Shown: positions 1 to 64,000, numbered from the stretch's first letter. The stretch is DNA of 64,000 nucleotides from Thermoplasmatota archaeon (GCA_049602735.1 JBMYRW010000003.1:11457-75456), one strand, 5' to 3'. The notes: a model not told the origin generated them from the sequence alone. A program made the numbers and translations.

Positions 1-60
1 CTACCGGCCGCCGTGGTGCTGGGGCTCTTGGCCGCTGGCCTGGCACGGCGGAACGACTAA
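1..60 (+). CDS. C-terminal end of a surface protein (hydrophobic helix plus Arg tail, PGF-CTERM-like); partial
   Basis: Frame 1 reads LPAAVVLGLLAAGLARRND*, resembling the tails of the other sorting-signal proteins in the window. Confidence 0.6.
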   Translation, partial: LPAAVVLGLLAAGLARRND

Positions 61-110
61 GCCCACCCCGCCTGCTTGCCGCGTTGCCACCCCGGTGGCG
101 AGGTTGCAAC

Positions 111-389
111 ATGAAGACAGTCCTGACGACGATGCTGGTCGGCCTCCTGGTCGCCGCCCTCCTGGTCCCCAACGCCGCTGCCGGCCCCCACGGCTTCGGC
201 CGCTGCGAGCTACAAGACGAATCCTACGGCACCGCCCCCGAGCCGGTCGGCGAGATCGTGCTACCGACCAACCTGGAATGCTACTGGTCCGGCCCCGGCG
301 GCGGCTGCTGGATCACGTACACGACGTTGTACAATGACCAGGGCCTGCCCAACGTGCAGATCCCCACCGGCTACGAGTGCGGTTACTAG
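111..389 (+). CDS. Small secreted protein with two tandem Cys-flanked repeats
   Basis: ATG 111; signal peptide MKTVLTTMLVGLLVAALLVPNAAA; mature part has two GPxG..C...PTxxEC units. Confidence 0.7.
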   Translation: MKTVLTTMLVGLLVAALLVPNAAAGPHGFGRCELQDESYGTAPEPVGEIVLPTNLECYWSGPGGGCWITYTTLYNDQGLPNVQIPTGYECGY

Positions 390-467
390 GCCCACGGCCC
401 ACCCCTCTTCCCCCTCACCATCCACCCGTTCCACCCTTTTTTGAACGTGAGAACCCTTGACACGACC

Positions 468-1232
468 ATGGGTGCTGCCGCCAAAGCGGACAAGAAGCGC
501 TTGGTCGAACTGGAGAAGGAGCTCCGCGACGCCCACGCCCAGGACGTCAAGGCGTACGAAGCCGCGCGCGCCGCCGGGACGACTGCCGAGGCACCAAGCC
601 CGTTGAACCTGGAGTTCCGGATCTTCATGATGCGCCGGCTGTTCAGTGGCGCCCGCTCCATGCGCCGCACCCGCTTCTTCGCCCGCACCGGCGGCTGGGT
701 CCTCCTGGTCCTCTGGAGCCTCATGGGCCTCGTCGGCCTGGCGGCCATCGCGTTCGGCGTCTACGAGACCCTGCGCAACGACGGGCTTCCCACAGCGGAC
801 GGTCTTATCGCGACCGGCGCCGGCGGCGTCGACCTGCTCGCCCTGGCGTTCTTCAAGCCCACCGAGAGCATCAAGCGCCTCCTGGCGGACATGGTGCAAC
901 TGGAGATGGCGGTCAACGGCTTCCAGACCCGCGTCTCCCTTGAGCTGCTCGCCTTCAAGCGCGCCGACGCCGCGACGGTCCTGGCGGCGTCCCAGAACAT
1001 CGGCAAGATCAGCCAAGAGCACCTGAAGGCGATCGAGACGTACTACCAGAACGCCGATACCAGCCGCGGCGGACGTCGGGTCGCAGCCCGGGCCACCCAG
1101 GAGATCGGCGCCGTCAAGGACACGGTGGACGGCCTCACCGGCCAACTGAGCGGTGTGACCGGCAAGGTGGATGCCCTGCAGGCGAACCTGGCCGCCCGGC
1201 TCGACGAGGTCTCCAAGCGGCTGCCCCTGTAG
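468..1232 (+). CDS. Hypothetical membrane protein with C-terminal coiled coil
   Basis: ATG 468 with TTTGAA about 28 nt upstream; two hydrophobic segments; heptad-like C-terminus; host-like codon use. Confidence 0.65.
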   Translation: MGAAAKADKKRLVELEKELRDAHAQDVKAYEAARAAGTTAEAPSPLNLEFRIFMMRRLFSGARSMRRTRFFARTGGWVLLVLWSLMGLVGLAAIAFGVYETLRNDGLPTADGLIATGAGGVDLLALAFFKPTESIKRLLADMVQLEMAVNGFQTRVSLELLAFKRADAATVLAASQNIGKISQEHLKAIETYYQNADTSRGGRRVAARATQEIGAVKDTVDGLTGQLSGVTGKVDALQANLAARLDEVSKRLPL

Positions 1233-1276
1233 GCCGACGCCGCAACCCTTTCACGTCGGCCCCAGTGGGACGCCCC

Positions 1277-2314
1277 GTGGAACTGTACGGCTACGAACTG
1301 CCCTTCGAGGAGCTGCTGCCCCGCATCAAGGAGGCGCACCCGGACCTGGAATCGGTCGGCCTCCAGTTCCCGGACGGCATGCGGGACCACGCCACCGAGA
1401 TCGCCGCCATCGTGGAGGCGGAACTCGGCGCCGTCCCGATCGTCAGCGCCGACCCCTGTTACGGCGCCTGCGACCTCTGCGACGACGAGATGGCCAAGCT
1501 TGGTGTCACGGTGCTCATCCACTTCGGCCACAGCGCCATGCCCAGCGTCCCCACGCAGCACGGCGTGCAGGTCTACTTCGTCCCCGCCCATTCCAGCCAC
1601 GACATCACCGAGGTCGTGGAACGCGCCTGCCGCGAACACCTCCCGGAGGGCACCACCAAGCTGGGGCTCTGCACGACGGCCCAGCACGCCCACAAACTCG
1701 AGGAAGCGGCGGAACTGGTGCGCGGTTTCGGCCTGGAGCCCGTGATCCGCAGCGGCGACGCCCGCACGGCCCTGCCCGGCCAGCTGCTGGGCTGCAACGT
1801 CATGGCGGCCACCGCGGCCATGGACGCCGATGCCTTCCTGTTCGTGGGCAGCGGCGATTTCCATCCCCTCGCCCTCGCCCTGGAGACGCAGAAGCCGATC
1901 ATCGCCGCCGACCCGTACCACGGCATCGTCGCCAACCTGGAGACGGCCAAGCACCGCATCCTGAAGCAACGCTACGCCGCCATCGGCCAGGCGAAGGAGG
2001 CCCAGACGTTCGGCATCGTCGTCTCCACAAAGGGGGGCCAGATGCGTTTCCAGCTCGCCCAGAAGATGCTGCAGAAGCTGCGCGCCCACGGCAAGGAGGG
2101 GACGATCATCCAGAACAAGCAGATCAGCCCCGGCGACCTGCTCTACTTCCGCCACCTGGACGCTTTCGTCGGCGTCGCCTGCCCCCGCGTCCCGATCGAT
2201 GACCAGGGCCGCTACGACAAGCCGTTCCTGACGCCCCAGGAACTCGACATCGTCCTCGGCGTCAAGAAGGCGGACCTGTACGTGTTCGACACGTACACGG
2301 CGCACAGTCGGTAG
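1277..2314 (+). CDS. dph2: Diphthamide biosynthesis enzyme Dph2
   Basis: LQFPDG, DPCYGACD, HFGHS, LLGCN and VACPR (three Fe-S Cys); GTG start at 1277 or 1265. Confidence 0.95.
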   Translation: MELYGYELPFEELLPRIKEAHPDLESVGLQFPDGMRDHATEIAAIVEAELGAVPIVSADPCYGACDLCDDEMAKLGVTVLIHFGHSAMPSVPTQHGVQVYFVPAHSSHDITEVVERACREHLPEGTTKLGLCTTAQHAHKLEEAAELVRGFGLEPVIRSGDARTALPGQLLGCNVMAATAAMDADAFLFVGSGDFHPLALALETQKPIIAADPYHGIVANLETAKHRILKQRYAAIGQAKEAQTFGIVVSTKGGQMRFQLAQKMLQKLRAHGKEGTIIQNKQISPGDLLYFRHLDAFVGVACPRVPIDDQGRYDKPFLTPQELDIVLGVKKADLYVFDTYTAHSR

Positions 2315-2331
2315 CGGCGACGGCGATCCGA

Positions 2332-2643
2332 TCAGGTTCCTTTGACCTGATAGGGGGGCGATGTCTGGACGTTCATGAATCCACCCGGCTCGCCACCTCG
2401 TTCTTTGTTCAACTCCTGCAAGGCAAACGACTCAGGGCACGAGATGCGTACCTGTCCCGTCGTCGGTAGATGTTCCATGAGCGAGGGGGCCGCTTCTTCC
2501 ACTTGGGATTCAAGGACAGCAACCTGATTCGGCTGATGTCCTTCTTTGATGAAAGCCAGGCAGATCTCGTCGTGTGCGGGGGTCGTGCATCCAGGCAGGC
2601 ATCCGCCAAGGATCAGTACGATCCCGAACACAGCCGATTTCAT
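2332..2643 (-). CDS. Hypothetical small lipoprotein, lower GC than flanks
   Basis: MKSAVFGIVLILGGCLPGC lipobox-like N-terminus; many A/T-ending codons. Confidence 0.5.
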   Translation of the reverse strand: MKSAVFGIVLILGGCLPGCTTPAHDEICLAFIKEGHQPNQVAVLESQVEEAAPSLMEHLPTTGQVRISCPESFALQELNKERGGEPGGFMNVQTSPPYQVKGT

Positions 2644-2936
2644 GGGCCAACCAGGCTTGCGGTCCACTATCATCCTGCCGGCGGCCCGACCTGATCGACG
2701 GCGCCATCAAGCCGCTGCGGCCGGTTCGTCCCACAAGACCACGCCACTGGAGGAGTGGCGCCTGCGACGGCGGTGCCGGCGGCGGCGCTGCTCGTCGTTC
2801 CATTCCCGTGCTTCATCGCTCAGGTCATGCATCCAGCCCCTAGAGTCACGCCCGGGCACGTCAAGCCGTCCCCTATTGATGCTAGGTTCACCATGGTGGC
2901 TGCCAAGTTTCAAAGGCATCCGACCGATGCCCCGGC

Positions 2937-5147
2937 ATGGCTCCCCGAAACGCCACCCTCCCGTTGACGGCGCTCCTGCTCTTGGTCCCCTTGACCGGCG
3001 TGACCGTCACGGGGGCCGACGCGCCCTTCCCGTCGGGAGCCATCGACCTGGACGTGGATGCGGACCGCGATGGCCTCATCCACCCGGATCGAGATGAGAC
3101 CGGCGAGGCATCAGCCTCCGTAGCTGCGGGGGCGCTCTACCAAGTGAACCTCGACGATGACGACGCGGACGGCCTGCCTGATGGCCTGCTCCTGGCAGAG
3201 GACGGCACGCCCGCCGCCCTCGACGGTCGGGTCAACGGGGAAAGGGACCTGGCTGACCTGGCCCCCGTCCATTTGCGAGCATCGGCCGCGGATCTGCTGG
3301 CCCTCCGCCTCTCGGCCGAACTGGACGACCTGCGCGCCGTGCAGCTCTTCGCCTGGCCTGAAGCCGGCACGCCCGCTGCGTGGGGTGGCCCCCAGGAGAC
3401 ACGGACCACCCTCGACATCCTGCCACTCCTTCAAGAGGGGCGCCTTGAACTGGGCCTGGAAGGGCTGTTCTTCGCCTGGGACCAGCCGGGCGCCCACGGG
3501 CTCTTCCCGGACGGCTTTGATGGCGTGGTGCGCTTCACGGCGACGGCCCTCCATGCCGACGGGGCGGTCTCGACGGACACGGTCGCCCTGCGCGTGGCGC
3601 CACTCCTGGTAACACCGGCCACCCAGGAGGCGAAGGTGGTCTTCGAACGTCGTGGCCTGCTCTTGGGCACGGACGCATTGACCGACGGCAACGATTGGGT
3701 CCGCGACCATGCCACGTTCGGATCCACCGGCGCTCCCGGCCTGGACCCCATGGACGTGGTGCTGCGCCTGCCGTATGCCCGCCCAGAGCTGCCACAGTGG
3801 CCGACCGACCTCCTTGGCCCAGACGTGGGGTGGTACCTCTTGGCGGACGAGCTGGGTGGCGCCGGCGGCGACCACGGCGGCAACCTGCTGGCGCTCCCGC
3901 CCACCGACGGGGCGCCGCTCGGACGCATCCTGGTCGGCTCCACCATGAGCGACGCCCTGTACGGCTTCTTCGTCGACCAGGGGGCACAGGCGCCCTTCCC
4001 GAAGGAGACGGTCGACACCTCCTGGCTCGCCGTAGGCCACTTGGACGAACGGGTCAACGTGCTCCCCGACCCCGACGCACCCGACGGCTGGCGGCTCGTG
4101 GTCGCCCGCCCAGCAACCGCAGCGGAACTGGAGGTCCAGACCGACGCCGCCACGGAGACGGCGCCCTTCCTCGAGTCGATCGTCCGACCGTTCCTGGAGG
4201 GTACGCTGCCCGTCGGGGACGATTGCGTCCGCTACGAGGTGCAGCGCCGGGCTGCTCCGCCGAACCCCTCACCACCGACCCATGACGATGCCGGCGATGG
4301 CGGCCCGGATGCCTGCGGCGCACGCGCGTCCGGCGTCCGCTGGATGACCCCCCTGGAAGAGGTCCCTGGCCGCTGGGCCATGGACGTAGGCCATCGAGCC
4401 GGCATCGAAGGGCGGCTGTTGGATGCTGATGCCGCAAGCCTGGGCACCCGCCTCTTCGATGGCAAGCGCCTGATGGTGGACGGCCGCGAAGGCCGCTTCC
4501 TCGTGGAGACAGAAGGAAGGGCGGACGTCGGCGCTCGGGAAGGACGGGCAAGCGACGGCGCCCGCTTCGATCACCGCTTTGCTGTCGGCGGCCGTGCCAC
4601 CGACACAGAGGACCCTGCGTTCCTCGGTTCCAGCCGGTTCGGCGTCCGCGCTTTGGACAACCACGTCTCCTGCGACCTCGCGGAGGCCCAAGGCCGCCGT
4701 GCCATACCTTGCCAGCGGGCCACGCCCGGCATCGCGACGCCGGCCCTGGATGACCTGCGCCGCTCGGTGGGTCAACGTGCCGCCGGGCTCCTGTACGACC
4801 TGGGCCTCGGCGGCGGCGACGTCACGACGGCGCAGTACGCCGGTGGGCCCCTCGATGGACTGGCGGAGCGCCTCGGAGCGCTCACTGGCGCAGACGTGGT
4901 GGAGGTACCGGTCCATTGGGAGGAGTCTCCTCGCGGCGCGGTGGCCGCCTTGCCGTCGGCGGTCAACTTCGTCCACGTCGACGGCGTCACGCATGTGCCG
5001 ACCCTCGAAGCGGGCAGCGCCCTGGACGACGAGGCCCGCGGAGCATTCGGCGAGACCGTCCGTTTCGTGCCCAATGACCGGCTCCACGCTGCCGGCGGCG
5101 AACTCCACTGCGCCACCAATGTGTGGCGTATCGGCTTGGCTAGCTGA
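2937..5147 (+). CDS. Secreted protein-arginine deiminase (PAD) family protein
   Basis: Signal peptide; PAD motifs DWVRD, GGNL...PP, GRILVGS, DTSWLAVGHLDE, GGELHCATN. Confidence 0.85.
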   Translation: MAPRNATLPLTALLLLVPLTGVTVTGADAPFPSGAIDLDVDADRDGLIHPDRDETGEASASVAAGALYQVNLDDDDADGLPDGLLLAEDGTPAALDGRVNGERDLADLAPVHLRASAADLLALRLSAELDDLRAVQLFAWPEAGTPAAWGGPQETRTTLDILPLLQEGRLELGLEGLFFAWDQPGAHGLFPDGFDGVVRFTATALHADGAVSTDTVALRVAPLLVTPATQEAKVVFERRGLLLGTDALTDGNDWVRDHATFGSTGAPGLDPMDVVLRLPYARPELPQWPTDLLGPDVGWYLLADELGGAGGDHGGNLLALPPTDGAPLGRILVGSTMSDALYGFFVDQGAQAPFPKETVDTSWLAVGHLDERVNVLPDPDAPDGWRLVVARPATAAELEVQTDAATETAPFLESIVRPFLEGTLPVGDDCVRYEVQRRAAPPNPSPPTHDDAGDGGPDACGARASGVRWMTPLEEVPGRWAMDVGHRAGIEGRLLDADAASLGTRLFDGKRLMVDGREGRFLVETEGRADVGAREGRASDGARFDHRFAVGGRATDTEDPAFLGSSRFGVRALDNHVSCDLAEAQGRRAIPCQRATPGIATPALDDLRRSVGQRAAGLLYDLGLGGGDVTTAQYAGGPLDGLAERLGALTGADVVEVPVHWEESPRGAVAALPSAVNFVHVDGVTHVPTLEAGSALDDEARGAFGETVRFVPNDRLHAAGGELHCATNVWRIGLAS

Positions 5148-5775
5148 AGGAGCCTGACGCCAGAGCAAGGTGCCCCTGGTCGTTGACGCGAACCAGTTCC
5201 ACGCCGTCGGCGCGCACGGCCAGTTCCGTGATGTTGGCGTTCGCCTGGGGGAAGCGTTCCAGGCCGCCTAGGCCGGCGCCGGTCACCATGGAGAGGAAGA
5301 CCCGGTTGATGCGGCCGTGGGCCACGAGGGCCACGTCGTGCTCCAAGGCCTCCTGGCGAAGCCGGTCAGCAAGGGGGCGCAGGCGCACCTGGGCCAGGAC
5401 GGCCGATTCGCCGCCGGGGAACATCTGGTCCGGGAAGCCCATCTGCCAGGCGTCGAGGATCTGGGCGATGTCGTCCCGGACCTCTTGGTAGATGCGGCCG
5501 CTGTAGTCGCCGTAGTCCAGTTCGTACGCCTCGGCGGCCACCTGGAGCGCCGGTTGGTGGGGGTGCTGGTCGACGATCGCCTGCGCCGTCTGCCGTGCCC
5601 TTGAGAGGGGACTCGTGTAGACGGCGTCCAGTCCCACGGTGGTGAGTGCGCTGCCGACGGCGCGCGCCTGCTGCTGCCCCAGGTCGGACAGGTGGCTGTC
5701 GATGCGGGGGCCCTGGATGATGCCCTGGGCGTTGTGGGTGGTCTGCCCGTGACGGATGACGTAGAGGCTCGGCAC
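5140..5775 (-). CDS. Histidine phosphatase (phosphoglycerate mutase family)
   Basis: LYVIRHGQT, YTSPLSRARQTA, FPGGES, LVAHG. Confidence 0.92.
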   Translation of the reverse strand: MPSLYVIRHGQTTHNAQGIIQGPRIDSHLSDLGQQQARAVGSALTTVGLDAVYTSPLSRARQTAQAIVDQHPHQPALQVAAEAYELDYGDYSGRIYQEVRDDIAQILDAWQMGFPDQMFPGGESAVLAQVRLRPLADRLRQEALEHDVALVAHGRINRVFLSMVTGAGLGGLERFPQANANITELAVRADGVELVRVNDQGHLALASGSFS

Positions 5776-5827
5776 GCCTACGTGAATGGGTCGGCAAGGT
5801 GACATGAGGCTTGCGTTTGGGCCGCTT

Positions 5828-6505
5828 GTGCGCAAGGCCGAGCTGACCTCGACCCTGGAAGGGGTGCCCCGCCATCCGGAGCCTCGGCCGGAGCTGGAGC
5901 AGTACCGCACGCCGGCGCCCATCGCCGCGGAGCTGCTCTGGCTCATGCGCGACGTGGGGGACCTGCCGGCCCGTGGCGCGCCGACGCCTGCGCGGCTGCT
6001 CGACCTGGGTTGCGGCACCGGCATGTTCGCCATCGGTGGCGCCCTCCTGGGAGCGCACGTTCTCGGCGTGGACGTGGACGAGGAGTCGATCGACCTGGCC
6101 CGCGGCGCGGCGGAGGCGACCGGCACCGCGCCCTCCATCACCTGGGAAGCCGCCGACCTGCGCAGCTGGCACCCGGATCCCGGCGCTTTCGACGTGGCCG
6201 TCATGAACCCCCCGTTCGGCGCCCAGAAGGGCAACCGGCACGGCGACCGGCTGTTCTACGAGCGCGCCATGGAGGCCCTCTGGCCCGGCGGCGCGTGCTG
6301 GTTCCTGGCCCCGCCGCGTGGGGAGCGTTTCCTGCACGCCTTCCTGGCCGAGCGGGGCTGCCGGGTGCAGAAGGTGGGCCAATGGGACTACCCCCTGGAG
6401 GCCCAGTTCGCTTTCCATGAGAAGGAGGCCCGCGTCATCCAGGTGGGCGGGTACAGGTTCACCACGCCGCCCAGGACTCCGCCTACGACACCCGCAGGCG
6501 CCTGA
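5828..6505 (+). CDS. METTL5-family SAM-dependent RNA methyltransferase
   Basis: LEQYRTP, LDLGCGTG, MNPPFG; start at GTG 5828 or ATG 5804. Confidence 0.9.
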   Translation: MRKAELTSTLEGVPRHPEPRPELEQYRTPAPIAAELLWLMRDVGDLPARGAPTPARLLDLGCGTGMFAIGGALLGAHVLGVDVDEESIDLARGAAEATGTAPSITWEAADLRSWHPDPGAFDVAVMNPPFGAQKGNRHGDRLFYERAMEALWPGGACWFLAPPRGERFLHAFLAERGCRVQKVGQWDYPLEAQFAFHEKEARVIQVGGYRFTTPPRTPPTTPAGA

Positions 6506-7664
6506 GGGCGAACAGGCCGACGCCGGCGGCGAACCAGATCACCGTCAGCACCGCCATGGCGGCCAGGCTGAACGCGGCGGCTCCGAGGCCCTCGCCGAAC
6601 GTCATCACCTGACGCAGGGCGTCGACGGCGTGGGTGGTGGGCAGGATGTCGTAGAGCCCGATGGAGCGGCCGGCGAGGCTCCCCAGGGGGACCTCCGGGA
6701 GGGCGAAGAAGGCGCCGGAGAGGAAACTGGCCGGCACACTCACCAGGACGCCGAAGCTGCTCGCCTCCTGTTGGGTGCCGGTGAGGGCCGCGATGACGAG
6801 CCCCACGCCGATCACCGCCACGGCGGCCACGAGGACGACCACGTAGGCGGCCAGGTAGCTCCCTTGGTTCTGGAAGCCCATGCCGGCCGCCGTCGCCAGC
6901 ATGAGCGCCAGGCTGACGGAAGCGAGCACCAGGTGGCCGAGGCTGACGCCGGACAAGAGCGACCACGGGCGCAAGAGGCCGAGGCGGAAGCGGTCCAGTG
7001 TGCCGGATTCCACTTCGCGGCCAAGGCTGGCGGCCACCTGCGGCACCAGGTTGAGGATGCCGAAGACCATGAGGCCGGGGGCGATGAAGTCGAACGCGAC
7101 CAGGTCCGGCGCCGTCACCTGCTCCTGCTCCACCACTAAAGCGGGCTCGTCGCCGGTCACCTGCTGGGCGAACGCCTGGGCGTACCCTTCCACGATGGGG
7201 ACCAGGACGGCGCTGGCGGAGCGGCTGGGGTCGCCGATGATGCGCAGCGTCGTGCCGCTCGGGTCGGTCCTCCCGCCGGTCGTCGTGAAGGGTGGCAAGG
7301 TGCCCGGATCCTCCTGGGAGCCCGGGGTCAGCCCTTCGGCGAACCCGGCGGGGATCACAATCACCAGGTCGGCCTCCCGGTCCTGTACCCGTTCACGACC
7401 GACGCCCGCATCGCTGGCCGCCGAGACCGCCAGGAGCGCCTGACCGTCGTCGTAGCGTAGGTCCTCCAGGCCTGCGACGAAGGCCGCCGACAGGTCGGTG
7501 CCATCGTCGTCCACCACGGCGACATCGTAGGTCACCTGTCCCTCTTCGCCGAACGCGAGGCCGAAGATCACCATGAAGACCACCGGCAACAGGAGCGTGA
7601 TGGCGAGATTCTTGGGCTGCCGCCACGCCTCCTTCAGGACCTTGACCGCGACGGCGAGGCTCAT
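6483..7664 (-). CDS. ABC-2 type transporter permease
   Basis: N-terminal TM, VAVVDDD periplasmic-type loop, EVESGTLDR, C-terminal TM bundle; overlaps the ATPase gene. Confidence 0.9.
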   Translation of the reverse strand: MSLAVAVKVLKEAWRQPKNLAITLLLPVVFMVIFGLAFGEEGQVTYDVAVVDDDGTDLSAAFVAGLEDLRYDDGQALLAVSAASDAGVGRERVQDREADLVIVIPAGFAEGLTPGSQEDPGTLPPFTTTGGRTDPSGTTLRIIGDPSRSASAVLVPIVEGYAQAFAQQVTGDEPALVVEQEQVTAPDLVAFDFIAPGLMVFGILNLVPQVAASLGREVESGTLDRFRLGLLRPWSLLSGVSLGHLVLASVSLALMLATAAGMGFQNQGSYLAAYVVVLVAAVAVIGVGLVIAALTGTQQEASSFGVLVSVPASFLSGAFFALPEVPLGSLAGRSIGLYDILPTTHAVDALRQVMTFGEGLGAAAFSLAAMAVLTVIWFAAGVGLFALRRLRVS

Positions 7665-8593
7665 TCCCGCAACCTCCGGCCCGTGAGCGCGATGAACGCA
7701 TCTTCCAGGGTCGTCCCCCGGTAACGCAGGTCGGCCACCTCGCCGCCCGCCTTCTGCACGGTGGCAAGGACCGTGGGGATCTTGCGCGCGAGACCGCGGC
7801 CCCGCACCAACAGCGACCGGTCCGCCGCCGCGATCGCCTCCACGGGCGCCCCCGCGAACGCCTTGGCCACGTCCGCAGCCGAGGCGCCCGTCGCATCGAG
7901 GCTCACCTCCACCGTGTCGCCGGTGCCCAGGCGGGCCGCAAGGTCACCCGGGGTGCCCAGGGCCACCAGGCGGCCGCCGTCGACGAAGGCGACCCGATCC
8001 GCCAGGCGCTCCACTTCGTCCATGTTGTGGCTTGTCAGGAGCACCGTCCGCTTGCCGCGCAGGGACCGGATGAACTCGCGGACCGCCACCCGTGTCTGTG
8101 GGTCGAGGCCGGCCTCCGGTTCATCCAGCACCACGATGGGCGGGTCATGGATGAGCGCCATGGCGAGCGTCAGGCGCCGCTTCATGCCACCGGACAGCTT
8201 GTCCGCCTGCGTCCCGGCTTTCGCCGTCAGCCCGAGCCGTTCCAGCAGGTCGTCGGCCCGACGGCGGCGCAGGCGACGGGGCACCTGGTGCAGCAGGCCG
8301 GCGTAGATCAGGTTCTCGCGAGCCGTCAACTCCGGGTAGAGGACGTTCTCCTGGGGACACAGCCCGACGCGGCGGCGGGCCAACCGGGAGCCCGCGGGGA
8401 CGCCGTCGACATGCAGACGGCCACCTGAGGGGCGCAGCAGCCCCGTCACCATGCGGATCGTGGTCGTCTTGCCGGCGCCGTTTGGTCCCACGAAGCCAAG
8501 GATCTCACCCTTTTGGACCTCAAGGTCGAGACCGTCCACCGCCGCCACCTCGCCGAAGGTGCGCCGCAGAGCCTGCATCGTGATCGCTGCCAT
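7661..8593 (-). CDS. ABC transporter ATP-binding protein
   Basis: GPNGAGKTT, LSGGMKRR, VVLDEP, C-terminal TLEDAFI. Confidence 0.95.
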   Translation of the reverse strand: MAAITMQALRRTFGEVAAVDGLDLEVQKGEILGFVGPNGAGKTTTIRMVTGLLRPSGGRLHVDGVPAGSRLARRRVGLCPQENVLYPELTARENLIYAGLLHQVPRRLRRRRADDLLERLGLTAKAGTQADKLSGGMKRRLTLAMALIHDPPIVVLDEPEAGLDPQTRVAVREFIRSLRGKRTVLLTSHNMDEVERLADRVAFVDGGRLVALGTPGDLAARLGTGDTVEVSLDATGASAADVAKAFAGAPVEAIAAADRSLLVRGRGLARKIPTVLATVQKAGGEVADLRYRGTTLEDAFIALTGRRLRE

Positions 8594-8717
8594 GAGGTCG
8601 GGACACCGGCTTGGAGTCATAACGCCCCGTCGTCCTTGGCGCCGCAAAGCCGGCACGACCCGGCCGGGCCGCGAAGGGCGGCGGCAACGCCTTGAAGCGG
8701 GCCGTCGATGGCGCGTC

Positions 8718-9491
8718 GTGCCCAAGGAGGACGCTGCCGGGACCGCTCTGGCGCCGGCCGACACGCAGGACAACGTGGACGTCGGCTTCCTGGAGAAGAT
8801 CGCGCCGACGCTGCGCCGGCTGCGCAACTACAGCCGCCTCAAGGTGGACGGCCTGGACAACGTCCCAGAGACCGGGCCCGCGCTCTTGGCCTGCAACCAC
8901 ACCGGCTGGCTCGGCCTCGACTACGCCTTCACCGCTCTCTCCGTGTACGAAGCGCTCGACCGGGTTCCTCGGGGCATGGCACACGCCGCCTGGTTTGGCA
9001 ACCCGGCCACCAAGGAGTTCGCCTCCAAGGCCGGACTGTTCAAGGTCTCCAAGGGCGCCATGGAAGAGCAGCTGGCCAAGGGCAACCTGGTGCTCATCTT
9101 CCCCGAAGGTGAGAAGGGCGCGTTCAGCCCGGGCAAGGACTACACCTTGGAGGAGTTCGCGCGGGGTTTCGTCCGCGTCGCCATGAAGACCAACGTCCCC
9201 GTCATCCCGGTGGCGATCCTGGGCGGCGAAGAGGCGAACCCGGTCGGCACCCGTATCGAGAGCTACGAGGAGCTCATCAAGATGAAGGGAGGCCTGCCGA
9301 TCCCCAAGAACCTCATCCCGAAGCCGGTCAAGTGGCGCATCCGGTTCCTGCCCGCCATCGACTTCAGCATGTACACGGCGGCCGACGCGGACGACCATGA
9401 CCTGGTCCATTCCCTGTCGGAGCATGTCCGGGCGCGGGTGCAGCGGGAGCTGCGCAAGATGAAGGTTGAACGGGGCAACCCGTACCTGTAG
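8718..9491 (+). CDS. Lysophospholipid acyltransferase (PlsC-like) family protein
   Basis: CNHTGWLGLD, IFPEG, VPVIPVAI; CTTGAAG 27 nt upstream of GTG. Confidence 0.88.
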   Translation: MPKEDAAGTALAPADTQDNVDVGFLEKIAPTLRRLRNYSRLKVDGLDNVPETGPALLACNHTGWLGLDYAFTALSVYEALDRVPRGMAHAAWFGNPATKEFASKAGLFKVSKGAMEEQLAKGNLVLIFPEGEKGAFSPGKDYTLEEFARGFVRVAMKTNVPVIPVAILGGEEANPVGTRIESYEELIKMKGGLPIPKNLIPKPVKWRIRFLPAIDFSMYTAADADDHDLVHSLSEHVRARVQRELRKMKVERGNPYL

Positions 9492-9527
9492 GCGGGTTCA
9501 AGCGGGCCCCGGCCGGCTCAGCCGGGC

Positions 9528-10247
9528 TCAGGCCGCTTCGGCGGCCTCGCCGCGCGCCGACTTCGCCAGGTCCACCCGATCGGGACCTGTGGCCAGGCGT
9601 TCTTGCAGCCCCCCTTCCAGCAGGGCCTCGCGGACCTGTTCGTAGATGGCGCGGCTCCACAGGAGGCTCCAATGGGTGGCGAACGGGACCTTGATGTTGT
9701 GCGCCCCGGGCAGCACGGCGTTGTGGTGCGGGATCACGATGCCGTCAAGGGGCGTCCAGAAATTGGTGTAGCGGACGCGGCCGCTCACGGCGCCTGGCCC
9801 ATTGATCTCATGGAGGAAGTGGCTGCCGGGGCGGGTCTGGCGCGCGATGCTCATGGCGGGGAGCGTGAAGAGGTGGCTGAAGTAGGTGCCCAGGTGGGGT
9901 GTTCCGAGGGTGACCATGTGGTCGACGACGCGGTCGCCGCCTAGGTACTTCAGGTAGTAACGGGCCACGAGGCCGCCGGCGCTGTGGCACACCAGGTCCA
10001 TGTGGGACGCCTCGTCGCCGATGAGGCACGCCTCGACCTTATCGCGCAAGTGACGCGCGGCCAGCCGCATGTCGCCGAGCATGCCGTAGGGGAGGGTGAC
10101 CTCGTGGACGCGGAAGCCGTCGCGGATGAGACGCCGGCGCACGATGTTCCAGTAGAGGTGGCGGTTGCCCAGGATGCCATGGACCAGCAGAACGGGGTTG
10201 CTGGGCGCACGGTCGGCGCTCGTGCTGCCGGCGTCGCGGGGGTCCAC
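9528..10247 (-). CDS. Alpha/beta-hydrolase lipase/esterase
   Basis: PVLLVHG, CHSAGG nucleophile elbow, LGTPHLG, DGIV, final His in THW. Confidence 0.88.
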   Translation of the reverse strand: MDPRDAGSTSADRAPSNPVLLVHGILGNRHLYWNIVRRRLIRDGFRVHEVTLPYGMLGDMRLAARHLRDKVEACLIGDEASHMDLVCHSAGGLVARYYLKYLGGDRVVDHMVTLGTPHLGTYFSHLFTLPAMSIARQTRPGSHFLHEINGPGAVSGRVRYTNFWTPLDGIVIPHHNAVLPGAHNIKVPFATHWSLLWSRAIYEQVREALLEGGLQERLATGPDRVDLAKSARGEAAEAA

Positions 10248-10316
10248 GAGGGTGTTTGAGGTGGCGTGGTTCCTTAAGGCTGCGAAGCGGGGCCCGGGCC
10301 GTTGCCACCCAAGGCT

Positions 10317-10345
10317 TTGACAGTTCTGTACAGTCATGCTTAATG
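10317..10345 (+). promoter_or_regulatory. trpE promoter with paired TRP-box-like sites (TTGACA-N4-TGTACA) and TATA-like CTTAATG
   Basis: TTGACA 10317-22, TGTACA 10327-32, CTTAATG 10339-45; a similar pair lies upstream of trpB. Confidence 0.55.
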
Positions 10346-10368
10346 TTGGTGTGTGCTGGCGGCATCTG

Positions 10369-11784
10369 TTGATCCACATCCCGGTGGCGGACGCGCCCGC
10401 ACCCCATGTGGCCCATGCCCGCCTGGCCGCCCGCAGCCCCACCAGTTTCATCCTCGAGAGCCGCGAGGGGCCGGAGCGGCTGGCCCGGTATTCCTTCGTC
10501 GGCTGGGACCCTGCCGCCGTGGTCCGGTGCGACGCGGACGGCCTGCACGTCAGTGGGGCCCTGCCGGCGCCCAGCCGCGACCAGGATCCCCTCACCTACC
10601 TGCGCCGCGTGCTGGCGTTCTACCACACCGACGACCATGAAGCCCCGTTCGTCGGCGGCCTGGTCGGCAGCGTCGGGTACGACTTCGTGCGCACCGTGGA
10701 ACCGACCCTCGATGATGGCACCCCCGAGGCGTGGCCACGCTTCGTCTTCGGCCTCTACCTGGACGGCCTCGTCTATGACCACCAGGAGGGGACCTGCACC
10801 TACATCAGCCGCGGCGAAGACCGCAGCGCGGCGCTTCAGGCCGCCATCGGCCAGGACGCGCCGCCCGCCCCGCTGGCGGTTGGCCCCCTTACAGCGAGCA
10901 CCGACCAAGAGGCGTTCGAGAAGCAGGTGCGTGGCGCCCAAGGGCTCATCCGGCAGGGGGAAGCGTTCCAGATCGTCCTGAGTCGACGCTACGAGGCGAG
11001 CTTCGGCGGCGACCTGGGCCGCTGCTACGACTGGCTGCGCGAGAACGCCGCCGTGCCCTACCTGTTCCACCTGCGCTTCGCGGCCCACGGCGACGACGAA
11101 GAGCCCCTCACCCTCCTGGGAGCCAGCCCCGAGACCCTGGTGCGCGTGCGCCGCGGCACCGCCCGCACGTTCCCCATCGCCGGGACCCGCCCCGTCACGG
11201 GCGACGAGGCCAAGGATGATGCTGCGGCCGAGGACCTGTTGGCCGACCCCAAGGAGACGGCGGAGCACGCCATGCTCGTCGACCTGGCCCGTAACGACCT
11301 CGGCCGCGTCTCCGCGCCGGGGACCGTGAAGGTGGCGAGCCTGATGGAAATCCAACGGTTCCGCCACGTGCAGCACATCGTGAGCGACGTGGAAGGCCGA
11401 CTCGCCCCAGGCCAGGACGCCCTCGACGCCTTGGCCGCCGTGTTCCCCGCAGGCACCGTCAGCGGCGCCCCCAAAGTGCGCGCCATGGAGCACATCGCCG
11501 CCCTGGAACGCCACGCCGAACTGCCGCGCGGCCCCTACGCGGGCGCCGCGGCCTACGCCAGTTTCAACGGCGACTTCGACAGCTGCATCGCCATCCGCTC
11601 CCTCTCCGCCGTCGGCAGCCGCCTCGCCATCCAGGCCGGCGCCGGCATCGTCCACCACAGCCGGCCCGACGCCGAGTTCCACGAGACGCGGCACAAGGCC
11701 GCGACCCTGTTGGAGGCGGTGCAACGGTTCGGCGCGACGCTGCCCGAAGCCGAGCAGCCCCCGGCCCAGGAGGCGACCGCATGA
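10369..11784 (+). CDS. trpE: Anthranilate synthase component I
   Basis: FILES, ARYSF, GEAFQIVLS, ASPE, PIAGTRP, EHAMLVDLARNDLGRV, FPAGTVSGAPK; start TTG 10369 (ATG 10336 possible). Confidence 0.95.
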   Translation: MIHIPVADAPAPHVAHARLAARSPTSFILESREGPERLARYSFVGWDPAAVVRCDADGLHVSGALPAPSRDQDPLTYLRRVLAFYHTDDHEAPFVGGLVGSVGYDFVRTVEPTLDDGTPEAWPRFVFGLYLDGLVYDHQEGTCTYISRGEDRSAALQAAIGQDAPPAPLAVGPLTASTDQEAFEKQVRGAQGLIRQGEAFQIVLSRRYEASFGGDLGRCYDWLRENAAVPYLFHLRFAAHGDDEEPLTLLGASPETLVRVRRGTARTFPIAGTRPVTGDEAKDDAAAEDLLADPKETAEHAMLVDLARNDLGRVSAPGTVKVASLMEIQRFRHVQHIVSDVEGRLAPGQDALDALAAVFPAGTVSGAPKVRAMEHIAALERHAELPRGPYAGAAAYASFNGDFDSCIAIRSLSAVGSRLAIQAGAGIVHHSRPDAEFHETRHKAATLLEAVQRFGATLPEAEQPPAQEATA

Positions 11785-12371
11785 GCGCCCCCCACATCGT
11801 GGTCATCGACAACTACGACTCGTTCACGTACAATCTGGTCCACGCACTGGCCGCCGCCGGCGCGCGCACCACGGTCGTTCGCAACGATGCCGTCAGCCGC
11901 GACGAGGTGGCCGCCCTCGGGCCTGACGGCCTGGTCTTCTCCCCTGGCCCCGGCCACCCGGCCGTGCCCCGCGATTTCGGCGTCTGCGCCGATCTCATCA
12001 CCAATCCGCTGGACGTTCCGGTCCTCGGCGTCTGCCTCGGCATGCAAGGTCTGGCGCACCACACCGGGGGTCGCGTGGTCCCTGCGCCGGAGATCGTCCA
12101 CGGCAGCGCCAGCCCGGCCCGCCTCCAAGGAGGCTCGCCGTTGTTCGCCGGCCTTGGCGACGCAGTGGACGTGGGCCGCTATCACAGCCTGCTCGTGGAT
12201 GCGGACAGCCTGCCGGCCGCCTGGCGCCCCCTCGCCGCGACCGAAACCGGCCTCCTGATGGCGATGGAGCACAAGGAGCGCCCATGGTACGGCGTCCAGT
12301 TCCACCCTGAATCGATCCTCACCCCCGACGGCGACCGCATGGTCGCCAACTTCGTGGGGGCCTGCCGATGA
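11781..12371 (+). CDS. trpG: Anthranilate synthase component II (glutamine amidotransferase)
   Basis: IDNYDSFTYN, SPGPG, GVCLG, RYHSL, QFHPES. Confidence 0.96.
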   Translation: MSAPHIVVIDNYDSFTYNLVHALAAAGARTTVVRNDAVSRDEVAALGPDGLVFSPGPGHPAVPRDFGVCADLITNPLDVPVLGVCLGMQGLAHHTGGRVVPAPEIVHGSASPARLQGGSPLFAGLGDAVDVGRYHSLLVDADSLPAAWRPLAATETGLLMAMEHKERPWYGVQFHPESILTPDGDRMVANFVGACR

Positions 12372-13408
12372 CCACGCCCGCCGACGACTTCCCCGCCCTA
12401 CTGGAACACCTCCTCGCCGGCGAACCCCTCCAGGAAGCCGACGCCCACGCGCTCATGGCCACGACGCTGGCCGGCGACCTGGGACCCGAACGGCTCGCCG
12501 CGACCCTCACCGCCCTCCGGACGCGGCCCGTCTTCGTGGACGAACTGGTCGGTTTCGCCCGCGCCATGCGGGAAGCAAGCCACAGGATCCAGGCCCCCGA
12601 AGGCGTGGTCCTGGACAATTGTGGCACAGGCGGCGCGCCCCACAAGACCGTCAACGTCAGCACCACGGCGGCGTTCCTCGTGGCCGGCGCCGGCATCACC
12701 GTCGCCAAGCACGGCAACCGGAGCGTCACGCGCCCCAGCGGCAGCGCGGACCTCCTGGAACGGGCGGGCGCCAAGCTGGACCGGACGCCTCAACAGGTGG
12801 AGCAGACGCTGGCCAAAGCCGGCATCGCGTTCCTGTTCGCCCCCACGTTCCACCCGGCCATGCGCCACGCCGGCCCCGTCCGCGGCGCCTTGGGCATCAA
12901 GACGGTCTTCAACCTCCTTGGGCCGCTCACCAACCCCGCCGGCGCCACCCATCAGGTGCTCGGCGTGTACCACCCAGACCTCGTGGAACCCATGGCCAAG
13001 GCGCTCGCCCGCCTCGGCTGCCAAGGGGGCTTCGTGCTGCACGGCCTGCCCGGCTTCGACGAAGCGACCCCGTGCGGCCCGATCCGCTACGCCCGCATCC
13101 AGGACGGTCAAGCCCGCCCTGCCAACGAAGTGGACCCTGCCTCCTTGGGCCTCGCTGCCGCCACGCCTGAGGCCCTTGCGCCCGTGGCCGCCGAAGCGAC
13201 CGCCGGACTGTTCCAAGACCTGCTCGCAGGCCGGGCCACCGGGCCCCTCGCCGACACGGTCCATCTTAACGTCGCCTTCGCACTCGTGGCCGCCGGCAGA
13301 GCTTCCGACCTCGCTGCCGGGCTGGACCAAGCGCGCGAACTGGCGGCCAGCGGCGTCGGCACGGCCAAATGGGACGCCTACCTCGCCGCCGACCAACGCC
13401 ATGGCTGA
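12368..13408 (+). CDS. trpD: Anthranilate phosphoribosyltransferase
   Basis: DNCGTGG, NVST, KHGNRS, GSADLLE, FNLLGPLTNP. Confidence 0.96.
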   Translation: MTTPADDFPALLEHLLAGEPLQEADAHALMATTLAGDLGPERLAATLTALRTRPVFVDELVGFARAMREASHRIQAPEGVVLDNCGTGGAPHKTVNVSTTAAFLVAGAGITVAKHGNRSVTRPSGSADLLERAGAKLDRTPQQVEQTLAKAGIAFLFAPTFHPAMRHAGPVRGALGIKTVFNLLGPLTNPAGATHQVLGVYHPDLVEPMAKALARLGCQGGFVLHGLPGFDEATPCGPIRYARIQDGQARPANEVDPASLGLAAATPEALAPVAAEATAGLFQDLLAGRATGPLADTVHLNVAFALVAAGRASDLAAGLDQARELAASGVGTAKWDAYLAADQRHG

Positions 13409-13811
13409 CGCCCAGGACGACCGGCCCGACATCGCCAAGGAGAGCCAGTTCATCGTCGAAGAAGGCCTCCTCTACCGCATCGCGAGCCGCGGCTCCATCT
13501 GGATGAACAAGCTGTTCTTCAGCTGCCTGTTCCTCCTGGGCATCTGGCTGTTGCTGGGCGCCAGCGGCAACGTGGAACCGGGGTGCGTCGACTCCTTCCG
13601 GCCTGCCGAGAACGGCACCGCCGACGAGGCGTTCGAACAATGCAGCGTCTGGCTCAACACCACGAGCCAATACCTGGGCGCCATGGCGGTGTTCAGCTTC
13701 GTCGCCAGCATCGCCTTCGGCGGCCTGGGCCTCATCGTGGGCAAGCGCATCCTGGAACGGACGCCCACGGAAGAGGAAGCGGGCGCCGAGGAAGCGGAGC
13801 ACCGCCCGTGA
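13401..13811 (+). CDS. Hypothetical 2-TM membrane protein inside the trp operon
   Basis: MADAQDDRPD...; two hydrophobic helices flanking a loop with two Cys; overlaps trpD and trpCF. Confidence 0.75.
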   Translation: MADAQDDRPDIAKESQFIVEEGLLYRIASRGSIWMNKLFFSCLFLLGIWLLLGASGNVEPGCVDSFRPAENGTADEAFEQCSVWLNTTSQYLGAMAVFSFVASIAFGGLGLIVGKRILERTPTEEEAGAEEAEHRP

Positions 13812-15187
13812 GCGGCGGCCACCTCCAACGTTTCATCGCCGACGCACGCGCCCGCGTGGCGGACGGCTTCTACCACACCGACGGACCTGCCCTCCTCAGC
13901 AACGGCAACCTCAAGGCGGCCATCCAAGCCGCCCCCGATGGCCGCGCCATCCTGGCGGAACTCAAACCCCGCAGCCCCAGTGAAGGCCGCCTGCTTCAAG
14001 GCCCCGCCGAGCCGATCCTCGCCGCATACAAGGACGGCGGCGCCACAGGCTTGAGCCTCCTCACCGACGGCGACCACTTCGACGGCAGCCCGGCCCTCCT
14101 ACGGGCCGGCCACGCTACCGGGCTTCCCACCCTGATGAAGGACTTCGTCGTGGACGAGGTCCAATTGGACTGCGCAGCGCACCATGGCGCCAGCGCGGTG
14201 CTGCTCATCGAACGCTGCTTCCCCACCCCCGACGAGCGCGAATCCCTCGTCGAAGCGGCCCATGCGCGCGGCCTGGAGGTCCTCTTGGAGGTCCATTCCC
14301 CCAAGGAGTGGGAGCGGGCCGCCAGCAGCGCCGCGGACATCATCGGCGTCAACAGCCGCGACCTGGACACCCTGGACGTGGACGTCGCAGGCGCCCGAGA
14401 GGTGGTCAAGGCGGCCGCGCAGGCTGGCCACACCACGTTGGCGCTCAGCGGCGTCCGCACCCGCCACGACGCTGCAGCCGCCAAGAACGACGGCGCCGCA
14501 GGGGTGCTCGTCGGCACCAGCCTACTCCGATCACCGGACGCCGCGCTCGCGGTCCGGGCGCTTCGCCGGCCCCTCGTCAAGCTCTGTGGGCTCCGGACGG
14601 AGGCCGACGTGGCCGTAGCCGCGACCGCTGGGGCCGACTTCGCCGGCCTCGTTGTCGGCGCCGCCCGGTCACCCCGGAACCTCAGACCGATCGACGCCCA
14701 GCGTCTCGCCGACGTCGCCCGCGCAGCCGGCCTCCGCACGGTGCTGGTGACCCCACACACGGACGCCTGGGAGGTGCGCGAATGGTGCCGCCTGGTCCGT
14801 CCTGACTTCGTGCAGCTCCACGGCCTGGAGACGACCGAGGAATGGGAACACAGCCTCAAGGTGATCCCCACGCGCATCTGGCACGCGGTCGCCCCGGACA
14901 CCGAAGCCCCGATGGGCGGCATCGCCCTCGTCATCGACACGCCCAAGGCGGACGGATCCACGGGCGGCAGCGGCCGGACGCATGATTGGGCCCAGACAGC
15001 GCGCCTTGTCAAGAACGAACGCCGCTGGACGTTCGTCGCCGGCGGCCTTGGACCCGAGAACGTGCAGGCCGCGCTCGTAGCGACCGGAGCGACGGGCGCC
15101 GATGTGAGCGGCGGCATCGAGTCACCCGACGGAACCAAGGACCCGGAGAAGATGCGGCGGTTCGTGGAGGCGGCACGACATGGATGA
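13808..15187 (+). CDS. trpCF: Bifunctional indole-3-glycerol-phosphate synthase / phosphoribosylanthranilate isomerase
   Basis: TrpC motifs AELKPRSPS, KDF, LEVH, GVNSRDL; TrpF motifs VKLCG, VQLHG, AGGL, DVSGGIE; one continuous frame. Confidence 0.92.
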   Translation: MSGGHLQRFIADARARVADGFYHTDGPALLSNGNLKAAIQAAPDGRAILAELKPRSPSEGRLLQGPAEPILAAYKDGGATGLSLLTDGDHFDGSPALLRAGHATGLPTLMKDFVVDEVQLDCAAHHGASAVLLIERCFPTPDERESLVEAAHARGLEVLLEVHSPKEWERAASSAADIIGVNSRDLDTLDVDVAGAREVVKAAAQAGHTTLALSGVRTRHDAAAAKNDGAAGVLVGTSLLRSPDAALAVRALRRPLVKLCGLRTEADVAVAATAGADFAGLVVGAARSPRNLRPIDAQRLADVARAAGLRTVLVTPHTDAWEVREWCRLVRPDFVQLHGLETTEEWEHSLKVIPTRIWHAVAPDTEAPMGGIALVIDTPKADGSTGGSGRTHDWAQTARLVKNERRWTFVAGGLGPENVQAALVATGATGADVSGGIESPDGTKDPEKMRRFVEAARHG

Positions 15188-16091
15188 CGCCAGGCAGCCC
15201 GCGAAGGGCCAGACCGGTGGCCACCTCCTGCGCGGAGCCGCCATGGGCGTCGCCGACCTCGTCCCGGGCGTCAGCGGCGGCACGATCGCCTTCGTCCTCG
15301 GTTTCCATCGCCGCCTCGTGACGGCCTTGGCCGCGTGGGGCCCCTCCACACCGGCCGTCTTCTACCGCGCCCTTCGCGGCGACGAAGAGGCCCGGGACGC
15401 GACGCGCCGACACGACCTTCCGTTCCTGCTGCCGCTGGGCCTCGGCCTCGTGGCCGCCATCCTGCTGGGTTCCCGCGTCATCGAAGCCGCCCTGGAGGAC
15501 CACCCGGTCGCGGCCATGGGCGTCTTCACGGGACTCCTGGCCGCCAGCAGCATCCTTCCCTGGCGCGCCCGCGACGACCCCGCCCCGTCCCATACGGCGC
15601 TGCTCGCAGCCGGCATCGCAGCCGCCGCCGTGGTCGCCCTCCTTCCCTCGGGCGATGTGGCCGCAACGCCCCTGGTCGTGCTCGCCGCTGGAGCCATCGC
15701 CATCAGTGCCATGCTGTTGCCCGGCATCAGCGGCAGTGGACTCCTTCTGATCATGGGGCTCTACGAGCCGATCGTGGCCGCCGTGAGCGCCCTCGACCTG
15801 CGCGTCATGGCCCCCTTCGCCGCGGGCGCCGCGATCGGGCTCATGGTCGCCAGCCGGGCCCTCCGAGCCTTGTTCGACCGCGCCCATGACGCGACCCTGG
15901 CGGTCCTCACCGGCTTGGTCTTGGGCGCGATCGTCAGGGTCTGGCCGTGGCGCAGCGAAGCCGGCTTCGCGGCCGGACGCCCCAGCGCGCCCCACTTGGA
16001 GGTCGCCTGGCTGTGGATCCTTCTCGGAGCCGCCCTGGTGGCCGCACTTCACCTGGCGGCCCGCCGCGCAGGCGCGTCCCAGCAGGCTTAG
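15180..16091 (+). CDS. DUF368 family membrane protein (polyprenyl-phosphate transporter family)
   Basis: GAAMGVADLVPGVSGGTIA and AMLLPGISGSGLLLIMGLY. Confidence 0.9.
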   Translation: MDDARQPAKGQTGGHLLRGAAMGVADLVPGVSGGTIAFVLGFHRRLVTALAAWGPSTPAVFYRALRGDEEARDATRRHDLPFLLPLGLGLVAAILLGSRVIEAALEDHPVAAMGVFTGLLAASSILPWRARDDPAPSHTALLAAGIAAAAVVALLPSGDVAATPLVVLAAGAIAISAMLLPGISGSGLLLIMGLYEPIVAAVSALDLRVMAPFAAGAAIGLMVASRALRALFDRAHDATLAVLTGLVLGAIVRVWPWRSEAGFAAGRPSAPHLEVAWLWILLGAALVAALHLAARRAGASQQA

Positions 16092-16115
16092 GAGAACGCT
16101 CCGGCTGGCGCCGCC

Positions 16116-16280
16116 ATGGCCCAATCTGCCAAGGGACTCGCCAATCAACTCGATATGGTCGGCGCCGTCGTGGCCCTCGTGGTCGGCATCCTGCTCATCG
16201 TCGGCGTGCTGGACCTGGAGCTCGTCATCGGCATCATCCTGATCGTCGTGGCGATCCTGGCACTCGCCCGCAACGCCTGA
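16116..16280 (+). CDS. Small 2-TM membrane protein (54 aa; absent from the ORF track)
   Basis: MAQSAKGLANQLDMVGAVVALVVGILLIVGVLDLELVIGIILIVVAILALARNA*; host-like codons. Confidence 0.7.
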   Translation: MAQSAKGLANQLDMVGAVVALVVGILLIVGVLDLELVIGIILIVVAILALARNA

Positions 16281-16287
16281 CGCACGA

Positions 16288-16309
16288 TTCTGTCCATCAA
16301 CGTACAGAA
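16288..16309 (+). promoter_or_regulatory. Inverted repeat / paired TRP-box-like operator upstream of trpB
   Basis: TTC-TGTCCA-TCAA-CGTACA-GAA: TTCTGT...ACAGAA inverted repeat containing two near-TGTACA boxes 4 nt apart. Confidence 0.55.
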
Positions 16310-16316
16310 CAGCCAT

Positions 16317-17540
16317 ATGACGCCTGAAACTGCGCAGCGCGTGACGGACGGGCCCGACGAGCGAGGGTACTATGGCGACTTCGGCGGCCGCTGGGTCGCC
16401 GAGACCCTCACGCCAGCCCTTGACGCCATCGCCGCGGCGTTCGAGGAAGCCCGGAACGACCCCGCGTTCCAGGATGAACTGGCGGAGATCCTCCATCACC
16501 ACGGCGGGCGCCCGACGCCCCTGGACAAGGCCGAACGCCTCACCGCCAGCATCGGCCCCGACGCCGCCACGATCTGGCTCAAGCGGGAAGACCTGGTGCA
16601 CGGCGGCGCGCACAAGTTCAACAATGTCATGGGGCAGGTGCTCCTGGCCAAGCGGATGGGGCGCACGCGGATCATCGCCGAGACCGGTGCCGGCCAACAC
16701 GGGGTCGCCACCGCTATGGCGGGGGCCCGACTTGGGCTACCGGTCGAGGTCTACATGGGCGCCAAGGACGTGGAGCGGCAGGCGCTCAACGTGTTCCGGA
16801 TGAAGCTCTTCGGCGCCCAGGTCCACCCCGTCCACAGCGGCGAAGGGACCCTCAAGGACGCCATCAACGACGCCCTACGGGACTGGTCCGCCCACCCCGA
16901 GGACACGTACTACTGCGTCGGCAGCGTCGTGGGACCCCACCCGTTCCCGCTCATGGTCCGGGAGTTCCAGAAGGTGATCGGCGAGGAGACACGCCAGCAG
17001 GCGCTGGAGCGCATCGGACGCCTCCCAGACGCGGTCGTGGCGTGCGTGGGCGGCGGCAGCAACGCCATGGGGAGCTTCTACGACTTCGTGGGCGAACCGG
17101 ACGTGGCCCTCGTGGGCGTCGAAGCAGGCGGCGAAGGGGTCGAGACCGGCAAGCACGCCGCCACACTCACCGGCGGTCGGCGCGGCATCCTTCACGGCGC
17201 CCTCATGATGCTCTTGCAGGACGACGACGGCCAGGTGACGGAACCCCACAGCATCAGTGCAGGCCTCGACTACCCCGGCGTCGGCCCCGAGCACAGCCAC
17301 CTGCACGCTTCAGGGCGCGTACGGTACACGAGCGCCACGGACGCCGAGGCCTTGGCGGCCTCCCAGCGCCTGTGTGAGACGGAGGGCATCCTGCCCGCCC
17401 TCGAATCGGCCCACGCCATCGCCGAAGCACTCCGCCTGGCCCCCGAGCTGGGACCCGACGCCCACATCGTCGTGACGCTGAGCGGCCGCGGCGACAAGGA
17501 CGTCCACACCCTACAGGCGGCCCTTGGAGGAAAGACGTGA
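16317..17540 (+). CDS. trpB: Tryptophan synthase beta chain (TrpB1)
   Basis: [48 protein letters not shown]. Confidence 0.98.
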
Positions 17541-18331
17541 CCGGCCGGGCCTCACGGCTGACCGACCGCATCGCGGCGCTCCGCGCCGCCGGTCGCGGGG
17601 GCCTTTCGATCTACCTCTGCGGTGGACATCCCAGCGTTCAGGCCACGGGGGACCTCCTGGACGCCGCCGTGGCAGGGGGCGCCGACTGGCTCGAACTGGG
17701 CATCCCCTTCAGCGACCCGGCGGCCGACGGCCCCGTCATCCAGGCGGCCGCCACGCAGGCCCTGGAGAACGGTTGCACCGTCCAGGACATCCTGGCGATC
17801 GCCAGGGCGTTCCGGGGCCGGCACCCGGAGGTCCCCGTCATCGCCATGACGTACGCCAACCTGGCGTTCCAACGGGGTTGGGAAGGGTTCGCGAGGGACC
17901 TGGCGGAGGCCGGCATCGATGGCCTCATCCTGCCGGACGTGCCACTGGAGGAGTCCGGACCCATCCGCGCGGCCCTGGCTGCCGCTGGACTGGCCTGGGT
18001 GCCGCTGGTGACGCCGACGACGCCCGCCGACCGAATGGCGGCCCTGGCGGCCACGGCGACCGGCTTCCTGTACGTCGTCGGCAACGTGGGCATCACGGGC
18101 CAGAGCGACCCTGGACCCCTGGTGGAAGCCACGGTGGCCCGTGCCCGGGCCGCTGACCCGGACGTGCCCCTTGCGGTCGGTTTCGGCATCTCCAGCGCTG
18201 ACGACGTTCGTCGGGTGCTGGGCGCAGGGGCTGACGCCGCGATCGTCGGCAGCAAGGTCGTCGGGGCGGTCACGGCCGGTGCCACACCAGAACAGATCCG
18301 CTCCCTCGTCAAAGGACTCGCCCAGGGGTGA
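17537..18331 (+). CDS. trpA: Tryptophan synthase alpha chain
   Basis: [38 protein letters not shown]. Confidence 0.97.
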
Positions 18332-19752
18332 GTGGAATCGAACGGGCGTTGGCCTGTCCACAACCTACCTGTACCCAGGCGGCCCCTACCCATCCTGTGC
18401 AAGCCTGCGCGCCGCTCGCGGACCACGCGGCCGACAAGGCGCGCATCATCGAGGCACTGGAGGAGGCCCGCGCCCGTACGCGCCTCCTGATAGACCCCGT
18501 CGATGATGTCGCGCTGCGCCAGCCGCCGCTCTACATCCTGAGCCCCCAGGTCTGGGACCTCGGCCACATCGCCAACTTCGAAGAGCTGTGGCTCGTCCAG
18601 CACGTGACGGGTTGCACCGAGAGCGAAGCAGGCGTCAACGACCGGTACGACGCAGCCAAGATCCCCCGGCGCGAGCGGCCCGACCTCGACCTGTTGGACA
18701 AGCAGGGCGTCTACGCCTACCAGGACGACGTGCGCCGCCAGGCCCTTGCCGCCCTGGAGGCGGTCGACCTCCAAGGGGACGACCCGTTGCTGGCCGACGG
18801 CTTCCTGTACTGGATGCTGGTCCTGCACGAGCATCAGCACAATGAGACGCTCCTCCAGGGACTGCAGGCCCGTGGCCCCGGCCGCTATCGACCCGCTGCC
18901 GTCCGCCCTCTTCCCGTCCCCGGCCGATGCCTGTCCATCCGCGAACTCGACGACGCCTGGGTGACGGTGCCGACCGGCGCTTTCCAGATGGGGACCCCCC
19001 AGCGACCCGGCGTGTACGACAACGAAGCCCCCGCCCACGCGGTCCATGTGCCCCGCTTCGAGATGGCCCGCTTCCCCGTGACGTGCGGCCAGTACCTCCG
19101 CTTCCTGGAGGACGGCGGGTACGAAGACCCACAATGGTGGGACGAGGCCGGGCGCGCGTGGCTGGAAGCGACGCTTCATCACGCGCCGCGCAACTGGCAA
19201 TGGGACGCGCGGGGACGCCTGCTCCGGGTCGCCCTCACCGGAAGAACACCGATCCTGTCGGTCCCGGATGAGATCGTCACCCACGTCACGCATCACGAAG
19301 CCAAAGCGTACGCCGCCTGGGCCGGCTGCCGGCTACCCAGGGAGGAGGAATGGGAGAAGGCGTGCCGCTGGGACCCCAAGACGGGAGAGAACGTCGGCCG
19401 CAACCCTTGGGGCGATGCGCCGGCGACGACGGACCAGGCCAACGTGGATCAACTGGGCTTCCAGGCGAGCCGGGCCGGAGCGTACGGCGCCGCCGGTCGC
19501 AGCCCCGCGGGCATCGAACACCTCATCGGCGACGTCTGGGAATGGACCGCGACGAATTTCGACGGTTACCCGGGTTTCCAGCCGTTCCCTTACAAGGAAT
19601 ACTCGGAGGTCTTCTTCGACCAGGCCTACCCCGTGCTGCGCGGCGGCTCCTGGGCGACACGGCCCAGCTGTGCCACGGGAACGTTCCGAAACTGGGACCT
19701 CGGCGAGCGGCGCCAGATCTTCTCCGGCATCCGCCTCGTCCGCGACAGCTAA
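18328..19752 (+). CDS. egtB: Sulfoxide synthase EgtB (DinB_2 plus FGE-like domain)
   Basis: SPQVWDLGHIANFEELWL, HEHQHNET (3-His iron site), YKEYS, GDVWEWT, FRNWD..RRQIFSGIR. Confidence 0.85.
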   Translation: MSGIERALACPQPTCTQAAPTHPVQACAPLADHAADKARIIEALEEARARTRLLIDPVDDVALRQPPLYILSPQVWDLGHIANFEELWLVQHVTGCTESEAGVNDRYDAAKIPRRERPDLDLLDKQGVYAYQDDVRRQALAALEAVDLQGDDPLLADGFLYWMLVLHEHQHNETLLQGLQARGPGRYRPAAVRPLPVPGRCLSIRELDDAWVTVPTGAFQMGTPQRPGVYDNEAPAHAVHVPRFEMARFPVTCGQYLRFLEDGGYEDPQWWDEAGRAWLEATLHHAPRNWQWDARGRLLRVALTGRTPILSVPDEIVTHVTHHEAKAYAAWAGCRLPREEEWEKACRWDPKTGENVGRNPWGDAPATTDQANVDQLGFQASRAGAYGAAGRSPAGIEHLIGDVWEWTATNFDGYPGFQPFPYKEYSEVFFDQAYPVLRGGSWATRPSCATGTFRNWDLGERRQIFSGIRLVRDS

Positions 19753-19779
19753 ACGCCAACTGGAGGGTGGGCGCGTGCC

Positions 19780-20487
19780 ATGAGCGCCTTGCTGACCCAC
19801 ATCGCAGGCGGCCTCCTCGTGGCGATCGTGGGCGTGCTGCTGGCCGGCGCGGTCCCGGCACGTCGGGCCTTCCTGATCCTGGCGACGGTGACCGCCCTTG
19901 CCATCGCGCCGGACCTGGACCTCTGGATCGGGGTCCACCGGGTGACCTTCCATAACGTGTGGGCGCTCCTGTTCCTGCCCGCGGTCGGGGCCAGTCTGCT
20001 GCACGCGACCCGCTGGGCGACGAGCTGGCTCGGCAACGTGGCCCATGTAGCCCCGGCGGCGCTGGGCGCCGAACTCTGGCTGGACCTGTTCGCCCCGGAC
20101 CTCTCCGGGTACACGGAGGTCTTCTGGCCGGTCCGGGCGGGGGGCTACCTGCGCCCTGACCATCCGGTCTATTACGTGGGCGACCGGCCGATGTATGACA
20201 TGGGGAGCCTGCTGCTCCTCCTGTTCGTCTACTACATCCTGCTCGCTGTGGTCCATCAGGCAGCGGTGCGCCGACTGGCCACCAGCGAAGGCACCGCGGC
20301 AACGGTGGAGCGCTTGGCGCTGCACCTGCCGGGCCTGTGGCTCATGAGGGCCCATCTCAGGTGGGTGAAGGAAGGGGAAGGAGGGCGGCCGGCGGTGGCG
20401 CTGCTGGCACCAATCCACGCCGGCTTGGCGCTCGCCCCGATCCCCTTGTTGTTGTGGACGGGGCAGCTGGTGCGCGTCAGCTTGTAG
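19780..20487 (+). CDS. Membrane-bound metal-dependent hydrolase (YdjM-like)
   Basis: TH...PDLD...HR.TFHN pattern with several TM helices. Confidence 0.6.
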   Translation: MSALLTHIAGGLLVAIVGVLLAGAVPARRAFLILATVTALAIAPDLDLWIGVHRVTFHNVWALLFLPAVGASLLHATRWATSWLGNVAHVAPAALGAELWLDLFAPDLSGYTEVFWPVRAGGYLRPDHPVYYVGDRPMYDMGSLLLLLFVYYILLAVVHQAAVRRLATSEGTAATVERLALHLPGLWLMRAHLRWVKEGEGGRPAVALLAPIHAGLALAPIPLLLWTGQLVRVSL

Positions 20488-21385
20488 CCGCGGTGGTGTC
20501 GCGGCTGCGGGCGCTGGCGACCGGCGGACGCTGCACGTCCTTGGCGAGGCCAAGGAGCTTCAGGGTGCGCACCAGGTAGCCACCGGCGTCGATCTGGTAC
20601 CAGCGGTGGCCCAGGTAGGCGCTGCGAGGGTGGGCGTGGTGGTTGTTGTGCCAGCCCTCGCCGAAGCCCAGGAGGCCGAAGATGACGTTGTTGCGCGCCT
20701 GGTCCGTCGTCGTGTACGGGCGGGTGCCCCAGACGTGGCAGACACTGTTGATGCTCCAGGTGACGTGGTGCACCAGGAGGACGCGCACGCCACCGGCCCA
20801 GAGGCTGGCGGACGCGAAGGCGCCCCAGGAGCCGCCAGTGATGGCAAGGGCGACGAAGCCGGGCGCCAGGAGGCTGCCGACCAGCCAGAACCACTGGGTG
20901 CGCTCCAGGAACGCCACGACCGGGTCGGCCATCAGCTTCTCGTGGCCGGGGCCACTGTGGACCAGGTTGCCCTTGGGCAGCCAGCCGAAGTGGGCGTGCC
21001 AGAACCCTTCGAGGGGGCTGTGCGGGTCGCCAGGACGGTCGGCGGCGGCGTGGTGGCGGCGGTGCGTCGCGGCCCAGGAGGCGGGGCTCCCTTGCAGGGC
21101 GCTGAGGCCCATCACGAGGAGGATGCCGCGCACGACCTTGGGCGCCTTGAACGCGCCGTGGGCGAGCAGGCGGTGGTAGCCCACGGTGATGCCGAGGCCA
21201 GCGATGCCCTGGAACACGAAGAGCAGGGCGAGGTCGAGCCAGGTGACACCCCAGCCCCATGCCCAGACGATACCGAAGGCGAGCAGGGTCAAAGGAAGAA
21301 GGGCCGCGATCACAACGGCGGCCTGATGGCCGCGGTGGCGGCCGATGAAAGGGTAGACGCGGTCAAGCGTCGATGAGTCACTCAT
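20477..21385 (-). CDS. Acyl-CoA (delta-9 type) fatty acid desaturase
   Basis: His boxes GYHRLLAH, HRRHH, GWHNNHH; DPHSP; INSVCH. Confidence 0.93.
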   Translation of the reverse strand: MSDSSTLDRVYPFIGRHRGHQAAVVIAALLPLTLLAFGIVWAWGWGVTWLDLALLFVFQGIAGLGITVGYHRLLAHGAFKAPKVVRGILLVMGLSALQGSPASWAATHRRHHAAADRPGDPHSPLEGFWHAHFGWLPKGNLVHSGPGHEKLMADPVVAFLERTQWFWLVGSLLAPGFVALAITGGSWGAFASASLWAGGVRVLLVHHVTWSINSVCHVWGTRPYTTTDQARNNVIFGLLGFGEGWHNNHHAHPRSAYLGHRWYQIDAGGYLVRTLKLLGLAKDVQRPPVASARSRDTTAATS

Positions 21386-21424
21386 CAGGAGCCTTCAAAC
21401 TGGAGGCGTACTTGAGGCGCCCAG

Positions 21425-21441
21425 TGGACCCTCGGGGTCCA
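21425..21441. promoter_or_regulatory. Palindrome TGGACCC-tcg-GGGTCCA between desaturase and HxlR regulator (candidate operator)
   Basis: Perfect 7-bp inverted repeat in a 76-nt divergent intergenic region. Confidence 0.4.
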
Positions 21442-21461
21442 GGTAGCCACGAGGGAACCCA

Positions 21462-21968
21462 GTGTCCGCGCGAACACCGTTGGAAGAGAACGACGACCAG
21501 AGCATGCTGCACAAGCTCGACACGTTCCTCGACGAACAGGCGGACGACCACCGCCGCGCCATGGAGTCCGTGGTGGCCTGGCTGGAAGGGCACGGCAGCC
21601 TTGAGGAGGAGATCCAGAAGAGCGTCGCCTCCATCAGCAGCCTGTTCCAGAAATGGACGTTCGAGATCCTGTTCCTGCTGCGCCTGCGCGGGCGGATGCG
21701 CTTCAACCAGCTCAAGGAGGAGCTCGGCGGCGTGGGCCCCGCGACCATCGGCTCCCGCGTCAAGGACCTCGCCGGCGTCGGCAGCCGCACGCTCAGTCAA
21801 CGCCTGAAGGAGCTGGAGGCCCGCGGTCTCGTGCAGCGGGAAGTGTTCCCCGAAGTGCCGGTGCGCGTGGAGTACAGCCTCACGGACAAGGGGCTGCGCT
21901 TCGGCGACCTCATCATGCCCTCCATCGCCTTCATGCGGCTCTCCGCCATCGAGAACGGCGAGGAATAA
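21462..21968 (+). CDS. HxlR-family winged-helix transcriptional regulator
   Basis: KWTFEIL...RFNQL...TLSQRLKELEARGLVQR.VFPEVPVRVEYSLT. Confidence 0.92.
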   Translation: MSARTPLEENDDQSMLHKLDTFLDEQADDHRRAMESVVAWLEGHGSLEEEIQKSVASISSLFQKWTFEILFLLRLRGRMRFNQLKEELGGVGPATIGSRVKDLAGVGSRTLSQRLKELEARGLVQREVFPEVPVRVEYSLTDKGLRFGDLIMPSIAFMRLSAIENGEE

Positions 21969-21980
21969 GGGGACGAGACG

Positions 21981-23801
21981 TTACAGCGGGTGCTCAGCGA
22001 TCCACTCCAAAGCGGCCTGCTTGCCTTCGTCCGACCAGCCGTCGGCGAAGACCGGGCGCTCGATGGTGGCCGTGAAGACATCACAGACACCGAGGCGGCT
22101 GTCGGGCCACACAGGGTGGGCGGCCTGCCAGCTGCTGTCGATGTCGTTGTAGTCGCCGATGAACACCATGCCGTTCTGGTGGTGGCACAGGGCCGTGTCC
22201 CAGCCGTTGTCGTCGGCGTCGCGGACATCGAACGTCTCGCTCCAGGTCTGGCCGCCGTCGAGGCTGTAGGCGTACCGTTGCCCGAGGGCCTGGTACTGTT
22301 CTGATTGGCCGTTCTGCTCGTCGCAGTGAGCCTCCCCGACGCCCGGATCGTCCGGGCAGTCGATCCAACGCTGGTCGGCGCTGTCCATCCAGCTGACGTC
22401 CACAACACCGCCGGGGCTGACGCTCACGGTGGGGAAGATGGCGTACTCTTCGTTGCCTGCCGGGGCGTCACTGACGCGGACCGGGTCGCTCCAGGTGTCC
22501 CCCTTGTCAAAGCTGGAGCGGAGCCAGATGGCGCTGCCCGTGGTGACATTGTTCTGGGCGCGGCCGTTGCAGCCGTCGCTCCACACGTCCTCCTGGCAGG
22601 CGTCCTGCCAGACGATGTAGAGGCTGTCGGCGAAGGGGGACTCCGGGTTGCGGTCGGTCGCCACTTGCGGGTGGCCGTCGCGGCGGTCACGGCCGTCGAT
22701 CGTCGGCATCTCGACGTTGTTCTTGGTGAAGATGGCACGTTGGGCGTCCCAGGTGGCGCCGTGGTCGTTGCTGCGGCGCATCTGCACGCCGGTGGGCCCG
22801 TAGTCCTCGTCGACGATTCCGCCAAGCCCGATGTCGTTCCAGATCACGTAGACCTCGGGGCCCGTGCCGACGTCCACGAAGCTGCCCTGGCCGGCGCCGC
22901 CGGTGCCTGCGGGCACTTGGCCAGTGGGGTCGATCTCGGAGCACGCCATGGAGAGGATATCCTGGCACGCGGGGTCGACGCCTTGCAGGAGGCTCAGCAC
23001 TTCGGGGTCGCTGAACGTCTGGCCACCGTCGGTGGAGCGGAAGTAGAGGTTGCCGGGGAGGAACGCGGCCCACCACATGACGTGGATGGTCCCGTCGGCG
23101 CTCGCGGCGATCCAGCCCTTGTCGTGGAACGTGATGGGGAACGTGCCTTCCAGCACGGGCGTGAAGGTGTCGAACGTGTCGCCGCCGTCGGTGCTCTTGG
23201 CGACGATCTGTACGGCGCGGTTGAAGGCCCAGTCGTTGAGGGCCCCGTTCGGGAGCTCTTCTTCGCCGAACTTGCTGCCCGTGAGCGGGTCGGTCTGGTA
23301 CGCCATGAGCAGGTAGTACAGGTTGCCGTTGACGTCGAAGTAGGCGACGGGATCGGTGGTGCACCAGAAAGTGGAGGCGTAGTTGGGCTGGAAATTGTCC
23401 AGGTCGCCGGCGGCGAGGCGCCAGGGGCTGCCATCGAAGGAGCGGTCTTCGTACACCGTGCGGCCGCCGTCGTGGGTGACGTAGACACCGTTCCAGACGC
23501 ACTCGCCGGCGTCGGGCGGGTAGTAGTCCTTGGCGCCGCCCACCACGTTGCGGGGGTCGGTGGGGTTGACGGCGATGGTAACCTCGTTGCCTTCGCGCCC
23601 TTCGTCAGGGGTCATCTCGAAGTTGCAGCGGGGACCCGGATCGGTTGCGTCCCCGAAGGCAGGGAGACAGAACAGCCGGGCCTCGGTGGGCATCCGCCCG
23701 GCGCCGTCGCCGCCCGTGCCGTCGGCCGGTCCGTCATCACCTGAGAGGCAGCCGGCGAGGCCCATGGCCACCAGCGCGGTCACGATCATCCGTACGTCCA
23801 T
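21981..23801 (-). CDS. Sialidase-like / BNR Asp-box beta-propeller lipoprotein
   Basis: Lipobox LAGC; NE..IAVNP; Asp-boxes STDGGDTF, STDGGQTF, SNDHGATW, SFDKGDTW, SLDGGQTW; FIGDY. Confidence 0.85.
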   Translation of the reverse strand: MDVRMIVTALVAMGLAGCLSGDDGPADGTGGDGAGRMPTEARLFCLPAFGDATDPGPRCNFEMTPDEGREGNEVTIAVNPTDPRNVVGGAKDYYPPDAGECVWNGVYVTHDGGRTVYEDRSFDGSPWRLAAGDLDNFQPNYASTFWCTTDPVAYFDVNGNLYYLLMAYQTDPLTGSKFGEEELPNGALNDWAFNRAVQIVAKSTDGGDTFDTFTPVLEGTFPITFHDKGWIAASADGTIHVMWWAAFLPGNLYFRSTDGGQTFSDPEVLSLLQGVDPACQDILSMACSEIDPTGQVPAGTGGAGQGSFVDVGTGPEVYVIWNDIGLGGIVDEDYGPTGVQMRRSNDHGATWDAQRAIFTKNNVEMPTIDGRDRRDGHPQVATDRNPESPFADSLYIVWQDACQEDVWSDGCNGRAQNNVTTGSAIWLRSSFDKGDTWSDPVRVSDAPAGNEEYAIFPTVSVSPGGVVDVSWMDSADQRWIDCPDDPGVGEAHCDEQNGQSEQYQALGQRYAYSLDGGQTWSETFDVRDADDNGWDTALCHHQNGMVFIGDYNDIDSSWQAAHPVWPDSRLGVCDVFTATIERPVFADGWSDEGKQAALEWIAEHPL

Positions 23802-23825
23802 GGCGCCGAGGCCGGGCGCCGGGGC

Positions 23826-24545
23826 TTAAGCGTTGTCGGCGGGCCCGGCGCCGCCGAAGGCGTCCAGCCGTGGGGTCTGGTGCGCGGCCAGGAGGTCGGC
23901 GCACGTGCTCCACGTGGTGCGGGTCCCTTCCGGGAACGTGCCGTAGCGCTCCAGCCAGGCTGCCAGGAAGCCGCGGGTCTTGGGGTCGCTGGGGTAGCCA
24001 CTGCCCAGTTCGCGGTCGAGGCGGCGTTCCAGGCGGCGGGCCAGCTTGGCCACCTCGTCGTCACGGCGCACCTTGGCGACGATGCTCGCGGCGGCGACGT
24101 GGGGGTGACGGTCGTCGGCCTTGTGCTCCGCGGTCACCGGGAGCCCTCCCAGCCGGGCGGACAGGGTGCGTCCGAAGCGTGCAGCGTCCACGTCGGCGGC
24201 GTCGGCCAGGACCTCCGTACCGGTTTGGGCGGCACCGGTCGCTTCGATCGCCTTGGCGAACGCTTCCAGGCCGATCTCGTTGAGCGTCCTGCCGGCCCGT
24301 CGCTGGGCGTCCAGCTCTTCGGCGCTCACCACTTCCACGGCGATCGTCAGGCCCGGTTCCTGTTGCAGGGCTCGCCACGCGGCCTGGCGCTTGCCGGGAT
24401 GGAGTTTCTTGGAGTCGCGGCAGCCCAGTTCGTGCAGCCGGGCGGGATCTCCGCCGGCCACAGCCGCCACCACCAAGGGACCGATCACCGGGCCACGGCC
24501 GGCTTCATCGACACCCGCCAGGGCCACTGGGTCGCCGCTCGCCAC
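23826..24545 (-). CDS. rnhB: Ribonuclease HII
   Basis: GVDEAGRGPVIGPL, DSKKL, EHKAD, AASIVAK, GSGYPSDP. Confidence 0.97.
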   Translation of the reverse strand: MASGDPVALAGVDEAGRGPVIGPLVVAAVAGGDPARLHELGCRDSKKLHPGKRQAAWRALQQEPGLTIAVEVVSAEELDAQRRAGRTLNEIGLEAFAKAIEATGAAQTGTEVLADAADVDAARFGRTLSARLGGLPVTAEHKADDRHPHVAAASIVAKVRRDDEVAKLARRLERRLDRELGSGYPSDPKTRGFLAAWLERYGTFPEGTRTTWSTCADLLAAHQTPRLDAFGGAGPADNA

Positions 24546-24566
24546 GGCCCCGCGACCCCGACCACA

Positions 24567-24654
24567 TATTTCATGTTCAAGGAAAATAAGCCTAGCTCGA
24601 TGTTTGAACGATCTTGCTTGAAACGTTTCAACCAGTGACCAAAGACATGAAATA
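24567..24654. promoter_or_regulatory. AT-rich segment with nested inverted repeats
   Basis: TATTTCATGT (24567-76) pairs with ACATGAAATA (24645-54); perfect palindrome TTGAAACGTTTCAA (24618-31). Confidence 0.5.
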
Positions 24655-24733
24655 GAGCCGGCGACGACGTAAGGAGTGGGCCTGCGGGCCCTGCCAGCAA
24701 ACGCATGGCATCAGCCAACCAACCAGCCAACCT

Positions 24734-24783
24734 GGCCCGCCCCTCCGCTTGGGGGGGCGGGCCCACTCGGTCGGCCTCTTTTT
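24734..24783 (+). terminator. GC hairpin followed by a T tract
   Basis: 13-bp stem 24734-46/24751-63 (one G.U) with GCTT loop; CTCTTTTT at 24776-83. Confidence 0.45.
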
Positions 24784-24892
24784 GTAGCATCCCCCTACGA
24801 CGAAGGCACGTTGCCCGAGTCCTTGACGGTGCGTTGGGAAGTTCCCCGACCATCGACCCTTGTTTATCTACCACCGCGTTGAATCGACATCC

Positions 24893-26920
24893 ATGAGCCC
24901 ACAAACGGTGCCCATGTTCGTGACGGTCGTGCTCGTCCTGGGTGCGATCGTCGCCCTGCCTGATCCGGTGGCCGCACAGGACGACAGCGCCCTCAAGGGT
25001 CGCGTCTGCGCCAACGATTCTTTCGAAGCGTACGAAGACCAGCCCGACGCGGCCGGCGACGACCCCGACATGATGATGCCTGCCTACGGCCGGTGCTACG
25101 GCAACGGCCTGCCGGGTGCCTCCATCGAACTGGTGCCCATGACGGCCCTTGGCGACCTGGAACCCCAGCGCCATGAGGCCACCAGCAACGACCGTGGTGA
25201 CTACGTCATCGACGGCCTGGCCGACGGCGACTACACGTTCACCGTCAGCCGCGCCGGCTTCGAGGACGCCACGGGCGAACTGAGCGTCGAAGGCAACGAC
25301 GAGCGGTCGTTCAGCCTGTTCGGCGAGGCGATCACGGTCGCCGGTAGCGTCCTGGGCCCTGCGGGCGGCGGCATCGCCGACGCCGAGATCCAGTTCTGGG
25401 GTCACGAACACGCTTCGGCCAGCACGGACGATGCCGGTCGCTTCGCGGCCAGCCTCACGGCCGGTTGGTACTCCATCGAGACCCGTGCGCCCGGCTTCTA
25501 CCAGCACCACGACTACCTGCTCCTGGACGGCCAGGAAGGCCTCGAGATCGACCTGGAGCGCCTGCCGCCCCAGACGGCCACGGTCTCCGGCCGCGTGCTC
25601 GACCAGGACGGCTCCCCCGTGGAGGACGCCCGCGTCATCGTCAACCAGTGGCAGCACTGCTGCTACCATTACGCCTACGCCGAGGACGAGGATGCCCCTG
25701 AGCCCGCCGGCGCCAGCGGTGGCAGCCGCGGAGGCGACATGGCCACGGACGCCATGATCGCCCCCTACCCCGGCGGCGGCCAGAACTGGACGTTCACGGA
25801 CGCCAACGGCCGCTACACCATCAACGTCTACGAAGGCTGGGTGGACCTCCGCGTCGAGAAGGAGGGCTACCTGGGCCAGAACACCGGCCTGGAGGCCCGC
25901 GACGGCGGCAGCCACACCCAGGACCTGGAGGCCGAGAAGCTCCCTGAGAAGACCGCACGCATCACGGGCCGCATCGTCGACCAGGACGGCGACCCCGTCC
26001 CCTTCGTCAGCCTCTCCATCGAGAGCCCCAAGTGGGGCATCCATGAGTGCAGCAACGACTGGGAAGGCTGCCGCATCGACATCGGCCGCGACGGCCGCTT
26101 CGATGTCTCCGTCACCCCTGGTTACAGCATCCTGCGCGTCTACCATGAACACTGGCGCACCTGCACAGAGACCCAGCACAGCGGCGGCGGCTTCACCCGC
26201 GACTGCGGCCCCGAGTACTACTCCTGGGTCCTGTCCACGGACCTGGCCGCCGACGGCACCACGCCCCTCGTGATCGAGCTGCGCGAACGCCCCGGCCCGG
26301 ACGCGGTCGTCAGCGGCTACGTCGTCGACGCCGAGACCAACCAGGCGCTCGCCGGTGTCCAGGTCAGCTTCAGCAACCAGGACGGCCGCGGCTACGGCTG
26401 GGCCACCACCGACGAGGACGGCAGCTACCGCCTCCGCATGCACAGCGGCTTCCACAGCGTCAGCGTGTGGGCGGACGGTTACTTCCACTACGAAGGCCAG
26501 CTCGACATCGCCGCGGACCGCGAGACCTCCTTCGACATCCTGATGCACGAAGGCGAGCCCCGCTACGGTGGCTGCTGCTATGGCTACGGCTACGACGACC
26601 ATGAGGTCGCCTACGCCAGTGGCGAAGCGGCCATGGACGGCGGCGCGGACAGCGACGACATGGCCGGCGGCAACACCGGCGGCGCCAGCGCCCCCACCCT
26701 CGCCGGCGGCGACAGCGCCGATGCAGCTCGCGAAGGTGGCTCCGATGCGGCCTTCGAGGACCTGGGCGGTGGCCTGGGCCCCTACGACCCGGCCCGCCGC
26801 ACCGGTGCCAACGGTGGCACGAGCTCCATCGACGACGGCGAAGACAGCCCCGGCCTCGGCCTGGTGGTCCTGCTCGCCGGCCTGGGTGCCGCTGCGGTGG
26901 CCCTGCGCCGCCGCAGTTGA
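24893..26920 (+). CDS. Surface protein with repeated carboxypeptidase-regulatory-like beta-sandwich domains and an archaeosortase-type C-terminal signal
   Basis: Signal peptide; repeated (V/I)xGxVxD...TD.xG.Y units; tail GEDSPGLGLVVLLAGLGAAAVALRRRS. Confidence 0.85.
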   Translation: MSPQTVPMFVTVVLVLGAIVALPDPVAAQDDSALKGRVCANDSFEAYEDQPDAAGDDPDMMMPAYGRCYGNGLPGASIELVPMTALGDLEPQRHEATSNDRGDYVIDGLADGDYTFTVSRAGFEDATGELSVEGNDERSFSLFGEAITVAGSVLGPAGGGIADAEIQFWGHEHASASTDDAGRFAASLTAGWYSIETRAPGFYQHHDYLLLDGQEGLEIDLERLPPQTATVSGRVLDQDGSPVEDARVIVNQWQHCCYHYAYAEDEDAPEPAGASGGSRGGDMATDAMIAPYPGGGQNWTFTDANGRYTINVYEGWVDLRVEKEGYLGQNTGLEARDGGSHTQDLEAEKLPEKTARITGRIVDQDGDPVPFVSLSIESPKWGIHECSNDWEGCRIDIGRDGRFDVSVTPGYSILRVYHEHWRTCTETQHSGGGFTRDCGPEYYSWVLSTDLAADGTTPLVIELRERPGPDAVVSGYVVDAETNQALAGVQVSFSNQDGRGYGWATTDEDGSYRLRMHSGFHSVSVWADGYFHYEGQLDIAADRETSFDILMHEGEPRYGGCCYGYGYDDHEVAYASGEAAMDGGADSDDMAGGNTGGASAPTLAGGDSADAAREGGSDAAFEDLGGGLGPYDPARRTGANGGTSSIDDGEDSPGLGLVVLLAGLGAAAVALRRRS

Positions 26921-26958
26921 GCCTCGCGCCCCCAACCCCCTCCTTTCCCCTTCTTCCT

Positions 26959-27771
26959 CTACCTTCGTTTCTCTTCTGATCCTGGTCCTCGAAGGGCCTT
27001 GGCGACGCGCGCCAGTTCCTGCAGGCCTCGCACGGTGTGGGTCCCGAACCAGGTGAGCGCCTCCCCGTCGATCACATGGACGCGCCCGTCGCCGCCGGCA
27101 ACGCCCAACGGCACGGTGTCGACGCGGTCACGTTGCTTGTGGAACGGGAACGGCTCCGTGGGCAGGAGCGTCCAGGCCGCGCCCGACCCGGCCACCTCCT
27201 CTGGAGCCACTTCGAAGTACTTCGTGCCTTCATGGTCGGCAAAGACGTTGCGCAGGCCGACCGCCTCCAGCATGGCATGCGGGTACGCGGTGGCATCGAA
27301 GGTCATCCACGGATCGTACCAGATGGGACAGAAGACCGGCAACGCCTCCTCACCGGGCCCCGGCTGGACCTGCGCCAGGGTCGCCTCGATGGCAGCGCGG
27401 GCCGCCCGGCCGGCCGTGGGGACACCACAGCGCTCGCCGAGCCTCTGGAGGAACGTCGCCGCGTCCTCCACCGTGTCGATCTCCGAGTGGAGCACCTCGA
27501 TGCCGGCCTCCCGCAGCTGCTCCACGAGCGCCAACGGGTTCTCGTCTTTGTCGACGACCACCAGGTCCGGCTCCTGGGCCAGGATACGTTCCAGCTTGGC
27601 GTCCTTGGTGCCGCCCACCACCGGCACGGTCTCCACGCAACCCTCGGGAAGGATGCAGAACCGGGTGCGGCCCACCACGCGCTCGGCCAGGCCCAGGTCG
27701 TGCAGGCTCTGGGTGTGACTGGGCACCAGACTGACGATCCGGTGCGGCGGCGACGCTTCCGGCAGGGCCAC
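26959..27771 (-). CDS. Helical-backbone metal receptor (cobalamin-binding-like) protein, no signal peptide
   Basis: RIVSLVPSHT, GRTRFC, VGGTK, PDLV, EPFPF, IDGE; start GTG 27771 (27822 in the ORF track). Confidence 0.85.
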   Translation of the reverse strand: MALPEASPPHRIVSLVPSHTQSLHDLGLAERVVGRTRFCILPEGCVETVPVVGGTKDAKLERILAQEPDLVVVDKDENPLALVEQLREAGIEVLHSEIDTVEDAATFLQRLGERCGVPTAGRAARAAIEATLAQVQPGPGEEALPVFCPIWYDPWMTFDATAYPHAMLEAVGLRNVFADHEGTKYFEVAPEEVAGSGAAWTLLPTEPFPFHKQRDRVDTVPLGVAGGDGRVHVIDGEALTWFGTHTVRGLQELARVAKALRGPGSEEKRR

Positions 27772-27824
27772 GACGGGCGCAGACCAGCCGTGGCCTTGAA
27801 GCCACGGGCCCACCTGGGCCACCC

Positions 27825-28745
27825 GTGAGCGACCCGGTCCTCGTCCACATCGGCTACCACAAGACGGCGACCAAGTGGTTCCAGGAACGGCTGTTCCCTC
27901 ACCACCCGGACCTGGTGCCGCTGCACCGGGACGTCATCGCCAAGGCGCTCGTCTGGCCCCATCCCCTCCATTTCGACCCCGTTGCCGCCCGCGCGGAGCT
28001 GCTGCCGCACCTGGAGGCGGCGTGGCAAGAAGGCAAGGTCCCGGTGCTGTCCGCCGAGCGGCTCTCAGGCAACCCCACGTCAGGGGGTTTCGACGCCAAG
28101 GAGATCGCCGAACGCATCGCGGCCACGCTGCCCGAGGCGCGCGTATGGATGCAGATCCGGGAGCAACGGGCCGCCGTGGCCAGCTACTACAAGCAGTACG
28201 TCCAGGAAGGCGGCACGGCGCGCATCGGGCGCTTCCTAGCCGGGGACGGCGTCCTCAAGCGCCAACCCGTCTTCCGTCTGGAGCATTGGGACTACGGGCC
28301 GCTGGTCGCCCAGTACCGCGACCTGGTGGGCGATGACCGGCTCCTGGTGACCCTGTACGAGGCGTTCCGGGACGACGCCGACGCCGTGGTGGGGAAGGTC
28401 TGCGCCCATGCCGGCGTCGCCGTACCCGGCAGTCTACCCGACCCCGGCCGGCGCCGCAACGTCAGTTACAGCGACCTCTCCATCCGCATCATTCGGGCCA
28501 CCAACGGCCTGTACGCCCACCCGTACGTGGACCATCGGCCGTTGCTGCGACTGCCCGGCCGACGTGTGCCGCGGGTGCTGCTCAAGGGCCTGGACCGGGT
28601 GTGGGGCCGGCGCGCAGGAGGCAAAGCGATCCAGAACGCGATCACCGCTGCGGTCGCCGAGCATTACGTCGCGGGCAACCAACGGCTGGCCGGCCTCTTG
28701 GGCGTCGATCTTGCGGAGCGTGGCTACGCGGTCTCGTCGGATTGA
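27825..28745 (+). CDS. Sulfotransferase family protein
   Basis: HIGYHKTATKWFQ PAPS-binding loop; LSAERLSG; IREQ...SYYKQY. Confidence 0.8.
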   Translation: MSDPVLVHIGYHKTATKWFQERLFPHHPDLVPLHRDVIAKALVWPHPLHFDPVAARAELLPHLEAAWQEGKVPVLSAERLSGNPTSGGFDAKEIAERIAATLPEARVWMQIREQRAAVASYYKQYVQEGGTARIGRFLAGDGVLKRQPVFRLEHWDYGPLVAQYRDLVGDDRLLVTLYEAFRDDADAVVGKVCAHAGVAVPGSLPDPGRRRNVSYSDLSIRIIRATNGLYAHPYVDHRPLLRLPGRRVPRVLLKGLDRVWGRRAGGKAIQNAITAAVAEHYVAGNQRLAGLLGVDLAERGYAVSSD

Positions 28746-29263
28746 GGCTCCTCGGACGCCTCCATCCCGTCGCCGTACGCGACCGTCACATCGATGTCCC
28801 CAGCAGCCTGCACGACGGCGGCCCCGTTCGCGCTGGCGAACATGGTGACGGTCCACGTGCCGGGCTTGGGATCGGTGACCTCGAGGCTGAGCGCCTCGGT
28901 GCCCTCGACGGCCGCGATGAAGTCGTCGTTGTGGAAGAACACGAGGGCCAATTCACAGGCCGGGCCAGACATGCAGGACCAGTCGGACGTCGCGCTGATC
29001 GACGTGGCGTTGTCGCCGATCTTCACCTGGCCACCAAAGGGGCCTTCCGTGACGTACGGGGGGTACGCGTAGAAGAAGGGGCCCGCGACGGCGACGGTCA
29101 TGGACCACGGGAACGTCTCGTTGAGAGGGCCGACCATGGACTGGCCGGTCGCCTCGCCGATCGGCTGGTCCCCAGCATCATCGGTGGGAGCATCTTCGGA
29201 GATGCAGCCTGCCAAGGCGGCGGTGAGCAAGGTGAGCGTCAAGAAGGTGCGGGGTGCAACCAT
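28724..29263 (-). CDS. Hypothetical lipoprotein (paralog A)
   Basis: Lipobox LAGC; NATSISATSDWSCMSGPACELALVFFHN shared with the neighbouring gene. Confidence 0.75.
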   Translation of the reverse strand: MVAPRTFLTLTLLTAALAGCISEDAPTDDAGDQPIGEATGQSMVGPLNETFPWSMTVAVAGPFFYAYPPYVTEGPFGGQVKIGDNATSISATSDWSCMSGPACELALVFFHNDDFIAAVEGTEALSLEVTDPKPGTWTVTMFASANGAAVVQAAGDIDVTVAYGDGMEASEEPQSDETA

Positions 29264-29340
29264 GGAGCGCCATGTACCCGCCCGCATCAAAGCGGTTTCT
29301 GGTCCTGACGGCGAAACCGATGGCATTCTCGACAGGTCGG

Positions 29341-29841
29341 TCACGTCTCGGTCGTGCCGTAATCGACCTGGACGGTCATCTCGCCGGTCGCCATGACGAC
29401 CGCCGAACCGTTCATGCTGGGGAACATGGAGACCCTCCAACCACCGGCCGCCGGTGCGTCCAGTTCGATGCGCGCCTCGGCCGCGGCCTCGTGGATGCTG
29501 ACCACGTCGCCGTTGTGGAACAGCACCAAGGCCAGCTCACACACGGGGCTGCTCAGGCATGACCAGTCGGCCGTGGCAATGAGGCTCGTGGCGTTGGCCT
29601 TCACGCTGAAGGTCTCGGTGGAGACGTCCGTGCCGGCGGTGGGGTGCACGGCGACGGCGGGGGTGCCGACGCCGACGTCCAGGTTGAAGGGGAACGTGCC
29701 GTTGAACGGCCCCGGGGCCTCCATGGGGGCCACGGGCTCCCTGAACATCGGCTCATCGTCGGTCGTCGGCTCATCGTCGAGACAGCCCCCTAGGAGTGCC
29801 ATGAGGGCGCCGGCAAGGAGGACAGACACGGGGATCCGCAT
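29341..29841 (-). CDS. Hypothetical lipoprotein (paralog B)
   Basis: Lipobox LGGC; NATSLIATADWSCLSSPVCELALVLFHN. Confidence 0.75.
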   Translation of the reverse strand: MRIPVSVLLAGALMALLGGCLDDEPTTDDEPMFREPVAPMEAPGPFNGTFPFNLDVGVGTPAVAVHPTAGTDVSTETFSVKANATSLIATADWSCLSSPVCELALVLFHNGDVVSIHEAAAEARIELDAPAAGGWRVSMFPSMNGSAVVMATGEMTVQVDYGTTET

Positions 29842-29984
29842 GCTGTGTCCAGCAGCGGTGCCGTCATCTGGTTTCTGGTCAGGACGTCCAGGGATGCGCG
29901 CACCGCGTCTGTGCCGCCACCCCCCCAACGGTTGGACATCTCCCGCAACCGAAGCTTCATGTCCGTTCCCGGTGACCGGGGAGC

Positions 29985-31277
29985 GTGAGCGGTCCCGCTG
30001 ACGTGCCCAGCGATCCACCAGGCGCCCCGCCGGCCGATGCCTCCACCGGGGGCAAGAAGGGGAAGCGGCAGCGAAGGCCCCGGCCGCACCCGTACGCCAA
30101 GGAGGCGAGCCCGGAGGCGGAGCTGGAGATGGATGCCAAGCGCGTCACCGTCTTCTGGATCGGCCTGGCAACGCTCCTGCTCGCCGGCGGCCTCCTGCTC
30201 GCCCGGCGGCTCAGCCCCTACGTCACCGACGGCGAACCCCTGGCGACGTGGGAGCAATGGACCAACGTGCCACTCTTTGTCGGCCTGGCGCTGCTCGGCT
30301 TCGGCTTCATCCGCGAGACCTGGAGCAAACGGCTCACCATGGCCGGCTGGGTGCTCTTCGCCTTCTACTGGGCCCTCGTCGCGCAGGACCTGCTCATCAA
30401 GGAAGGGCAGGATTACGTCAACTTCATCTTCGCGTTGGTCGGCGTCTATTTCTTCGTCTACCTCGCCTACCATCAGTGGCTGAACCTGGTTCGCGGTGTA
30501 CGCAATGACGCCGTCCATTTCCTCAATGTCACGGCGTTCGTGGCCGCTGGCAGCTACTTCCTCATCGCCAAGGTGACCGTGTTCCGCGTCTGGCTCATCA
30601 AGCTCGTGGGCGGCCACACCAAGTGGGGCCTCGACCTGTTCGGGCAGGGCGACAAGCAGGGGCTGCAGTTCGTCATCGACGAAGTGGACACCCGCGGCCC
30701 TGTGACGTTCTTCTATCCCGACCGGTACTGCAACCCCCACCGCAGCGACCCCGTCGGCACGTACTGCGCCGAGCAGGATACGGGGATCATCAACACCTAC
30801 CCGCCGGAGCCTACCTCCTGGTGGCAGTCGGCGCTGCAATGGGCGCCGGAAGGCGAGAGCCTGATGATCGTCCCCGTCAGCATCATCCTGGCCTGCACGG
30901 CCATCCAGTCGATCATGCTCTTCGTCGGCCTCTTCGCCGGCACCCAAGCGACGTGGCAGAAGAAGCTCAAGTGGAGCCTCATCGTCGGGGTCATCATCTA
31001 CATCCTGAACCTGGTGCGCAACGTCGGCATCATCTGGTTCTACGGCCAGGGCCACGCCAGCTTCTGGGTGATGCACAACGCCATCGGCAAGGGCGGCAGC
31101 CTGCTCGCCATGGTCGGCATCGCCTTCGCCGTGTTCAAACGGTACCCGGAGTTCTTCAAGGCCCTCGTGGGCGTCCTCGACCTGCCAGAACGGGACGGCC
31201 CCATCGAACGGACGCTGCGACTTGGACGCCGAAGGCCGGAGGCCGTGGCTGTCCAAGGCGTGGATGCCGGCCCGTAA
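29985..31277 (+). CDS. artA: Archaeosortase (ArtA-like)
   Basis: Polytopic membrane protein; VSIILACTAIQS (catalytic Cys), LNLVRN (Arg), FWVMHN..GK; GW..F..YW helix. Confidence 0.88.
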   Translation: MSGPADVPSDPPGAPPADASTGGKKGKRQRRPRPHPYAKEASPEAELEMDAKRVTVFWIGLATLLLAGGLLLARRLSPYVTDGEPLATWEQWTNVPLFVGLALLGFGFIRETWSKRLTMAGWVLFAFYWALVAQDLLIKEGQDYVNFIFALVGVYFFVYLAYHQWLNLVRGVRNDAVHFLNVTAFVAAGSYFLIAKVTVFRVWLIKLVGGHTKWGLDLFGQGDKQGLQFVIDEVDTRGPVTFFYPDRYCNPHRSDPVGTYCAEQDTGIINTYPPEPTSWWQSALQWAPEGESLMIVPVSIILACTAIQSIMLFVGLFAGTQATWQKKLKWSLIVGVIIYILNLVRNVGIIWFYGQGHASFWVMHNAIGKGGSLLAMVGIAFAVFKRYPEFFKALVGVLDLPERDGPIERTLRLGRRRPEAVAVQGVDAGP

Positions 31278-31364
31278 GGGGCGGCGGACCAAACTGGGAC
31301 GAAGGCGGCCTGACGATGGCGAACCGCCCGGCGGGGCGCCGCCGGTATGGGCTTAATGCGTCGT

Positions 31365-32258
31365 TCAGTCTGAACTGGGGTGGTCGACTGCCCTGGCTTC
31401 GAGCCGGAAGAGTTCGCTCACCAGAACCAGCTCCGTAACATGACTTCGTGTTGGACCGTCGTCATGTTCGGGTTCGCGATGGTTTCGTGGATTGCGGTAG
31501 GCCCCAAACGCTCCGGTGAACAAGTTCGCCCGCCCTTCGCGCTCGCCGTTGTCAATGCCCGACCATTGTAGCGGAGGATTCTTCCCGAGAAACGCGTTGC
31601 TACAGAGGGCCCTACCTTGGCCTTCTAGCCCTGTGCGCTCTCGAATCGTATGCTCGAGCCTGCGAAAAGCCTTCATCAGGGCCGCATCAGGGTCGTTCCA
31701 GAATTCACGGGCGATGTCATGCAATCGAGGGTCTAGCAAAGCATAGGGCATCGCCAACGGAGCATACAACCAAAGACGGCCTGTATCGCGCAAGTCCCAA
31801 TGTTTGTCAAAAACATAGTCCGACCAAGGTCGGACCCACCCGGCAGAACCGAGCAAACGCTCCAGCTCAGACTCCAACAGCCTACACTGATTGATTTTTT
31901 TCATCAGCGCTGCCGAAATTTCAACTTCATCGATATCGCACCCATAGGCATCAAAGACTAGGAGTGCCTTCGAAAAGCCTCGTGATCCTTCCCCCGCGTA
32001 GTTTGAACCAAATCCAGATTTTACAGCAACATAACGATATCCTTCCATCTCCACGAGGAACCCGTTGTCGGCTGGCGTGCCCGGCACTGTTAGAATTATC
32101 ACGCGCTTAATTTTAGGTTGAAACATTAGCAGCGCATAGATTGCCTTCAAGCACGGTGCTGTAACTCCAGCAACTCCTATGTACTCAATCGCCGCAGGCT
32201 CCGATGCCTCGCCATCCACGTCAACCAACCGAGCTAGTGTCATTGGAAACCGTTCCAC
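31365..32258 (-). CDS. TIGR02391-family protein, low-GC insert
   Basis: AFRRLE..IR.RTGL...G..L...AF and GEREGRANLFTGAFGAYRNPRNH; markedly AT-richer than flanks; start GTG 32258 or ATG 32243. Confidence 0.8.
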   Translation of the reverse strand: MERFPMTLARLVDVDGEASEPAAIEYIGVAGVTAPCLKAIYALLMFQPKIKRVIILTVPGTPADNGFLVEMEGYRYVAVKSGFGSNYAGEGSRGFSKALLVFDAYGCDIDEVEISAALMKKINQCRLLESELERLLGSAGWVRPWSDYVFDKHWDLRDTGRLWLYAPLAMPYALLDPRLHDIAREFWNDPDAALMKAFRRLEHTIRERTGLEGQGRALCSNAFLGKNPPLQWSGIDNGEREGRANLFTGAFGAYRNPRNHREPEHDDGPTRSHVTELVLVSELFRLEARAVDHPSSD

Positions 32259-32356
32259 ATATGCTTAGTTTGACTATAAGAAAGAGCCAGGGCGCCTCTC
32301 TCGGACGCGCGAATCCCCAGCGCTCCCTTCAAGACGGGGGTCTCCGTCGGCCGCCT

Positions 32357-32995
32357 GTGCTACGCATCGCCCACGGCGGCGCCAACTGGATCGTCATCCC
32401 CATCAGCCTCGCCCTCCTCATGGTCGGCCTGGCGGGCCCGCTCGGCATGCCGTGGCTGGTGCCTCTCTCCGGCGTGCCGTTCTTCTTCACCCTGTTCTTC
32501 CTCTACTTCTTCCGCGACCCGGAACGCCCGGCCCACCCCGAAGGGCTCGCCTGCCCCGCCGACGGCAAAGTGGTCCGCGTCGATGAAGTGGACGACCCGG
32601 ACGTGGGCCGCGCCCAGCGCCTCTCCATCTTCATGCGCCCCAGCGACGTCCACGTCAACCGGTTCCCCCTGGACGGTGACGTGCGGCGCGTGACCCACCA
32701 CGCCGGTAAACACGTCCCGGCGTTCAACAAGGACAGCCACCGCAACGAACGCGTCGAGACCCTCCTAGCGACCGAGCTCGGGGAGGTGAAGGTGATCCAG
32801 ATCGCCGGCGCCGTCGCCCGCCGTATTGTCCCCTACGCGCAACCCGGCGACCACGTGGCCCGTGGCGAGAAGCTGGGACTCATCCGACTCGGCAGCCGCT
32901 GCGACCTTCTGATCCCGGTGGGGAAGGTGGCCTGGACCGTCGAGGTGGGGCAGCGCGTGTTCGCCAACCGGACCAAGGTGGCCGAGACGACATGA
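32357..32995 (+). CDS. psd: Phosphatidylserine/archaetidylserine decarboxylase proenzyme
   Basis: FFRDPER, PADGKV, IFM...DVHVNR.P, NER, QIAG, LGS self-cleavage motif. Confidence 0.93.
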   Translation: MLRIAHGGANWIVIPISLALLMVGLAGPLGMPWLVPLSGVPFFFTLFFLYFFRDPERPAHPEGLACPADGKVVRVDEVDDPDVGRAQRLSIFMRPSDVHVNRFPLDGDVRRVTHHAGKHVPAFNKDSHRNERVETLLATELGEVKVIQIAGAVARRIVPYAQPGDHVARGEKLGLIRLGSRCDLLIPVGKVAWTVEVGQRVFANRTKVAETT

Positions 32996-33771
32996 AGCCG
33001 CGGCAGGTGGTCCGGGCGGCGCTGCGCGACGAATGGGACGGCCTGGACCGCATCACGCGTGACATCCGCCCCGCCGACGTGGCCACCATGGCCAACGCGC
33101 TCCTCGGCCTCGTCGCTATCGTGCTCGCCACCCGCGGCCACCCGGAAGCCGCGGCGCACCTGGTCCTCGCCGGCATCATCCTGGACGGTGTCGACGGCGC
33201 CATCGCCCGCATGGGTGGCGGTGGCGGTCCCTTGGGGGGCTTCCTCGACTCCATCGCCGATATGGTCACCTTTGCCGTCGCCCCCGCCGTCCTCCTGACG
33301 ACGCTCGACGTCCCCCTCTCCTGGAGCCTCAGCGCGGGCGCCTTCTTCCTCGTCTGCGTCGCCCTGCGCCTCGCGCGCTTCGAGGCGCTGCGTGAGAAGG
33401 CGCCGCAACGCTACTTCAGCGGCATGAGCAGCCCCGGCGGCGCCCTCGTCGTCGTCAGCGCCACCCTATGGCAGCCGGCCATGGTCGCCTCGGTGCCGGT
33501 CTGGCTCCCGCTAGCGGCGGCCATCGCCATGGGGCCACTCCTGGTGAGCCGCATCCGTTACCCGAAGCTCCGCGGCGCCCTCGGGGCCGCTGCCGTCCTG
33601 ATGATCCTGGCGACGCTGGCTACTTGGCAGGCGGCGCCCCAGCATCACGGGACCGCGTTGTCCCTGATGCTGGCCTTCATGTTGGTGTACCTGGTGGCCG
33701 GGCCGTTCTACGTGCTGCAACGTGTGGGCCCCACGCCGGACCCCCGCGCCGCCGCGCCCGAAGACGCCTGA
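32992..33771 (+). CDS. pssA: CDP-alcohol phosphatidyltransferase (archaetidylserine synthase PssA)
   Basis: DGVDGAIAR...G.FLDSIADMVTFAVAP, LRLARF, YFSG; ATGA overlap with psd. Confidence 0.88.
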   Translation: MKPRQVVRAALRDEWDGLDRITRDIRPADVATMANALLGLVAIVLATRGHPEAAAHLVLAGIILDGVDGAIARMGGGGGPLGGFLDSIADMVTFAVAPAVLLTTLDVPLSWSLSAGAFFLVCVALRLARFEALREKAPQRYFSGMSSPGGALVVVSATLWQPAMVASVPVWLPLAAAIAMGPLLVSRIRYPKLRGALGAAAVLMILATLATWQAAPQHHGTALSLMLAFMLVYLVAGPFYVLQRVGPTPDPRAAAPEDA

Positions 33772-33777
33772 GGAACC

Positions 33778-35253
33778 ATGGCCCAACGACGCAAGAAGCG
33801 CACCAGCATCCGTACCGCCGCCGGCACCGCCCAGGAACGCTACCTGGAGCGCCAACGGGCCCTGGCCGCCGATCCCACGCGCGTCTACCCCCAGCTCACC
33901 CCCGGCGCCGACGTCCCCGCCTCCCTGGCGAAGCTCCGCACCCGCCTGGAGCGGCTGGCGGCCAAGGGCAAGCTGGGCTTCATGGACCGCAAGGACCGTG
34001 GCGTGGCCGGCGCCGTCGCCGCTGCCCTTCCGCTGGCCGAGATGGACGCCGCGCCGCGCCTGCTCGACGGCAAGGTGGCCGGCCAACGACGATTCTACCT
34101 ACAACGAGGACACGTGGAGCGGGCGTGCAGCCTCGGCGTGCAGAACCACGACGACCCACGCGCCCTCCTGTTGGCGTACGGCTCGATGGCCAAGGACGAC
34201 GGCCTCCACTTCTTCGCCGCCGACCAGCTCTGGTGCAGCGGCGCCACGCCGGACCCGCCTGACCAATGGTACGCCAAGCTCGCCAAACGGGGCGACCTCA
34301 CACTCCAACAGGAAGAAAACGGGCGATGGGGTTGCGGCCACACGGACCGCGACCGCGTCCTGCTCACCTTCCGGGGCGGCCCCGGCCTCGCCGTGTGCGG
34401 CGCCTGTGGCAAACGCGCCGGCCACATGCACAAACTCGTCGCCCAGCACTACGCGGGGCCCCGTCGGCGCCAACCGGTCCGCCTGGCGATCCTCCGTGCG
34501 GACGGCGAGAGCCTGGAGCTCGACGACAAGGACGCCGCCGCCTACCGGGCCGGCGTCGATACGGAGCAGAACGCCATCTCGAAGGTGATCGCCGCCTGGC
34601 GTAAGGAGGCCCGCGACGCCTCCGATGGCCCACGGTTCGTCCTCGGCGACCAGGACCACGGCAGCGATCAAGCCGAGTTCCTCGACGCGCTGGCCCCGGA
34701 ACCCTGGGAGCGCACCGCCCTCGCCGCTATGACGAAGGACGGCTTCGTGCGCCGCGCCACGACGGTCGCCGAAGTGCTGGCCACCCTGAAGGACGACCTG
34801 TCCACGGGGGTCGCCGCCCTCCTACCCGGGGACGACCGTTTCCTGGCCGAACACGCCGGCGCCACGCCACGTGACCTGCTCCGGCTCGCCCACGAAGAGG
34901 CCCAGCACCGAGAAGCGGTCGCCAAGTTGCCCACCCCCCAAGGCATCGGAACCGCAGGACGCTGGGTCGACGAACTCGCCCGCGACGCGTGCGGACGACC
35001 CGCCGCCGAAGCGCTGCAACAACTACGCCGTACCCATGTCGACCCAGCTCTGCGCGGTCACCAGGCCGCGTTCCTGGCCGCCATGGGTGCCGACCTCGCA
35101 GGACAGGCTGACCTCACGGAAGGCGAACGGGAGGCTGGACGGGCCCGCAAGGAGCTGGCCGCTGCCGTGCTGGCCGCCGAAGGGAAAGCGTACGTCGCCG
35201 CCCTCGACCGCTACCTGCAGGAAAGCGGCAGCGGCGAACGGGCCACGAGCTGA
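33778..35253 (+). CDS. Hypothetical protein with Cys/His motifs
   Basis: 491-aa ORF with host codon usage, 6 nt after pssA; WGCGH and VCGACG motifs. Confidence 0.75.
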   Translation: MAQRRKKRTSIRTAAGTAQERYLERQRALAADPTRVYPQLTPGADVPASLAKLRTRLERLAAKGKLGFMDRKDRGVAGAVAAALPLAEMDAAPRLLDGKVAGQRRFYLQRGHVERACSLGVQNHDDPRALLLAYGSMAKDDGLHFFAADQLWCSGATPDPPDQWYAKLAKRGDLTLQQEENGRWGCGHTDRDRVLLTFRGGPGLAVCGACGKRAGHMHKLVAQHYAGPRRRQPVRLAILRADGESLELDDKDAAAYRAGVDTEQNAISKVIAAWRKEARDASDGPRFVLGDQDHGSDQAEFLDALAPEPWERTALAAMTKDGFVRRATTVAEVLATLKDDLSTGVAALLPGDDRFLAEHAGATPRDLLRLAHEEAQHREAVAKLPTPQGIGTAGRWVDELARDACGRPAAEALQQLRRTHVDPALRGHQAAFLAAMGADLAGQADLTEGEREAGRARKELAAAVLAAEGKAYVAALDRYLQESGSGERATS

Positions 35254-35265
35254 ACCAGACGTAGA

Positions 35266-36156
35266 CTACGAGGCGGTGGCGAGCATCTGCTGCGCCACGG
35301 CGGAGAGCCCGGTGTCGAGCTTGTCCCCAGCGTTGGCCTTCTGGGCCTCGAGGGCCGCATCCAGGGTCTGGCGGGTCTCCTTGTAGAAGACGCCCGTCAG
35401 GAAGGGGTTGCCCAGGGCCGCCGCGAACGCCGCCGACTTGTCGGTGGGGTCATGGTCGGTCTCCAGGCTCGTCTGCCCGGCGCGGGCCTTCTCGTAGATG
35501 TCGTTGAACGTCACGCAGGGACTGATGCACTGCACGAACGCGTACCCCTCGTGGTCGAGGGCCTGGCCGATGATGTCCACCAGCTCCTTGATCTTGCCCG
35601 AGTAGGTGCGCGCGACGAACGTGGCGCCGGCGAGGATCGCCAAGGCCAACGGGTTGAGCGGCTGGTCGGCGGACGCCTCCGTGTTGGTGTACGGGGTCGT
35701 CTTCGTCTTGAGACCCAGCTCCGACGTCGGGCTCGCCTGACCCTTGGTGAGACCGTAGATCTCGTTGTCCATCATCAGGTACGTGATGTCCGGGTTGCGG
35801 CGGGCCGTGTGCAGGAAATGGCCGGCGCCGATCGCCATGCCGTCACCGTCACCGCCGACGGCGATGACCTTGCGCTCCGGCTCCACGAGCTTGGTGCCCA
35901 CGGCCACCGGCAGGGCGCGGCCGTGCACGGTGTGGAACCCGTAGGCGTTCATGAAGTGCGGGAAGCGGCTGGAGCAGCCGATGCCGCTCACAAAGATGAC
36001 GTCCTCGGGGGCGATCTGTCGCTCCGCGAGCGCGCGCTGGGTGGCGGACAGGACACCGAAGTCGCCGCAGCCGGGGCACCAGACCGGGGGCAGGCTGCCC
36101 TTGTAGTCCTTGGCCTTCAACTGGGGCTTCTCCGTCATCTGCTCGTTGCCGCTCAT
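35266..36156 (-). CDS. korB: 2-oxoacid:ferredoxin oxidoreductase beta subunit
   Basis: WCPGCGD, SGIGCS, HGR, GGDGD, NEIYGLTKGQ, SPCVTFN. Confidence 0.93.
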   Translation of the reverse strand: MSGNEQMTEKPQLKAKDYKGSLPPVWCPGCGDFGVLSATQRALAERQIAPEDVIFVSGIGCSSRFPHFMNAYGFHTVHGRALPVAVGTKLVEPERKVIAVGGDGDGMAIGAGHFLHTARRNPDITYLMMDNEIYGLTKGQASPTSELGLKTKTTPYTNTEASADQPLNPLALAILAGATFVARTYSGKIKELVDIIGQALDHEGYAFVQCISPCVTFNDIYEKARAGQTSLETDHDPTDKSAAFAAALGNPFLTGVFYKETRQTLDAALEAQKANAGDKLDTGLSAVAQQMLATAS

Positions 36157-37919
36157 GCGTGCACCTCCGTCTCCACCTTGCTACCATCGCCACTGGCGAG
36201 GAGGCCTTCCATGCGCTCGGCCACTTCGAGCCAGGTGACCAGGTCGCCCTGCACCTTGTTGAGGCGCTCGTAGTGCTTGACCGTGTGCTTGCGCAGCAAG
36301 CCTTCCAGTTGGCCGGTGGCGTTCATCTCGACGACCAGCACCTGGGGCGCGGCGTCGATGATGTCCAGGAAGCCCTCCTTCGGCAGAGGGTTGAGGATCT
36401 TGGGGATGATGTAGCCCACCTTCTTGCCGTCCTCGATGGCGCGGGTCACCGCTTCCTTCACGGGGCCCTTGGTGGAGCCCCAGGTGACCACGAGGAGGTC
36501 CGGGTTCTCGTCACCGAAGCGCTCCACGGCCAGCGGGTACTTCCAGGCGTCCTCGATCTTGCCGAGGCGCTTGGTCATCATCGCTTCGTGGTTCTCGCCC
36601 GTGTAGTTGGGGTTGCCGTACTCGTTGTGCTCGAGGCCCTCGGCGACGTAGACGCCGCCCTTCATGCCGGGCAGGGACATGGGGCTGACCCCGTCCTCGG
36701 TGAACTTGTAGCGGCGGAAGTCGTCCGCGAGCTGCTCCTCGGTGGGCAGCAGGCGGCTCATGATCGGCGTGTCGGCCAGATCGGGGATCAGGATGTTCTC
36801 CGTGCGGTTGCCCAGGGAGTGGTCCGTGGCCAGCATCACCGGGACCTGGTACTTCTCGGCCATGTTGAAGGCCCAGATGGTCTGGAAGATGCAGTCGCGC
36901 ACGCCCGTGGGGGCCAGCACGATGCGGCTGGACTCGCCGTGGCTGCCATAGACCATCATGTTGAGGTCGGACTGCTCCGGCTTGGTGGGCAGGCCCGTGC
37001 TGGGCCCGCCGCGCATGGCGTTCACGATGACCACCGGCAGTTCGGCGGTGGAGCCGAGGCCGAGGAGCTCCTGCATAAGGCTGAGGCCAGGGCCGCTCGT
37101 GGCGGTCATCGCCTTCTTGCCGCTGAAGCTGGCACCCAGGCAGTGGGCCAAGGCGCTCATCTCGTCCTCCGCCTGCAGGCAGGTCTTGCCGTTCTTGGGC
37201 ATCTCGCGGGCCAGGGCCTCCAGGATGCTGGAAGCGGGCGTGATGGGGTAGCCGGCGAAGAAGTCGACACCGGCGACAAGGGCACCCAGGGCGACGGCGT
37301 CGTTGCCGTTGATGAGCATGCGCTCGGCGTCCTGGTCGGTGACCGCCAGGCGCTCTTCATGCTCCCGCGTCAGGGTGGCGATGTAGTCGTAGGCCGCATC
37401 GACGGCCTCGTCGTTCTTCTCGAGGATCTTCGGGTTCTTGCCCTTGAACTTCTTGCGCACCGTCCGCTTGACGGAGTCGGAAGGCACGTCGTACAGGGCC
37501 GCACAGGCGGCGACCGCGAAGACGTTCTTGGACTTGGGCGAGCCGACGGTCTCCTTGACCAGGCGGTCGAAGTCGATCTCGTAGAAGATGAGGTCGGGGC
37601 GCTCGGGCGCCTCCTTCACCTGGCCGGGGTCGTAGATGACCACGCCACCAGGGCGCACAGCGGACAGGTGCTTGTCGATGCCTTCCTGGTTGAACGCACA
37701 CAGCACATCGACGGAGCTACCCACGGAGAGCACCTCGTCGTTGCTTGCGCGGACCTGGAACCAGCAGTGACCGCCCTTGATCTCAGCAGGATACGATTCG
37801 AACGTGAACACGTTGAAACCGATGTCACTGATGGCTAGCGTAGCGATCTCACCGGCGGAGATCACGCCTTCTCCGGACTCCCCTGCGACGCGGAATGTGA
37901 AGCTGGCTATTGCCCTCAC
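36153..37919 (-). CDS. korA: 2-oxoacid:ferredoxin oxidoreductase alpha subunit (gamma-alpha fusion)
   Basis: AGESGEG, EIKGG, AGYPITPAS, QAEDE, TSGPG, RGGPSTGLPT. Confidence 0.93.
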   Translation of the reverse strand: MRAIASFTFRVAGESGEGVISAGEIATLAISDIGFNVFTFESYPAEIKGGHCWFQVRASNDEVLSVGSSVDVLCAFNQEGIDKHLSAVRPGGVVIYDPGQVKEAPERPDLIFYEIDFDRLVKETVGSPKSKNVFAVAACAALYDVPSDSVKRTVRKKFKGKNPKILEKNDEAVDAAYDYIATLTREHEERLAVTDQDAERMLINGNDAVALGALVAGVDFFAGYPITPASSILEALAREMPKNGKTCLQAEDEMSALAHCLGASFSGKKAMTATSGPGLSLMQELLGLGSTAELPVVIVNAMRGGPSTGLPTKPEQSDLNMMVYGSHGESSRIVLAPTGVRDCIFQTIWAFNMAEKYQVPVMLATDHSLGNRTENILIPDLADTPIMSRLLPTEEQLADDFRRYKFTEDGVSPMSLPGMKGGVYVAEGLEHNEYGNPNYTGENHEAMMTKRLGKIEDAWKYPLAVERFGDENPDLLVVTWGSTKGPVKEAVTRAIEDGKKVGYIIPKILNPLPKEGFLDIIDAAPQVLVVEMNATGQLEGLLRKHTVKHYERLNKVQGDLVTWLEVAERMEGLLASGDGSKVETEVHA

Positions 37920-37998
37920 CTCAAGAAGACCCTTGATAAAGGGTCCAGTAGCCGCTGCCACCCTGGCACGTTATTAAAGACTTCAGGACGGGACCGGC

Positions 37999-39441
37999 CT
38001 AATCGCGGCGCCGGGCCACGAGGGCCGCGACACCGAGGAGGCCGACGAGCACCAGCGCGCCGGGTCCAGGCGAGTCTTCGCCTTCGCCGCCGCTGTCGGT
38101 ACCCGCGTTGCCGCCGCCACCGCCGCCGGTGCCGGCGCCACTGGCGCTGCCACCGCCCGTACCGGGCAGGACGGTCACGGTGAGCGTCTGGCCCAGCGTC
38201 TTGGGCACACCACCGGCCGTGTACTCCAGCGTGGCGTTCACCTGGTAGCTACCAGGAGGGGTGCCTGCCGGGGGCGTCACGACGAACTCTTGGTCACGGC
38301 TGTCACCGGAGGGCACCGGCACGTGGGCAGGCTGCCAGACCAGGTCCCAGCCCTCAGGGGCCTCACCGGTGGTGAAGGGGTGGCCTTCGGAGCCGCCACT
38401 GTTCTGGATGGTGAACTGGAAGACGGCCGACTGGGTCGCCGTGGTCTCCACTTCGACGGCGTTGGCCGCCCAGGTCAGGATCGGGATCTCGGCCGTGATG
38501 GCGCCACCGGTGACGGCGCTGCCGATGTGGATGTCCTTGGTGGCCAGGTTGCCGGCGGCGTCCTTGGCCTCGACGCGCAGAACGTCCGCCGCGTTGAGTT
38601 CGCGGACGGTCCAGCGGTAGGCTTCACCCAGGGTGACGCACTGGTGGGCGGGGGAGGGCAGGGTGCATTCGGGCACGAGGATCGTGGAGAGCCCATGGGG
38701 GCCGTAGCCGGGCACGTAGTCGTTGTCCCAGAGGCGGCCTTCCCACTGCTCGAGTTGGTCGGTGATGTCCTCGCCGTTGAGGGTCACCTTGAGCTCGGAG
38801 AGGGGCTCGGCGAACTCGATGCTGAGGCCGCTCTGGCCGTCGGGCAGCTGGCCGTCGCCGGGCAGCACGATGGGCCACGGCATGGTGGCATCGTTGTTCT
38901 TGTGCTGCTCCGCGTCGTCGGGGCAGCGTTCCACCGGAGCACCCGCGTCGCAGTTGCTCACGATCGCCTTGGCCCAGAAGCGCGCCAGCTCGTTGTTGCT
39001 GGCGTCGTAGGCGTGCACGGCGGCCGTGTACTGGCCATCCGGCACGAGGGGCGTCTGCAGGTTGATGAAGAAGCCGTCGTCGGGGTTGGTGTCGGCACGG
39101 TAGTTGATGACCTGTTGGCCCGTGAACCACGCGGCGCTGGGCAGGTCACAGACGCTGTCGGGGAAGTCTGTCACGTGGGCCCCGAAACTGAATCCGAACG
39201 CCGCGATCTGGTCGGCGCTGGCGCCGATCGCCTGGAACTGCACGAACAGGCTGCCGCTGGCGCGGATGAAGCCGTCGCTGCCGGGAGCGATGTCCGGGTT
39301 GAGCAGGACCAAGGTCAGGTCGCCGCAGCACCCGATGTTAGGATTGTCACAGATGTTGTTGCTGCTCACTTGGGCCGACGTGGGGGCCGACCAGACGAGC
39401 ACCATCGCGGTCGCCAGTAGAATGGAAGTCAGGACGCGCAT
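37999..39441 (-). CDS. Secreted Cys-containing protein with an NPCBM-associated/NEW3-like domain and a C-terminal sorting signal (paralog 1)
   Basis: Signal peptide; PEGW...VTPP...PGSY motif; tail GEDSPGPGALVLVGLLGVAALVARRRD. Confidence 0.8.
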   Translation of the reverse strand: MRVLTSILLATAMVLVWSAPTSAQVSSNNICDNPNIGCCGDLTLVLLNPDIAPGSDGFIRASGSLFVQFQAIGASADQIAAFGFSFGAHVTDFPDSVCDLPSAAWFTGQQVINYRADTNPDDGFFINLQTPLVPDGQYTAAVHAYDASNNELARFWAKAIVSNCDAGAPVERCPDDAEQHKNNDATMPWPIVLPGDGQLPDGQSGLSIEFAEPLSELKVTLNGEDITDQLEQWEGRLWDNDYVPGYGPHGLSTILVPECTLPSPAHQCVTLGEAYRWTVRELNAADVLRVEAKDAAGNLATKDIHIGSAVTGGAITAEIPILTWAANAVEVETTATQSAVFQFTIQNSGGSEGHPFTTGEAPEGWDLVWQPAHVPVPSGDSRDQEFVVTPPAGTPPGSYQVNATLEYTAGGVPKTLGQTLTVTVLPGTGGGSASGAGTGGGGGGNAGTDSGGEGEDSPGPGALVLVGLLGVAALVARRRD

Positions 39442-39517
39442 GTTACCACCGTTGCTCGACCTGGGCTCCTTCAAAAAAGGATTGTTGTTAGAGAGGCGGG
39501 GTGAACAGCGCCCGCGG

Positions 39518-40918
39518 CTACGTGGGGCGCCGCCGGGCCAAAGCGACTGTGAGAGCCACAAGCACCAACGCGAGGCCGGGAAGCGGGGAGTCTTCGCCTT
39601 CGCCGTCGTCCCCGGCCGTGGGGGCGGCTTCGGCGCCGTCGCCACCGGGGGCGGGCGGGACGACCAGGACGTTGAGGGCGCTCTCGACGCTCTTCTCCAG
39701 GCTGCCCTGTTGGTAGTCGATGATGGCGCGCACAGGGTAGCGATCAGGCGCCGTGTCGGCGGGGATCGTGACGTGCAGGGCCTGTTCGCTGCTGCCGCCG
39801 GCGGGGACGGGGCGGTGGCCGGGGACCCATTCATAGGACCAGCCTTCGGGGACCTCCGCCGAGGCGAAGGGGTGGCCTTCGCCGCCGCCCGTGTTCTGAA
39901 GGAGTGCTTCGAGCACCGCCGTGCCGCCTGGGGGCCCTTCGACGGTGGATTCGTCGAAGGTCATCTGGAGGATCGGGAGGCCGTCGGAGATCGTGCCGCC
40001 CGCCACGCTGGAGCCGATGTGGATCTCCTTGCGTGCCACGTTGCCGTTCTCGTCGGTGGCGATGACCCTGATGACGTCGCTGTCGACCACGTCGCGGCCG
40101 GTCCATTGATAGGCAGGCCCGACGAGGGGGCCACACTGGTGCGCCGGCTCCGGCAGGGTGCAGGGGGTCAGGATCTGGTAGAAATGGCCGCCGGGGCCAC
40201 CCGTGGGCGCGTTGTCCTGGTCCCACATGGGGCGGTCGGCCCACTCGGAGAGTTCGCCCGTGACGTCCTCACCGTTGAGCTCCACCGTCAGGTTGGAGAG
40301 GCGCTCGTTGAACTCGAAGGCGAACCCGGGTACAGGGCGGTCGGCGCCGTCGCCTGGCAGCAGGATCGGCCAGGGCATGGTGACGTCTCGTTCCTGGGCC
40401 GCGGGATCGTCAGGGCAGCCCAGTTCCGGGGGGTTGCCGCAGTTGTCGAGGCGTACGAGCCCCCAGAAGCGGGCGATCTCCTGGCCGGAGGCGTCGTAGC
40501 CGTGCACAGCGACGCCGAGGTCGGTCTGCGGACTGGTCTGGCCGTTGCTGTTGATGGCGATGAAGAAGCCGTCGCTGGCCACGGGGTCGTAGGCGTACCC
40601 CTCCAGGTAGAGGCCAGTGAGCCAGCCCGCAGGGGGCAAGGCACAGACCTCTTCGCCGGTGGGGATGTCGAAGCCGAAACTGAGGCCGAACGCCTCGATC
40701 TCCGAGGCCCGTTCGCCGATCACCTGGAACTGCACCAGGAGGCGGCCACTCACATGGAAGAGACCGTTGGCATCAGGGGTGATGTCGGGGTTGCGGATGA
40801 AGAGCTCAAGCCCTTCGCCGCAGGATTGGAGTTGCCCGGCCGCCGGCGCGGGCAGCAGCGCCAGGCTCGTCATCGCCGCCAGGAGGACCACCACGGCACG
40901 CTGTCCCATCACACCCAT
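39518..40918 (-). CDS. Secreted Cys-containing protein with a NEW3-like domain and a C-terminal sorting signal (paralog 2)
   Basis: Collinear with the neighbouring gene (NPDI, VQFQ, DGFFI, TMPWPI.LPGDG); tail GEDSPLPGLALVLVALTVALARRRPT. Confidence 0.8.
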   Translation of the reverse strand: MGVMGQRAVVVLLAAMTSLALLPAPAAGQLQSCGEGLELFIRNPDITPDANGLFHVSGRLLVQFQVIGERASEIEAFGLSFGFDIPTGEEVCALPPAGWLTGLYLEGYAYDPVASDGFFIAINSNGQTSPQTDLGVAVHGYDASGQEIARFWGLVRLDNCGNPPELGCPDDPAAQERDVTMPWPILLPGDGADRPVPGFAFEFNERLSNLTVELNGEDVTGELSEWADRPMWDQDNAPTGGPGGHFYQILTPCTLPEPAHQCGPLVGPAYQWTGRDVVDSDVIRVIATDENGNVARKEIHIGSSVAGGTISDGLPILQMTFDESTVEGPPGGTAVLEALLQNTGGGEGHPFASAEVPEGWSYEWVPGHRPVPAGGSSEQALHVTIPADTAPDRYPVRAIIDYQQGSLEKSVESALNVLVVPPAPGGDGAEAAPTAGDDGEGEDSPLPGLALVLVALTVALARRRPT

Positions 40919-41005
40919 GCGACCAGAAGCGGGAGAAGGAAGGGAAAAGGTTGCGCGTGGCCGAGACACCCGCTGCCAGGGGCCCGGTCGGCCCGAGCGG
41001 GGCGG

Positions 41006-41782
41006 TCAGGCCTCGACGGTCCGGATGAGGTCCGTCCGGGTGACGATGCCCTTGATGGTGCCGTCGTCCACGATCGGCAGGGCGCCCACCTGGTGGTCCA
41101 TCATCATCTGGGCGGCCGCGGCGGCGCTCGTGTCGGGGCCGGCGGTCACCACGTTGGTGCGCATGTAGTCGCCCACCTGCATGTCGCGGACGTTGACGCG
41201 CTGCACGTGGGGGTCGGCCTCCTTGAAGGCGGCGAACGCGCCGGCGATCTCATGCTCGGCGATGATGCCCTTCACGACACCTTCGTCCAGGACGGGCAGG
41301 CGGGCCACGTCATGGTCCAGGATCAACCGTCGGGCGTGCACGAGGCGCTCACTGGGACCGACGGCGTGCAGCTCCTGCTGCATGAACTCGGAGACGGGTT
41401 GCTCGGCCTTCACCAGACCCAGCAGGTCGGCCTTGGTGACGACACCGACGAGGTTGTCGCCGCGGCAGACGGGGATCATGGTGAGCCCGGGCTTGCCGAC
41501 GTCCGCGAGCAGGTTGGCCAGGGATTCGTCCGGGTGGGCCATGACGAAGTCCTTGATCATGACGCTGGAAGCGTGCAGCGTCGCGGTCTGGATGTTCTTG
41601 TTGTGGGCGCGGCCCAGTTTGTCGGCGATGACACCGTCCGTGACGATGCCGACCAGCTTTCCTTCCTCTGTCACCGGGATCTTCGTGATGCCATGCTGCT
41701 CCATCAGGTGCAGCACGTCCTTCAGGTTCCGGTCCTTGTCGATGGTGATGACCTCGCTGGTCATGACGTCGCTTACGTTCAT
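41006..41782 (-). CDS. CBS domain protein (four CBS motifs)
   Basis: VSDVMT, KIPV..GKLVGIVT, RLPV, ALPIVD...GIVTRTD. Confidence 0.92.
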   Translation of the reverse strand: MNVSDVMTSEVITIDKDRNLKDVLHLMEQHGITKIPVTEEGKLVGIVTDGVIADKLGRAHNKNIQTATLHASSVMIKDFVMAHPDESLANLLADVGKPGLTMIPVCRGDNLVGVVTKADLLGLVKAEQPVSEFMQQELHAVGPSERLVHARRLILDHDVARLPVLDEGVVKGIIAEHEIAGAFAAFKEADPHVQRVNVRDMQVGDYMRTNVVTAGPDTSAAAAAQMMMDHQVGALPIVDDGTIKGIVTRTDLIRTVEA

Positions 41783-41908
41783 GGTCGTGCCTCGGCGCGC
41801 GGCCTGCTTCCCGCCCGGCGCTGGAGGGCGCAGGAGAAAAGGGAGGTGGGAAGGGTCCGCACGCAATCCATGATATTGGCCCGCACGATATAGAAGGGTT
41901 GGCAAGAG

Positions 41909-41956
41909 AGTCAAGGCGCCGGTCGAGGGGTCGGTCGAGGGGTCGGTCGAGGCGTC
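41909..41956. repeat. 12-bp tandem repeat (GGTCGAGGGGTC-like), three good copies and one degenerate
   Basis: 41921-32 and 41933-44 identical, 41945-56 one mismatch, 41909-20 degenerate; intergenic. Confidence 0.75.
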
Positions 41957-42025
41957 CGTCCCGGCCCCTTGGCCGCGCGGGGTGGACCCCATGGCTTCTT
42001 GGCGCCCCCTGGAGGTGCCCGCGTC

Positions 42026-42967
42026 GTGGTCAAGCTCGCGGTCGTGCAGGCGGAACCGGTGATCCTCGATGCCCAGGCGAGCCTGGAGAAGGCGGCGCGG
42101 CTAATCGCGGAGGCGGCGGCGCAGGGGGCGAGGCTCTGCCTCTTCCCTGAGGCGTTCGTGCCGGCGTACGCCCATTGGGCCCACGCGGCCCGCTTCGAGC
42201 ACCCTGACCACCAACGGCTCCATGCGCGTCTGGTGCGGGAGTCGGTGCGGGTGCCGGAGGACCTGGGCGTCATCGCGGCGGCGGCCAAGGAGCACGGCAT
42301 CGTCGTGGCATTGCCCGTGACGGAACGGGACCCGGACACGCCCGGGACACCGTACATCACGATGGCCGTCTTCGACCGTGACGGGACGTACCTGGGCAAA
42401 CACCGCAAGCTGACGCCGACGCACCACGAGCGGACCGTGTACGGCTATGGCGGCGGCGAGGGGCTGCGGGCGTTCGAGGTGACCTTGGACGACAAGCGCG
42501 TTCGCATGGGCGGCCTCCTGTGCTGGAACAACTTCATGCCCTTGGCGCGCGCGGCACTCTACCAGCAAGGCATCCAGCTCTACCTGGCCCCCACGGCGGA
42601 CGACCGGGACCCGGAATGGCAGGAGGCGATGCGGTTCATCGCCCGCGAGGGACGCTGCTTCGTCCTGGCGAGCTGCCTCCTGCAACGCAAGACCAGCTTC
42701 CCCGACGACTTCGAGCTGGCAGGCCACCCGGAATGGCAGGCGGAACCGGAATGGAACGAGCGCGGCGGCAGCTCCATCGTGGATCCTTGGGGCAAGGAGC
42801 GGGCGGGTCCCGTCTTCGAAGAAGCGACGATCCTCGTGGCTGACGTGGACCTGGACGAGACCCTTGCCGCCCGCCAGACGTTCGACGCTGCGGGCCACTA
42901 CGGCCGCATGGACGTCCTGAAGCTCCACGTCGAAGGGCTGGACCGGACCCCGCCCCACTCCCGCTGA
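42026..42967 (+). CDS. Nitrilase (carbon-nitrogen hydrolase family)
   Basis: FPEAF, HRKLTPT..ER, LCWNN (Glu-Lys-Cys triad), IAREGRCFV, FD..GHY. Confidence 0.92.
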   Translation: MVKLAVVQAEPVILDAQASLEKAARLIAEAAAQGARLCLFPEAFVPAYAHWAHAARFEHPDHQRLHARLVRESVRVPEDLGVIAAAAKEHGIVVALPVTERDPDTPGTPYITMAVFDRDGTYLGKHRKLTPTHHERTVYGYGGGEGLRAFEVTLDDKRVRMGGLLCWNNFMPLARAALYQQGIQLYLAPTADDRDPEWQEAMRFIAREGRCFVLASCLLQRKTSFPDDFELAGHPEWQAEPEWNERGGSSIVDPWGKERAGPVFEEATILVADVDLDETLAARQTFDAAGHYGRMDVLKLHVEGLDRTPPHSR

Positions 42968-43032
42968 CCGGCCGAGTCGTTTCACTCACCCCTCCACCTC
43001 GTCTTTGTCAAGCCGGACGCGATGGGGAGCCG

Positions 43033-43533
43033 GTGACCCTGGACGCCGCCTCGAAGGACGCCAAGCCGCGCCCGCGCAAGAAGAAGGTCAACACCTCGGC
43101 CAAGGGGACCGCCATCGAGTTGTCCGCCATCAAGCTCCTGGAGGAACAGGGGTACAAGGTCCACCGCTGCGTCCGCACCGGCGTCAAGCGCGGCAACCGC
43201 TACTTCGCCCAGTCCAACGACGTCTTCGGCTGCATCGACCTGGTGGCCAAGAAGATGGGGCAACGCACCCTGTGGATCCAGGTGACCGCCGACAGCGGCA
43301 TCGGCCGCAAGAAGAACGACCTCGCCGAGGTCCCCTGGGACCCGCTCTTCGACCAGGTGGAGATCTGGCGCTGGGTGGGCGGCGCGGCCCGCAAGCACAA
43401 GACCACCGGCGAACAGCTGCAACGCCAATATTTCCAGCTCTACCGCATGGACAACGACTACGTCCTCGACCCCGCCGACCGGCTCTACCTGGCGGACCGC
43501 AGCGATCACCAGCAACAGTTGGAGGCGCGCTGA
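43033..43533 (+). CDS. Hjc-like PD-(D/E)xK nuclease (putative Holliday junction resolvase)
   Basis: KG..IE....LLEEQGYKV ... DVFGCIDLVA ... WIQV; basic N-terminus. Confidence 0.65.
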   Translation: MTLDAASKDAKPRPRKKKVNTSAKGTAIELSAIKLLEEQGYKVHRCVRTGVKRGNRYFAQSNDVFGCIDLVAKKMGQRTLWIQVTADSGIGRKKNDLAEVPWDPLFDQVEIWRWVGGAARKHKTTGEQLQRQYFQLYRMDNDYVLDPADRLYLADRSDHQQQLEAR

Positions 43534-45491
43534 TGACCCCGGCCACGCTGGAGGAGCTGCCCGGCGTCGGCCCGGCCCTCAAGGAGGCGATCGCCCGCGT
43601 CATGGATGAAGCTGCGTTCCTCCAGGCCTGCCAGGACGGCGACCTCACCACCCTGACGCAGGTGGAAGGGCTCACCCCCCGCCGCGCTGTCAACCTGGTG
43701 CTGGCCGCCCGCGGCGACCGCGTGGCCAAGGGGTTCTTCGGCACCCCTGGCGCCCGCCGCATCCACGAGGCCGTGATCGACAAGCTCACCGGCTACGCGT
43801 CCACGGACGAAGGTCGCAGTCGCCTGCTGCTTCTCCACCCCCTGGCGGATCAGGAAGAGGCCGCGCAGCACGCCCAAGAGGCCATGGCCGCGAAGGAAGA
43901 GGCGTCACGGTACGACCGGGACGCCATCCGCAAGGCCTTGGCCGGCCTGCAACGCATCCAGGAGCCCAAGCCGATCTACAGCGCCGACCGCCTGGTGATC
44001 TGCCAGGACCCCGCCCTCGCCCGCAAGCTCCGCCAGGATGGCCTCGATCGCTGGGTCGCTGTGGGCGACATCGAGGACCTGCAACAGGCGGCCGACCACG
44101 AAGTGGTCGTCTTCCTCTATGATGAAGGGATGGACCTCGCTGGCCTCGACAACGTGGTGGAACTGCCCGACACGACCCCGCTCCACCGGGTCCATCCGCC
44201 CATGGTGGAGGCGTGGTTCGATGCCAACCAGAAGACCCTGCAAGCGGCCGCCCGTCTCGAAGCGCTCCTTGGCCGGGACGGCCCGGCGTCGCAGGCCCTT
44301 GCCACCCGGTCCGACCCTGTCGCCACCGGCCTGACGCCCAATGACCTACGCGCCGCCGCGACCGCCATCCGTGACGACCTGGAATCTTCGTCCAAGGCCC
44401 GCATCGGCGCCCTCAGCCTCAGCGGTGACGACCTGCTAGCCGCCCTCCAGAACCAGCCGCCGCCCTCCGTCCGCCAGGTCCAGGATGATCTCATGCGCGA
44501 AGGGCGCCGTCGCCTCAAGGAGGAGACCGGGCTCGACCTGGACCTGTACGTCGCCGGCTTCCCGATCACCCTCGACGAGGACGAACTGGAACGGGCTACA
44601 TCCCGCCTGGCCGGGGCTGCCAACCTGGACCGCCACGGCCGTGAAGCCAAGACCGCCGCGGCGTTGGCGCCCCTCAGAGCGGCCATCGAAAAGGAGGTGC
44701 AGGAGCTGCTGGCTTTCGATGCACGCTTCGCACTCGGCTGTTTCGCGTTGGACCATGACCTGCACCCCGCCACGGTGGGCCCTGGGCTCGCCTTCGAGGA
44801 TTCCGTCCACCTCGATCTCGCCGACCATGAGGCCTCACAGCGCATCGCCTACCGCCTCGGGGGCGACGAGGCGAGCCTCGCGGTCCTCACCGGCGCCAAT
44901 TCCGGTGGTAAGAGCACGCTGATGGAGCACGTCGCCCAGTTGGTGATCATGAACCAATGTGGCCTGCCCGTCGTCGGCCGCGGCGTGCGGCTCCCCTGGT
45001 TCGATGCCCTCCACCTGGTGACCGCCAACAAGGGGCTCGACGCCGGTGCTTTCGAGACGTTCCTGCGTTCGTTCCTCCCGGTCGCCAAGGCGCCTGGGCG
45101 GAAGCTCATCCTGGCCGATGAGGTGGAGGCGATGACGGAGCTCGCTGCGGCCGGCCGTATCCTGGGCTTCTTCCTGGACGAAGTGGCCGCCACCGATTCC
45201 ATGGCGATCGTCGTGAGCCACGTGGCGCCCCAGCTCCTGGAGCACACGACGGCGCCGCTGCGCGTCGACGGCATCGAAGCGACGGGGCTCGACGACGACC
45301 ACCAACTGGTCGTGGACCGCACACCCCGCATGGGCCACCTGGCTCGTAGCACACCGGAACTCATCGTGCGCCGCATGGCCGCCACGTCCGGCGATGCCCT
45401 CTTCGAACGGCTCCTGGAGCGCTTCCAGAAGGAGCCCGCACCGGCCATGCCGATGCGCAGCGAACCCCTGGTGGTACCCATTTCAGGGTAA
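43533..45491 (+). CDS. Archaeal MutS-family ATPase (MutS5-type: N-terminal HhH, no Smr domain)
   Basis: LEELPGVGP HhH; LTGANSGGKST Walker A; LILADE Walker B; VSH; TGATG overlap with the upstream nuclease gene. Confidence 0.88.
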   Translation: MTPATLEELPGVGPALKEAIARVMDEAAFLQACQDGDLTTLTQVEGLTPRRAVNLVLAARGDRVAKGFFGTPGARRIHEAVIDKLTGYASTDEGRSRLLLLHPLADQEEAAQHAQEAMAAKEEASRYDRDAIRKALAGLQRIQEPKPIYSADRLVICQDPALARKLRQDGLDRWVAVGDIEDLQQAADHEVVVFLYDEGMDLAGLDNVVELPDTTPLHRVHPPMVEAWFDANQKTLQAAARLEALLGRDGPASQALATRSDPVATGLTPNDLRAAATAIRDDLESSSKARIGALSLSGDDLLAALQNQPPPSVRQVQDDLMREGRRRLKEETGLDLDLYVAGFPITLDEDELERATSRLAGAANLDRHGREAKTAAALAPLRAAIEKEVQELLAFDARFALGCFALDHDLHPATVGPGLAFEDSVHLDLADHEASQRIAYRLGGDEASLAVLTGANSGGKSTLMEHVAQLVIMNQCGLPVVGRGVRLPWFDALHLVTANKGLDAGAFETFLRSFLPVAKAPGRKLILADEVEAMTELAAAGRILGFFLDEVAATDSMAIVVSHVAPQLLEHTTAPLRVDGIEATGLDDDHQLVVDRTPRMGHLARSTPELIVRRMAATSGDALFERLLERFQKEPAPAMPMRSEPLVVPISG

Positions 45492-45523
45492 ACCGGTAAG
45501 TAGCGGCGCCAGGTGGCGGCGCC

Positions 45524-46195
45524 GTGCCCCGGCCCAGTGACGTGGAGGCCCTCAAGCAGTTGGCGCTGCTTGGCGCCCTGGCGGACGACATCGAGGTCTC
45601 CAGCGGCGAGTTCGCCAGCCTCATCGACGCGAGCCAACAGACGAGCAGTCGGCGTCTGATCGAACTGACGGACGCAGGCTACCTGCAACGCAACCTGGGC
45701 GTCCGTCGGCAACGCATCCGCATCACGGACGAAGGCGAATCGGTCCTCCGCGCCGAGCACCTGCTCTACCAACGCCTGTTCGAGCAGCGCGACCGGATCG
45801 TCGTCCACGGCACCGTCGCCTCCGGCCTCGGGGAAGGCAAGTACTACCTCTCACGCCCCGGCTATAACGTCCAGTTCGAGGAACACCTGGGTTGGACGCC
45901 CTACCCCGGCACCCTCAACCTCAAACTCTCGGGCCCCGAGGCGAACAAGCTGAAGCTCCTGCGCCGCGCCCAGGTGCACGCTATCGAGCGCTTCGAAGCG
46001 GAAGGCCGCACGTTCGGCGGCGCCACGAGCCAACCGGCCCTGCTCGGGGACCAACCCTGCGCCACGGTGCTGCCCAACCGGACGCACCACGCCGCCACAC
46101 TGGAGCTCATCGCCCCGGTCTGTCTCCGCGACGCGTTGCCCTGCAAGGACGGCGACGAACTGGATGTGACCGTGTTCCTCCAGGAGCCGGCGTGA
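45524..46195 (+). CDS. ribK: CTP-dependent riboflavin kinase with N-terminal wHTH
   Basis: SQQTSSRRL HTH; GTVASGLGEGKYY, PYPGTLN, RTFG, ELIAP..LR. Confidence 0.93.
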   Translation: MPRPSDVEALKQLALLGALADDIEVSSGEFASLIDASQQTSSRRLIELTDAGYLQRNLGVRRQRIRITDEGESVLRAEHLLYQRLFEQRDRIVVHGTVASGLGEGKYYLSRPGYNVQFEEHLGWTPYPGTLNLKLSGPEANKLKLLRRAQVHAIERFEAEGRTFGGATSQPALLGDQPCATVLPNRTHHAATLELIAPVCLRDALPCKDGDELDVTVFLQEPA

Positions 46196-46764
46196 ACCTC
46201 GAGGTGTTGCGCCTTGGCCATCGGCCGCAACGGGACAAACGCATCACGACGCATGTGTGCCTCACAGCGCGCGCCATGGGGGCCCGCCGGGCCCGCATCG
46301 CAGAAGAGGACGGCTCCGTCGTGACCTCCGTGCGCGACCTGTCCGGGCGCTTCGGCGGTGATTTCACCGTCGAGCACGGCACGGGCTGGCGCGGCGTGGT
46401 CAAGGAGTGGCAGGCCGGCGGTGGCGCCGTCGTCCACCTGACCATGTACGGCGAACCCCTGGGCACCGTCGCACCCGCGCTCCGGGAGGAGGGGCGCGAT
46501 GTCCTGGTGGTCGTCGGCGCAGAGAAGGTGCCCGGTGACCTCTACAAGCTCGCGGACCACAACGTCGCCGTGGGGAACCAGCCCCATTCCGAGGTGGCGG
46601 CGCTGGCGCTGCTCCTCGATCGGCTGCGTGACGGCGCCTGGGAGCACGATGTATTCGAAGGCGGCGAACTAAAAGTGGAGCCCATGGCCCATGGCAAGAA
46701 GGTGATCGCTGCGGACGCCGGACCCTTGGAGCCCCGCGGCGACGACGCCGTTCACAACGGTTAA
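46192..46764 (+). CDS. trm56: tRNA (cytidine(56)-2'-O)-methyltransferase
   Basis: LRLGHRPQRDKRITTHV.LTARA.GA, VHLTMYG, VGAEKVP, NQPHSEVAAL. Confidence 0.95.
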   Translation: MNLEVLRLGHRPQRDKRITTHVCLTARAMGARRARIAEEDGSVVTSVRDLSGRFGGDFTVEHGTGWRGVVKEWQAGGGAVVHLTMYGEPLGTVAPALREEGRDVLVVVGAEKVPGDLYKLADHNVAVGNQPHSEVAALALLLDRLRDGAWEHDVFEGGELKVEPMAHGKKVIAADAGPLEPRGDDAVHNG

Positions 46765-46791
46765 CCGACGGCTCAGACCTGGAGCGGTACC

Positions 46792-47316
46792 GTGGTCCGA
46801 GGCGAGGAATGGGAACCCACCTTGGATGATCCGATCATCCAGGACTACATCTTCGAGGCGGCCGGCGAGGAAGGGCTGCCCATGGCCCGCTTCATCGCCG
46901 AGAAGGAGCCCATCAGTGGCGAAGACCTGCTGGAGGCCCACGAGGAGCGCAAGCCCAGCGACGTCCGCAAGGTCCTCTACGCCCTCATGGAGGCCCGCGT
47001 CGCCGAGTACCAGAAGGACACGGACGCCAAGGGCTGGGAGACGTTCATCTGGAAGATGACGCTCTACGAGGTCAAGTACCTCCTGCGGCGCCACTGGGAG
47101 GAGGAGCTGGAGGAGCTCAAGCAGGCCCTGCGGTACGAGCAGGACCACGAGTTCTACGCCTGCCCCCACCTGCACCGTCGCGTCATCTTCGAGGATGCCA
47201 TGGACCTCCAGTTCCAGTGTCCCGTCTGCGAGGAGCCCCTCAACCCCGTGGACAACCAGGAGATCAAGGAAGCCCTGGAGGCGCGCATCGGTGAGCTGGA
47301 AGCCGACGGTGCGTGA
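46792..47316 (+). CDS. tfe: Transcription factor E (TFIIE alpha homolog)
   Basis: VRKVLYAL, D..GW..F.W, FYAC and FEDAM...FQCPVC zinc ribbon. Confidence 0.92.
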   Translation: MVRGEEWEPTLDDPIIQDYIFEAAGEEGLPMARFIAEKEPISGEDLLEAHEERKPSDVRKVLYALMEARVAEYQKDTDAKGWETFIWKMTLYEVKYLLRRHWEEELEELKQALRYEQDHEFYACPHLHRRVIFEDAMDLQFQCPVCEEPLNPVDNQEIKEALEARIGELEADGA

Positions 47317-47878
47317 AGCCTGGTCCCTCCTGGATGAGGCCGGTGTGCCGGCCTGGGTGCTGCGTCACGCCGGCTGCGTAAGGGACCTGGCGGTCGCCAT
47401 GGCCCGCCGTGCCCCCGACGGCACCGCCGATCCCGCCCTGGTGGAGGTCGGTGCCATCCTGCACGACGTGGGCCGCGCCGTCACGCAGGACGTCCGCCAT
47501 GCCAGCCTCGGCAGCGCCTGGTTGGCCGACCGCGACGTCGAACCGGCCATCGTCCAAGTGGTGGACCGCCACACGGGGGCCGGTATCGATGCGGCGGGCG
47601 CCGCGGCGCTAGGGCTGCCGGTCCGTGACTACACGCCGCGCAGCCTTGAGGAGCGCATCGTGGCCCATGCGGACAACCTCTACTCGGGGGACAAGCGCCT
47701 GGACCTCCATCAGGTGCAGGCGAAGTACGTCGCCAAGGGCCTGGAGGACGCGGGGGCCCGCATCCTGGAGCTTCACCGTGCGCTCTGCGATGAGCTGGGC
47801 GTCGATCTGGAGCGATTGGCGCGACTCACAGGGCTCGAAGGGCCGACCGACGGCGCTACTGCGGCCAGCGACCCGTGA
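47309..47878 (+). CDS. HD domain protein (TIGR00295-like)
   Basis: GAILHDVGR, RHTGAGI, P...EERIVAHADNL; GTG 47309. Confidence 0.88.
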   Translation: MREAWSLLDEAGVPAWVLRHAGCVRDLAVAMARRAPDGTADPALVEVGAILHDVGRAVTQDVRHASLGSAWLADRDVEPAIVQVVDRHTGAGIDAAGAAALGLPVRDYTPRSLEERIVAHADNLYSGDKRLDLHQVQAKYVAKGLEDAGARILELHRALCDELGVDLERLARLTGLEGPTDGATAASDP

Positions 47879-48557
47879 ACCGGCGGCGCCACAGGGCCCA
47901 TAGGTTGCCCAGGCCGTCGCTCCAGCTCTCGATCACGGCGTCCCCGATGCGCGGCCGGAGGCTGCCGGGGACCTCCCGGGCGGCCAGGTCGCGGTGGCGT
48001 AGGGCTTCCACCTTCAGGGCCTGACTGAACGCCATCCCTTCAGGGAGCGCTTCGATGTCCAGGGCCTCCAGGGTGCTGCGACGGATCACCCACATGCCGC
48101 TCTGGGAGTCCCGCAGCTTCAGCCAGAACAGCAGGCGCGTGGTGAGGCTCAGGACGCCGTTGCCCAGCTTGTGCAGGCCGCTCATGGCGCCATCGGCGAG
48201 GTCGGCGTAGCGGTCGCAGGTGGCAAAATCGAGGCCCTCGTCCAGGAGGAGGCGCACCTGTTGGTGGACCGTATCGAACGGATAGGTGCCGTCCGCATCC
48301 CCCGTCACGATGATGTCGCCGGTCGCTTCCGCGAAGCCACGCTTGTAGGCGCGTCCGTAGCCCCGCCGGGGCTCCACCACGACCCTGGCGCCACGCGCCT
48401 GGGCCTCCTGGGCGGTGCGGTCCTGGCTGTCGCCGTCGATGACGAGCATCTCCAACTCAAGGCCCATGGCCGCGAAGGCCTGGCGGTCGATGGCGTCCAG
48501 CGTGGGACCGATGCCGGTCTCTTCGTTGAGGGTGGGGATGACGACGGAGACCTTCAC
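47856..48557 (-). CDS. GT2 glycosyltransferase (DPM1-like)
   Basis: VVIPTLNEE, DGDSQDRT, GYGRA, DADGTY, DSQSG. Confidence 0.92.
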   Translation of the reverse strand: MKVSVVIPTLNEETGIGPTLDAIDRQAFAAMGLELEMLVIDGDSQDRTAQEAQARGARVVVEPRRGYGRAYKRGFAEATGDIIVTGDADGTYPFDTVHQQVRLLLDEGLDFATCDRYADLADGAMSGLHKLGNGVLSLTTRLLFWLKLRDSQSGMWVIRRSTLEALDIEALPEGMAFSQALKVEALRHRDLAAREVPGSLRPRIGDAVIESWSDGLGNLWALWRRRFTGRWPQ

Positions 48558-49390
48558 GTGTTCACCTTGGGTCGGTTCTGCTTCTGGAGGTGGGGCGGCG
48601 TGCGGCCTGCCTTGGCGGCCAGGTAGCCGGCGAGGCCGGCGGCCATGCGGGCGGCGCCCCAGAAGCTGCTGCCGTTGAGGGCGATCATGTCCTTGAAACT
48701 GTATTCGTGCCAGAGGCCACCGTGCTTGACGGTGAGCTGCTTGCGGCCGAAGCCGTTCCAGTACGCCTGCTTGAGGAAGCCCGTGATGGAGCCGCGCGCC
48801 TTGGCGTACACGATCGCCTGGGGCGCATGCGCGATGGTGGCGCCGGCTTCGACGGCGCGGTAGTTGAGGTCGATGTCTTCGGCGGTCACGAACACGTCGT
48901 CGAAGCCGCCTAGCCGTTCAAAGAGGGCTCGGGAGTAGGCGAGGTTGCAACTGGGCCAGGTCGTATCGACGCCTCGATGGGGCAGTTCGACGCGGTGGAG
49001 CTTCGTGAAGGCCCAATAGCCCGTCAGTTGCGTGCGGCCGGCGACGACGCGGTCCGGTTCGCCGTTCCAGGAGGTGACCAGGCTGCGGAGCCAGTAGGCG
49101 TTGGCGATGCAGTCGGCGTCGATGAACGCCAGGAGGTCCCCTTTGGCCAACGCGGCGCCCAGGTTGCGGCCACGGCCACGGCCGCAGGGTTCGACCACGA
49201 CCTGCATCGGCAGGCGATCGGCGTAGCTGCGCGCCACGGCGGCGGTGTTGTCGGTGCTCTTGGCATCGACCAAGATGACGTCCGCCAAGTCGAACGGCCC
49301 TTCCACCTGGCCGGCTAGGCTATCCAGGAGGTGGCGGAGGTTGCGCCCTTCGTTGCGGGTCGTGACGACGACGCTGACGGAAGGGGCCAC
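48554..49390 (-). CDS. GT2 glycosyltransferase
   Basis: SVVV..RNE, VDAKSTD, RNLGA, FIDAD, GGFD, AEDIDL. Confidence 0.92.
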   Translation of the reverse strand: MAPSVSVVVTTRNEGRNLRHLLDSLAGQVEGPFDLADVILVDAKSTDNTAAVARSYADRLPMQVVVEPCGRGRGRNLGAALAKGDLLAFIDADCIANAYWLRSLVTSWNGEPDRVVAGRTQLTGYWAFTKLHRVELPHRGVDTTWPSCNLAYSRALFERLGGFDDVFVTAEDIDLNYRAVEAGATIAHAPQAIVYAKARGSITGFLKQAYWNGFGRKQLTVKHGGLWHEYSFKDMIALNGSSFWGAARMAAGLAGYLAAKAGRTPPHLQKQNRPKVNT

Positions 49391-49413
49391 GGGCTGGCGA
49401 CCTCGGGCCCTCT

Positions 49414-51006
49414 TTAGGGCGTTTGCGTGGCTTCCCCTGAACCCCGGCGCAGGGCGTCCATGAGGCCCTTCACGTCGCGGCGGCGCAGTTCGCCGGCGAG
49501 CGCCAGGATGGCGAGGTAGGTGAGGCCGACGAGGGCGCCGTACCAGACGAGGTCGTAGAAGCGCTCACGGGCCGGCAGGAGCCCGTCGATCCCGGCGAGC
49601 AGGAGGACGGTCGCCGCGGCCGCCAGGCCTTGTCGTACCAGGTACGATGGCAGGATCGGGTGGCCGGTCCAGCGGGCCGCCAGGAGGCGGAAGGCCACGA
49701 AGGCGGCCGTCGCGGAGGCGAGCGTGGCGATGGCGGCGCCCAGCGCACCCAGGCCGGCGCCAGGTAGGGGGCCGACGCCGTCAGGCACGAGGACGAGATT
49801 GAGCAGGAAATTGAGGGCGAGGGCACCGCCCGCGACCTTGGCGGCCGCCTGGGGCTCCTGGAGGCCCACCGCCTTGGTGCGCAGGGGGAGTGTCAGGCTG
49901 AGGATGAACGCATGGGCCGTCAGCAGGTACCAGGGGGTGACGGCGGGCAGGAACTGGTCGGAGAGCCCGATGTGCATAAGCGCCGGCGCGTCGAGGGCGA
50001 GCCAGGCAACGGGGAACCACAGCAACAGGGCGAGCCAACGTTCGGCGGACACCATCTGGACGCGCAGTTCGGCCATGCGTCCGGCGGCGGCGAGGCCAGC
50101 GACGGCAGGCAAGAGGACGACGACGAGGCTCTGGGCGACGATGACGAGGATGTCGCTGAGCTTGGCCGCCGCCTGGTAATAGCCCAGCTCGGTCGCCGTG
50201 CCGAAGAAGCCGACGAAAAGCCGGTCCATGTGTTTCATGAGCAGGCCGCTGGCCGTCAGGAACAGGAGGGGCGCCGTGGCGTGCAGGTAGGCTCGGGCGA
50301 CGCTGCGGTCGGGGCGGCCGATCGGGATCTTGGCGCGGACGAAGAGCCACCAGGCGACCGCGAGGCTCACCGCCTCGCCCACGAGGAACGCGACCACGAG
50401 CCAATGGAGCGCCTGCGGGAAGCTGACGGGCCCGGTGACGCCGAACCAGGAGGCCACGGCCTCCGAGGCGGCCGGGAACGGGCTCCAGCGCCCGGCGCCG
50501 TGGGCGTACGCGATGGCAGCCAGGACCGTGCCGCCGGCCGTCAGGACGGTGTTGGTGAGGATCGCCGTCTCGCGCTCCCGGATCAGGTTGAGCCCCCGGA
50601 ACGTGTTGAGGGCGACGCCGCGCAGCGCCTTGGCGGCCACCACGACGAGCGCCAGCCAGAGCGCCTGCTCCGTCACGTCGGTGGCCGGACGGCCCAGGAG
50701 GCCGAACCAGACCGTCATGGCCAGGCTGGCGAGGACGAGGAAGGCGACCAGAAGGCCGACGCGGAGGAACAGGAACGTACCGTTGCTGACCGCCACCGGC
50801 TCGCCGGCGCCCAAGCGACGGGCATGCGTCCAGGGGAGGCCGAGCTCCACGAGCAGGCCCGCGATGAAGACGAGGCTCAGGATGAACGCACGGCCGCCCA
50901 GCAGCTCCGGCCCCATGTACCGCCCCATGGCCAAGAGGGCCACGTAGCCCAGGGCCGCGCCTCCCAGGCTGTTGGAGAGGACGAGAAGGACGCGGCGCAG
51001 CAACAT
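49414..51006 (-). CDS. Oligosaccharide flippase (Wzx/MOP family)
   Basis: About 14 TM helices; RYMGP..LG; DRLFVGFF..ELGYY.AA; LNLVLVP...G..GAAIAT. Confidence 0.88.
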   Translation of the reverse strand: MLLRRVLLVLSNSLGGAALGYVALLAMGRYMGPELLGGRAFILSLVFIAGLLVELGLPWTHARRLGAGEPVAVSNGTFLFLRVGLLVAFLVLASLAMTVWFGLLGRPATDVTEQALWLALVVVAAKALRGVALNTFRGLNLIRERETAILTNTVLTAGGTVLAAIAYAHGAGRWSPFPAASEAVASWFGVTGPVSFPQALHWLVVAFLVGEAVSLAVAWWLFVRAKIPIGRPDRSVARAYLHATAPLLFLTASGLLMKHMDRLFVGFFGTATELGYYQAAAKLSDILVIVAQSLVVVLLPAVAGLAAAGRMAELRVQMVSAERWLALLLWFPVAWLALDAPALMHIGLSDQFLPAVTPWYLLTAHAFILSLTLPLRTKAVGLQEPQAAAKVAGGALALNFLLNLVLVPDGVGPLPGAGLGALGAAIATLASATAAFVAFRLLAARWTGHPILPSYLVRQGLAAAATVLLLAGIDGLLPARERFYDLVWYGALVGLTYLAILALAGELRRRDVKGLMDALRRGSGEATQTP

Positions 51007-51022
51007 GGGGGCTCCGGGGCGG

Positions 51023-51718
51023 CTACCGGTCGAAGAGCGTGCGGGCCGCTTCCAGGTCTTCTGGGAAGTCGATCTCCATGGCCCGCTTGTCGCCGATGTC
51101 GATGCAGCGCACAGGGCGCGTCGTGAACGGCAGGAGGTGCTCGATGGCGCGTTCGAAGTAGGCGCCGTCCTCCACGTAGGCGAGCGCCTGCTCCAGGAGA
51201 GGGCGATCGGCGGCCGCGTAGTGGTTGAGGCCCACCGACTCCCCGTCGCCGTGGACCTGCTTGGACAGGGCCACGAGGCGGTCGTCGCGGACGCGGTACT
51301 TGACCTCCTCTTCGCCGCAGATGCGCGGATCGACCGCCAGCGCCGTCGTCTCCGGGTCGGCGGCGACCGCTTGCAGGATGCCGTCGTCGAAGACCACGTC
51401 ACCGTTGAGCGCCACCACGGGGCCCGGCGGCATCACGGCCAAGGCCTCAAGGAGCGACTTGGCGGTGTTGGTCTCCATGTACCGGGTCGCCTCCACGAAG
51501 GTGACGCCGTCGTGGCTGCCCTTGGCGACCTGCGCCATCACCTTGTCCCCCTGGAACCCGACCACCACCCATACGCGCTCCATGCCGGCATCTCGTAGGC
51601 GGCCCAGTTGATGGTCCAGGATCGTGCCGTCGCCCCAAGGAATCAGGGCTTTGGGCATGTCGTGGCCCAGGCGGCTGCCCATGCCAGCGGCGAGGATGAC
51701 GGCGTTCGGGGGGCTCAT
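51023..51718 (-). CDS. Nucleotidyltransferase (phosphocholine/inositol-phosphate cytidylyltransferase family)
   Basis: ILAAGMGSRL...PKAL, TNT..SL, NGD, EEVK, GESVG, EIDFPEDL. Confidence 0.88.
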   Translation of the reverse strand: MSPPNAVILAAGMGSRLGHDMPKALIPWGDGTILDHQLGRLRDAGMERVWVVVGFQGDKVMAQVAKGSHDGVTFVEATRYMETNTAKSLLEALAVMPPGPVVALNGDVVFDDGILQAVAADPETTALAVDPRICGEEEVKYRVRDDRLVALSKQVHGDGESVGLNHYAAADRPLLEQALAYVEDGAYFERAIEHLLPFTTRPVRCIDIGDKRAMEIDFPEDLEAARTLFDR

Positions 51719-51806
51719 GGCGGCGCCGACCGCGTCGCGGCGTTTAAATCGGGGGCGTTGGTCGCGCGCCCTGCGCCAGGTCCCCGGGAGGGGGTCTAGC
51801 CCTGTT

Positions 51807-51879
51807 GCCGCTGTGGCTTAGCTGGTAGAGCAGCTGATTCGTAATCAGCAGGTCGAGGGTTCAAATCCCTCCAGCGGCT
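51807..51879 (+). tRNA. tRNA-Thr(CGT)
   Basis: Acceptor stem GCCGCTG/CAGCGGC; anticodon arm GCTGA-TTCGTAA-TCAGC; T-loop GGTTCAAATCC; no encoded CCA. Confidence 0.96.
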
Positions 51880-51975
51880 CTCTCGCCCACCTTGCCGTGC
51901 GCTCCGTTGCGCTCATATACGGTGCCTAAGTGGCGCGACCCATCCGACCCCTTTTCGAAGGGGCCGCCACACACC

Positions 51976-52047
51976 GCCGCTGTGGCTTAGAGGTATAGCG
52001 GCTCCTTGGTAAGGAGCAGGTCGTGGGTTCAATTCCCACCAGCGGCT
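51976..52047 (+). tRNA. tRNA-Thr(GGT)
   Basis: Acceptor stem GCCGCTG/CAGCGGC; anticodon arm GCTCC-TTGGTAA-GGAGC; T-loop GGTTCAATTCC. Confidence 0.96.
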
Positions 52048-52077
52048 CTTCTTTTCATCCCCTTCTGGTCCCCCACT

Positions 52078-52845
52078 GTGGAGGAGCCCACGAAGGCCCG
52101 GCTGGCCGCCTCGTCCGGCCGCCGTTACCCCTTGGCGCGCGCCAACAGCGCCACCGCCCGGCCGCTCTCGTGGGCGCTTGCCAAGGCCGGTGCCACGCCG
52201 AACCAGGTGACCCTCCTCTCGCTCGTCGTCTCCCTGGTGGGGCTGTGGGTCGTCGCCGCCGCGGATGCTTGGACGGACCTGGCTGCCGGCGTCGCCCTGG
52301 TCCACTTGGGCCTGGTGCTCGACCACGCTGATGGCCAGGTGGCCCGCCGCCGCGGCATGGGGAGCGACTGGGGGCTCTACCTGGACATGGTGGTGGACCG
52401 GGTCGTGGAGATCGGACTCGTGGTCGCGTTGGCCGTGACGACGCTCACGGCCACGCAGCCCCTGCCGGACACCTGGCTGATCGACGACACCGCCCTCGCC
52501 ATGTTGGCCCTGGCTACCTTGGGCCTGATGCTCTCCTGGCGGTTCCTCAACGCCTACAACGACGTGCTGTACCTGCGCCGCCATCTCCTGGTGACGGGGC
52601 GGGCGCCGCAGGCGAGGCCCTCCAAAGAGGGCGGAGCGGCCGGCGGTTGGTTCCCCGTGTTCAACCGGGACTGGGTGTTCGCCCTCTGGTCCATCGGCGC
52701 CCTCCTTGTGCAGCCCGCTGGGACGCTCGCCGTGCTAGCGGTGCTGCATCTGGGCGTCTGCGCCGGAAAGGTCCTCGCCTTCAAGCGCCACCACGAGGCG
52801 CCGGAGGCCCGCGCGGCCGCCGTCCTTGATGGCGACCACCACTGA
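52078..52845 (+). CDS. CDP-alcohol phosphatidyltransferase family protein
   Basis: TPNQVT; LDHADGQVARRRG..S.WG.YLD.VVD signature. Confidence 0.88.
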   Translation: MEEPTKARLAASSGRRYPLARANSATARPLSWALAKAGATPNQVTLLSLVVSLVGLWVVAAADAWTDLAAGVALVHLGLVLDHADGQVARRRGMGSDWGLYLDMVVDRVVEIGLVVALAVTTLTATQPLPDTWLIDDTALAMLALATLGLMLSWRFLNAYNDVLYLRRHLLVTGRAPQARPSKEGGAAGGWFPVFNRDWVFALWSIGALLVQPAGTLAVLAVLHLGVCAGKVLAFKRHHEAPEARAAAVLDGDHH

Positions 52846-52866
52846 AGCGGCACCCGGAGGCTGCCG

Positions 52867-53760
52867 CTACGTCGGTTTCCAGGCGGCCAGGTCGAGGTCG
52901 AACTGACGTTCCACGAGCTCCACCTCTGGCAGGAATTCTTGCCGTAGCCACGCCTCGTCGGCTGGCGCCAAGGGTGGCACCTTGCTGTTGAGCCGGCGTA
53001 GGGCCAGGTGGACACGCATCCGGACCGAACGGGGCAGCAGATGCCGGGTGAGGCCGCCCAGCGGACTCCTGCGCAGGAGCCGTTGCTGCACCGCGTCCAG
53101 CCGCCCGACGCCGCCCGGGTTGTGCACCAGGAAGTCGGGGCGGTGCGGCTCCACGCCCAGGAAGTCGTGCAGTCGATCCATGGTCACGGCCGGCCGCGCT
53201 TGGAGCTCGTGCAGCGTCAGGACGAAGAAACGGTCGCGGGGGAACGCCTCGAGCCACGGCTGGAAGTTGGTCCCGTAGCGGCTCTGGGTCCGGTAGCCCC
53301 AGAACGGCTCCCATCCGGCGGCCAGCCGCTCGTCCTCCTTTGCCAGGGCGTCGCGGAAGCTCCCCAAGGGTTCTCGGTGGTTGCGCCGCAGGTGGAGGTA
53401 GTTGGAGTAGGCGCGTTGCACGGGATCGCGCAGCACGGCGATGAACCGGGCATCCGGCAGCCGTTCCTTGATGCGGCGGGGGACCTCGGCGTCGGCCAGG
53501 TATTGAGGGCTGAACTCGCCCGCCAGGCGACCCTCCGCACGTGCGAAGGCGGCCTGGTAAGCAGGCCATTCGTGGATATCGTTCCGGGTGCTCGCCGCGT
53601 CACCTGGGCCGCGCCACGGCCGCCGCCCCTTGGCGTGCAGAAAGTAGTGCGGCTCCTTGGTGGCCATGAAGATGCCCGGATGTTGGTCGAGGTAGTGGTG
53701 CAGGCTGGTGGTCCCCGCCTTGGGCACGCCGATGCCGATGAAGGCAGGAACATCGTTCAT
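52867..53760 (-). CDS. Sulfotransferase
   Basis: IGIGVPKAGTTSL, KEPHYF, LRDPVQRAYS. Confidence 0.92.
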   Translation of the reverse strand: MNDVPAFIGIGVPKAGTTSLHHYLDQHPGIFMATKEPHYFLHAKGRRPWRGPGDAASTRNDIHEWPAYQAAFARAEGRLAGEFSPQYLADAEVPRRIKERLPDARFIAVLRDPVQRAYSNYLHLRRNHREPLGSFRDALAKEDERLAAGWEPFWGYRTQSRYGTNFQPWLEAFPRDRFFVLTLHELQARPAVTMDRLHDFLGVEPHRPDFLVHNPGGVGRLDAVQQRLLRRSPLGGLTRHLLPRSVRMRVHLALRRLNSKVPPLAPADEAWLRQEFLPEVELVERQFDLDLAAWKPT

Positions 53761-54662
53761 GCTCGACCGCCGGAGGTCGACCACGGCATGGAGCGTCCCA
53801 GCATCGCCTCGAGCCGCTCCGTGTCCGGGCGCAGCGCCGCCACGAGACGGTCGCGGTCGGCGGCCTCGATCTCAGGGTAGGTGGTGTTCAGCCGTTGCAG
53901 CTTGTACGCGATCCAGCGGCGTGTATTGTGGGGCAGCAGGTACCGGGTGAGTCCGCCGAGGGGCCTCTTGCTGCGGAGCCAGCGGCGCAGTGTCCGGTTC
54001 CGCGCGTGGCCCGTGATGTTGTACCGGGCGCGCGTGTCGGGCTCGACGGTATCATCGATGTCCAGGAAGCGGAACAGCTCCTGCATCTGGGCCACCGGAT
54101 CGTCGCGCAGCGCCTCCAGGCTCATGACGTGCATCCGGTCGCCGAACGCCTCCAGCCACGGCGCCAGGTGATGCCCGTAGCGCCCCTGTTCCAGGTAGCC
54201 CCAGAAGGGCCGCCAGCCGGCGGCCAACCGTTCCTGCTCCGCGTCCAACGCGTCAGCGAAGCGTGGCAGGGGCTCACGGCCGTCCCGCAGCAGGTGCAAG
54301 TGGTTGGAGAAGGCCCGCTGCACCGGGTCACGCAGCAGGGCGACGATGCGCACATCCGGCAACCGTTCCTGGATGACCGGGATCAGCTCTGGATAAAGGT
54401 AGGTGAAGACGCTGCTCTCGCCGCACAGTTGGCCCGGCGCGGCCTCGTCGAAGAGCGCCTCGTAGTCCGCTGGGTCGGGGACGTAATCGCTCGTGGAGTC
54501 CTGGTCCTCCGGACCACACCAGGCACGCCAGACCGTTTCCGGCAGGAAGTGATGGGGCTCCTTGACGCGGCTCATGAACACCTCCGGGTGTTGGTCCAGG
54601 TAGTGATGGAGGCTGGTCGTGCCCGATTTTGGGGCACCGATGACCAGGAGCCGCGGGCGCAT
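53757..54662 (-). CDS. Sulfotransferase (tandem paralog)
   Basis: IGAPKSGTTSL, KEPHHF, LRDPVQRAFS. Confidence 0.92.
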   Translation of the reverse strand: MRPRLLVIGAPKSGTTSLHHYLDQHPEVFMSRVKEPHHFLPETVWRAWCGPEDQDSTSDYVPDPADYEALFDEAAPGQLCGESSVFTYLYPELIPVIQERLPDVRIVALLRDPVQRAFSNHLHLLRDGREPLPRFADALDAEQERLAAGWRPFWGYLEQGRYGHHLAPWLEAFGDRMHVMSLEALRDDPVAQMQELFRFLDIDDTVEPDTRARYNITGHARNRTLRRWLRSKRPLGGLTRYLLPHNTRRWIAYKLQRLNTTYPEIEAADRDRLVAALRPDTERLEAMLGRSMPWSTSGGRA

Positions 54663-54732
54663 GACGGTGGACCGAGGGGCGCTTGAAAAGTGGAAGCGAA
54701 ACGCATTATGCGCGCTTGCCCCCTGAAGTGAC

Positions 54733-55407
54733 GTGCTCAGGCAGGGGCTTCGATGGCGGCTCGGCGGCATCCGCACGCACCTCGTCATCGCAGCGCGGAA
54801 CGTGCGCCGCCCCGCCACGGCGCTCCAGGTGCTGGCCCGAGCCGCCCGCCGCCCGACGGTCAACGGGCGGTGGCGTTTGCAACGCTTCGGCAAGGAGGCC
54901 CTGCGGGAGGTGGTCGCCGCGGCGGATGCGGCAGGCGCGCCGGTGTTCGTGGTCTACGGGACCCTCCTGGGGTGGATCCGTGACGGTCGGCTGATCCCCC
55001 ATGACGACGACCTGGACCTGGCGCTCCTCGATGACGACTGGCACAACGCCAAGGCGCTGGCGGACCATCTGGCCGCCAGCGGGTGGCGCGTGACCTGGTT
55101 CGGTGACGACGAGGTGCGGTTCACGCACGCACGCCATGGCTGCGTGCCTGTCGACGTCTTCCGGTTCAGGGGCGTCGGGGACCATTGGGAGGGGCGTGCC
55201 TACTCCGACAAGGGCACGACGTTGCACCGCTACCGCTTCCCGCGCCATGCGGTCACCCCCCTCGCGGAGGGTCAAGTGCATGGCGTCAAGGTCCGCACGC
55301 CCAACGACCCCGAAGCGTTCCTGGAGGCCCATTACGGACCGGATTGGCGCACGCCCCAGGACGACTGGGACTATCGCACGGACGCGGCCAGCAGCCAGGA
55401 CGGCTGA
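54733..55407 (+). CDS. LicD-family phosphotransferase
   Basis: YGTLLGWIRDGRLIPHDDDLD, VDVF, L...YG.DWRTP. Confidence 0.88.
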   Translation: MLRQGLRWRLGGIRTHLVIAARNVRRPATALQVLARAARRPTVNGRWRLQRFGKEALREVVAAADAAGAPVFVVYGTLLGWIRDGRLIPHDDDLDLALLDDDWHNAKALADHLAASGWRVTWFGDDEVRFTHARHGCVPVDVFRFRGVGDHWEGRAYSDKGTTLHRYRFPRHAVTPLAEGQVHGVKVRTPNDPEAFLEAHYGPDWRTPQDDWDYRTDAASSQDG

Positions 55408-55437
55408 AGCGGCGACCCGCTCCAGCGAGGGTCGCAC

Positions 55438-56442
55438 TCAGCGTTGCAGGAAGGTGTAGAGGTCATTGAACGCCTCCACGCGGCCGGCGCGGACATCCGC
55501 GCGGCGCCGTCGCAGCACGCGTCTGACCTGCCGGTACACGTTCCTGTAGTCGGAGGCGCGCTCGGGGTAGAGTTGGCTGTAGTAGAGCACGTTGCCGATG
55601 CCGCCCCACCAGAGCTTGAACGCCCGCAGCGGGCCCAATCGACCCACGTTGCCGCCCCCGCGCCCACCGGCATGGCGATGGGTGAGCACGGCGCGGTGGG
55701 CGAGGCGCATGCGGAACACGTCCAACGGGGGCAGCCGCCCGTCGTCGGTCATGCCGTGTCGCAGGACCGCCTCGCCCGTCATCCAGAACGTGCCGCCGAG
55801 CGTCGCTCGGGCGCGGAGACTGAAGTCCAGGTCCTCGCCGTAGCCGTACCGCTCCATGGCGCCATCGAACGACACGGCGGCCAAGGTCCGCCGCGGCACC
55901 GTCATGTTGCAGCCATACAGCCAATCGACAGCTTGGTCGCCGCGGGGCCTCTGGACAGGGTACTGCACCCGGATCGGAAGGTGCAGGCGGCAACGGCGAC
56001 GCGTGGCGCTGCTGATGCCCAAGAGCGCCGTCGCCCGGTTCTTCCACCAGGTGCCACGTGGATAGTCGGCCACCCACCCCATGTAGCCCAGGGCGCCCGG
56101 ACGCCGCCGGGTCAGCGCAGCCAGCTGTTCGAGGTGGTCCGGCTCGATGCGCACGTCGCTATCGAAGAAGGTCACCAGGTCCTCGTCGTCGTCGCCCGCC
56201 GCTAGGAGGTGCTCGCGGGCGAGATTGCGGGCGCGCGTCAGGCTGGGGCGCCCGCCGGGACGCAGGAAGGTCACGGGGAGCCCATCGAACGCCTTGGCGA
56301 CCGCCTCGACGGAGCCGTCCGGCGTATCATCCACCACCACGACCTCGTCGGGCGGCCTCGTCTGTGCCGCCAGGTCACCAAGGAGCACCTTCACGTCGTC
56401 GGCGCGGGCGTAGGTGGCCAGGACGACGAAATGGCGGGGCAC
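55438..56442 (-). CDS. GT2 glycosyltransferase
   Basis: ATYAR, VVVDD, ARN, FFDSD, GCNM, GEDLDFS; start GTG 56442 or TTG 56502. Confidence 0.88.
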   Translation of the reverse strand: MPRHFVVLATYARADDVKVLLGDLAAQTRPPDEVVVVDDTPDGSVEAVAKAFDGLPVTFLRPGGRPSLTRARNLAREHLLAAGDDDEDLVTFFDSDVRIEPDHLEQLAALTRRRPGALGYMGWVADYPRGTWWKNRATALLGISSATRRRCRLHLPIRVQYPVQRPRGDQAVDWLYGCNMTVPRRTLAAVSFDGAMERYGYGEDLDFSLRARATLGGTFWMTGEAVLRHGMTDDGRLPPLDVFRMRLAHRAVLTHRHAGGRGGGNVGRLGPLRAFKLWWGGIGNVLYYSQLYPERASDYRNVYRQVRRVLRRRRADVRAGRVEAFNDLYTFLQR

Positions 56443-56498
56443 GCGGCGGCCAGCCGGGTCGCCATGATGGAGGCTTCGACGCCCGCCGGTCCGCCGGC

Positions 56499-57767
56499 TC
56501 AATGGATGACGAACTCGTCGCCCCGCATCGGCATGTGGACGTTGGCGAAGTCGGACAGGTCCGGCTCCAGGGCCTCACGATTGTCGCCGTGGAAGAGCAC
56601 GATGTCCTCGGCGCCCGTCGCCTTGGCGAACTTCACCAGGTCCTCGTGGCCGGCGTGGGCGCTGAAGTCGAAGTGGCGGACCTCGCAGTGGATCGGGTAG
56701 ACCTTGCGGCCAGGGTCCCGCATATCAACATCCAGGACACCTTCGTCCATGAGGCGGCGACCGTTGGTGCCCTTCACCTGGTAGCCCGTGACGGCGATGG
56801 CGCTCTTCTTGTCGTTGCGCAGCTGGTCCGCGTAGTAGAGGATCGGACCACCTTCGAGCATGCCACTCGTGGTGATGATGACGTCCGCCTCCTTGAGCGC
56901 CGTCGCCCGGGTCCGGTGACTGCGGACATATTTCACCTGCCGCATGGCGCGCTGGTACGCCCGCGCATCGCCGAGGTACTCCGGGTGGCGGCCGTAGATC
57001 GTGGCGATCTTGCGGGCCATGCCGTCCATCCAGACCGTGAGGCCAGAATGGGCGAGCACCATGGCGAGCTCCTGCGCACGTCCCACGGCGAACGCCGCCG
57101 CGATGGTCGTCCCACCGCGGTCGGCCACGTCCTGACAGAACGCGATGAAGTCCTTCTCCGTCTGCTGGCGGTCCGGGTGCTCCCGTCCGGCGTACGTGGT
57201 CTCCATGCAGAGCACGTCGCACTTGACCGGACGGCCCGCGCCGACCAGGTTCTGGGGCCGCGTGTAGAGGTCGCCCGTGAACACCATGGCGCTGCTGTCG
57301 CCACGGAGCTCCACCTGCGCCGCGCCAGGGATGTGGCCGGCGGAATGGAAGCGCGCCGACATGCCGCCCACCTGTCGCGGGTAACGGAAGTCCACGTCCT
57401 CGTAGCGCCGCTGCGACTCTGAGATGTCGTGGTCGTCGAACGGCTCCGGGTACCCCTCCGACCGGGCGATCTTCAGGGAGTCATGGTGCATCAGCGTGGA
57501 GACCTCCGCCGTCACGGGGGTCGTCATGACCGTCGCCTCCGTGTGGGCGGAGAGCCACGGCACCATGCCGCTGTGGTCCATGTGCGCGTGCGTCAGGAAC
57601 GCCTGATCGATGGACGGCGCCGGCAGCGGGTACTCCGGCGGCCGCTCCGGGGCGATGCCGTAATCGAACAGGTAGCGACTGCCATGGCTCTCGACGACGA
57701 AGCCCAGGCGGCCGATGTCCTCGGCGGCACCTAGGAAGCGGCAGCGGAAGGTCACAGGCCCCCGCAC
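56499..57767 (-). CDS. MBL-fold beta-CASP ribonuclease (aCPSF2-like, no KH domains)
   Basis: LTHAHMDHSG, AGHIPG, TGD, FAVGRAQE, SGMLEGG, FSAH. Confidence 0.9.
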   Translation of the reverse strand: MRGPVTFRCRFLGAAEDIGRLGFVVESHGSRYLFDYGIAPERPPEYPLPAPSIDQAFLTHAHMDHSGMVPWLSAHTEATVMTTPVTAEVSTLMHHDSLKIARSEGYPEPFDDHDISESQRRYEDVDFRYPRQVGGMSARFHSAGHIPGAAQVELRGDSSAMVFTGDLYTRPQNLVGAGRPVKCDVLCMETTYAGREHPDRQQTEKDFIAFCQDVADRGGTTIAAAFAVGRAQELAMVLAHSGLTVWMDGMARKIATIYGRHPEYLGDARAYQRAMRQVKYVRSHRTRATALKEADVIITTSGMLEGGPILYYADQLRNDKKSAIAVTGYQVKGTNGRRLMDEGVLDVDMRDPGRKVYPIHCEVRHFDFSAHAGHEDLVKFAKATGAEDIVLFHGDNREALEPDLSDFANVHMPMRGDEFVIH

Positions 57768-57785
57768 CCTGGCCTCGGCAAGAGG

Positions 57786-60155
57786 CTACCGGAACCGGGC
57801 GCGACGACGGGCCGCCACGCCAAGGGCCGCCAACAAGGCCAACAGGCCGACGACGGGTAGGCCGGGGCTCTCCTCATCCTCGTCCTTGGTCGCCGGCAAC
57901 TGGATCGTGATCGTCGCGTCCGTCGGGTCCCAGCAGAGCTCCCGCTCCACGTCCTCCAGGGTCACGTTGAAGATGAACACCGTGCCGCGGCAGGCGGGCG
58001 TGAACCGTTCCGCGAGATCCAGGTCATAGACCACTTCATCGTCCTCGTCCGACAGGTCCACCGCCGAGACCGGCAACCCCAGGCCATCCACGCGGATGTA
58101 GAAACTGCCCAAATGCACGCCGTCGGCATCCGTGACGTTGACGCGTCCGAGGAAGACCTCGAAGTCGAGCGTGTCGTCCTGGTCCGTGTCGTTGAGTTCG
58201 ATCACGCGCTCACCCGGGACCACGGTCGCCGTGACGGTATGGCGACCCGGTGCGAACGTGGAGCCCTGCGTCACCGACACGTTACCCTCCAGGGGCAGCA
58301 CCCGGTTCAGGATGGCGCGGTAGTTGCCGCTCGCGAACGTGATGTTGGCCGGGATCGGCACCAGCCCGCCTTCCTGGGACGCGTTCGCGGTGAATGTCAC
58401 CACGTCGCCCGGCAAGGGGTACGCAGGACCGCCCCGCTCCAGGGCAAGAAGCTTGGTGTCCGCCGTCAACGGCTGCACGTCGATCTGGATGACATCGATG
58501 ACACGGTTGCCCACGGAGTCCTCGACGCGCAACAGCAACGGCACGCGGCCCTCGGCATCGGCGACAAGGACGAACTGGTGCAGCTTGGACGCCGTCGAGA
58601 CGTCGCGCTGCTCCGTGTCGTTGAAGCTGATCTCCACGTCGTAAGGGGACTGCTCCAGGACGCTGATGTTGGCGACGAAGGGGATGCCGCGGAACACGTG
58701 CTCCGGCAGCTCCACCTCCACCTCCGGTAGCGTCTCGTCCGAGATGAGCGGGATCGTGAACGTGCTCAGAGCCGGGTCGCTGGGGCCCGCGACGGGGTTG
58801 GCGCGGTCGTAGGCACGGATGACCAGATCGAGGACCCCTTCGAGGCCCAACAGGTCATGATCGATCGTGTAGGGGGCCGGCAGGACGCGTTCCACGCTGC
58901 GGCTGCCCTCTCGTTCCAGTTGGAACGTCACCTTTTGGACCTGCGGCCACCGGTTGTCCTGGGCGAGCACCATGTCGAGGCGCTTGCCCGGCCCGAGCAG
59001 CTGCCGGGGCGAGGACTGGGCGTTCTCGAAGCCCGCCAAGGCCACATCCAACGGGATGCTGGTGCCTTGTGCGGTCACCACGAGGTCGCGGTACGTCAGG
59101 ACATCCAGCACGTGGCGCCCGTCAAGCCGGGTCGCAAAGAACGTGAGATTCCAGGCACCGGCCGTGAGGTCCGGTAGGTCGACGGGGATGTCGGCCGTGA
59201 AGCGGTCGAGGGCGGGCTCATGATCCAGGATCACGTCCACCTTCTGGCCGCGGTCGCCGGCGAAGCGCACGAACACGAGGATGTCCGGATTGCCGGCGTA
59301 GCGGCTGCTGCGGGCTTCCAAGAGCGTGCGGATGCTCGTCTCGTTCGCCTCGACGCGCAGCTCCTGCCCGGAATGCTCCAGCAGGTCGATGCAGTCCACA
59401 GGCTCATTATCCAGCGTGAAGCTCAGGTGCTCATCCGAGGCCAAGACCGGCGTCTCCGGGCATTCCAGTTCCTCGACGGGCGTCGGCGGATCGTCGCCAG
59501 GCTCCGGGTCCGGATCCGGGTCCGGATCGGGGTCCGGCGTCACGATGGTTTCCTTGGGGGATGCCGTGACCACGATGTTGTCCACGAACCAGCCGCGAAG
59601 GTTCGGGCTCGTCGTAAGAGGATCCGAAAAGAACCTGAAGACGAGCTGAACGACCTCGCCCTCAAAGGCTGCCAGGTCGTCCGCATCGGCGATCTCTTGT
59701 GCCGTATAGTCCGCCAGCGAGCCCAAATGCACGGCGAGAAGCGTGAACGTGGTTTCTCCTTCCAAGCGGACCCCCACCTCAAGGCGGTCAGGGGACCCCG
59801 ACGAACCCGTGATGTTGTACGCGATGGAGAGCAGCTTGCGCCCGGTCAGGTCGAGCAGCGGCGAGATCATGGAGATGTCCGCGTTGGGCCCGTAGGCGGT
59901 CTCGCCTTCGGCTTCCTGGCTCAGACCGACCCGCTTGGCAGCGTCGTCGCCGTCGCCATTGCTGGTGTCACGCCACAGGGTCTGGGTCCGCCCCTGCTGG
60001 GCGGGGCTCGCGGGAGCCAGCTCGTACGTCCACCCTTCGTCGTCCTGCCAGTCCTCGACGAAGATCACCTCGCTTGCCGCCTGGCCCGTGGTCGGCATGA
60101 CCAGGAGCGGTGCCGCGAGCAAGAGGGCCGTCACGGCGAGCACGCGGGTCCGCAC
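57786..60155 (-). CDS. Large secreted multidomain surface protein with a C-terminal sorting signal
   Basis: GGAGG upstream of GTG; signal peptide; jelly-roll motif ISP.LDL...FRF.SD...GW.VDNI; (PD)n linker; tail EESPGLPVVGLLALLAALGVAARRRARFR. Confidence 0.8.
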   Translation of the reverse strand: MRTRVLAVTALLLAAPLLVMPTTGQAASEVIFVEDWQDDEGWTYELAPASPAQQGRTQTLWRDTSNGDGDDAAKRVGLSQEAEGETAYGPNADISMISPLLDLTGRKLLSIAYNITGSSGSPDRLEVGVRLEGETTFTLLAVHLGSLADYTAQEIADADDLAAFEGEVVQLVFRFFSDPLTTSPNLRGWFVDNIVVTASPKETIVTPDPDPDPDPDPEPGDDPPTPVEELECPETPVLASDEHLSFTLDNEPVDCIDLLEHSGQELRVEANETSIRTLLEARSSRYAGNPDILVFVRFAGDRGQKVDVILDHEPALDRFTADIPVDLPDLTAGAWNLTFFATRLDGRHVLDVLTYRDLVVTAQGTSIPLDVALAGFENAQSSPRQLLGPGKRLDMVLAQDNRWPQVQKVTFQLEREGSRSVERVLPAPYTIDHDLLGLEGVLDLVIRAYDRANPVAGPSDPALSTFTIPLISDETLPEVEVELPEHVFRGIPFVANISVLEQSPYDVEISFNDTEQRDVSTASKLHQFVLVADAEGRVPLLLRVEDSVGNRVIDVIQIDVQPLTADTKLLALERGGPAYPLPGDVVTFTANASQEGGLVPIPANITFASGNYRAILNRVLPLEGNVSVTQGSTFAPGRHTVTATVVPGERVIELNDTDQDDTLDFEVFLGRVNVTDADGVHLGSFYIRVDGLGLPVSAVDLSDEDDEVVYDLDLAERFTPACRGTVFIFNVTLEDVERELCWDPTDATITIQLPATKDEDEESPGLPVVGLLALLAALGVAARRRARFR

Positions 60156-60157
60156 GT

Positions 60158-63100
60158 CTACCGCCTCCGGGTCACCGCCACAAGGACGACGAACAGGACC
60201 GTCACCAAGGCGAAGAGGACCAGGACCCACCAGTACTTGACCAGGTTCTCAAGGAACAGTTCGTCCTGATCGATGACGCCGGCCTCCTGTTCGACAGGGT
60301 CGTAGTAGCTCTCCACGCCGCCCTTGCCGTCGTAGTCGTACGTCCAATCATCCACGCCGTCGCCGGTGACATCCCGCAGTACGATGGGGATGCACGTGCC
60401 GGGCGTGATGACCGCGGGCAGGTTGGTGCCGCGAGGGATGAAGCAATTGGGGCCACGACCGTCGAAGGTGTACACCTCGTCCAGGACGCCGTCGCCGTCC
60501 ACGTCCGCCAATTGGAGGCTCACGATGCGGCCGCGCTCGGCGTAGATGACGGGCTCACCGGTGTCGGCCTCGCCGTCGCCATCCAGGTCGACCACGTAGT
60601 CGAAGATGCCGTCATCGTTGAGGTCGATGGGCAACAGGTCGCCGAACTCGCCCGTGGTGACGTCGAAGAACGCATCCAGGCGGCCGGATTGTCGACTGAA
60701 ATCGAACGATCCGTCTGCCCGGAGGCCATCGCCATCGAGGTCGATGAAGTAGTCGAGCACGCCATCGCCGGTGACGTCCTTGGGCAGCGCCACGGGGACA
60801 CCTTGCCAGTACGCCACGTTGAGGTCCTGCAGAACGAAGCCGGTGGGGTCCGGGTCCATGTACGTGTCGGGAAGTTCGTCACCGATGGTGTCCAAGAGCA
60901 GGTCCGCGCGGCCATCGTCGTCACCATCCAGGTCGTAGACGAACAACTCCACCTCCGAGTCGTCCGCCTGCACGATCGTGCGGGTCTTGGCGTCGCGGCC
61001 GGCATCGGTCAGGAACCGAGCCAACAGGGGCTCGCCGGACGCGGTGGGACAGGAGAGGCACACGGTCTGGATGCCTGCGCCACCGCCGGCCTCGCGGAAG
61101 TCCTCGAAGCCGTCGTCCAGGTCATCGTTGGCGTCCACGACGAACTCGTTGACGCCATCACGGTCCACGTCGTGGCTCACGAAGTTCAGGATGCGCGCGG
61201 CCAGGGCCAGCGACGAGGCGAAGCCGTTCTCCTGGAGCACCGGGTCCGTCGAGTTGGCACGCACCGTCACCGGGACCAGGTCCTCGCCGCGGGCGCTACC
61301 AGGCAGGTCGAAGCTGACCGTCCTCTCGATGGTGGCATTGGGCAGCAATTCGACGATGACCGGGTCGTTGAACTCGGGCAGCACGCCGTTGGCGTGGACC
61401 ACCGAAGGGATGCCCGTCAGCTCCACGGCCTTCAGGGGCAGCGTGCCGTTGTTGCGCAGGCTCAGGGTGTAGGTGACCGTCTCCTCCGGGGCGCCGAGGG
61501 CCTCGTCAGGGACCGCACTCATCTCGAGCACGTGGCTCCCCAGGCTCGCCTGGATGCCCACGCTGTCACCCCGGGTCGGTTCAGCAAGGCTCGAAGCGAA
61601 CACCTGGAGACTGACCAGGTCGCCAGGCGCAGGGCCGCCAGCAGGGGCGTCCTCACGCGAAGGCGCATGGATGTTGACGATGGCGTCACGGGATTCGAGC
61701 GGACCCAGAGGAATGGCCGGCGGATCGACGGTGGCGAACCACCCGGCGGGGAGGCCGACCACGTTGTCCTCCACGAGGATCGTGTCGTCGGTGAGGCCGG
61801 TGTTGGTCACCTCGATGGTGAAGCCCGCCTGGCTGCCAGGCGCCAGGAGTTTGAACGACTCCTCGGGCGTGGCAAGGCTGACACCGTACACCGAGGCCAG
61901 GTTGATGATGAGGTCCGTGTAGGCGACCTGGCCACCGGCCTCCGCGCGGAAGCGCAGGGGCAGGCGGCTGATACCCAACGCGTCGGCCGGGCTCTGTACG
62001 GTGAACATGATCTCGGCGAGGTTGTCCACGATGGGGACCGCCTCGTGGCTTGTCGGCGTGATGCTCCAGCCGTCAGGCAGGCCGCCCTCGGCGAAGACGT
62101 CCACTTCCGTGGCACCCGTGGTGTCGGTGACAACGAGCTTCACGTCGACCGATTCACCGGCGCGCACCAGGTTGCCGACAGGGTCGCCCAGGATGGCGAA
62201 GTTCTCCGGCGCCTCCACGGCGGTGCCGAAGAGGCTGATCACCTGACTGGCCTGGTTGCCGGCGCTCTGCACGAACACCTGGAAGTTGACCGCCTGGCCG
62301 ACCGTGGCGCTCTCCGGGGCCTTGACCTCAAGGAAGCCGTGGGCTTCACGGAGTCCGGGCACGAAGAGGCTGCTGCGGCTGAGCTGTGGCATCCAGGCGT
62401 CCACCGTGGCGACGTTGCCAGGGTTGATCGTGCGGAGGCTGAACGTGTCGCCCGCCGTGCCGGTGTTGGCGATCGTGAAGGGAATGAGCGCCGTTTCACC
62501 GATGGGCACGTCCACGGAGCCGTGGTCGGTGCCGGTCTCGAAGTCTAGCAGGCCGGCCACACGGGTGGTCAGGCGCTGCGAAGCGACGATGGGGCCTTCG
62601 AAGCCGTTGACAGCGGCTTCGACGCTGAAGCCGTGGCGTGTTCCGATCGGGACGTTCGGAGGCGGCGTGATGATCACGTCGAACACCATTTCGTCGTGGG
62701 AGCCCACCGCCGTGCATGAGTGAGACAAGGAGGTCTGCAACGTACACGGGATCTCAGGCGGCACCGTGCTGTTGAGCACGATCTCATGGGTCCACCCTTC
62801 GTAGCCCGGATCCACGCGGATCGTCATGGCGCCGAGGTCGTTGCCCTGGCTGGTGGCCCGCATGCGGTAGGTCGCCGTGCCGCCGGGTTGGATGAACTGC
62901 ACGTCTTCGACCTGCGGTTCAAACTCCAGGTCCACGTTGTGGACGGCACCCGTGTAGCGGTTCTCGCCCAGCTTTTCGCCTGCGCTGGTCCTTTCGAGGC
63001 TGATGACGGAACTGCTGGCCACGGTCGGGTCGTTCTGGCTGCGCACATGGACCTCGAAGGCACCGTTGGGAGAGGCGTCCTGGTTGCCACCGTGTCCTGT

Positions 63101-64000
63101 CCCCGTGCAGACGTCATCGCCGATCGTATAGCCGCCGGAGGTCACGTAGCCATCATCGGCGTAGCCGATCTCGATGTGCGTGATCGCGACCTCGCCAGGG
63201 GCCAAGGTGAACGAATCAAGTTCGTAGGTGCCCGCAAAGGCCAGGTCCACGCTCGAGCTGAGGCCCGCACCGCTGCCGTAGACAGGGCGGAGGGGAACGC
63301 TTCCCGTCGCAGGGTAAGAGAAACCCCAGCCATCGGGCACACCGTCACGGAGACCGGGGCCTTCGCCGGCGCAACGGGTGCGGTCCTGGCCGCTGGCGAT
63401 CGCCCAATTGCCCACCATGGTGAACGTGTCGGTGCGATCACCGTCGTTGCTGATCACGATCCGTTGCACGACCGTCTGATCATCGGCGTTGTCTTCGTCG
63501 TAGAGGCTGGCGTAGTCGGGGACACCCGTGCCGATGAAGTCGCCCTCCGTGCACTGGACCGTCGTATCGACACCGGTCTTGCACACAGGAGCACCCGGCC
63601 CACGAAGCGCATGTTGGCCATCATCCTTCAGGAGAACGGTCAGAGCATCGACGATCTGGACCACCACAGGAAGGATGAGCTGGTCCGCCACGGACGCGTC
63701 GCCGACCCGTTCCGCCGTGAACGCCGCGATGCACGTGGTGCCCGGCAAGGTGTCGACGGGGGCGAAGATCGTGACCGCCAGGTCCTGACGGCTGCTGCTG
63801 GGCAGGGACAGACTCGGAGGCGTCGCGCGGAGGCTCCAGTCCTCACAGTTGCTGCCCAGGTCGTCGCTGCTCAGCGTAGCACCGATGACGTAGCCGGAGC
63901 GCGCGAAGCCCGTGTTCCGGACGGTGAGGGCGAAGGCCTTCTCCTGTGCCGGGCGGATCTCCAGCTGCGGCAGCACCGAAGTGATCTCCACGCCGGGCAC
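60158..64000 (-). CDS. Very large surface protein (5' end outside window) with NEW3/CARDB-like Ig repeats, DxDxDG Ca-binding motifs and a C-terminal TM
   Basis: Repeated N.G...D and LP.GW units; many DxDxDG motifs; tail YWWVLVLFALVTVLFVVLVAVTRRR. Confidence 0.85.
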   Translation of the reverse strand: MPGVEITSVLPQLEIRPAQEKAFALTVRNTGFARSGYVIGATLSSDDLGSNCEDWSLRATPPSLSLPSSSRQDLAVTIFAPVDTLPGTTCIAAFTAERVGDASVADQLILPVVVQIVDALTVLLKDDGQHALRGPGAPVCKTGVDTTVQCTEGDFIGTGVPDYASLYDEDNADDQTVVQRIVISNDGDRTDTFTMVGNWAIASGQDRTRCAGEGPGLRDGVPDGWGFSYPATGSVPLRPVYGSGAGLSSSVDLAFAGTYELDSFTLAPGEVAITHIEIGYADDGYVTSGGYTIGDDVCTGTGHGGNQDASPNGAFEVHVRSQNDPTVASSSVISLERTSAGEKLGENRYTGAVHNVDLEFEPQVEDVQFIQPGGTATYRMRATSQGNDLGAMTIRVDPGYEGWTHEIVLNSTVPPEIPCTLQTSLSHSCTAVGSHDEMVFDVIITPPPNVPIGTRHGFSVEAAVNGFEGPIVASQRLTTRVAGLLDFETGTDHGSVDVPIGETALIPFTIANTGTAGDTFSLRTINPGNVATVDAWMPQLSRSSLFVPGLREAHGFLEVKAPESATVGQAVNFQVFVQSAGNQASQVISLFGTAVEAPENFAILGDPVGNLVRAGESVDVKLVVTDTTGATEVDVFAEGGLPDGWSITPTSHEAVPIVDNLAEIMFTVQSPADALGISRLPLRFRAEAGGQVAYTDLIINLASVYGVSLATPEESFKLLAPGSQAGFTIEVTNTGLTDDTILVEDNVVGLPAGWFATVDPPAIPLGPLESRDAIVNIHAPSREDAPAGGPAPGDLVSLQVFASSLAEPTRGDSVGIQASLGSHVLEMSAVPDEALGAPEETVTYTLSLRNNGTLPLKAVELTGIPSVVHANGVLPEFNDPVIVELLPNATIERTVSFDLPGSARGEDLVPVTVRANSTDPVLQENGFASSLALAARILNFVSHDVDRDGVNEFVVDANDDLDDGFEDFREAGGGAGIQTVCLSCPTASGEPLLARFLTDAGRDAKTRTIVQADDSEVELFVYDLDGDDDGRADLLLDTIGDELPDTYMDPDPTGFVLQDLNVAYWQGVPVALPKDVTGDGVLDYFIDLDGDGLRADGSFDFSRQSGRLDAFFDVTTGEFGDLLPIDLNDDGIFDYVVDLDGDGEADTGEPVIYAERGRIVSLQLADVDGDGVLDEVYTFDGRGPNCFIPRGTNLPAVITPGTCIPIVLRDVTGDGVDDWTYDYDGKGGVESYYDPVEQEAGVIDQDELFLENLVKYWWVLVLFALVTVLFVVLVAVTRRR

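Follow-up and report, generated by a model that had tools for sequence, protein, structure and literature searches.

In the 64,000-nucleotide stretch of DNA that was analysed (the window), from an uncultured Thermoplasmatota archaeon, the genes of an archaeosortase (artA), an archaetidylserine decarboxylase (psd) and a CDP-alcohol phosphatidyltransferase (pssA) were found in one locus. We regard this locus, with a probability of about 75%, as the Thermoplasmatota version of the ArtA-PssD-PssA module for protein lipid anchoring. The gene identities, conserved residues, synteny, gene fusions and candidate sorting tails on which this reading is built were observed directly.

Gene products of the locus

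As the original prediction had described, artA, psd and pssA are co-oriented on the plus strand with one low-GC gene as the only separator, and all four open reading frames were recovered where they had been placed (Table 1). The separating gene lies between artA and psd on the opposite strand. The GC content drops to a trough of 48-56% over this gene, compared with 68.3% for the genome. In a second assembly of one sequencing run, which is probably the source sample and hence no independent data, positions 30500-33500 were contained in a single 11-kb contig with 0 differences. Thus, the insertion is not an artefact of one assembler. Among the listed sequencing runs the stretch was present in this run only, and none holding the stretch was recorded as RNA. 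A scan of positions 31100-32500 for promoters and terminators of bacterial type, whose models do not extend to archaeal promoters, gave nothing usable.

Table 1 Positions of the described features in the window (scores in bits; model cut-offs follow "vs")
Feature	Position	Strand	Details
Predicted ArtA substrate, secreted, four CarboxypepD_reg domains	24860..26920	+	PF13620 x4; C-terminal end ...GEDSPGLGLVVLLAGLGAAAVALRRRS
artA, archaeosortase A	29985..31277	+	430 aa from first GTG; TIGR04125 120.1 vs 75
Long loop of ArtA, residues about 221-297	30645..30875	+	Precedes the catalytic transmembrane helix; Cys pair C249/C261
Loop motif RYCNPHRSDPVGTYC	30723-30767	+	ArtA residues 247-261
Codon of presumed catalytic Cys304 (ACTAIQS motif)	30894..30896	+	Cys and Arg345 invariant in two alignments
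Inserted low-GC gene, Hypoth_Ymh / HEPN-type	31365..32258	-	297 aa, 894 bp; PF09509 53.9 vs 25; TIGR02391 39.8 vs 39.45
psd (pssD), archaetidylserine decarboxylase	32357..32995	+	Probable GTG start, 212 aa; ORF open from 32204 (32204-32995)
pssA, CDP-alcohol phosphatidyltransferase	32992..33771	+	259 aa; PF01066 50.3 vs 22
Orphan gene	33778..35253	+	491 aa; 6 bp downstream of pssA

The subfamily models confirmed the assignment of the first gene product to archaeosortase A. Besides TIGR04125, TIGR04178 exceeded its cut-off (62 vs 23), and the remaining archaeosortase/exosortase models stayed far below theirs (ArtH 34 vs 200, ArtE 21 vs 95, pacearchaeosortase 23 vs 80, heimdallarchaeosortase 21.5 vs 130). 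The true start of this single-copy gene is uncertain, but it lies upstream of the conserved motif RPHPYA (residues 31-36). Cys304, Arg345, His364 and Lys369 were invariant across 57 aligned ArtAs. For ArtA of Haloferax volcanii, Cys173 and Arg214 were reported to be critical (PMC9263693). Their distance of 41 residues is the same as between Cys304 and Arg345, the comparison being one of spacing and not of alignment. For the third catalytic-type residue of H. volcanii, Arg253, the basic residues K385/R386 were found 40-41 residues past Arg345; this position is not invariant.

The long loop with two cysteines ahead of the catalytic Cys, pointed out in the original prediction, is present and is a conserved trait of this ArtA family. 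A loop of 75-89 amino acids with exactly two Cys was detected in 17 of 18 close ArtAs, and a loop of 17-33 amino acids without Cys in 36 of 39 more distant ones. A single Cys in the loop was found in none of these 57 proteins. Judged from hydropathy and charge, the loop is probably extracytoplasmic. The original prediction suggested that the loop may set substrate specificity. No link between the loop and the type of sorting signal was found: matches to the PGF-CTERM model TIGR04126 were weak throughout the class, in loop-bearing and loop-free ArtAs alike, and hence no correlation can be drawn.

Psd matched PF02666 with 142.2 bits (cut-off 22) and NF003685 with 189.8 (cut-off 183). The alignments of relatives open at residues 34-58 of the frame that begins at 32204, and thus the GTG at 32357 is the likely start. 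Among 57 sequences the motif FFRDPER and the G-S of the expected self-cleavage site (LGSR) are conserved. The Ser, presumably the pyruvoyl precursor, is invariant. Two hydrophobic helices are predicted at the N-terminus. The start codon ATG of pssA overlaps the stop codon of psd by 4 bp, and the translation contains the motif DGAIARx8GxxxDxxxD. The NCBIfam models that matched PssA best were those for archaetidylserine synthase, none of which reached its cut-off (NF038087 108 vs 240, TIGR04217 103 vs 200, TIGR00473 102.7 vs 107). From these matches and the adjacent decarboxylase we infer specificity for serine, and PssA is most likely an archaetidylserine synthase. The models named for the protein sorting system were not reached either (NF038086, synthase, 93.8 vs 200; NF038088, decarboxylase, 165.2 vs 240). 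Hence, the two genes are not filed under these narrow models, which has no bearing on a shared mode of action. Both psd and pssA are single copies in the genome. Therefore, they must also supply any bulk archaetidylserine or archaetidylethanolamine, and they do not have to serve ArtA alone.

Candidate substrates were searched with a pattern of our own for a tripartite C-terminal tail. It was found in 43 of 7062 open reading frames of at least 150 amino acids, compared with a mean of 0.7 for shuffled tails and 2 for reversed tails. The predicted signature is a divergent (E/D)-S-P-G-x, and the Phe of PGF occurs in 6 of the 43 tails. Only three matches to TIGR04126 were obtained in the genome, with 18.4-19.7 bits and thus under the cut-off of 24.5. 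One of them is the predicted substrate encoded upstream of artA, which carries the tripartite tail (18.4 bits). In close relatives its gene is syntenic with TroA-artA.

Conservation, interruption and fusion of the three genes

We counted gene orders manually, using the coordinates. Among 41 related genomes artA was directly followed by psd in 33; in 28 of these the order artA, psd, pssA was contiguous, and in five pssA was located elsewhere. For the named Thermoplasmatota loci the order artA, psd was found in 67 of 80, of which 53 run on into pssA. The artA stop codon overlaps the psd start in many low-GC relatives. In a sample of 121 genomes of the phylum, 89 held both artA and psd, nine artA only, four psd only and 19 neither; the two genes were adjacent in 44 of the 89 and unlinked in 45. 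One family had ArtA in 8/8 genomes and Psd in 2/8. The order artA, psd was kept in relatives with GC contents from 29% to 72% and down to an ArtA identity of about 30%; such conservation puts the clustering far beyond chance. The adjacency, which the original prediction had made decisive, is thus conserved in relatives. We conclude that artA-psd-pssA is an ancestral unit of the Thermoplasmatota, old and widespread in this phylum.

The inserted gene does not belong to the lipid-anchoring module. Its product gave PADLOC matches to PD-Lambda-3_B (1.4e-7) and Aga_HEPN (2.6e-7) and contains the sequence RNPRNH (residues 255-260). This corresponds to an Rx4H motif; we take Rx4-6H to be the defining motif of HEPN. 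With tblastn none of 100 related loci gave a match to the insert, and insert-free relatives have artA, psd and pssA in the order proposed for them. The insert has no target-site duplication or terminal repeats at its borders; the only repeats detected were 10 nt long and lay within coding sequence. Lying on the minus strand, it probably blocks co-transcription of artA with psd-pssA in this organism. In the family of the window the junction between artA and psd was broken repeatedly, with insertions and separations of 8-18 kb being tolerated. Relatives carry other, unrelated inserts at this junction, with the genes intact.

Natural fusions of ArtA and Psd in a single open reading frame were identified in four relatives and furthermore in 12 public protein clusters. 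Each fusion matched TIGR04125 in the N-terminal part and phosphatidylserine decarboxylase models in the C-terminal part. In a form of 418 amino acids the ArtA tail leads directly into the catalytic domain of Psd, which agrees with the predicted cytoplasmic C-terminus of ArtA. In a quick tree built from 67 ArtA domains, which contains long branches, three gains or losses of fusion are needed, only one of them forced by well-supported branches. At least two junction designs were observed, and given this difference several origins of the fusions are likely. Public databases label the fusions as 'archaeosortase A' or 'phosphatidylserine decarboxylase'. No published report of an ArtA-Psd fusion was found in the available parts of the literature on archaeosortase with phosphatidylserine or archaetidylserine decarboxylase. 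The fusions discussed in the available excerpts of PMC7157517 are GFP tags and the HVO_0405 gene fusion.

Gene fusions are a classic sign of two proteins acting together, and these also offer one protein chain that can be expressed, assayed and imaged. Tentatively, and at somewhat less than even odds, ArtA and the archaetidylserine decarboxylase may be one physical machine, in which the lipid acceptor is produced where the complex faces the cytoplasm and transpeptidation takes place outside. A complex prediction for ArtA residues 50-430 and Psd, with an alignment of 57 rows each, gave a score of 0.00 and is evidence neither way. If both proteins do form one machine, the natural fusions of several Thermoplasmatota lineages would be ready-made single-chain versions of it and could decide between lipid and protein contact as the cause of the dependence in H. 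volcanii. Further parts of the assembly in the family of the window would then be the conserved loop of disulfide type next to the catalytic Cys, the N-terminal RPHPYA motif and the tail LDLPxRDGPxER.

Proposed reactions and alternative explanations

In the lipid-anchoring module PssA would form archaetidylserine from CDP-archaeol and serine, and Psd would decarboxylate it to archaetidylethanolamine at the cytoplasmic face of the membrane. ArtA, with Cys304 at the outward-facing end of a transmembrane segment, would remove the tail of (E/D)-S-P-G-x, hydrophobic stretch and RRR from about 40 secreted proteins. According to the published model, it would then join the C-terminus formed by this cut to the amino group of archaetidylethanolamine. 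We infer this chemistry as well as the expression of the genes. The foreign HEPN-type gene would have landed between artA and psd on the opposite strand and left all three reading frames undamaged. The background given in the original prediction, that PssA and PssD are needed for ArtA-dependent processing and lipidation in H. volcanii, is stated in the abstract of PMC7157517: deletion of pssA and of pssD blocks ArtA-dependent cleavage and lipidation.

The three genes could also be a functional module with an indirect link, in which Psd, PssA or their lipid products are partners, activators or the local membrane environment for ArtA, and archaetidylethanolamine is not the covalent acceptor. We consider this unlikely. 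According to excerpts of PMC7157517, this lipid as covalent acceptor is even in H. volcanii a published hypothesis and not a demonstrated product, and the legend of Fig. 5 leaves lipid binding or protein-protein contact undecided. The ArtA-Psd fusions are a sign of proximity and say nothing on the chemistry. In the same excerpts archaetidic acid was reported as the lipid that the S-layer glycoprotein of H. volcanii released, but the alkaline hydrolysis used could have stripped the ethanolamine. Furthermore, a glycerophosphoethanolamine moiety is involved in the analogous rhombosortase system (cited in PMC7157517), and it is the full two-step pathway of the ethanolamine head group that is linked to artA, since 53 of the 80 loci run into pssA.

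It is very improbable that the clustering has no mechanistic meaning and that psd and pssA are housekeeping lipid genes which stand beside artA through shared envelope-gene ancestry. In favour of this reading, the genes are single-copy, they lie apart in about half of the genomes sampled from the phylum and in over 70 haloarchaea, and they were separated repeatedly in the family of the window. Against it stand the gene order held over a wide range of GC content and ArtA identity, the stop/start overlaps in many lineages and the fusions with at least two junction designs. Psd without an ArtA match occurred in only 4 of 93 genomes, which are related and not independent, and the genetics of H. 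volcanii (abstract of PMC7157517) also argue for a functional connection.

That the insertion of an opposite-strand gene of 894 bp between artA and psd uncoupled or silenced the module and left a decaying remnant is hardly credible, because the three reading frames are intact with their conserved residues, the genome has no second copy of artA, psd or pssA and retains 43 candidate substrates, relatives with other inserts at this junction keep the genes intact, and psd, pssA and the next gene are still tightly coupled past the insert.

Known systems and neighbouring genes

The idea of a link between artA-pssD-pssA and lipid anchoring is already known, and the window is mostly confirmatory: the system was known, the lineage is new. 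The Methanosarcina cluster of these genes was reportedly noted by Haft et al. in 2012, an observation which the study of 2020 named below extended. This cluster, in which artA and pssA flank pssD, was the starting point of the H. volcanii experiments according to excerpts of Abdul-Halim et al. (2020, mBio, PMC7157517). The original prediction saw in the locus genomic-context support for a GPI-anchor-like system outside haloarchaea. This support holds, strengthened by conserved adjacency, start/stop overlaps and fusions, but it is not new, as the Methanosarcina cluster came earlier.

As far as that cluster is described in the excerpts, it shares with the window three gene families, the identical order and an equal functional inference. 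Strand and order are the same apart from the insert after artA, and relatives lack this insert. In contrast to Methanosarcina, the window belongs to uncultured Thermoplasmatota, a foreign gene parts artA and psd, the tails are under the PGF-CTERM cut-off, some relatives have fusions, and ArtA carries an N-terminal extension and the two-Cys loop of about 75 amino acids. The window resembles H. volcanii in an ArtA matching TIGR04125, in the Cys/Arg spacing, in the tripartite form of the tail and in the homologues of HvPssA and HvPssD. It differs in that H. volcanii, like more than 70 further haloarchaea, shows no linkage of the three genes (excerpts of PMC7157517), that NF038086 and NF038088 are missed, that few tails keep the Phe of PGF and that the window is known from sequence alone. 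In the available parts of the archaeosortase literature no mention of artA-psd-pssA synteny in Thermoplasmatota was found, although Haft et al. 2012 or Fig. S1 of PMC7157517 may list further lineages; a literature search pairing archaeosortase with marine group II also found nothing.

Added here are the ArtA-Psd fusions, the two-Cys loop as a family trait, the 43 divergent tails and the repeated interruption between artA and psd. C-terminal lipid anchoring by archaeosortases holds the surface layer in many archaea, and its chemistry is a model from one haloarchaeon. The locus extends the three-gene unit, as an old and widespread feature, to the large and mostly uncultured Thermoplasmatota. In eukaryotes, the GPI transamidase removes a C-terminal signal and joins the protein to an ethanolamine-containing lipid; the enzyme is unrelated to ArtA and serves as an analogy only. 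The same applies to rhombosortase/GlyGly-CTERM of Vibrio cholerae, an unrelated enzyme of similar logic, by which the C-terminal signal is taken off and a lipid containing ethanolamine is attached to the protein (cited in PMC7157517).

Besides artA, psd and pssA no further conserved partners were found around the cluster in 80 loci, only lineage-specific neighbours: a THEP1-like NTPase in 27, a Trm1-like gene in 14 (both names read from the sequence and not from a family search) and the orphan gene in 18. For the orphan no match was obtained in Pfam, NCBIfam, PADLOC, PHROGs, PDB sequences or Atlas. All of its 40 homologues are unnamed or 'hypothetical', and those with a named source are from Thermoplasmatota. 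In close relatives it comes after pssA, and where artA is separated it accompanies psd-pssA. The orphan may be an accessory gene specific to the lineage, or no more than a neighbour.

Gene order at the locus and its published counterpart

For the locus, a cluster of artA (archaeosortase A), psd (pssD; archaetidylserine decarboxylase) and pssA (candidate archaetidylserine synthase), co-oriented and split by one low-GC gene, was originally predicted as a candidate protein lipid-anchoring module. All of these open reading frames were found, with artA, psd and pssA on the plus strand (table). The proposed check with archaeosortase subfamily models agreed with the assignment: ArtA passed the cut-off of TIGR04125 (archaeosortase A), and every score against the other archaeosortase and exosortase models was far under cut-off. 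The likely start of psd is the GTG at 32357 (212 aa), because the alignments of relatives start at residues 34-58 of the ORF; upstream of this GTG, positions 32259-32290 are AT-rich. The ATG of pssA overlaps the psd stop codon; its top NCBIfam matches were archaetidylserine synthase models, each under its cut-off. For the orphan gene behind pssA 40 homologues were detected, all unnamed or "hypothetical" and, where the source is named, from Thermoplasmatota; no family, PDB-sequence or Atlas match was found. These four genes and the insert between artA and psd each occur in one copy in the genome (88.7% complete), whose GC content is 68.3% versus about 70% in the window. In a second assembly from run X1, probably the source sample, positions 30500-33500 lay within one contig with zero differences.

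Coordinates of the features at the locus (window positions) and of the ArtA-Psd fusions in related loci
Feature	Position	Strand	Description
Predicted ArtA substrate	24860-26920	+	686 aa; sorting tail, e.g. 26840-26920; flanks the cluster
Sulfotransferase-like ORF (weak)	27825-28745	+	between TroA gene and artA
Tandem paralogue	28724-29440	-	41% identical to the next; lipobox-like signal end (LAGC/LGGC in the pair)
Tandem paralogue	29341-30018	-	see preceding row
artA	29985-31277	+	430 aa; TIGR04125 120.1 bits, cut-off 75
RPHPYA motif	~30075-30092		ArtA residues 31-36
LDLPxRDGPxER...GRRRP motif	~31176-31241		ArtA residues 398-419
Insert	31365-32258	-	297 aa; GC trough 48-56%; C-terminal Hypoth_Ymh domain (PF09509, TIGR02391)
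psd (ORF)	32204-32995	+	phosphatidylserine decarboxylase homologue; PF02666 142 bits; NF003685 189.8 vs 183
pssA	32992-33771	+	CDP-alcohol phosphatidyltransferase, PF01066
Orphan gene	33778-35253	+	491 aa; 6 bp 3' of pssA
Predicted ArtA substrate	37999-39834	-	flanks the cluster
Fusion, L137 (genome G048)	987-2243	+	418 aa; ArtA tail straight into Psd FFRDPER, Psd membrane anchor absent; then pssA, 4-bp overlap
Fusion, L138 (genome G063)	2450-3991	-	513 aa; hydrophobic linker at junction; then pssA, overlapping
Fusion, L139 (genome G057)	1997-3340	-	447 aa; Psd anchor region retained; next gene not pssA
Fusion, L140 (genome G066)	2018-3361	-	447 aa; Psd anchor region retained; next gene not pssA

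The cluster is a further example of a published one. In the available text of PMC7157517, artA beside pssA in Methanosarcina and other methanogens is credited to Haft and co-workers, and pssD flanked by artA and pssA is described for several Methanosarcina species (Abdul-Halim et al. 2020). In H. volcanii, deletions prompted by this synteny prevent ArtA-dependent cleavage as well as lipidation; the three genes are reported as unlinked in more than 70 haloarchaea (PMC7157517). According to the published model, called speculative there, the thioester at Cys-173 is resolved by the amine of archaetidylethanolamine; protein-protein contact was left open as an alternative by the same authors (PMC7157517). 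No published mention of the cluster in Thermoplasmatota was found; Haft 2012 and Fig. S1 of PMC7157517 may list more lineages. The observation is confirmed and its interpretation as an anchoring module is supported. The claimed genomic-context support outside haloarchaea is borne out by conserved synteny and gene fusions, but the concept is not new, as it was already in print (PMC7157517).

Conservation and interruption of the artA-psd junction

Gene order was compared by hand from the match coordinates of artA, psd and pssA. The adjacency of artA and psd was conserved in 33 of 41 genomes, 67 of 80 loci and 44 of the 89 genomes with both genes in a phylum-wide sample. The 80 loci come partly from the 41 genomes. 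As related genomes are not independent, the counts should not be taken as statistical tests. Among the 41 genomes, the window's own and 40 relatives, the order artA-psd-pssA was contiguous on one strand in 28, and artA-psd was adjacent with pssA on another contig in five. In three genomes, all of one genus, artA and psd were 8-18 kb apart, and in one each gene was on a separate short contig. Four were uninformative: two without any of the three families and two with the contig ending at artA and no psd match.

The 80 named loci are ArtA-alignment matches from a collection of species-representative genomes. All belong to uncultured archaea, nearly all labelled Thermoplasmata, Thermoplasmatota or "uncultured Thermoplasmatales", with few other labels and one Marine Group III. 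In 53 of the 67 loci with psd directly 3' of artA (tblastn) the order runs on into pssA (ORF clustering). Psd was 3.5 kb from artA in one locus, was absent from at least 2 kb downstream in six (L069, L072, L073, L077, L126, L127), and in another six the downstream sequence was too short to judge. An artA stop overlapping the psd start was seen in many low-GC lineages.

The phylum-wide sample comprised 121 genomes, each at least 80% complete, with artA matches in 98 and psd matches in 93. Both genes were present in 89, artA only in nine, psd only in four and neither in 19, joint counts derived from listed rows and tallies, with three genomes without artA match and eight without psd match outside the listed rows. 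Entire families, e.g. f22 and f30, have unlinked artA and psd. In family f13 ArtA was detected in all eight genomes, Psd only in two. A clear ArtA match and no Psd match was recorded for G054, G085, G091, G102, G111 and G116 of this family (93-96% complete). Here, ArtA may use another acceptor, or the decarboxylase may have diverged past detection.

Synteny was also compared in relatives lacking the insert, as originally proposed. The adjacency was kept, and tblastn against 100 related loci gave no match to the insert; judged from this comparison, the putative HEPN-type insertion is strain-specific. PADLOC models of HEPN-type defence proteins matched the insert protein weakly, and its HEPN-type C-terminus carries an Rx4H motif (RNPRNH); its N-terminal domain of about 170 aa has no assignment. 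The gene lies in one of 29 low-GC islands of the genome (<55% over 600 bp), and no flanking repeats marking a mobile element were found around it.

The same junction is also interrupted in other members of the window's family: by about 1.1 kb with a co-oriented ORF resembling a membrane protein (L063), by about 1.2 kb with a lipobox-containing ORF (L067) and by 3.5 kb with oxidoreductase- and acetyltransferase-like ORFs, judged by eye (L061). In the three genomes with the 8-18 kb split the break falls exactly there, and the blocks substrate gene-TroA-artA and psd-pssA-orphan each stay intact; 2-oxoacid oxidoreductase genes, named without family search, follow the latter block in two of the three regions. 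In the window, three extra genes absent from most relatives lie between the TroA gene and artA (27825-30018). Homologues of the tandem paralogues among them were also observed upstream of artA in L074, L075 and L104.

Natural ArtA-Psd fusions

The most useful by-product of this analysis are natural fusions of ArtA and Psd in relatives. In four genomes of the phylum survey artA and psd matches were located within one open frame (table). The N-terminal parts reached 108-153 bits with TIGR04125, all over cut-off, and the C-terminal parts matched phosphatidylserine decarboxylases. With the 447-aa fusion as query against a collection of 5.8 billion proteins, 11 clusters (P0041-P0051) from several sources with both Pfam domains were obtained (91-100% query coverage, 418-552 aa); a twelfth (P0162) came from a representative library. 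Some of the 12 probably correspond to the four ORFs detected in the genomes. Database names cover one half only, "archaeosortase A" at NCBI and "phosphatidylserine decarboxylase" at JGI.

The fusions show at least two junction designs and occur in several Thermoplasmatota lineages. On a quick tree, the distribution of the fused state takes three gains or losses to explain, but is still compatible with a single origin. No publication on an ArtA-Psd fusion was found; in the available text of PMC7157517, "fusion" refers to GFP tags and the HVO_0405 gene fusion. In view of the fusions, joint action of the sorting enzyme and the pathway to the lipid head group becomes more likely. Furthermore, P0100 (483 aa), with both PF02666 and PF01066, appears to be a Psd-PssA fusion.

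ArtA features and candidate substrates

C304 (in ACTAIQS), R345, H364 and K369 of ArtA were invariant in an alignment of 57 ArtAs. The distance of 41 between C304 and R345 equals that between Cys173 and Arg214 of H. volcanii ArtA, compared by spacing; the latter are two of three residues reported as critical in the available text of PMC9263693.

The predicted two-Cys loop ahead of the catalytic Cys, proposed as a possible determinant of substrate specificity, is present. The loop with RYCNPHRSDPVGTYC is part of an insertion of about 75 aa relative to the ArtA model, which accounts for the split HMM match seen throughout the window's family. In the 57-row alignment, 17 of 18 close ArtAs have a loop of 75-89 aa with exactly two Cys, and one has 65 aa without Cys. 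Loops of 17-33 aa without Cys were found in 36 of 39 distant ArtAs, loops of other lengths with two Cys in three. A single-Cys loop was not found among the 57, and the pattern of none or two would be compatible with a disulfide. From simple hydropathy and charge counts, the loop would be extracytoplasmic and the C-terminal tail cytoplasmic. Two-Cys loops of unlike sequence at the same position were observed in the distant ArtAs of L110, L112 (54 aa) and L083 (32 aa). This suggests more than one origin for Cys-paired loops next to the catalytic helix. TIGR04126, the model of the PGF-CTERM sorting signal, was weak throughout the class, irrespective of the presence of the loop.

The RPHPYA motif near the N-terminus is shared by the ArtAs of the window's family. 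The C-terminal tail motif is recognisable class-wide, with the variant LRLPKRQGPVE in a low-GC relative; no such motif can be seen in the fusion proteins of 418 and 447 aa. Lineage-specific traits include the two-Cys loop, both motifs and a divergent sorting signal. In P0226 (592 aa), P0297 (604 aa) and P0270 (485 aa) the archaeosortase domain was located in the C-terminal part, preceded by 200-300 residues without NCBIfam match at an E-value limit of 1e-8.

For candidate substrates, the 7062 stop-to-stop ORFs of the genome with a length of 150 aa or more were searched by a tail pattern (P-[GA]-x, 11-22 hydrophobic residues, basic tail). TIGR04126 gave three matches only, all sub-threshold. 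Phe follows PG in just six of the 43 tails found with the pattern; therefore, the curated PGF-CTERM model misses them. In the controls, shuffled tails gave a mean of 0.7 (maximum 3), and reversed tails gave 2. The consensus ahead of the hydrophobic stretch was G-E-(D/E)-(S/A/T)-P-G-x.
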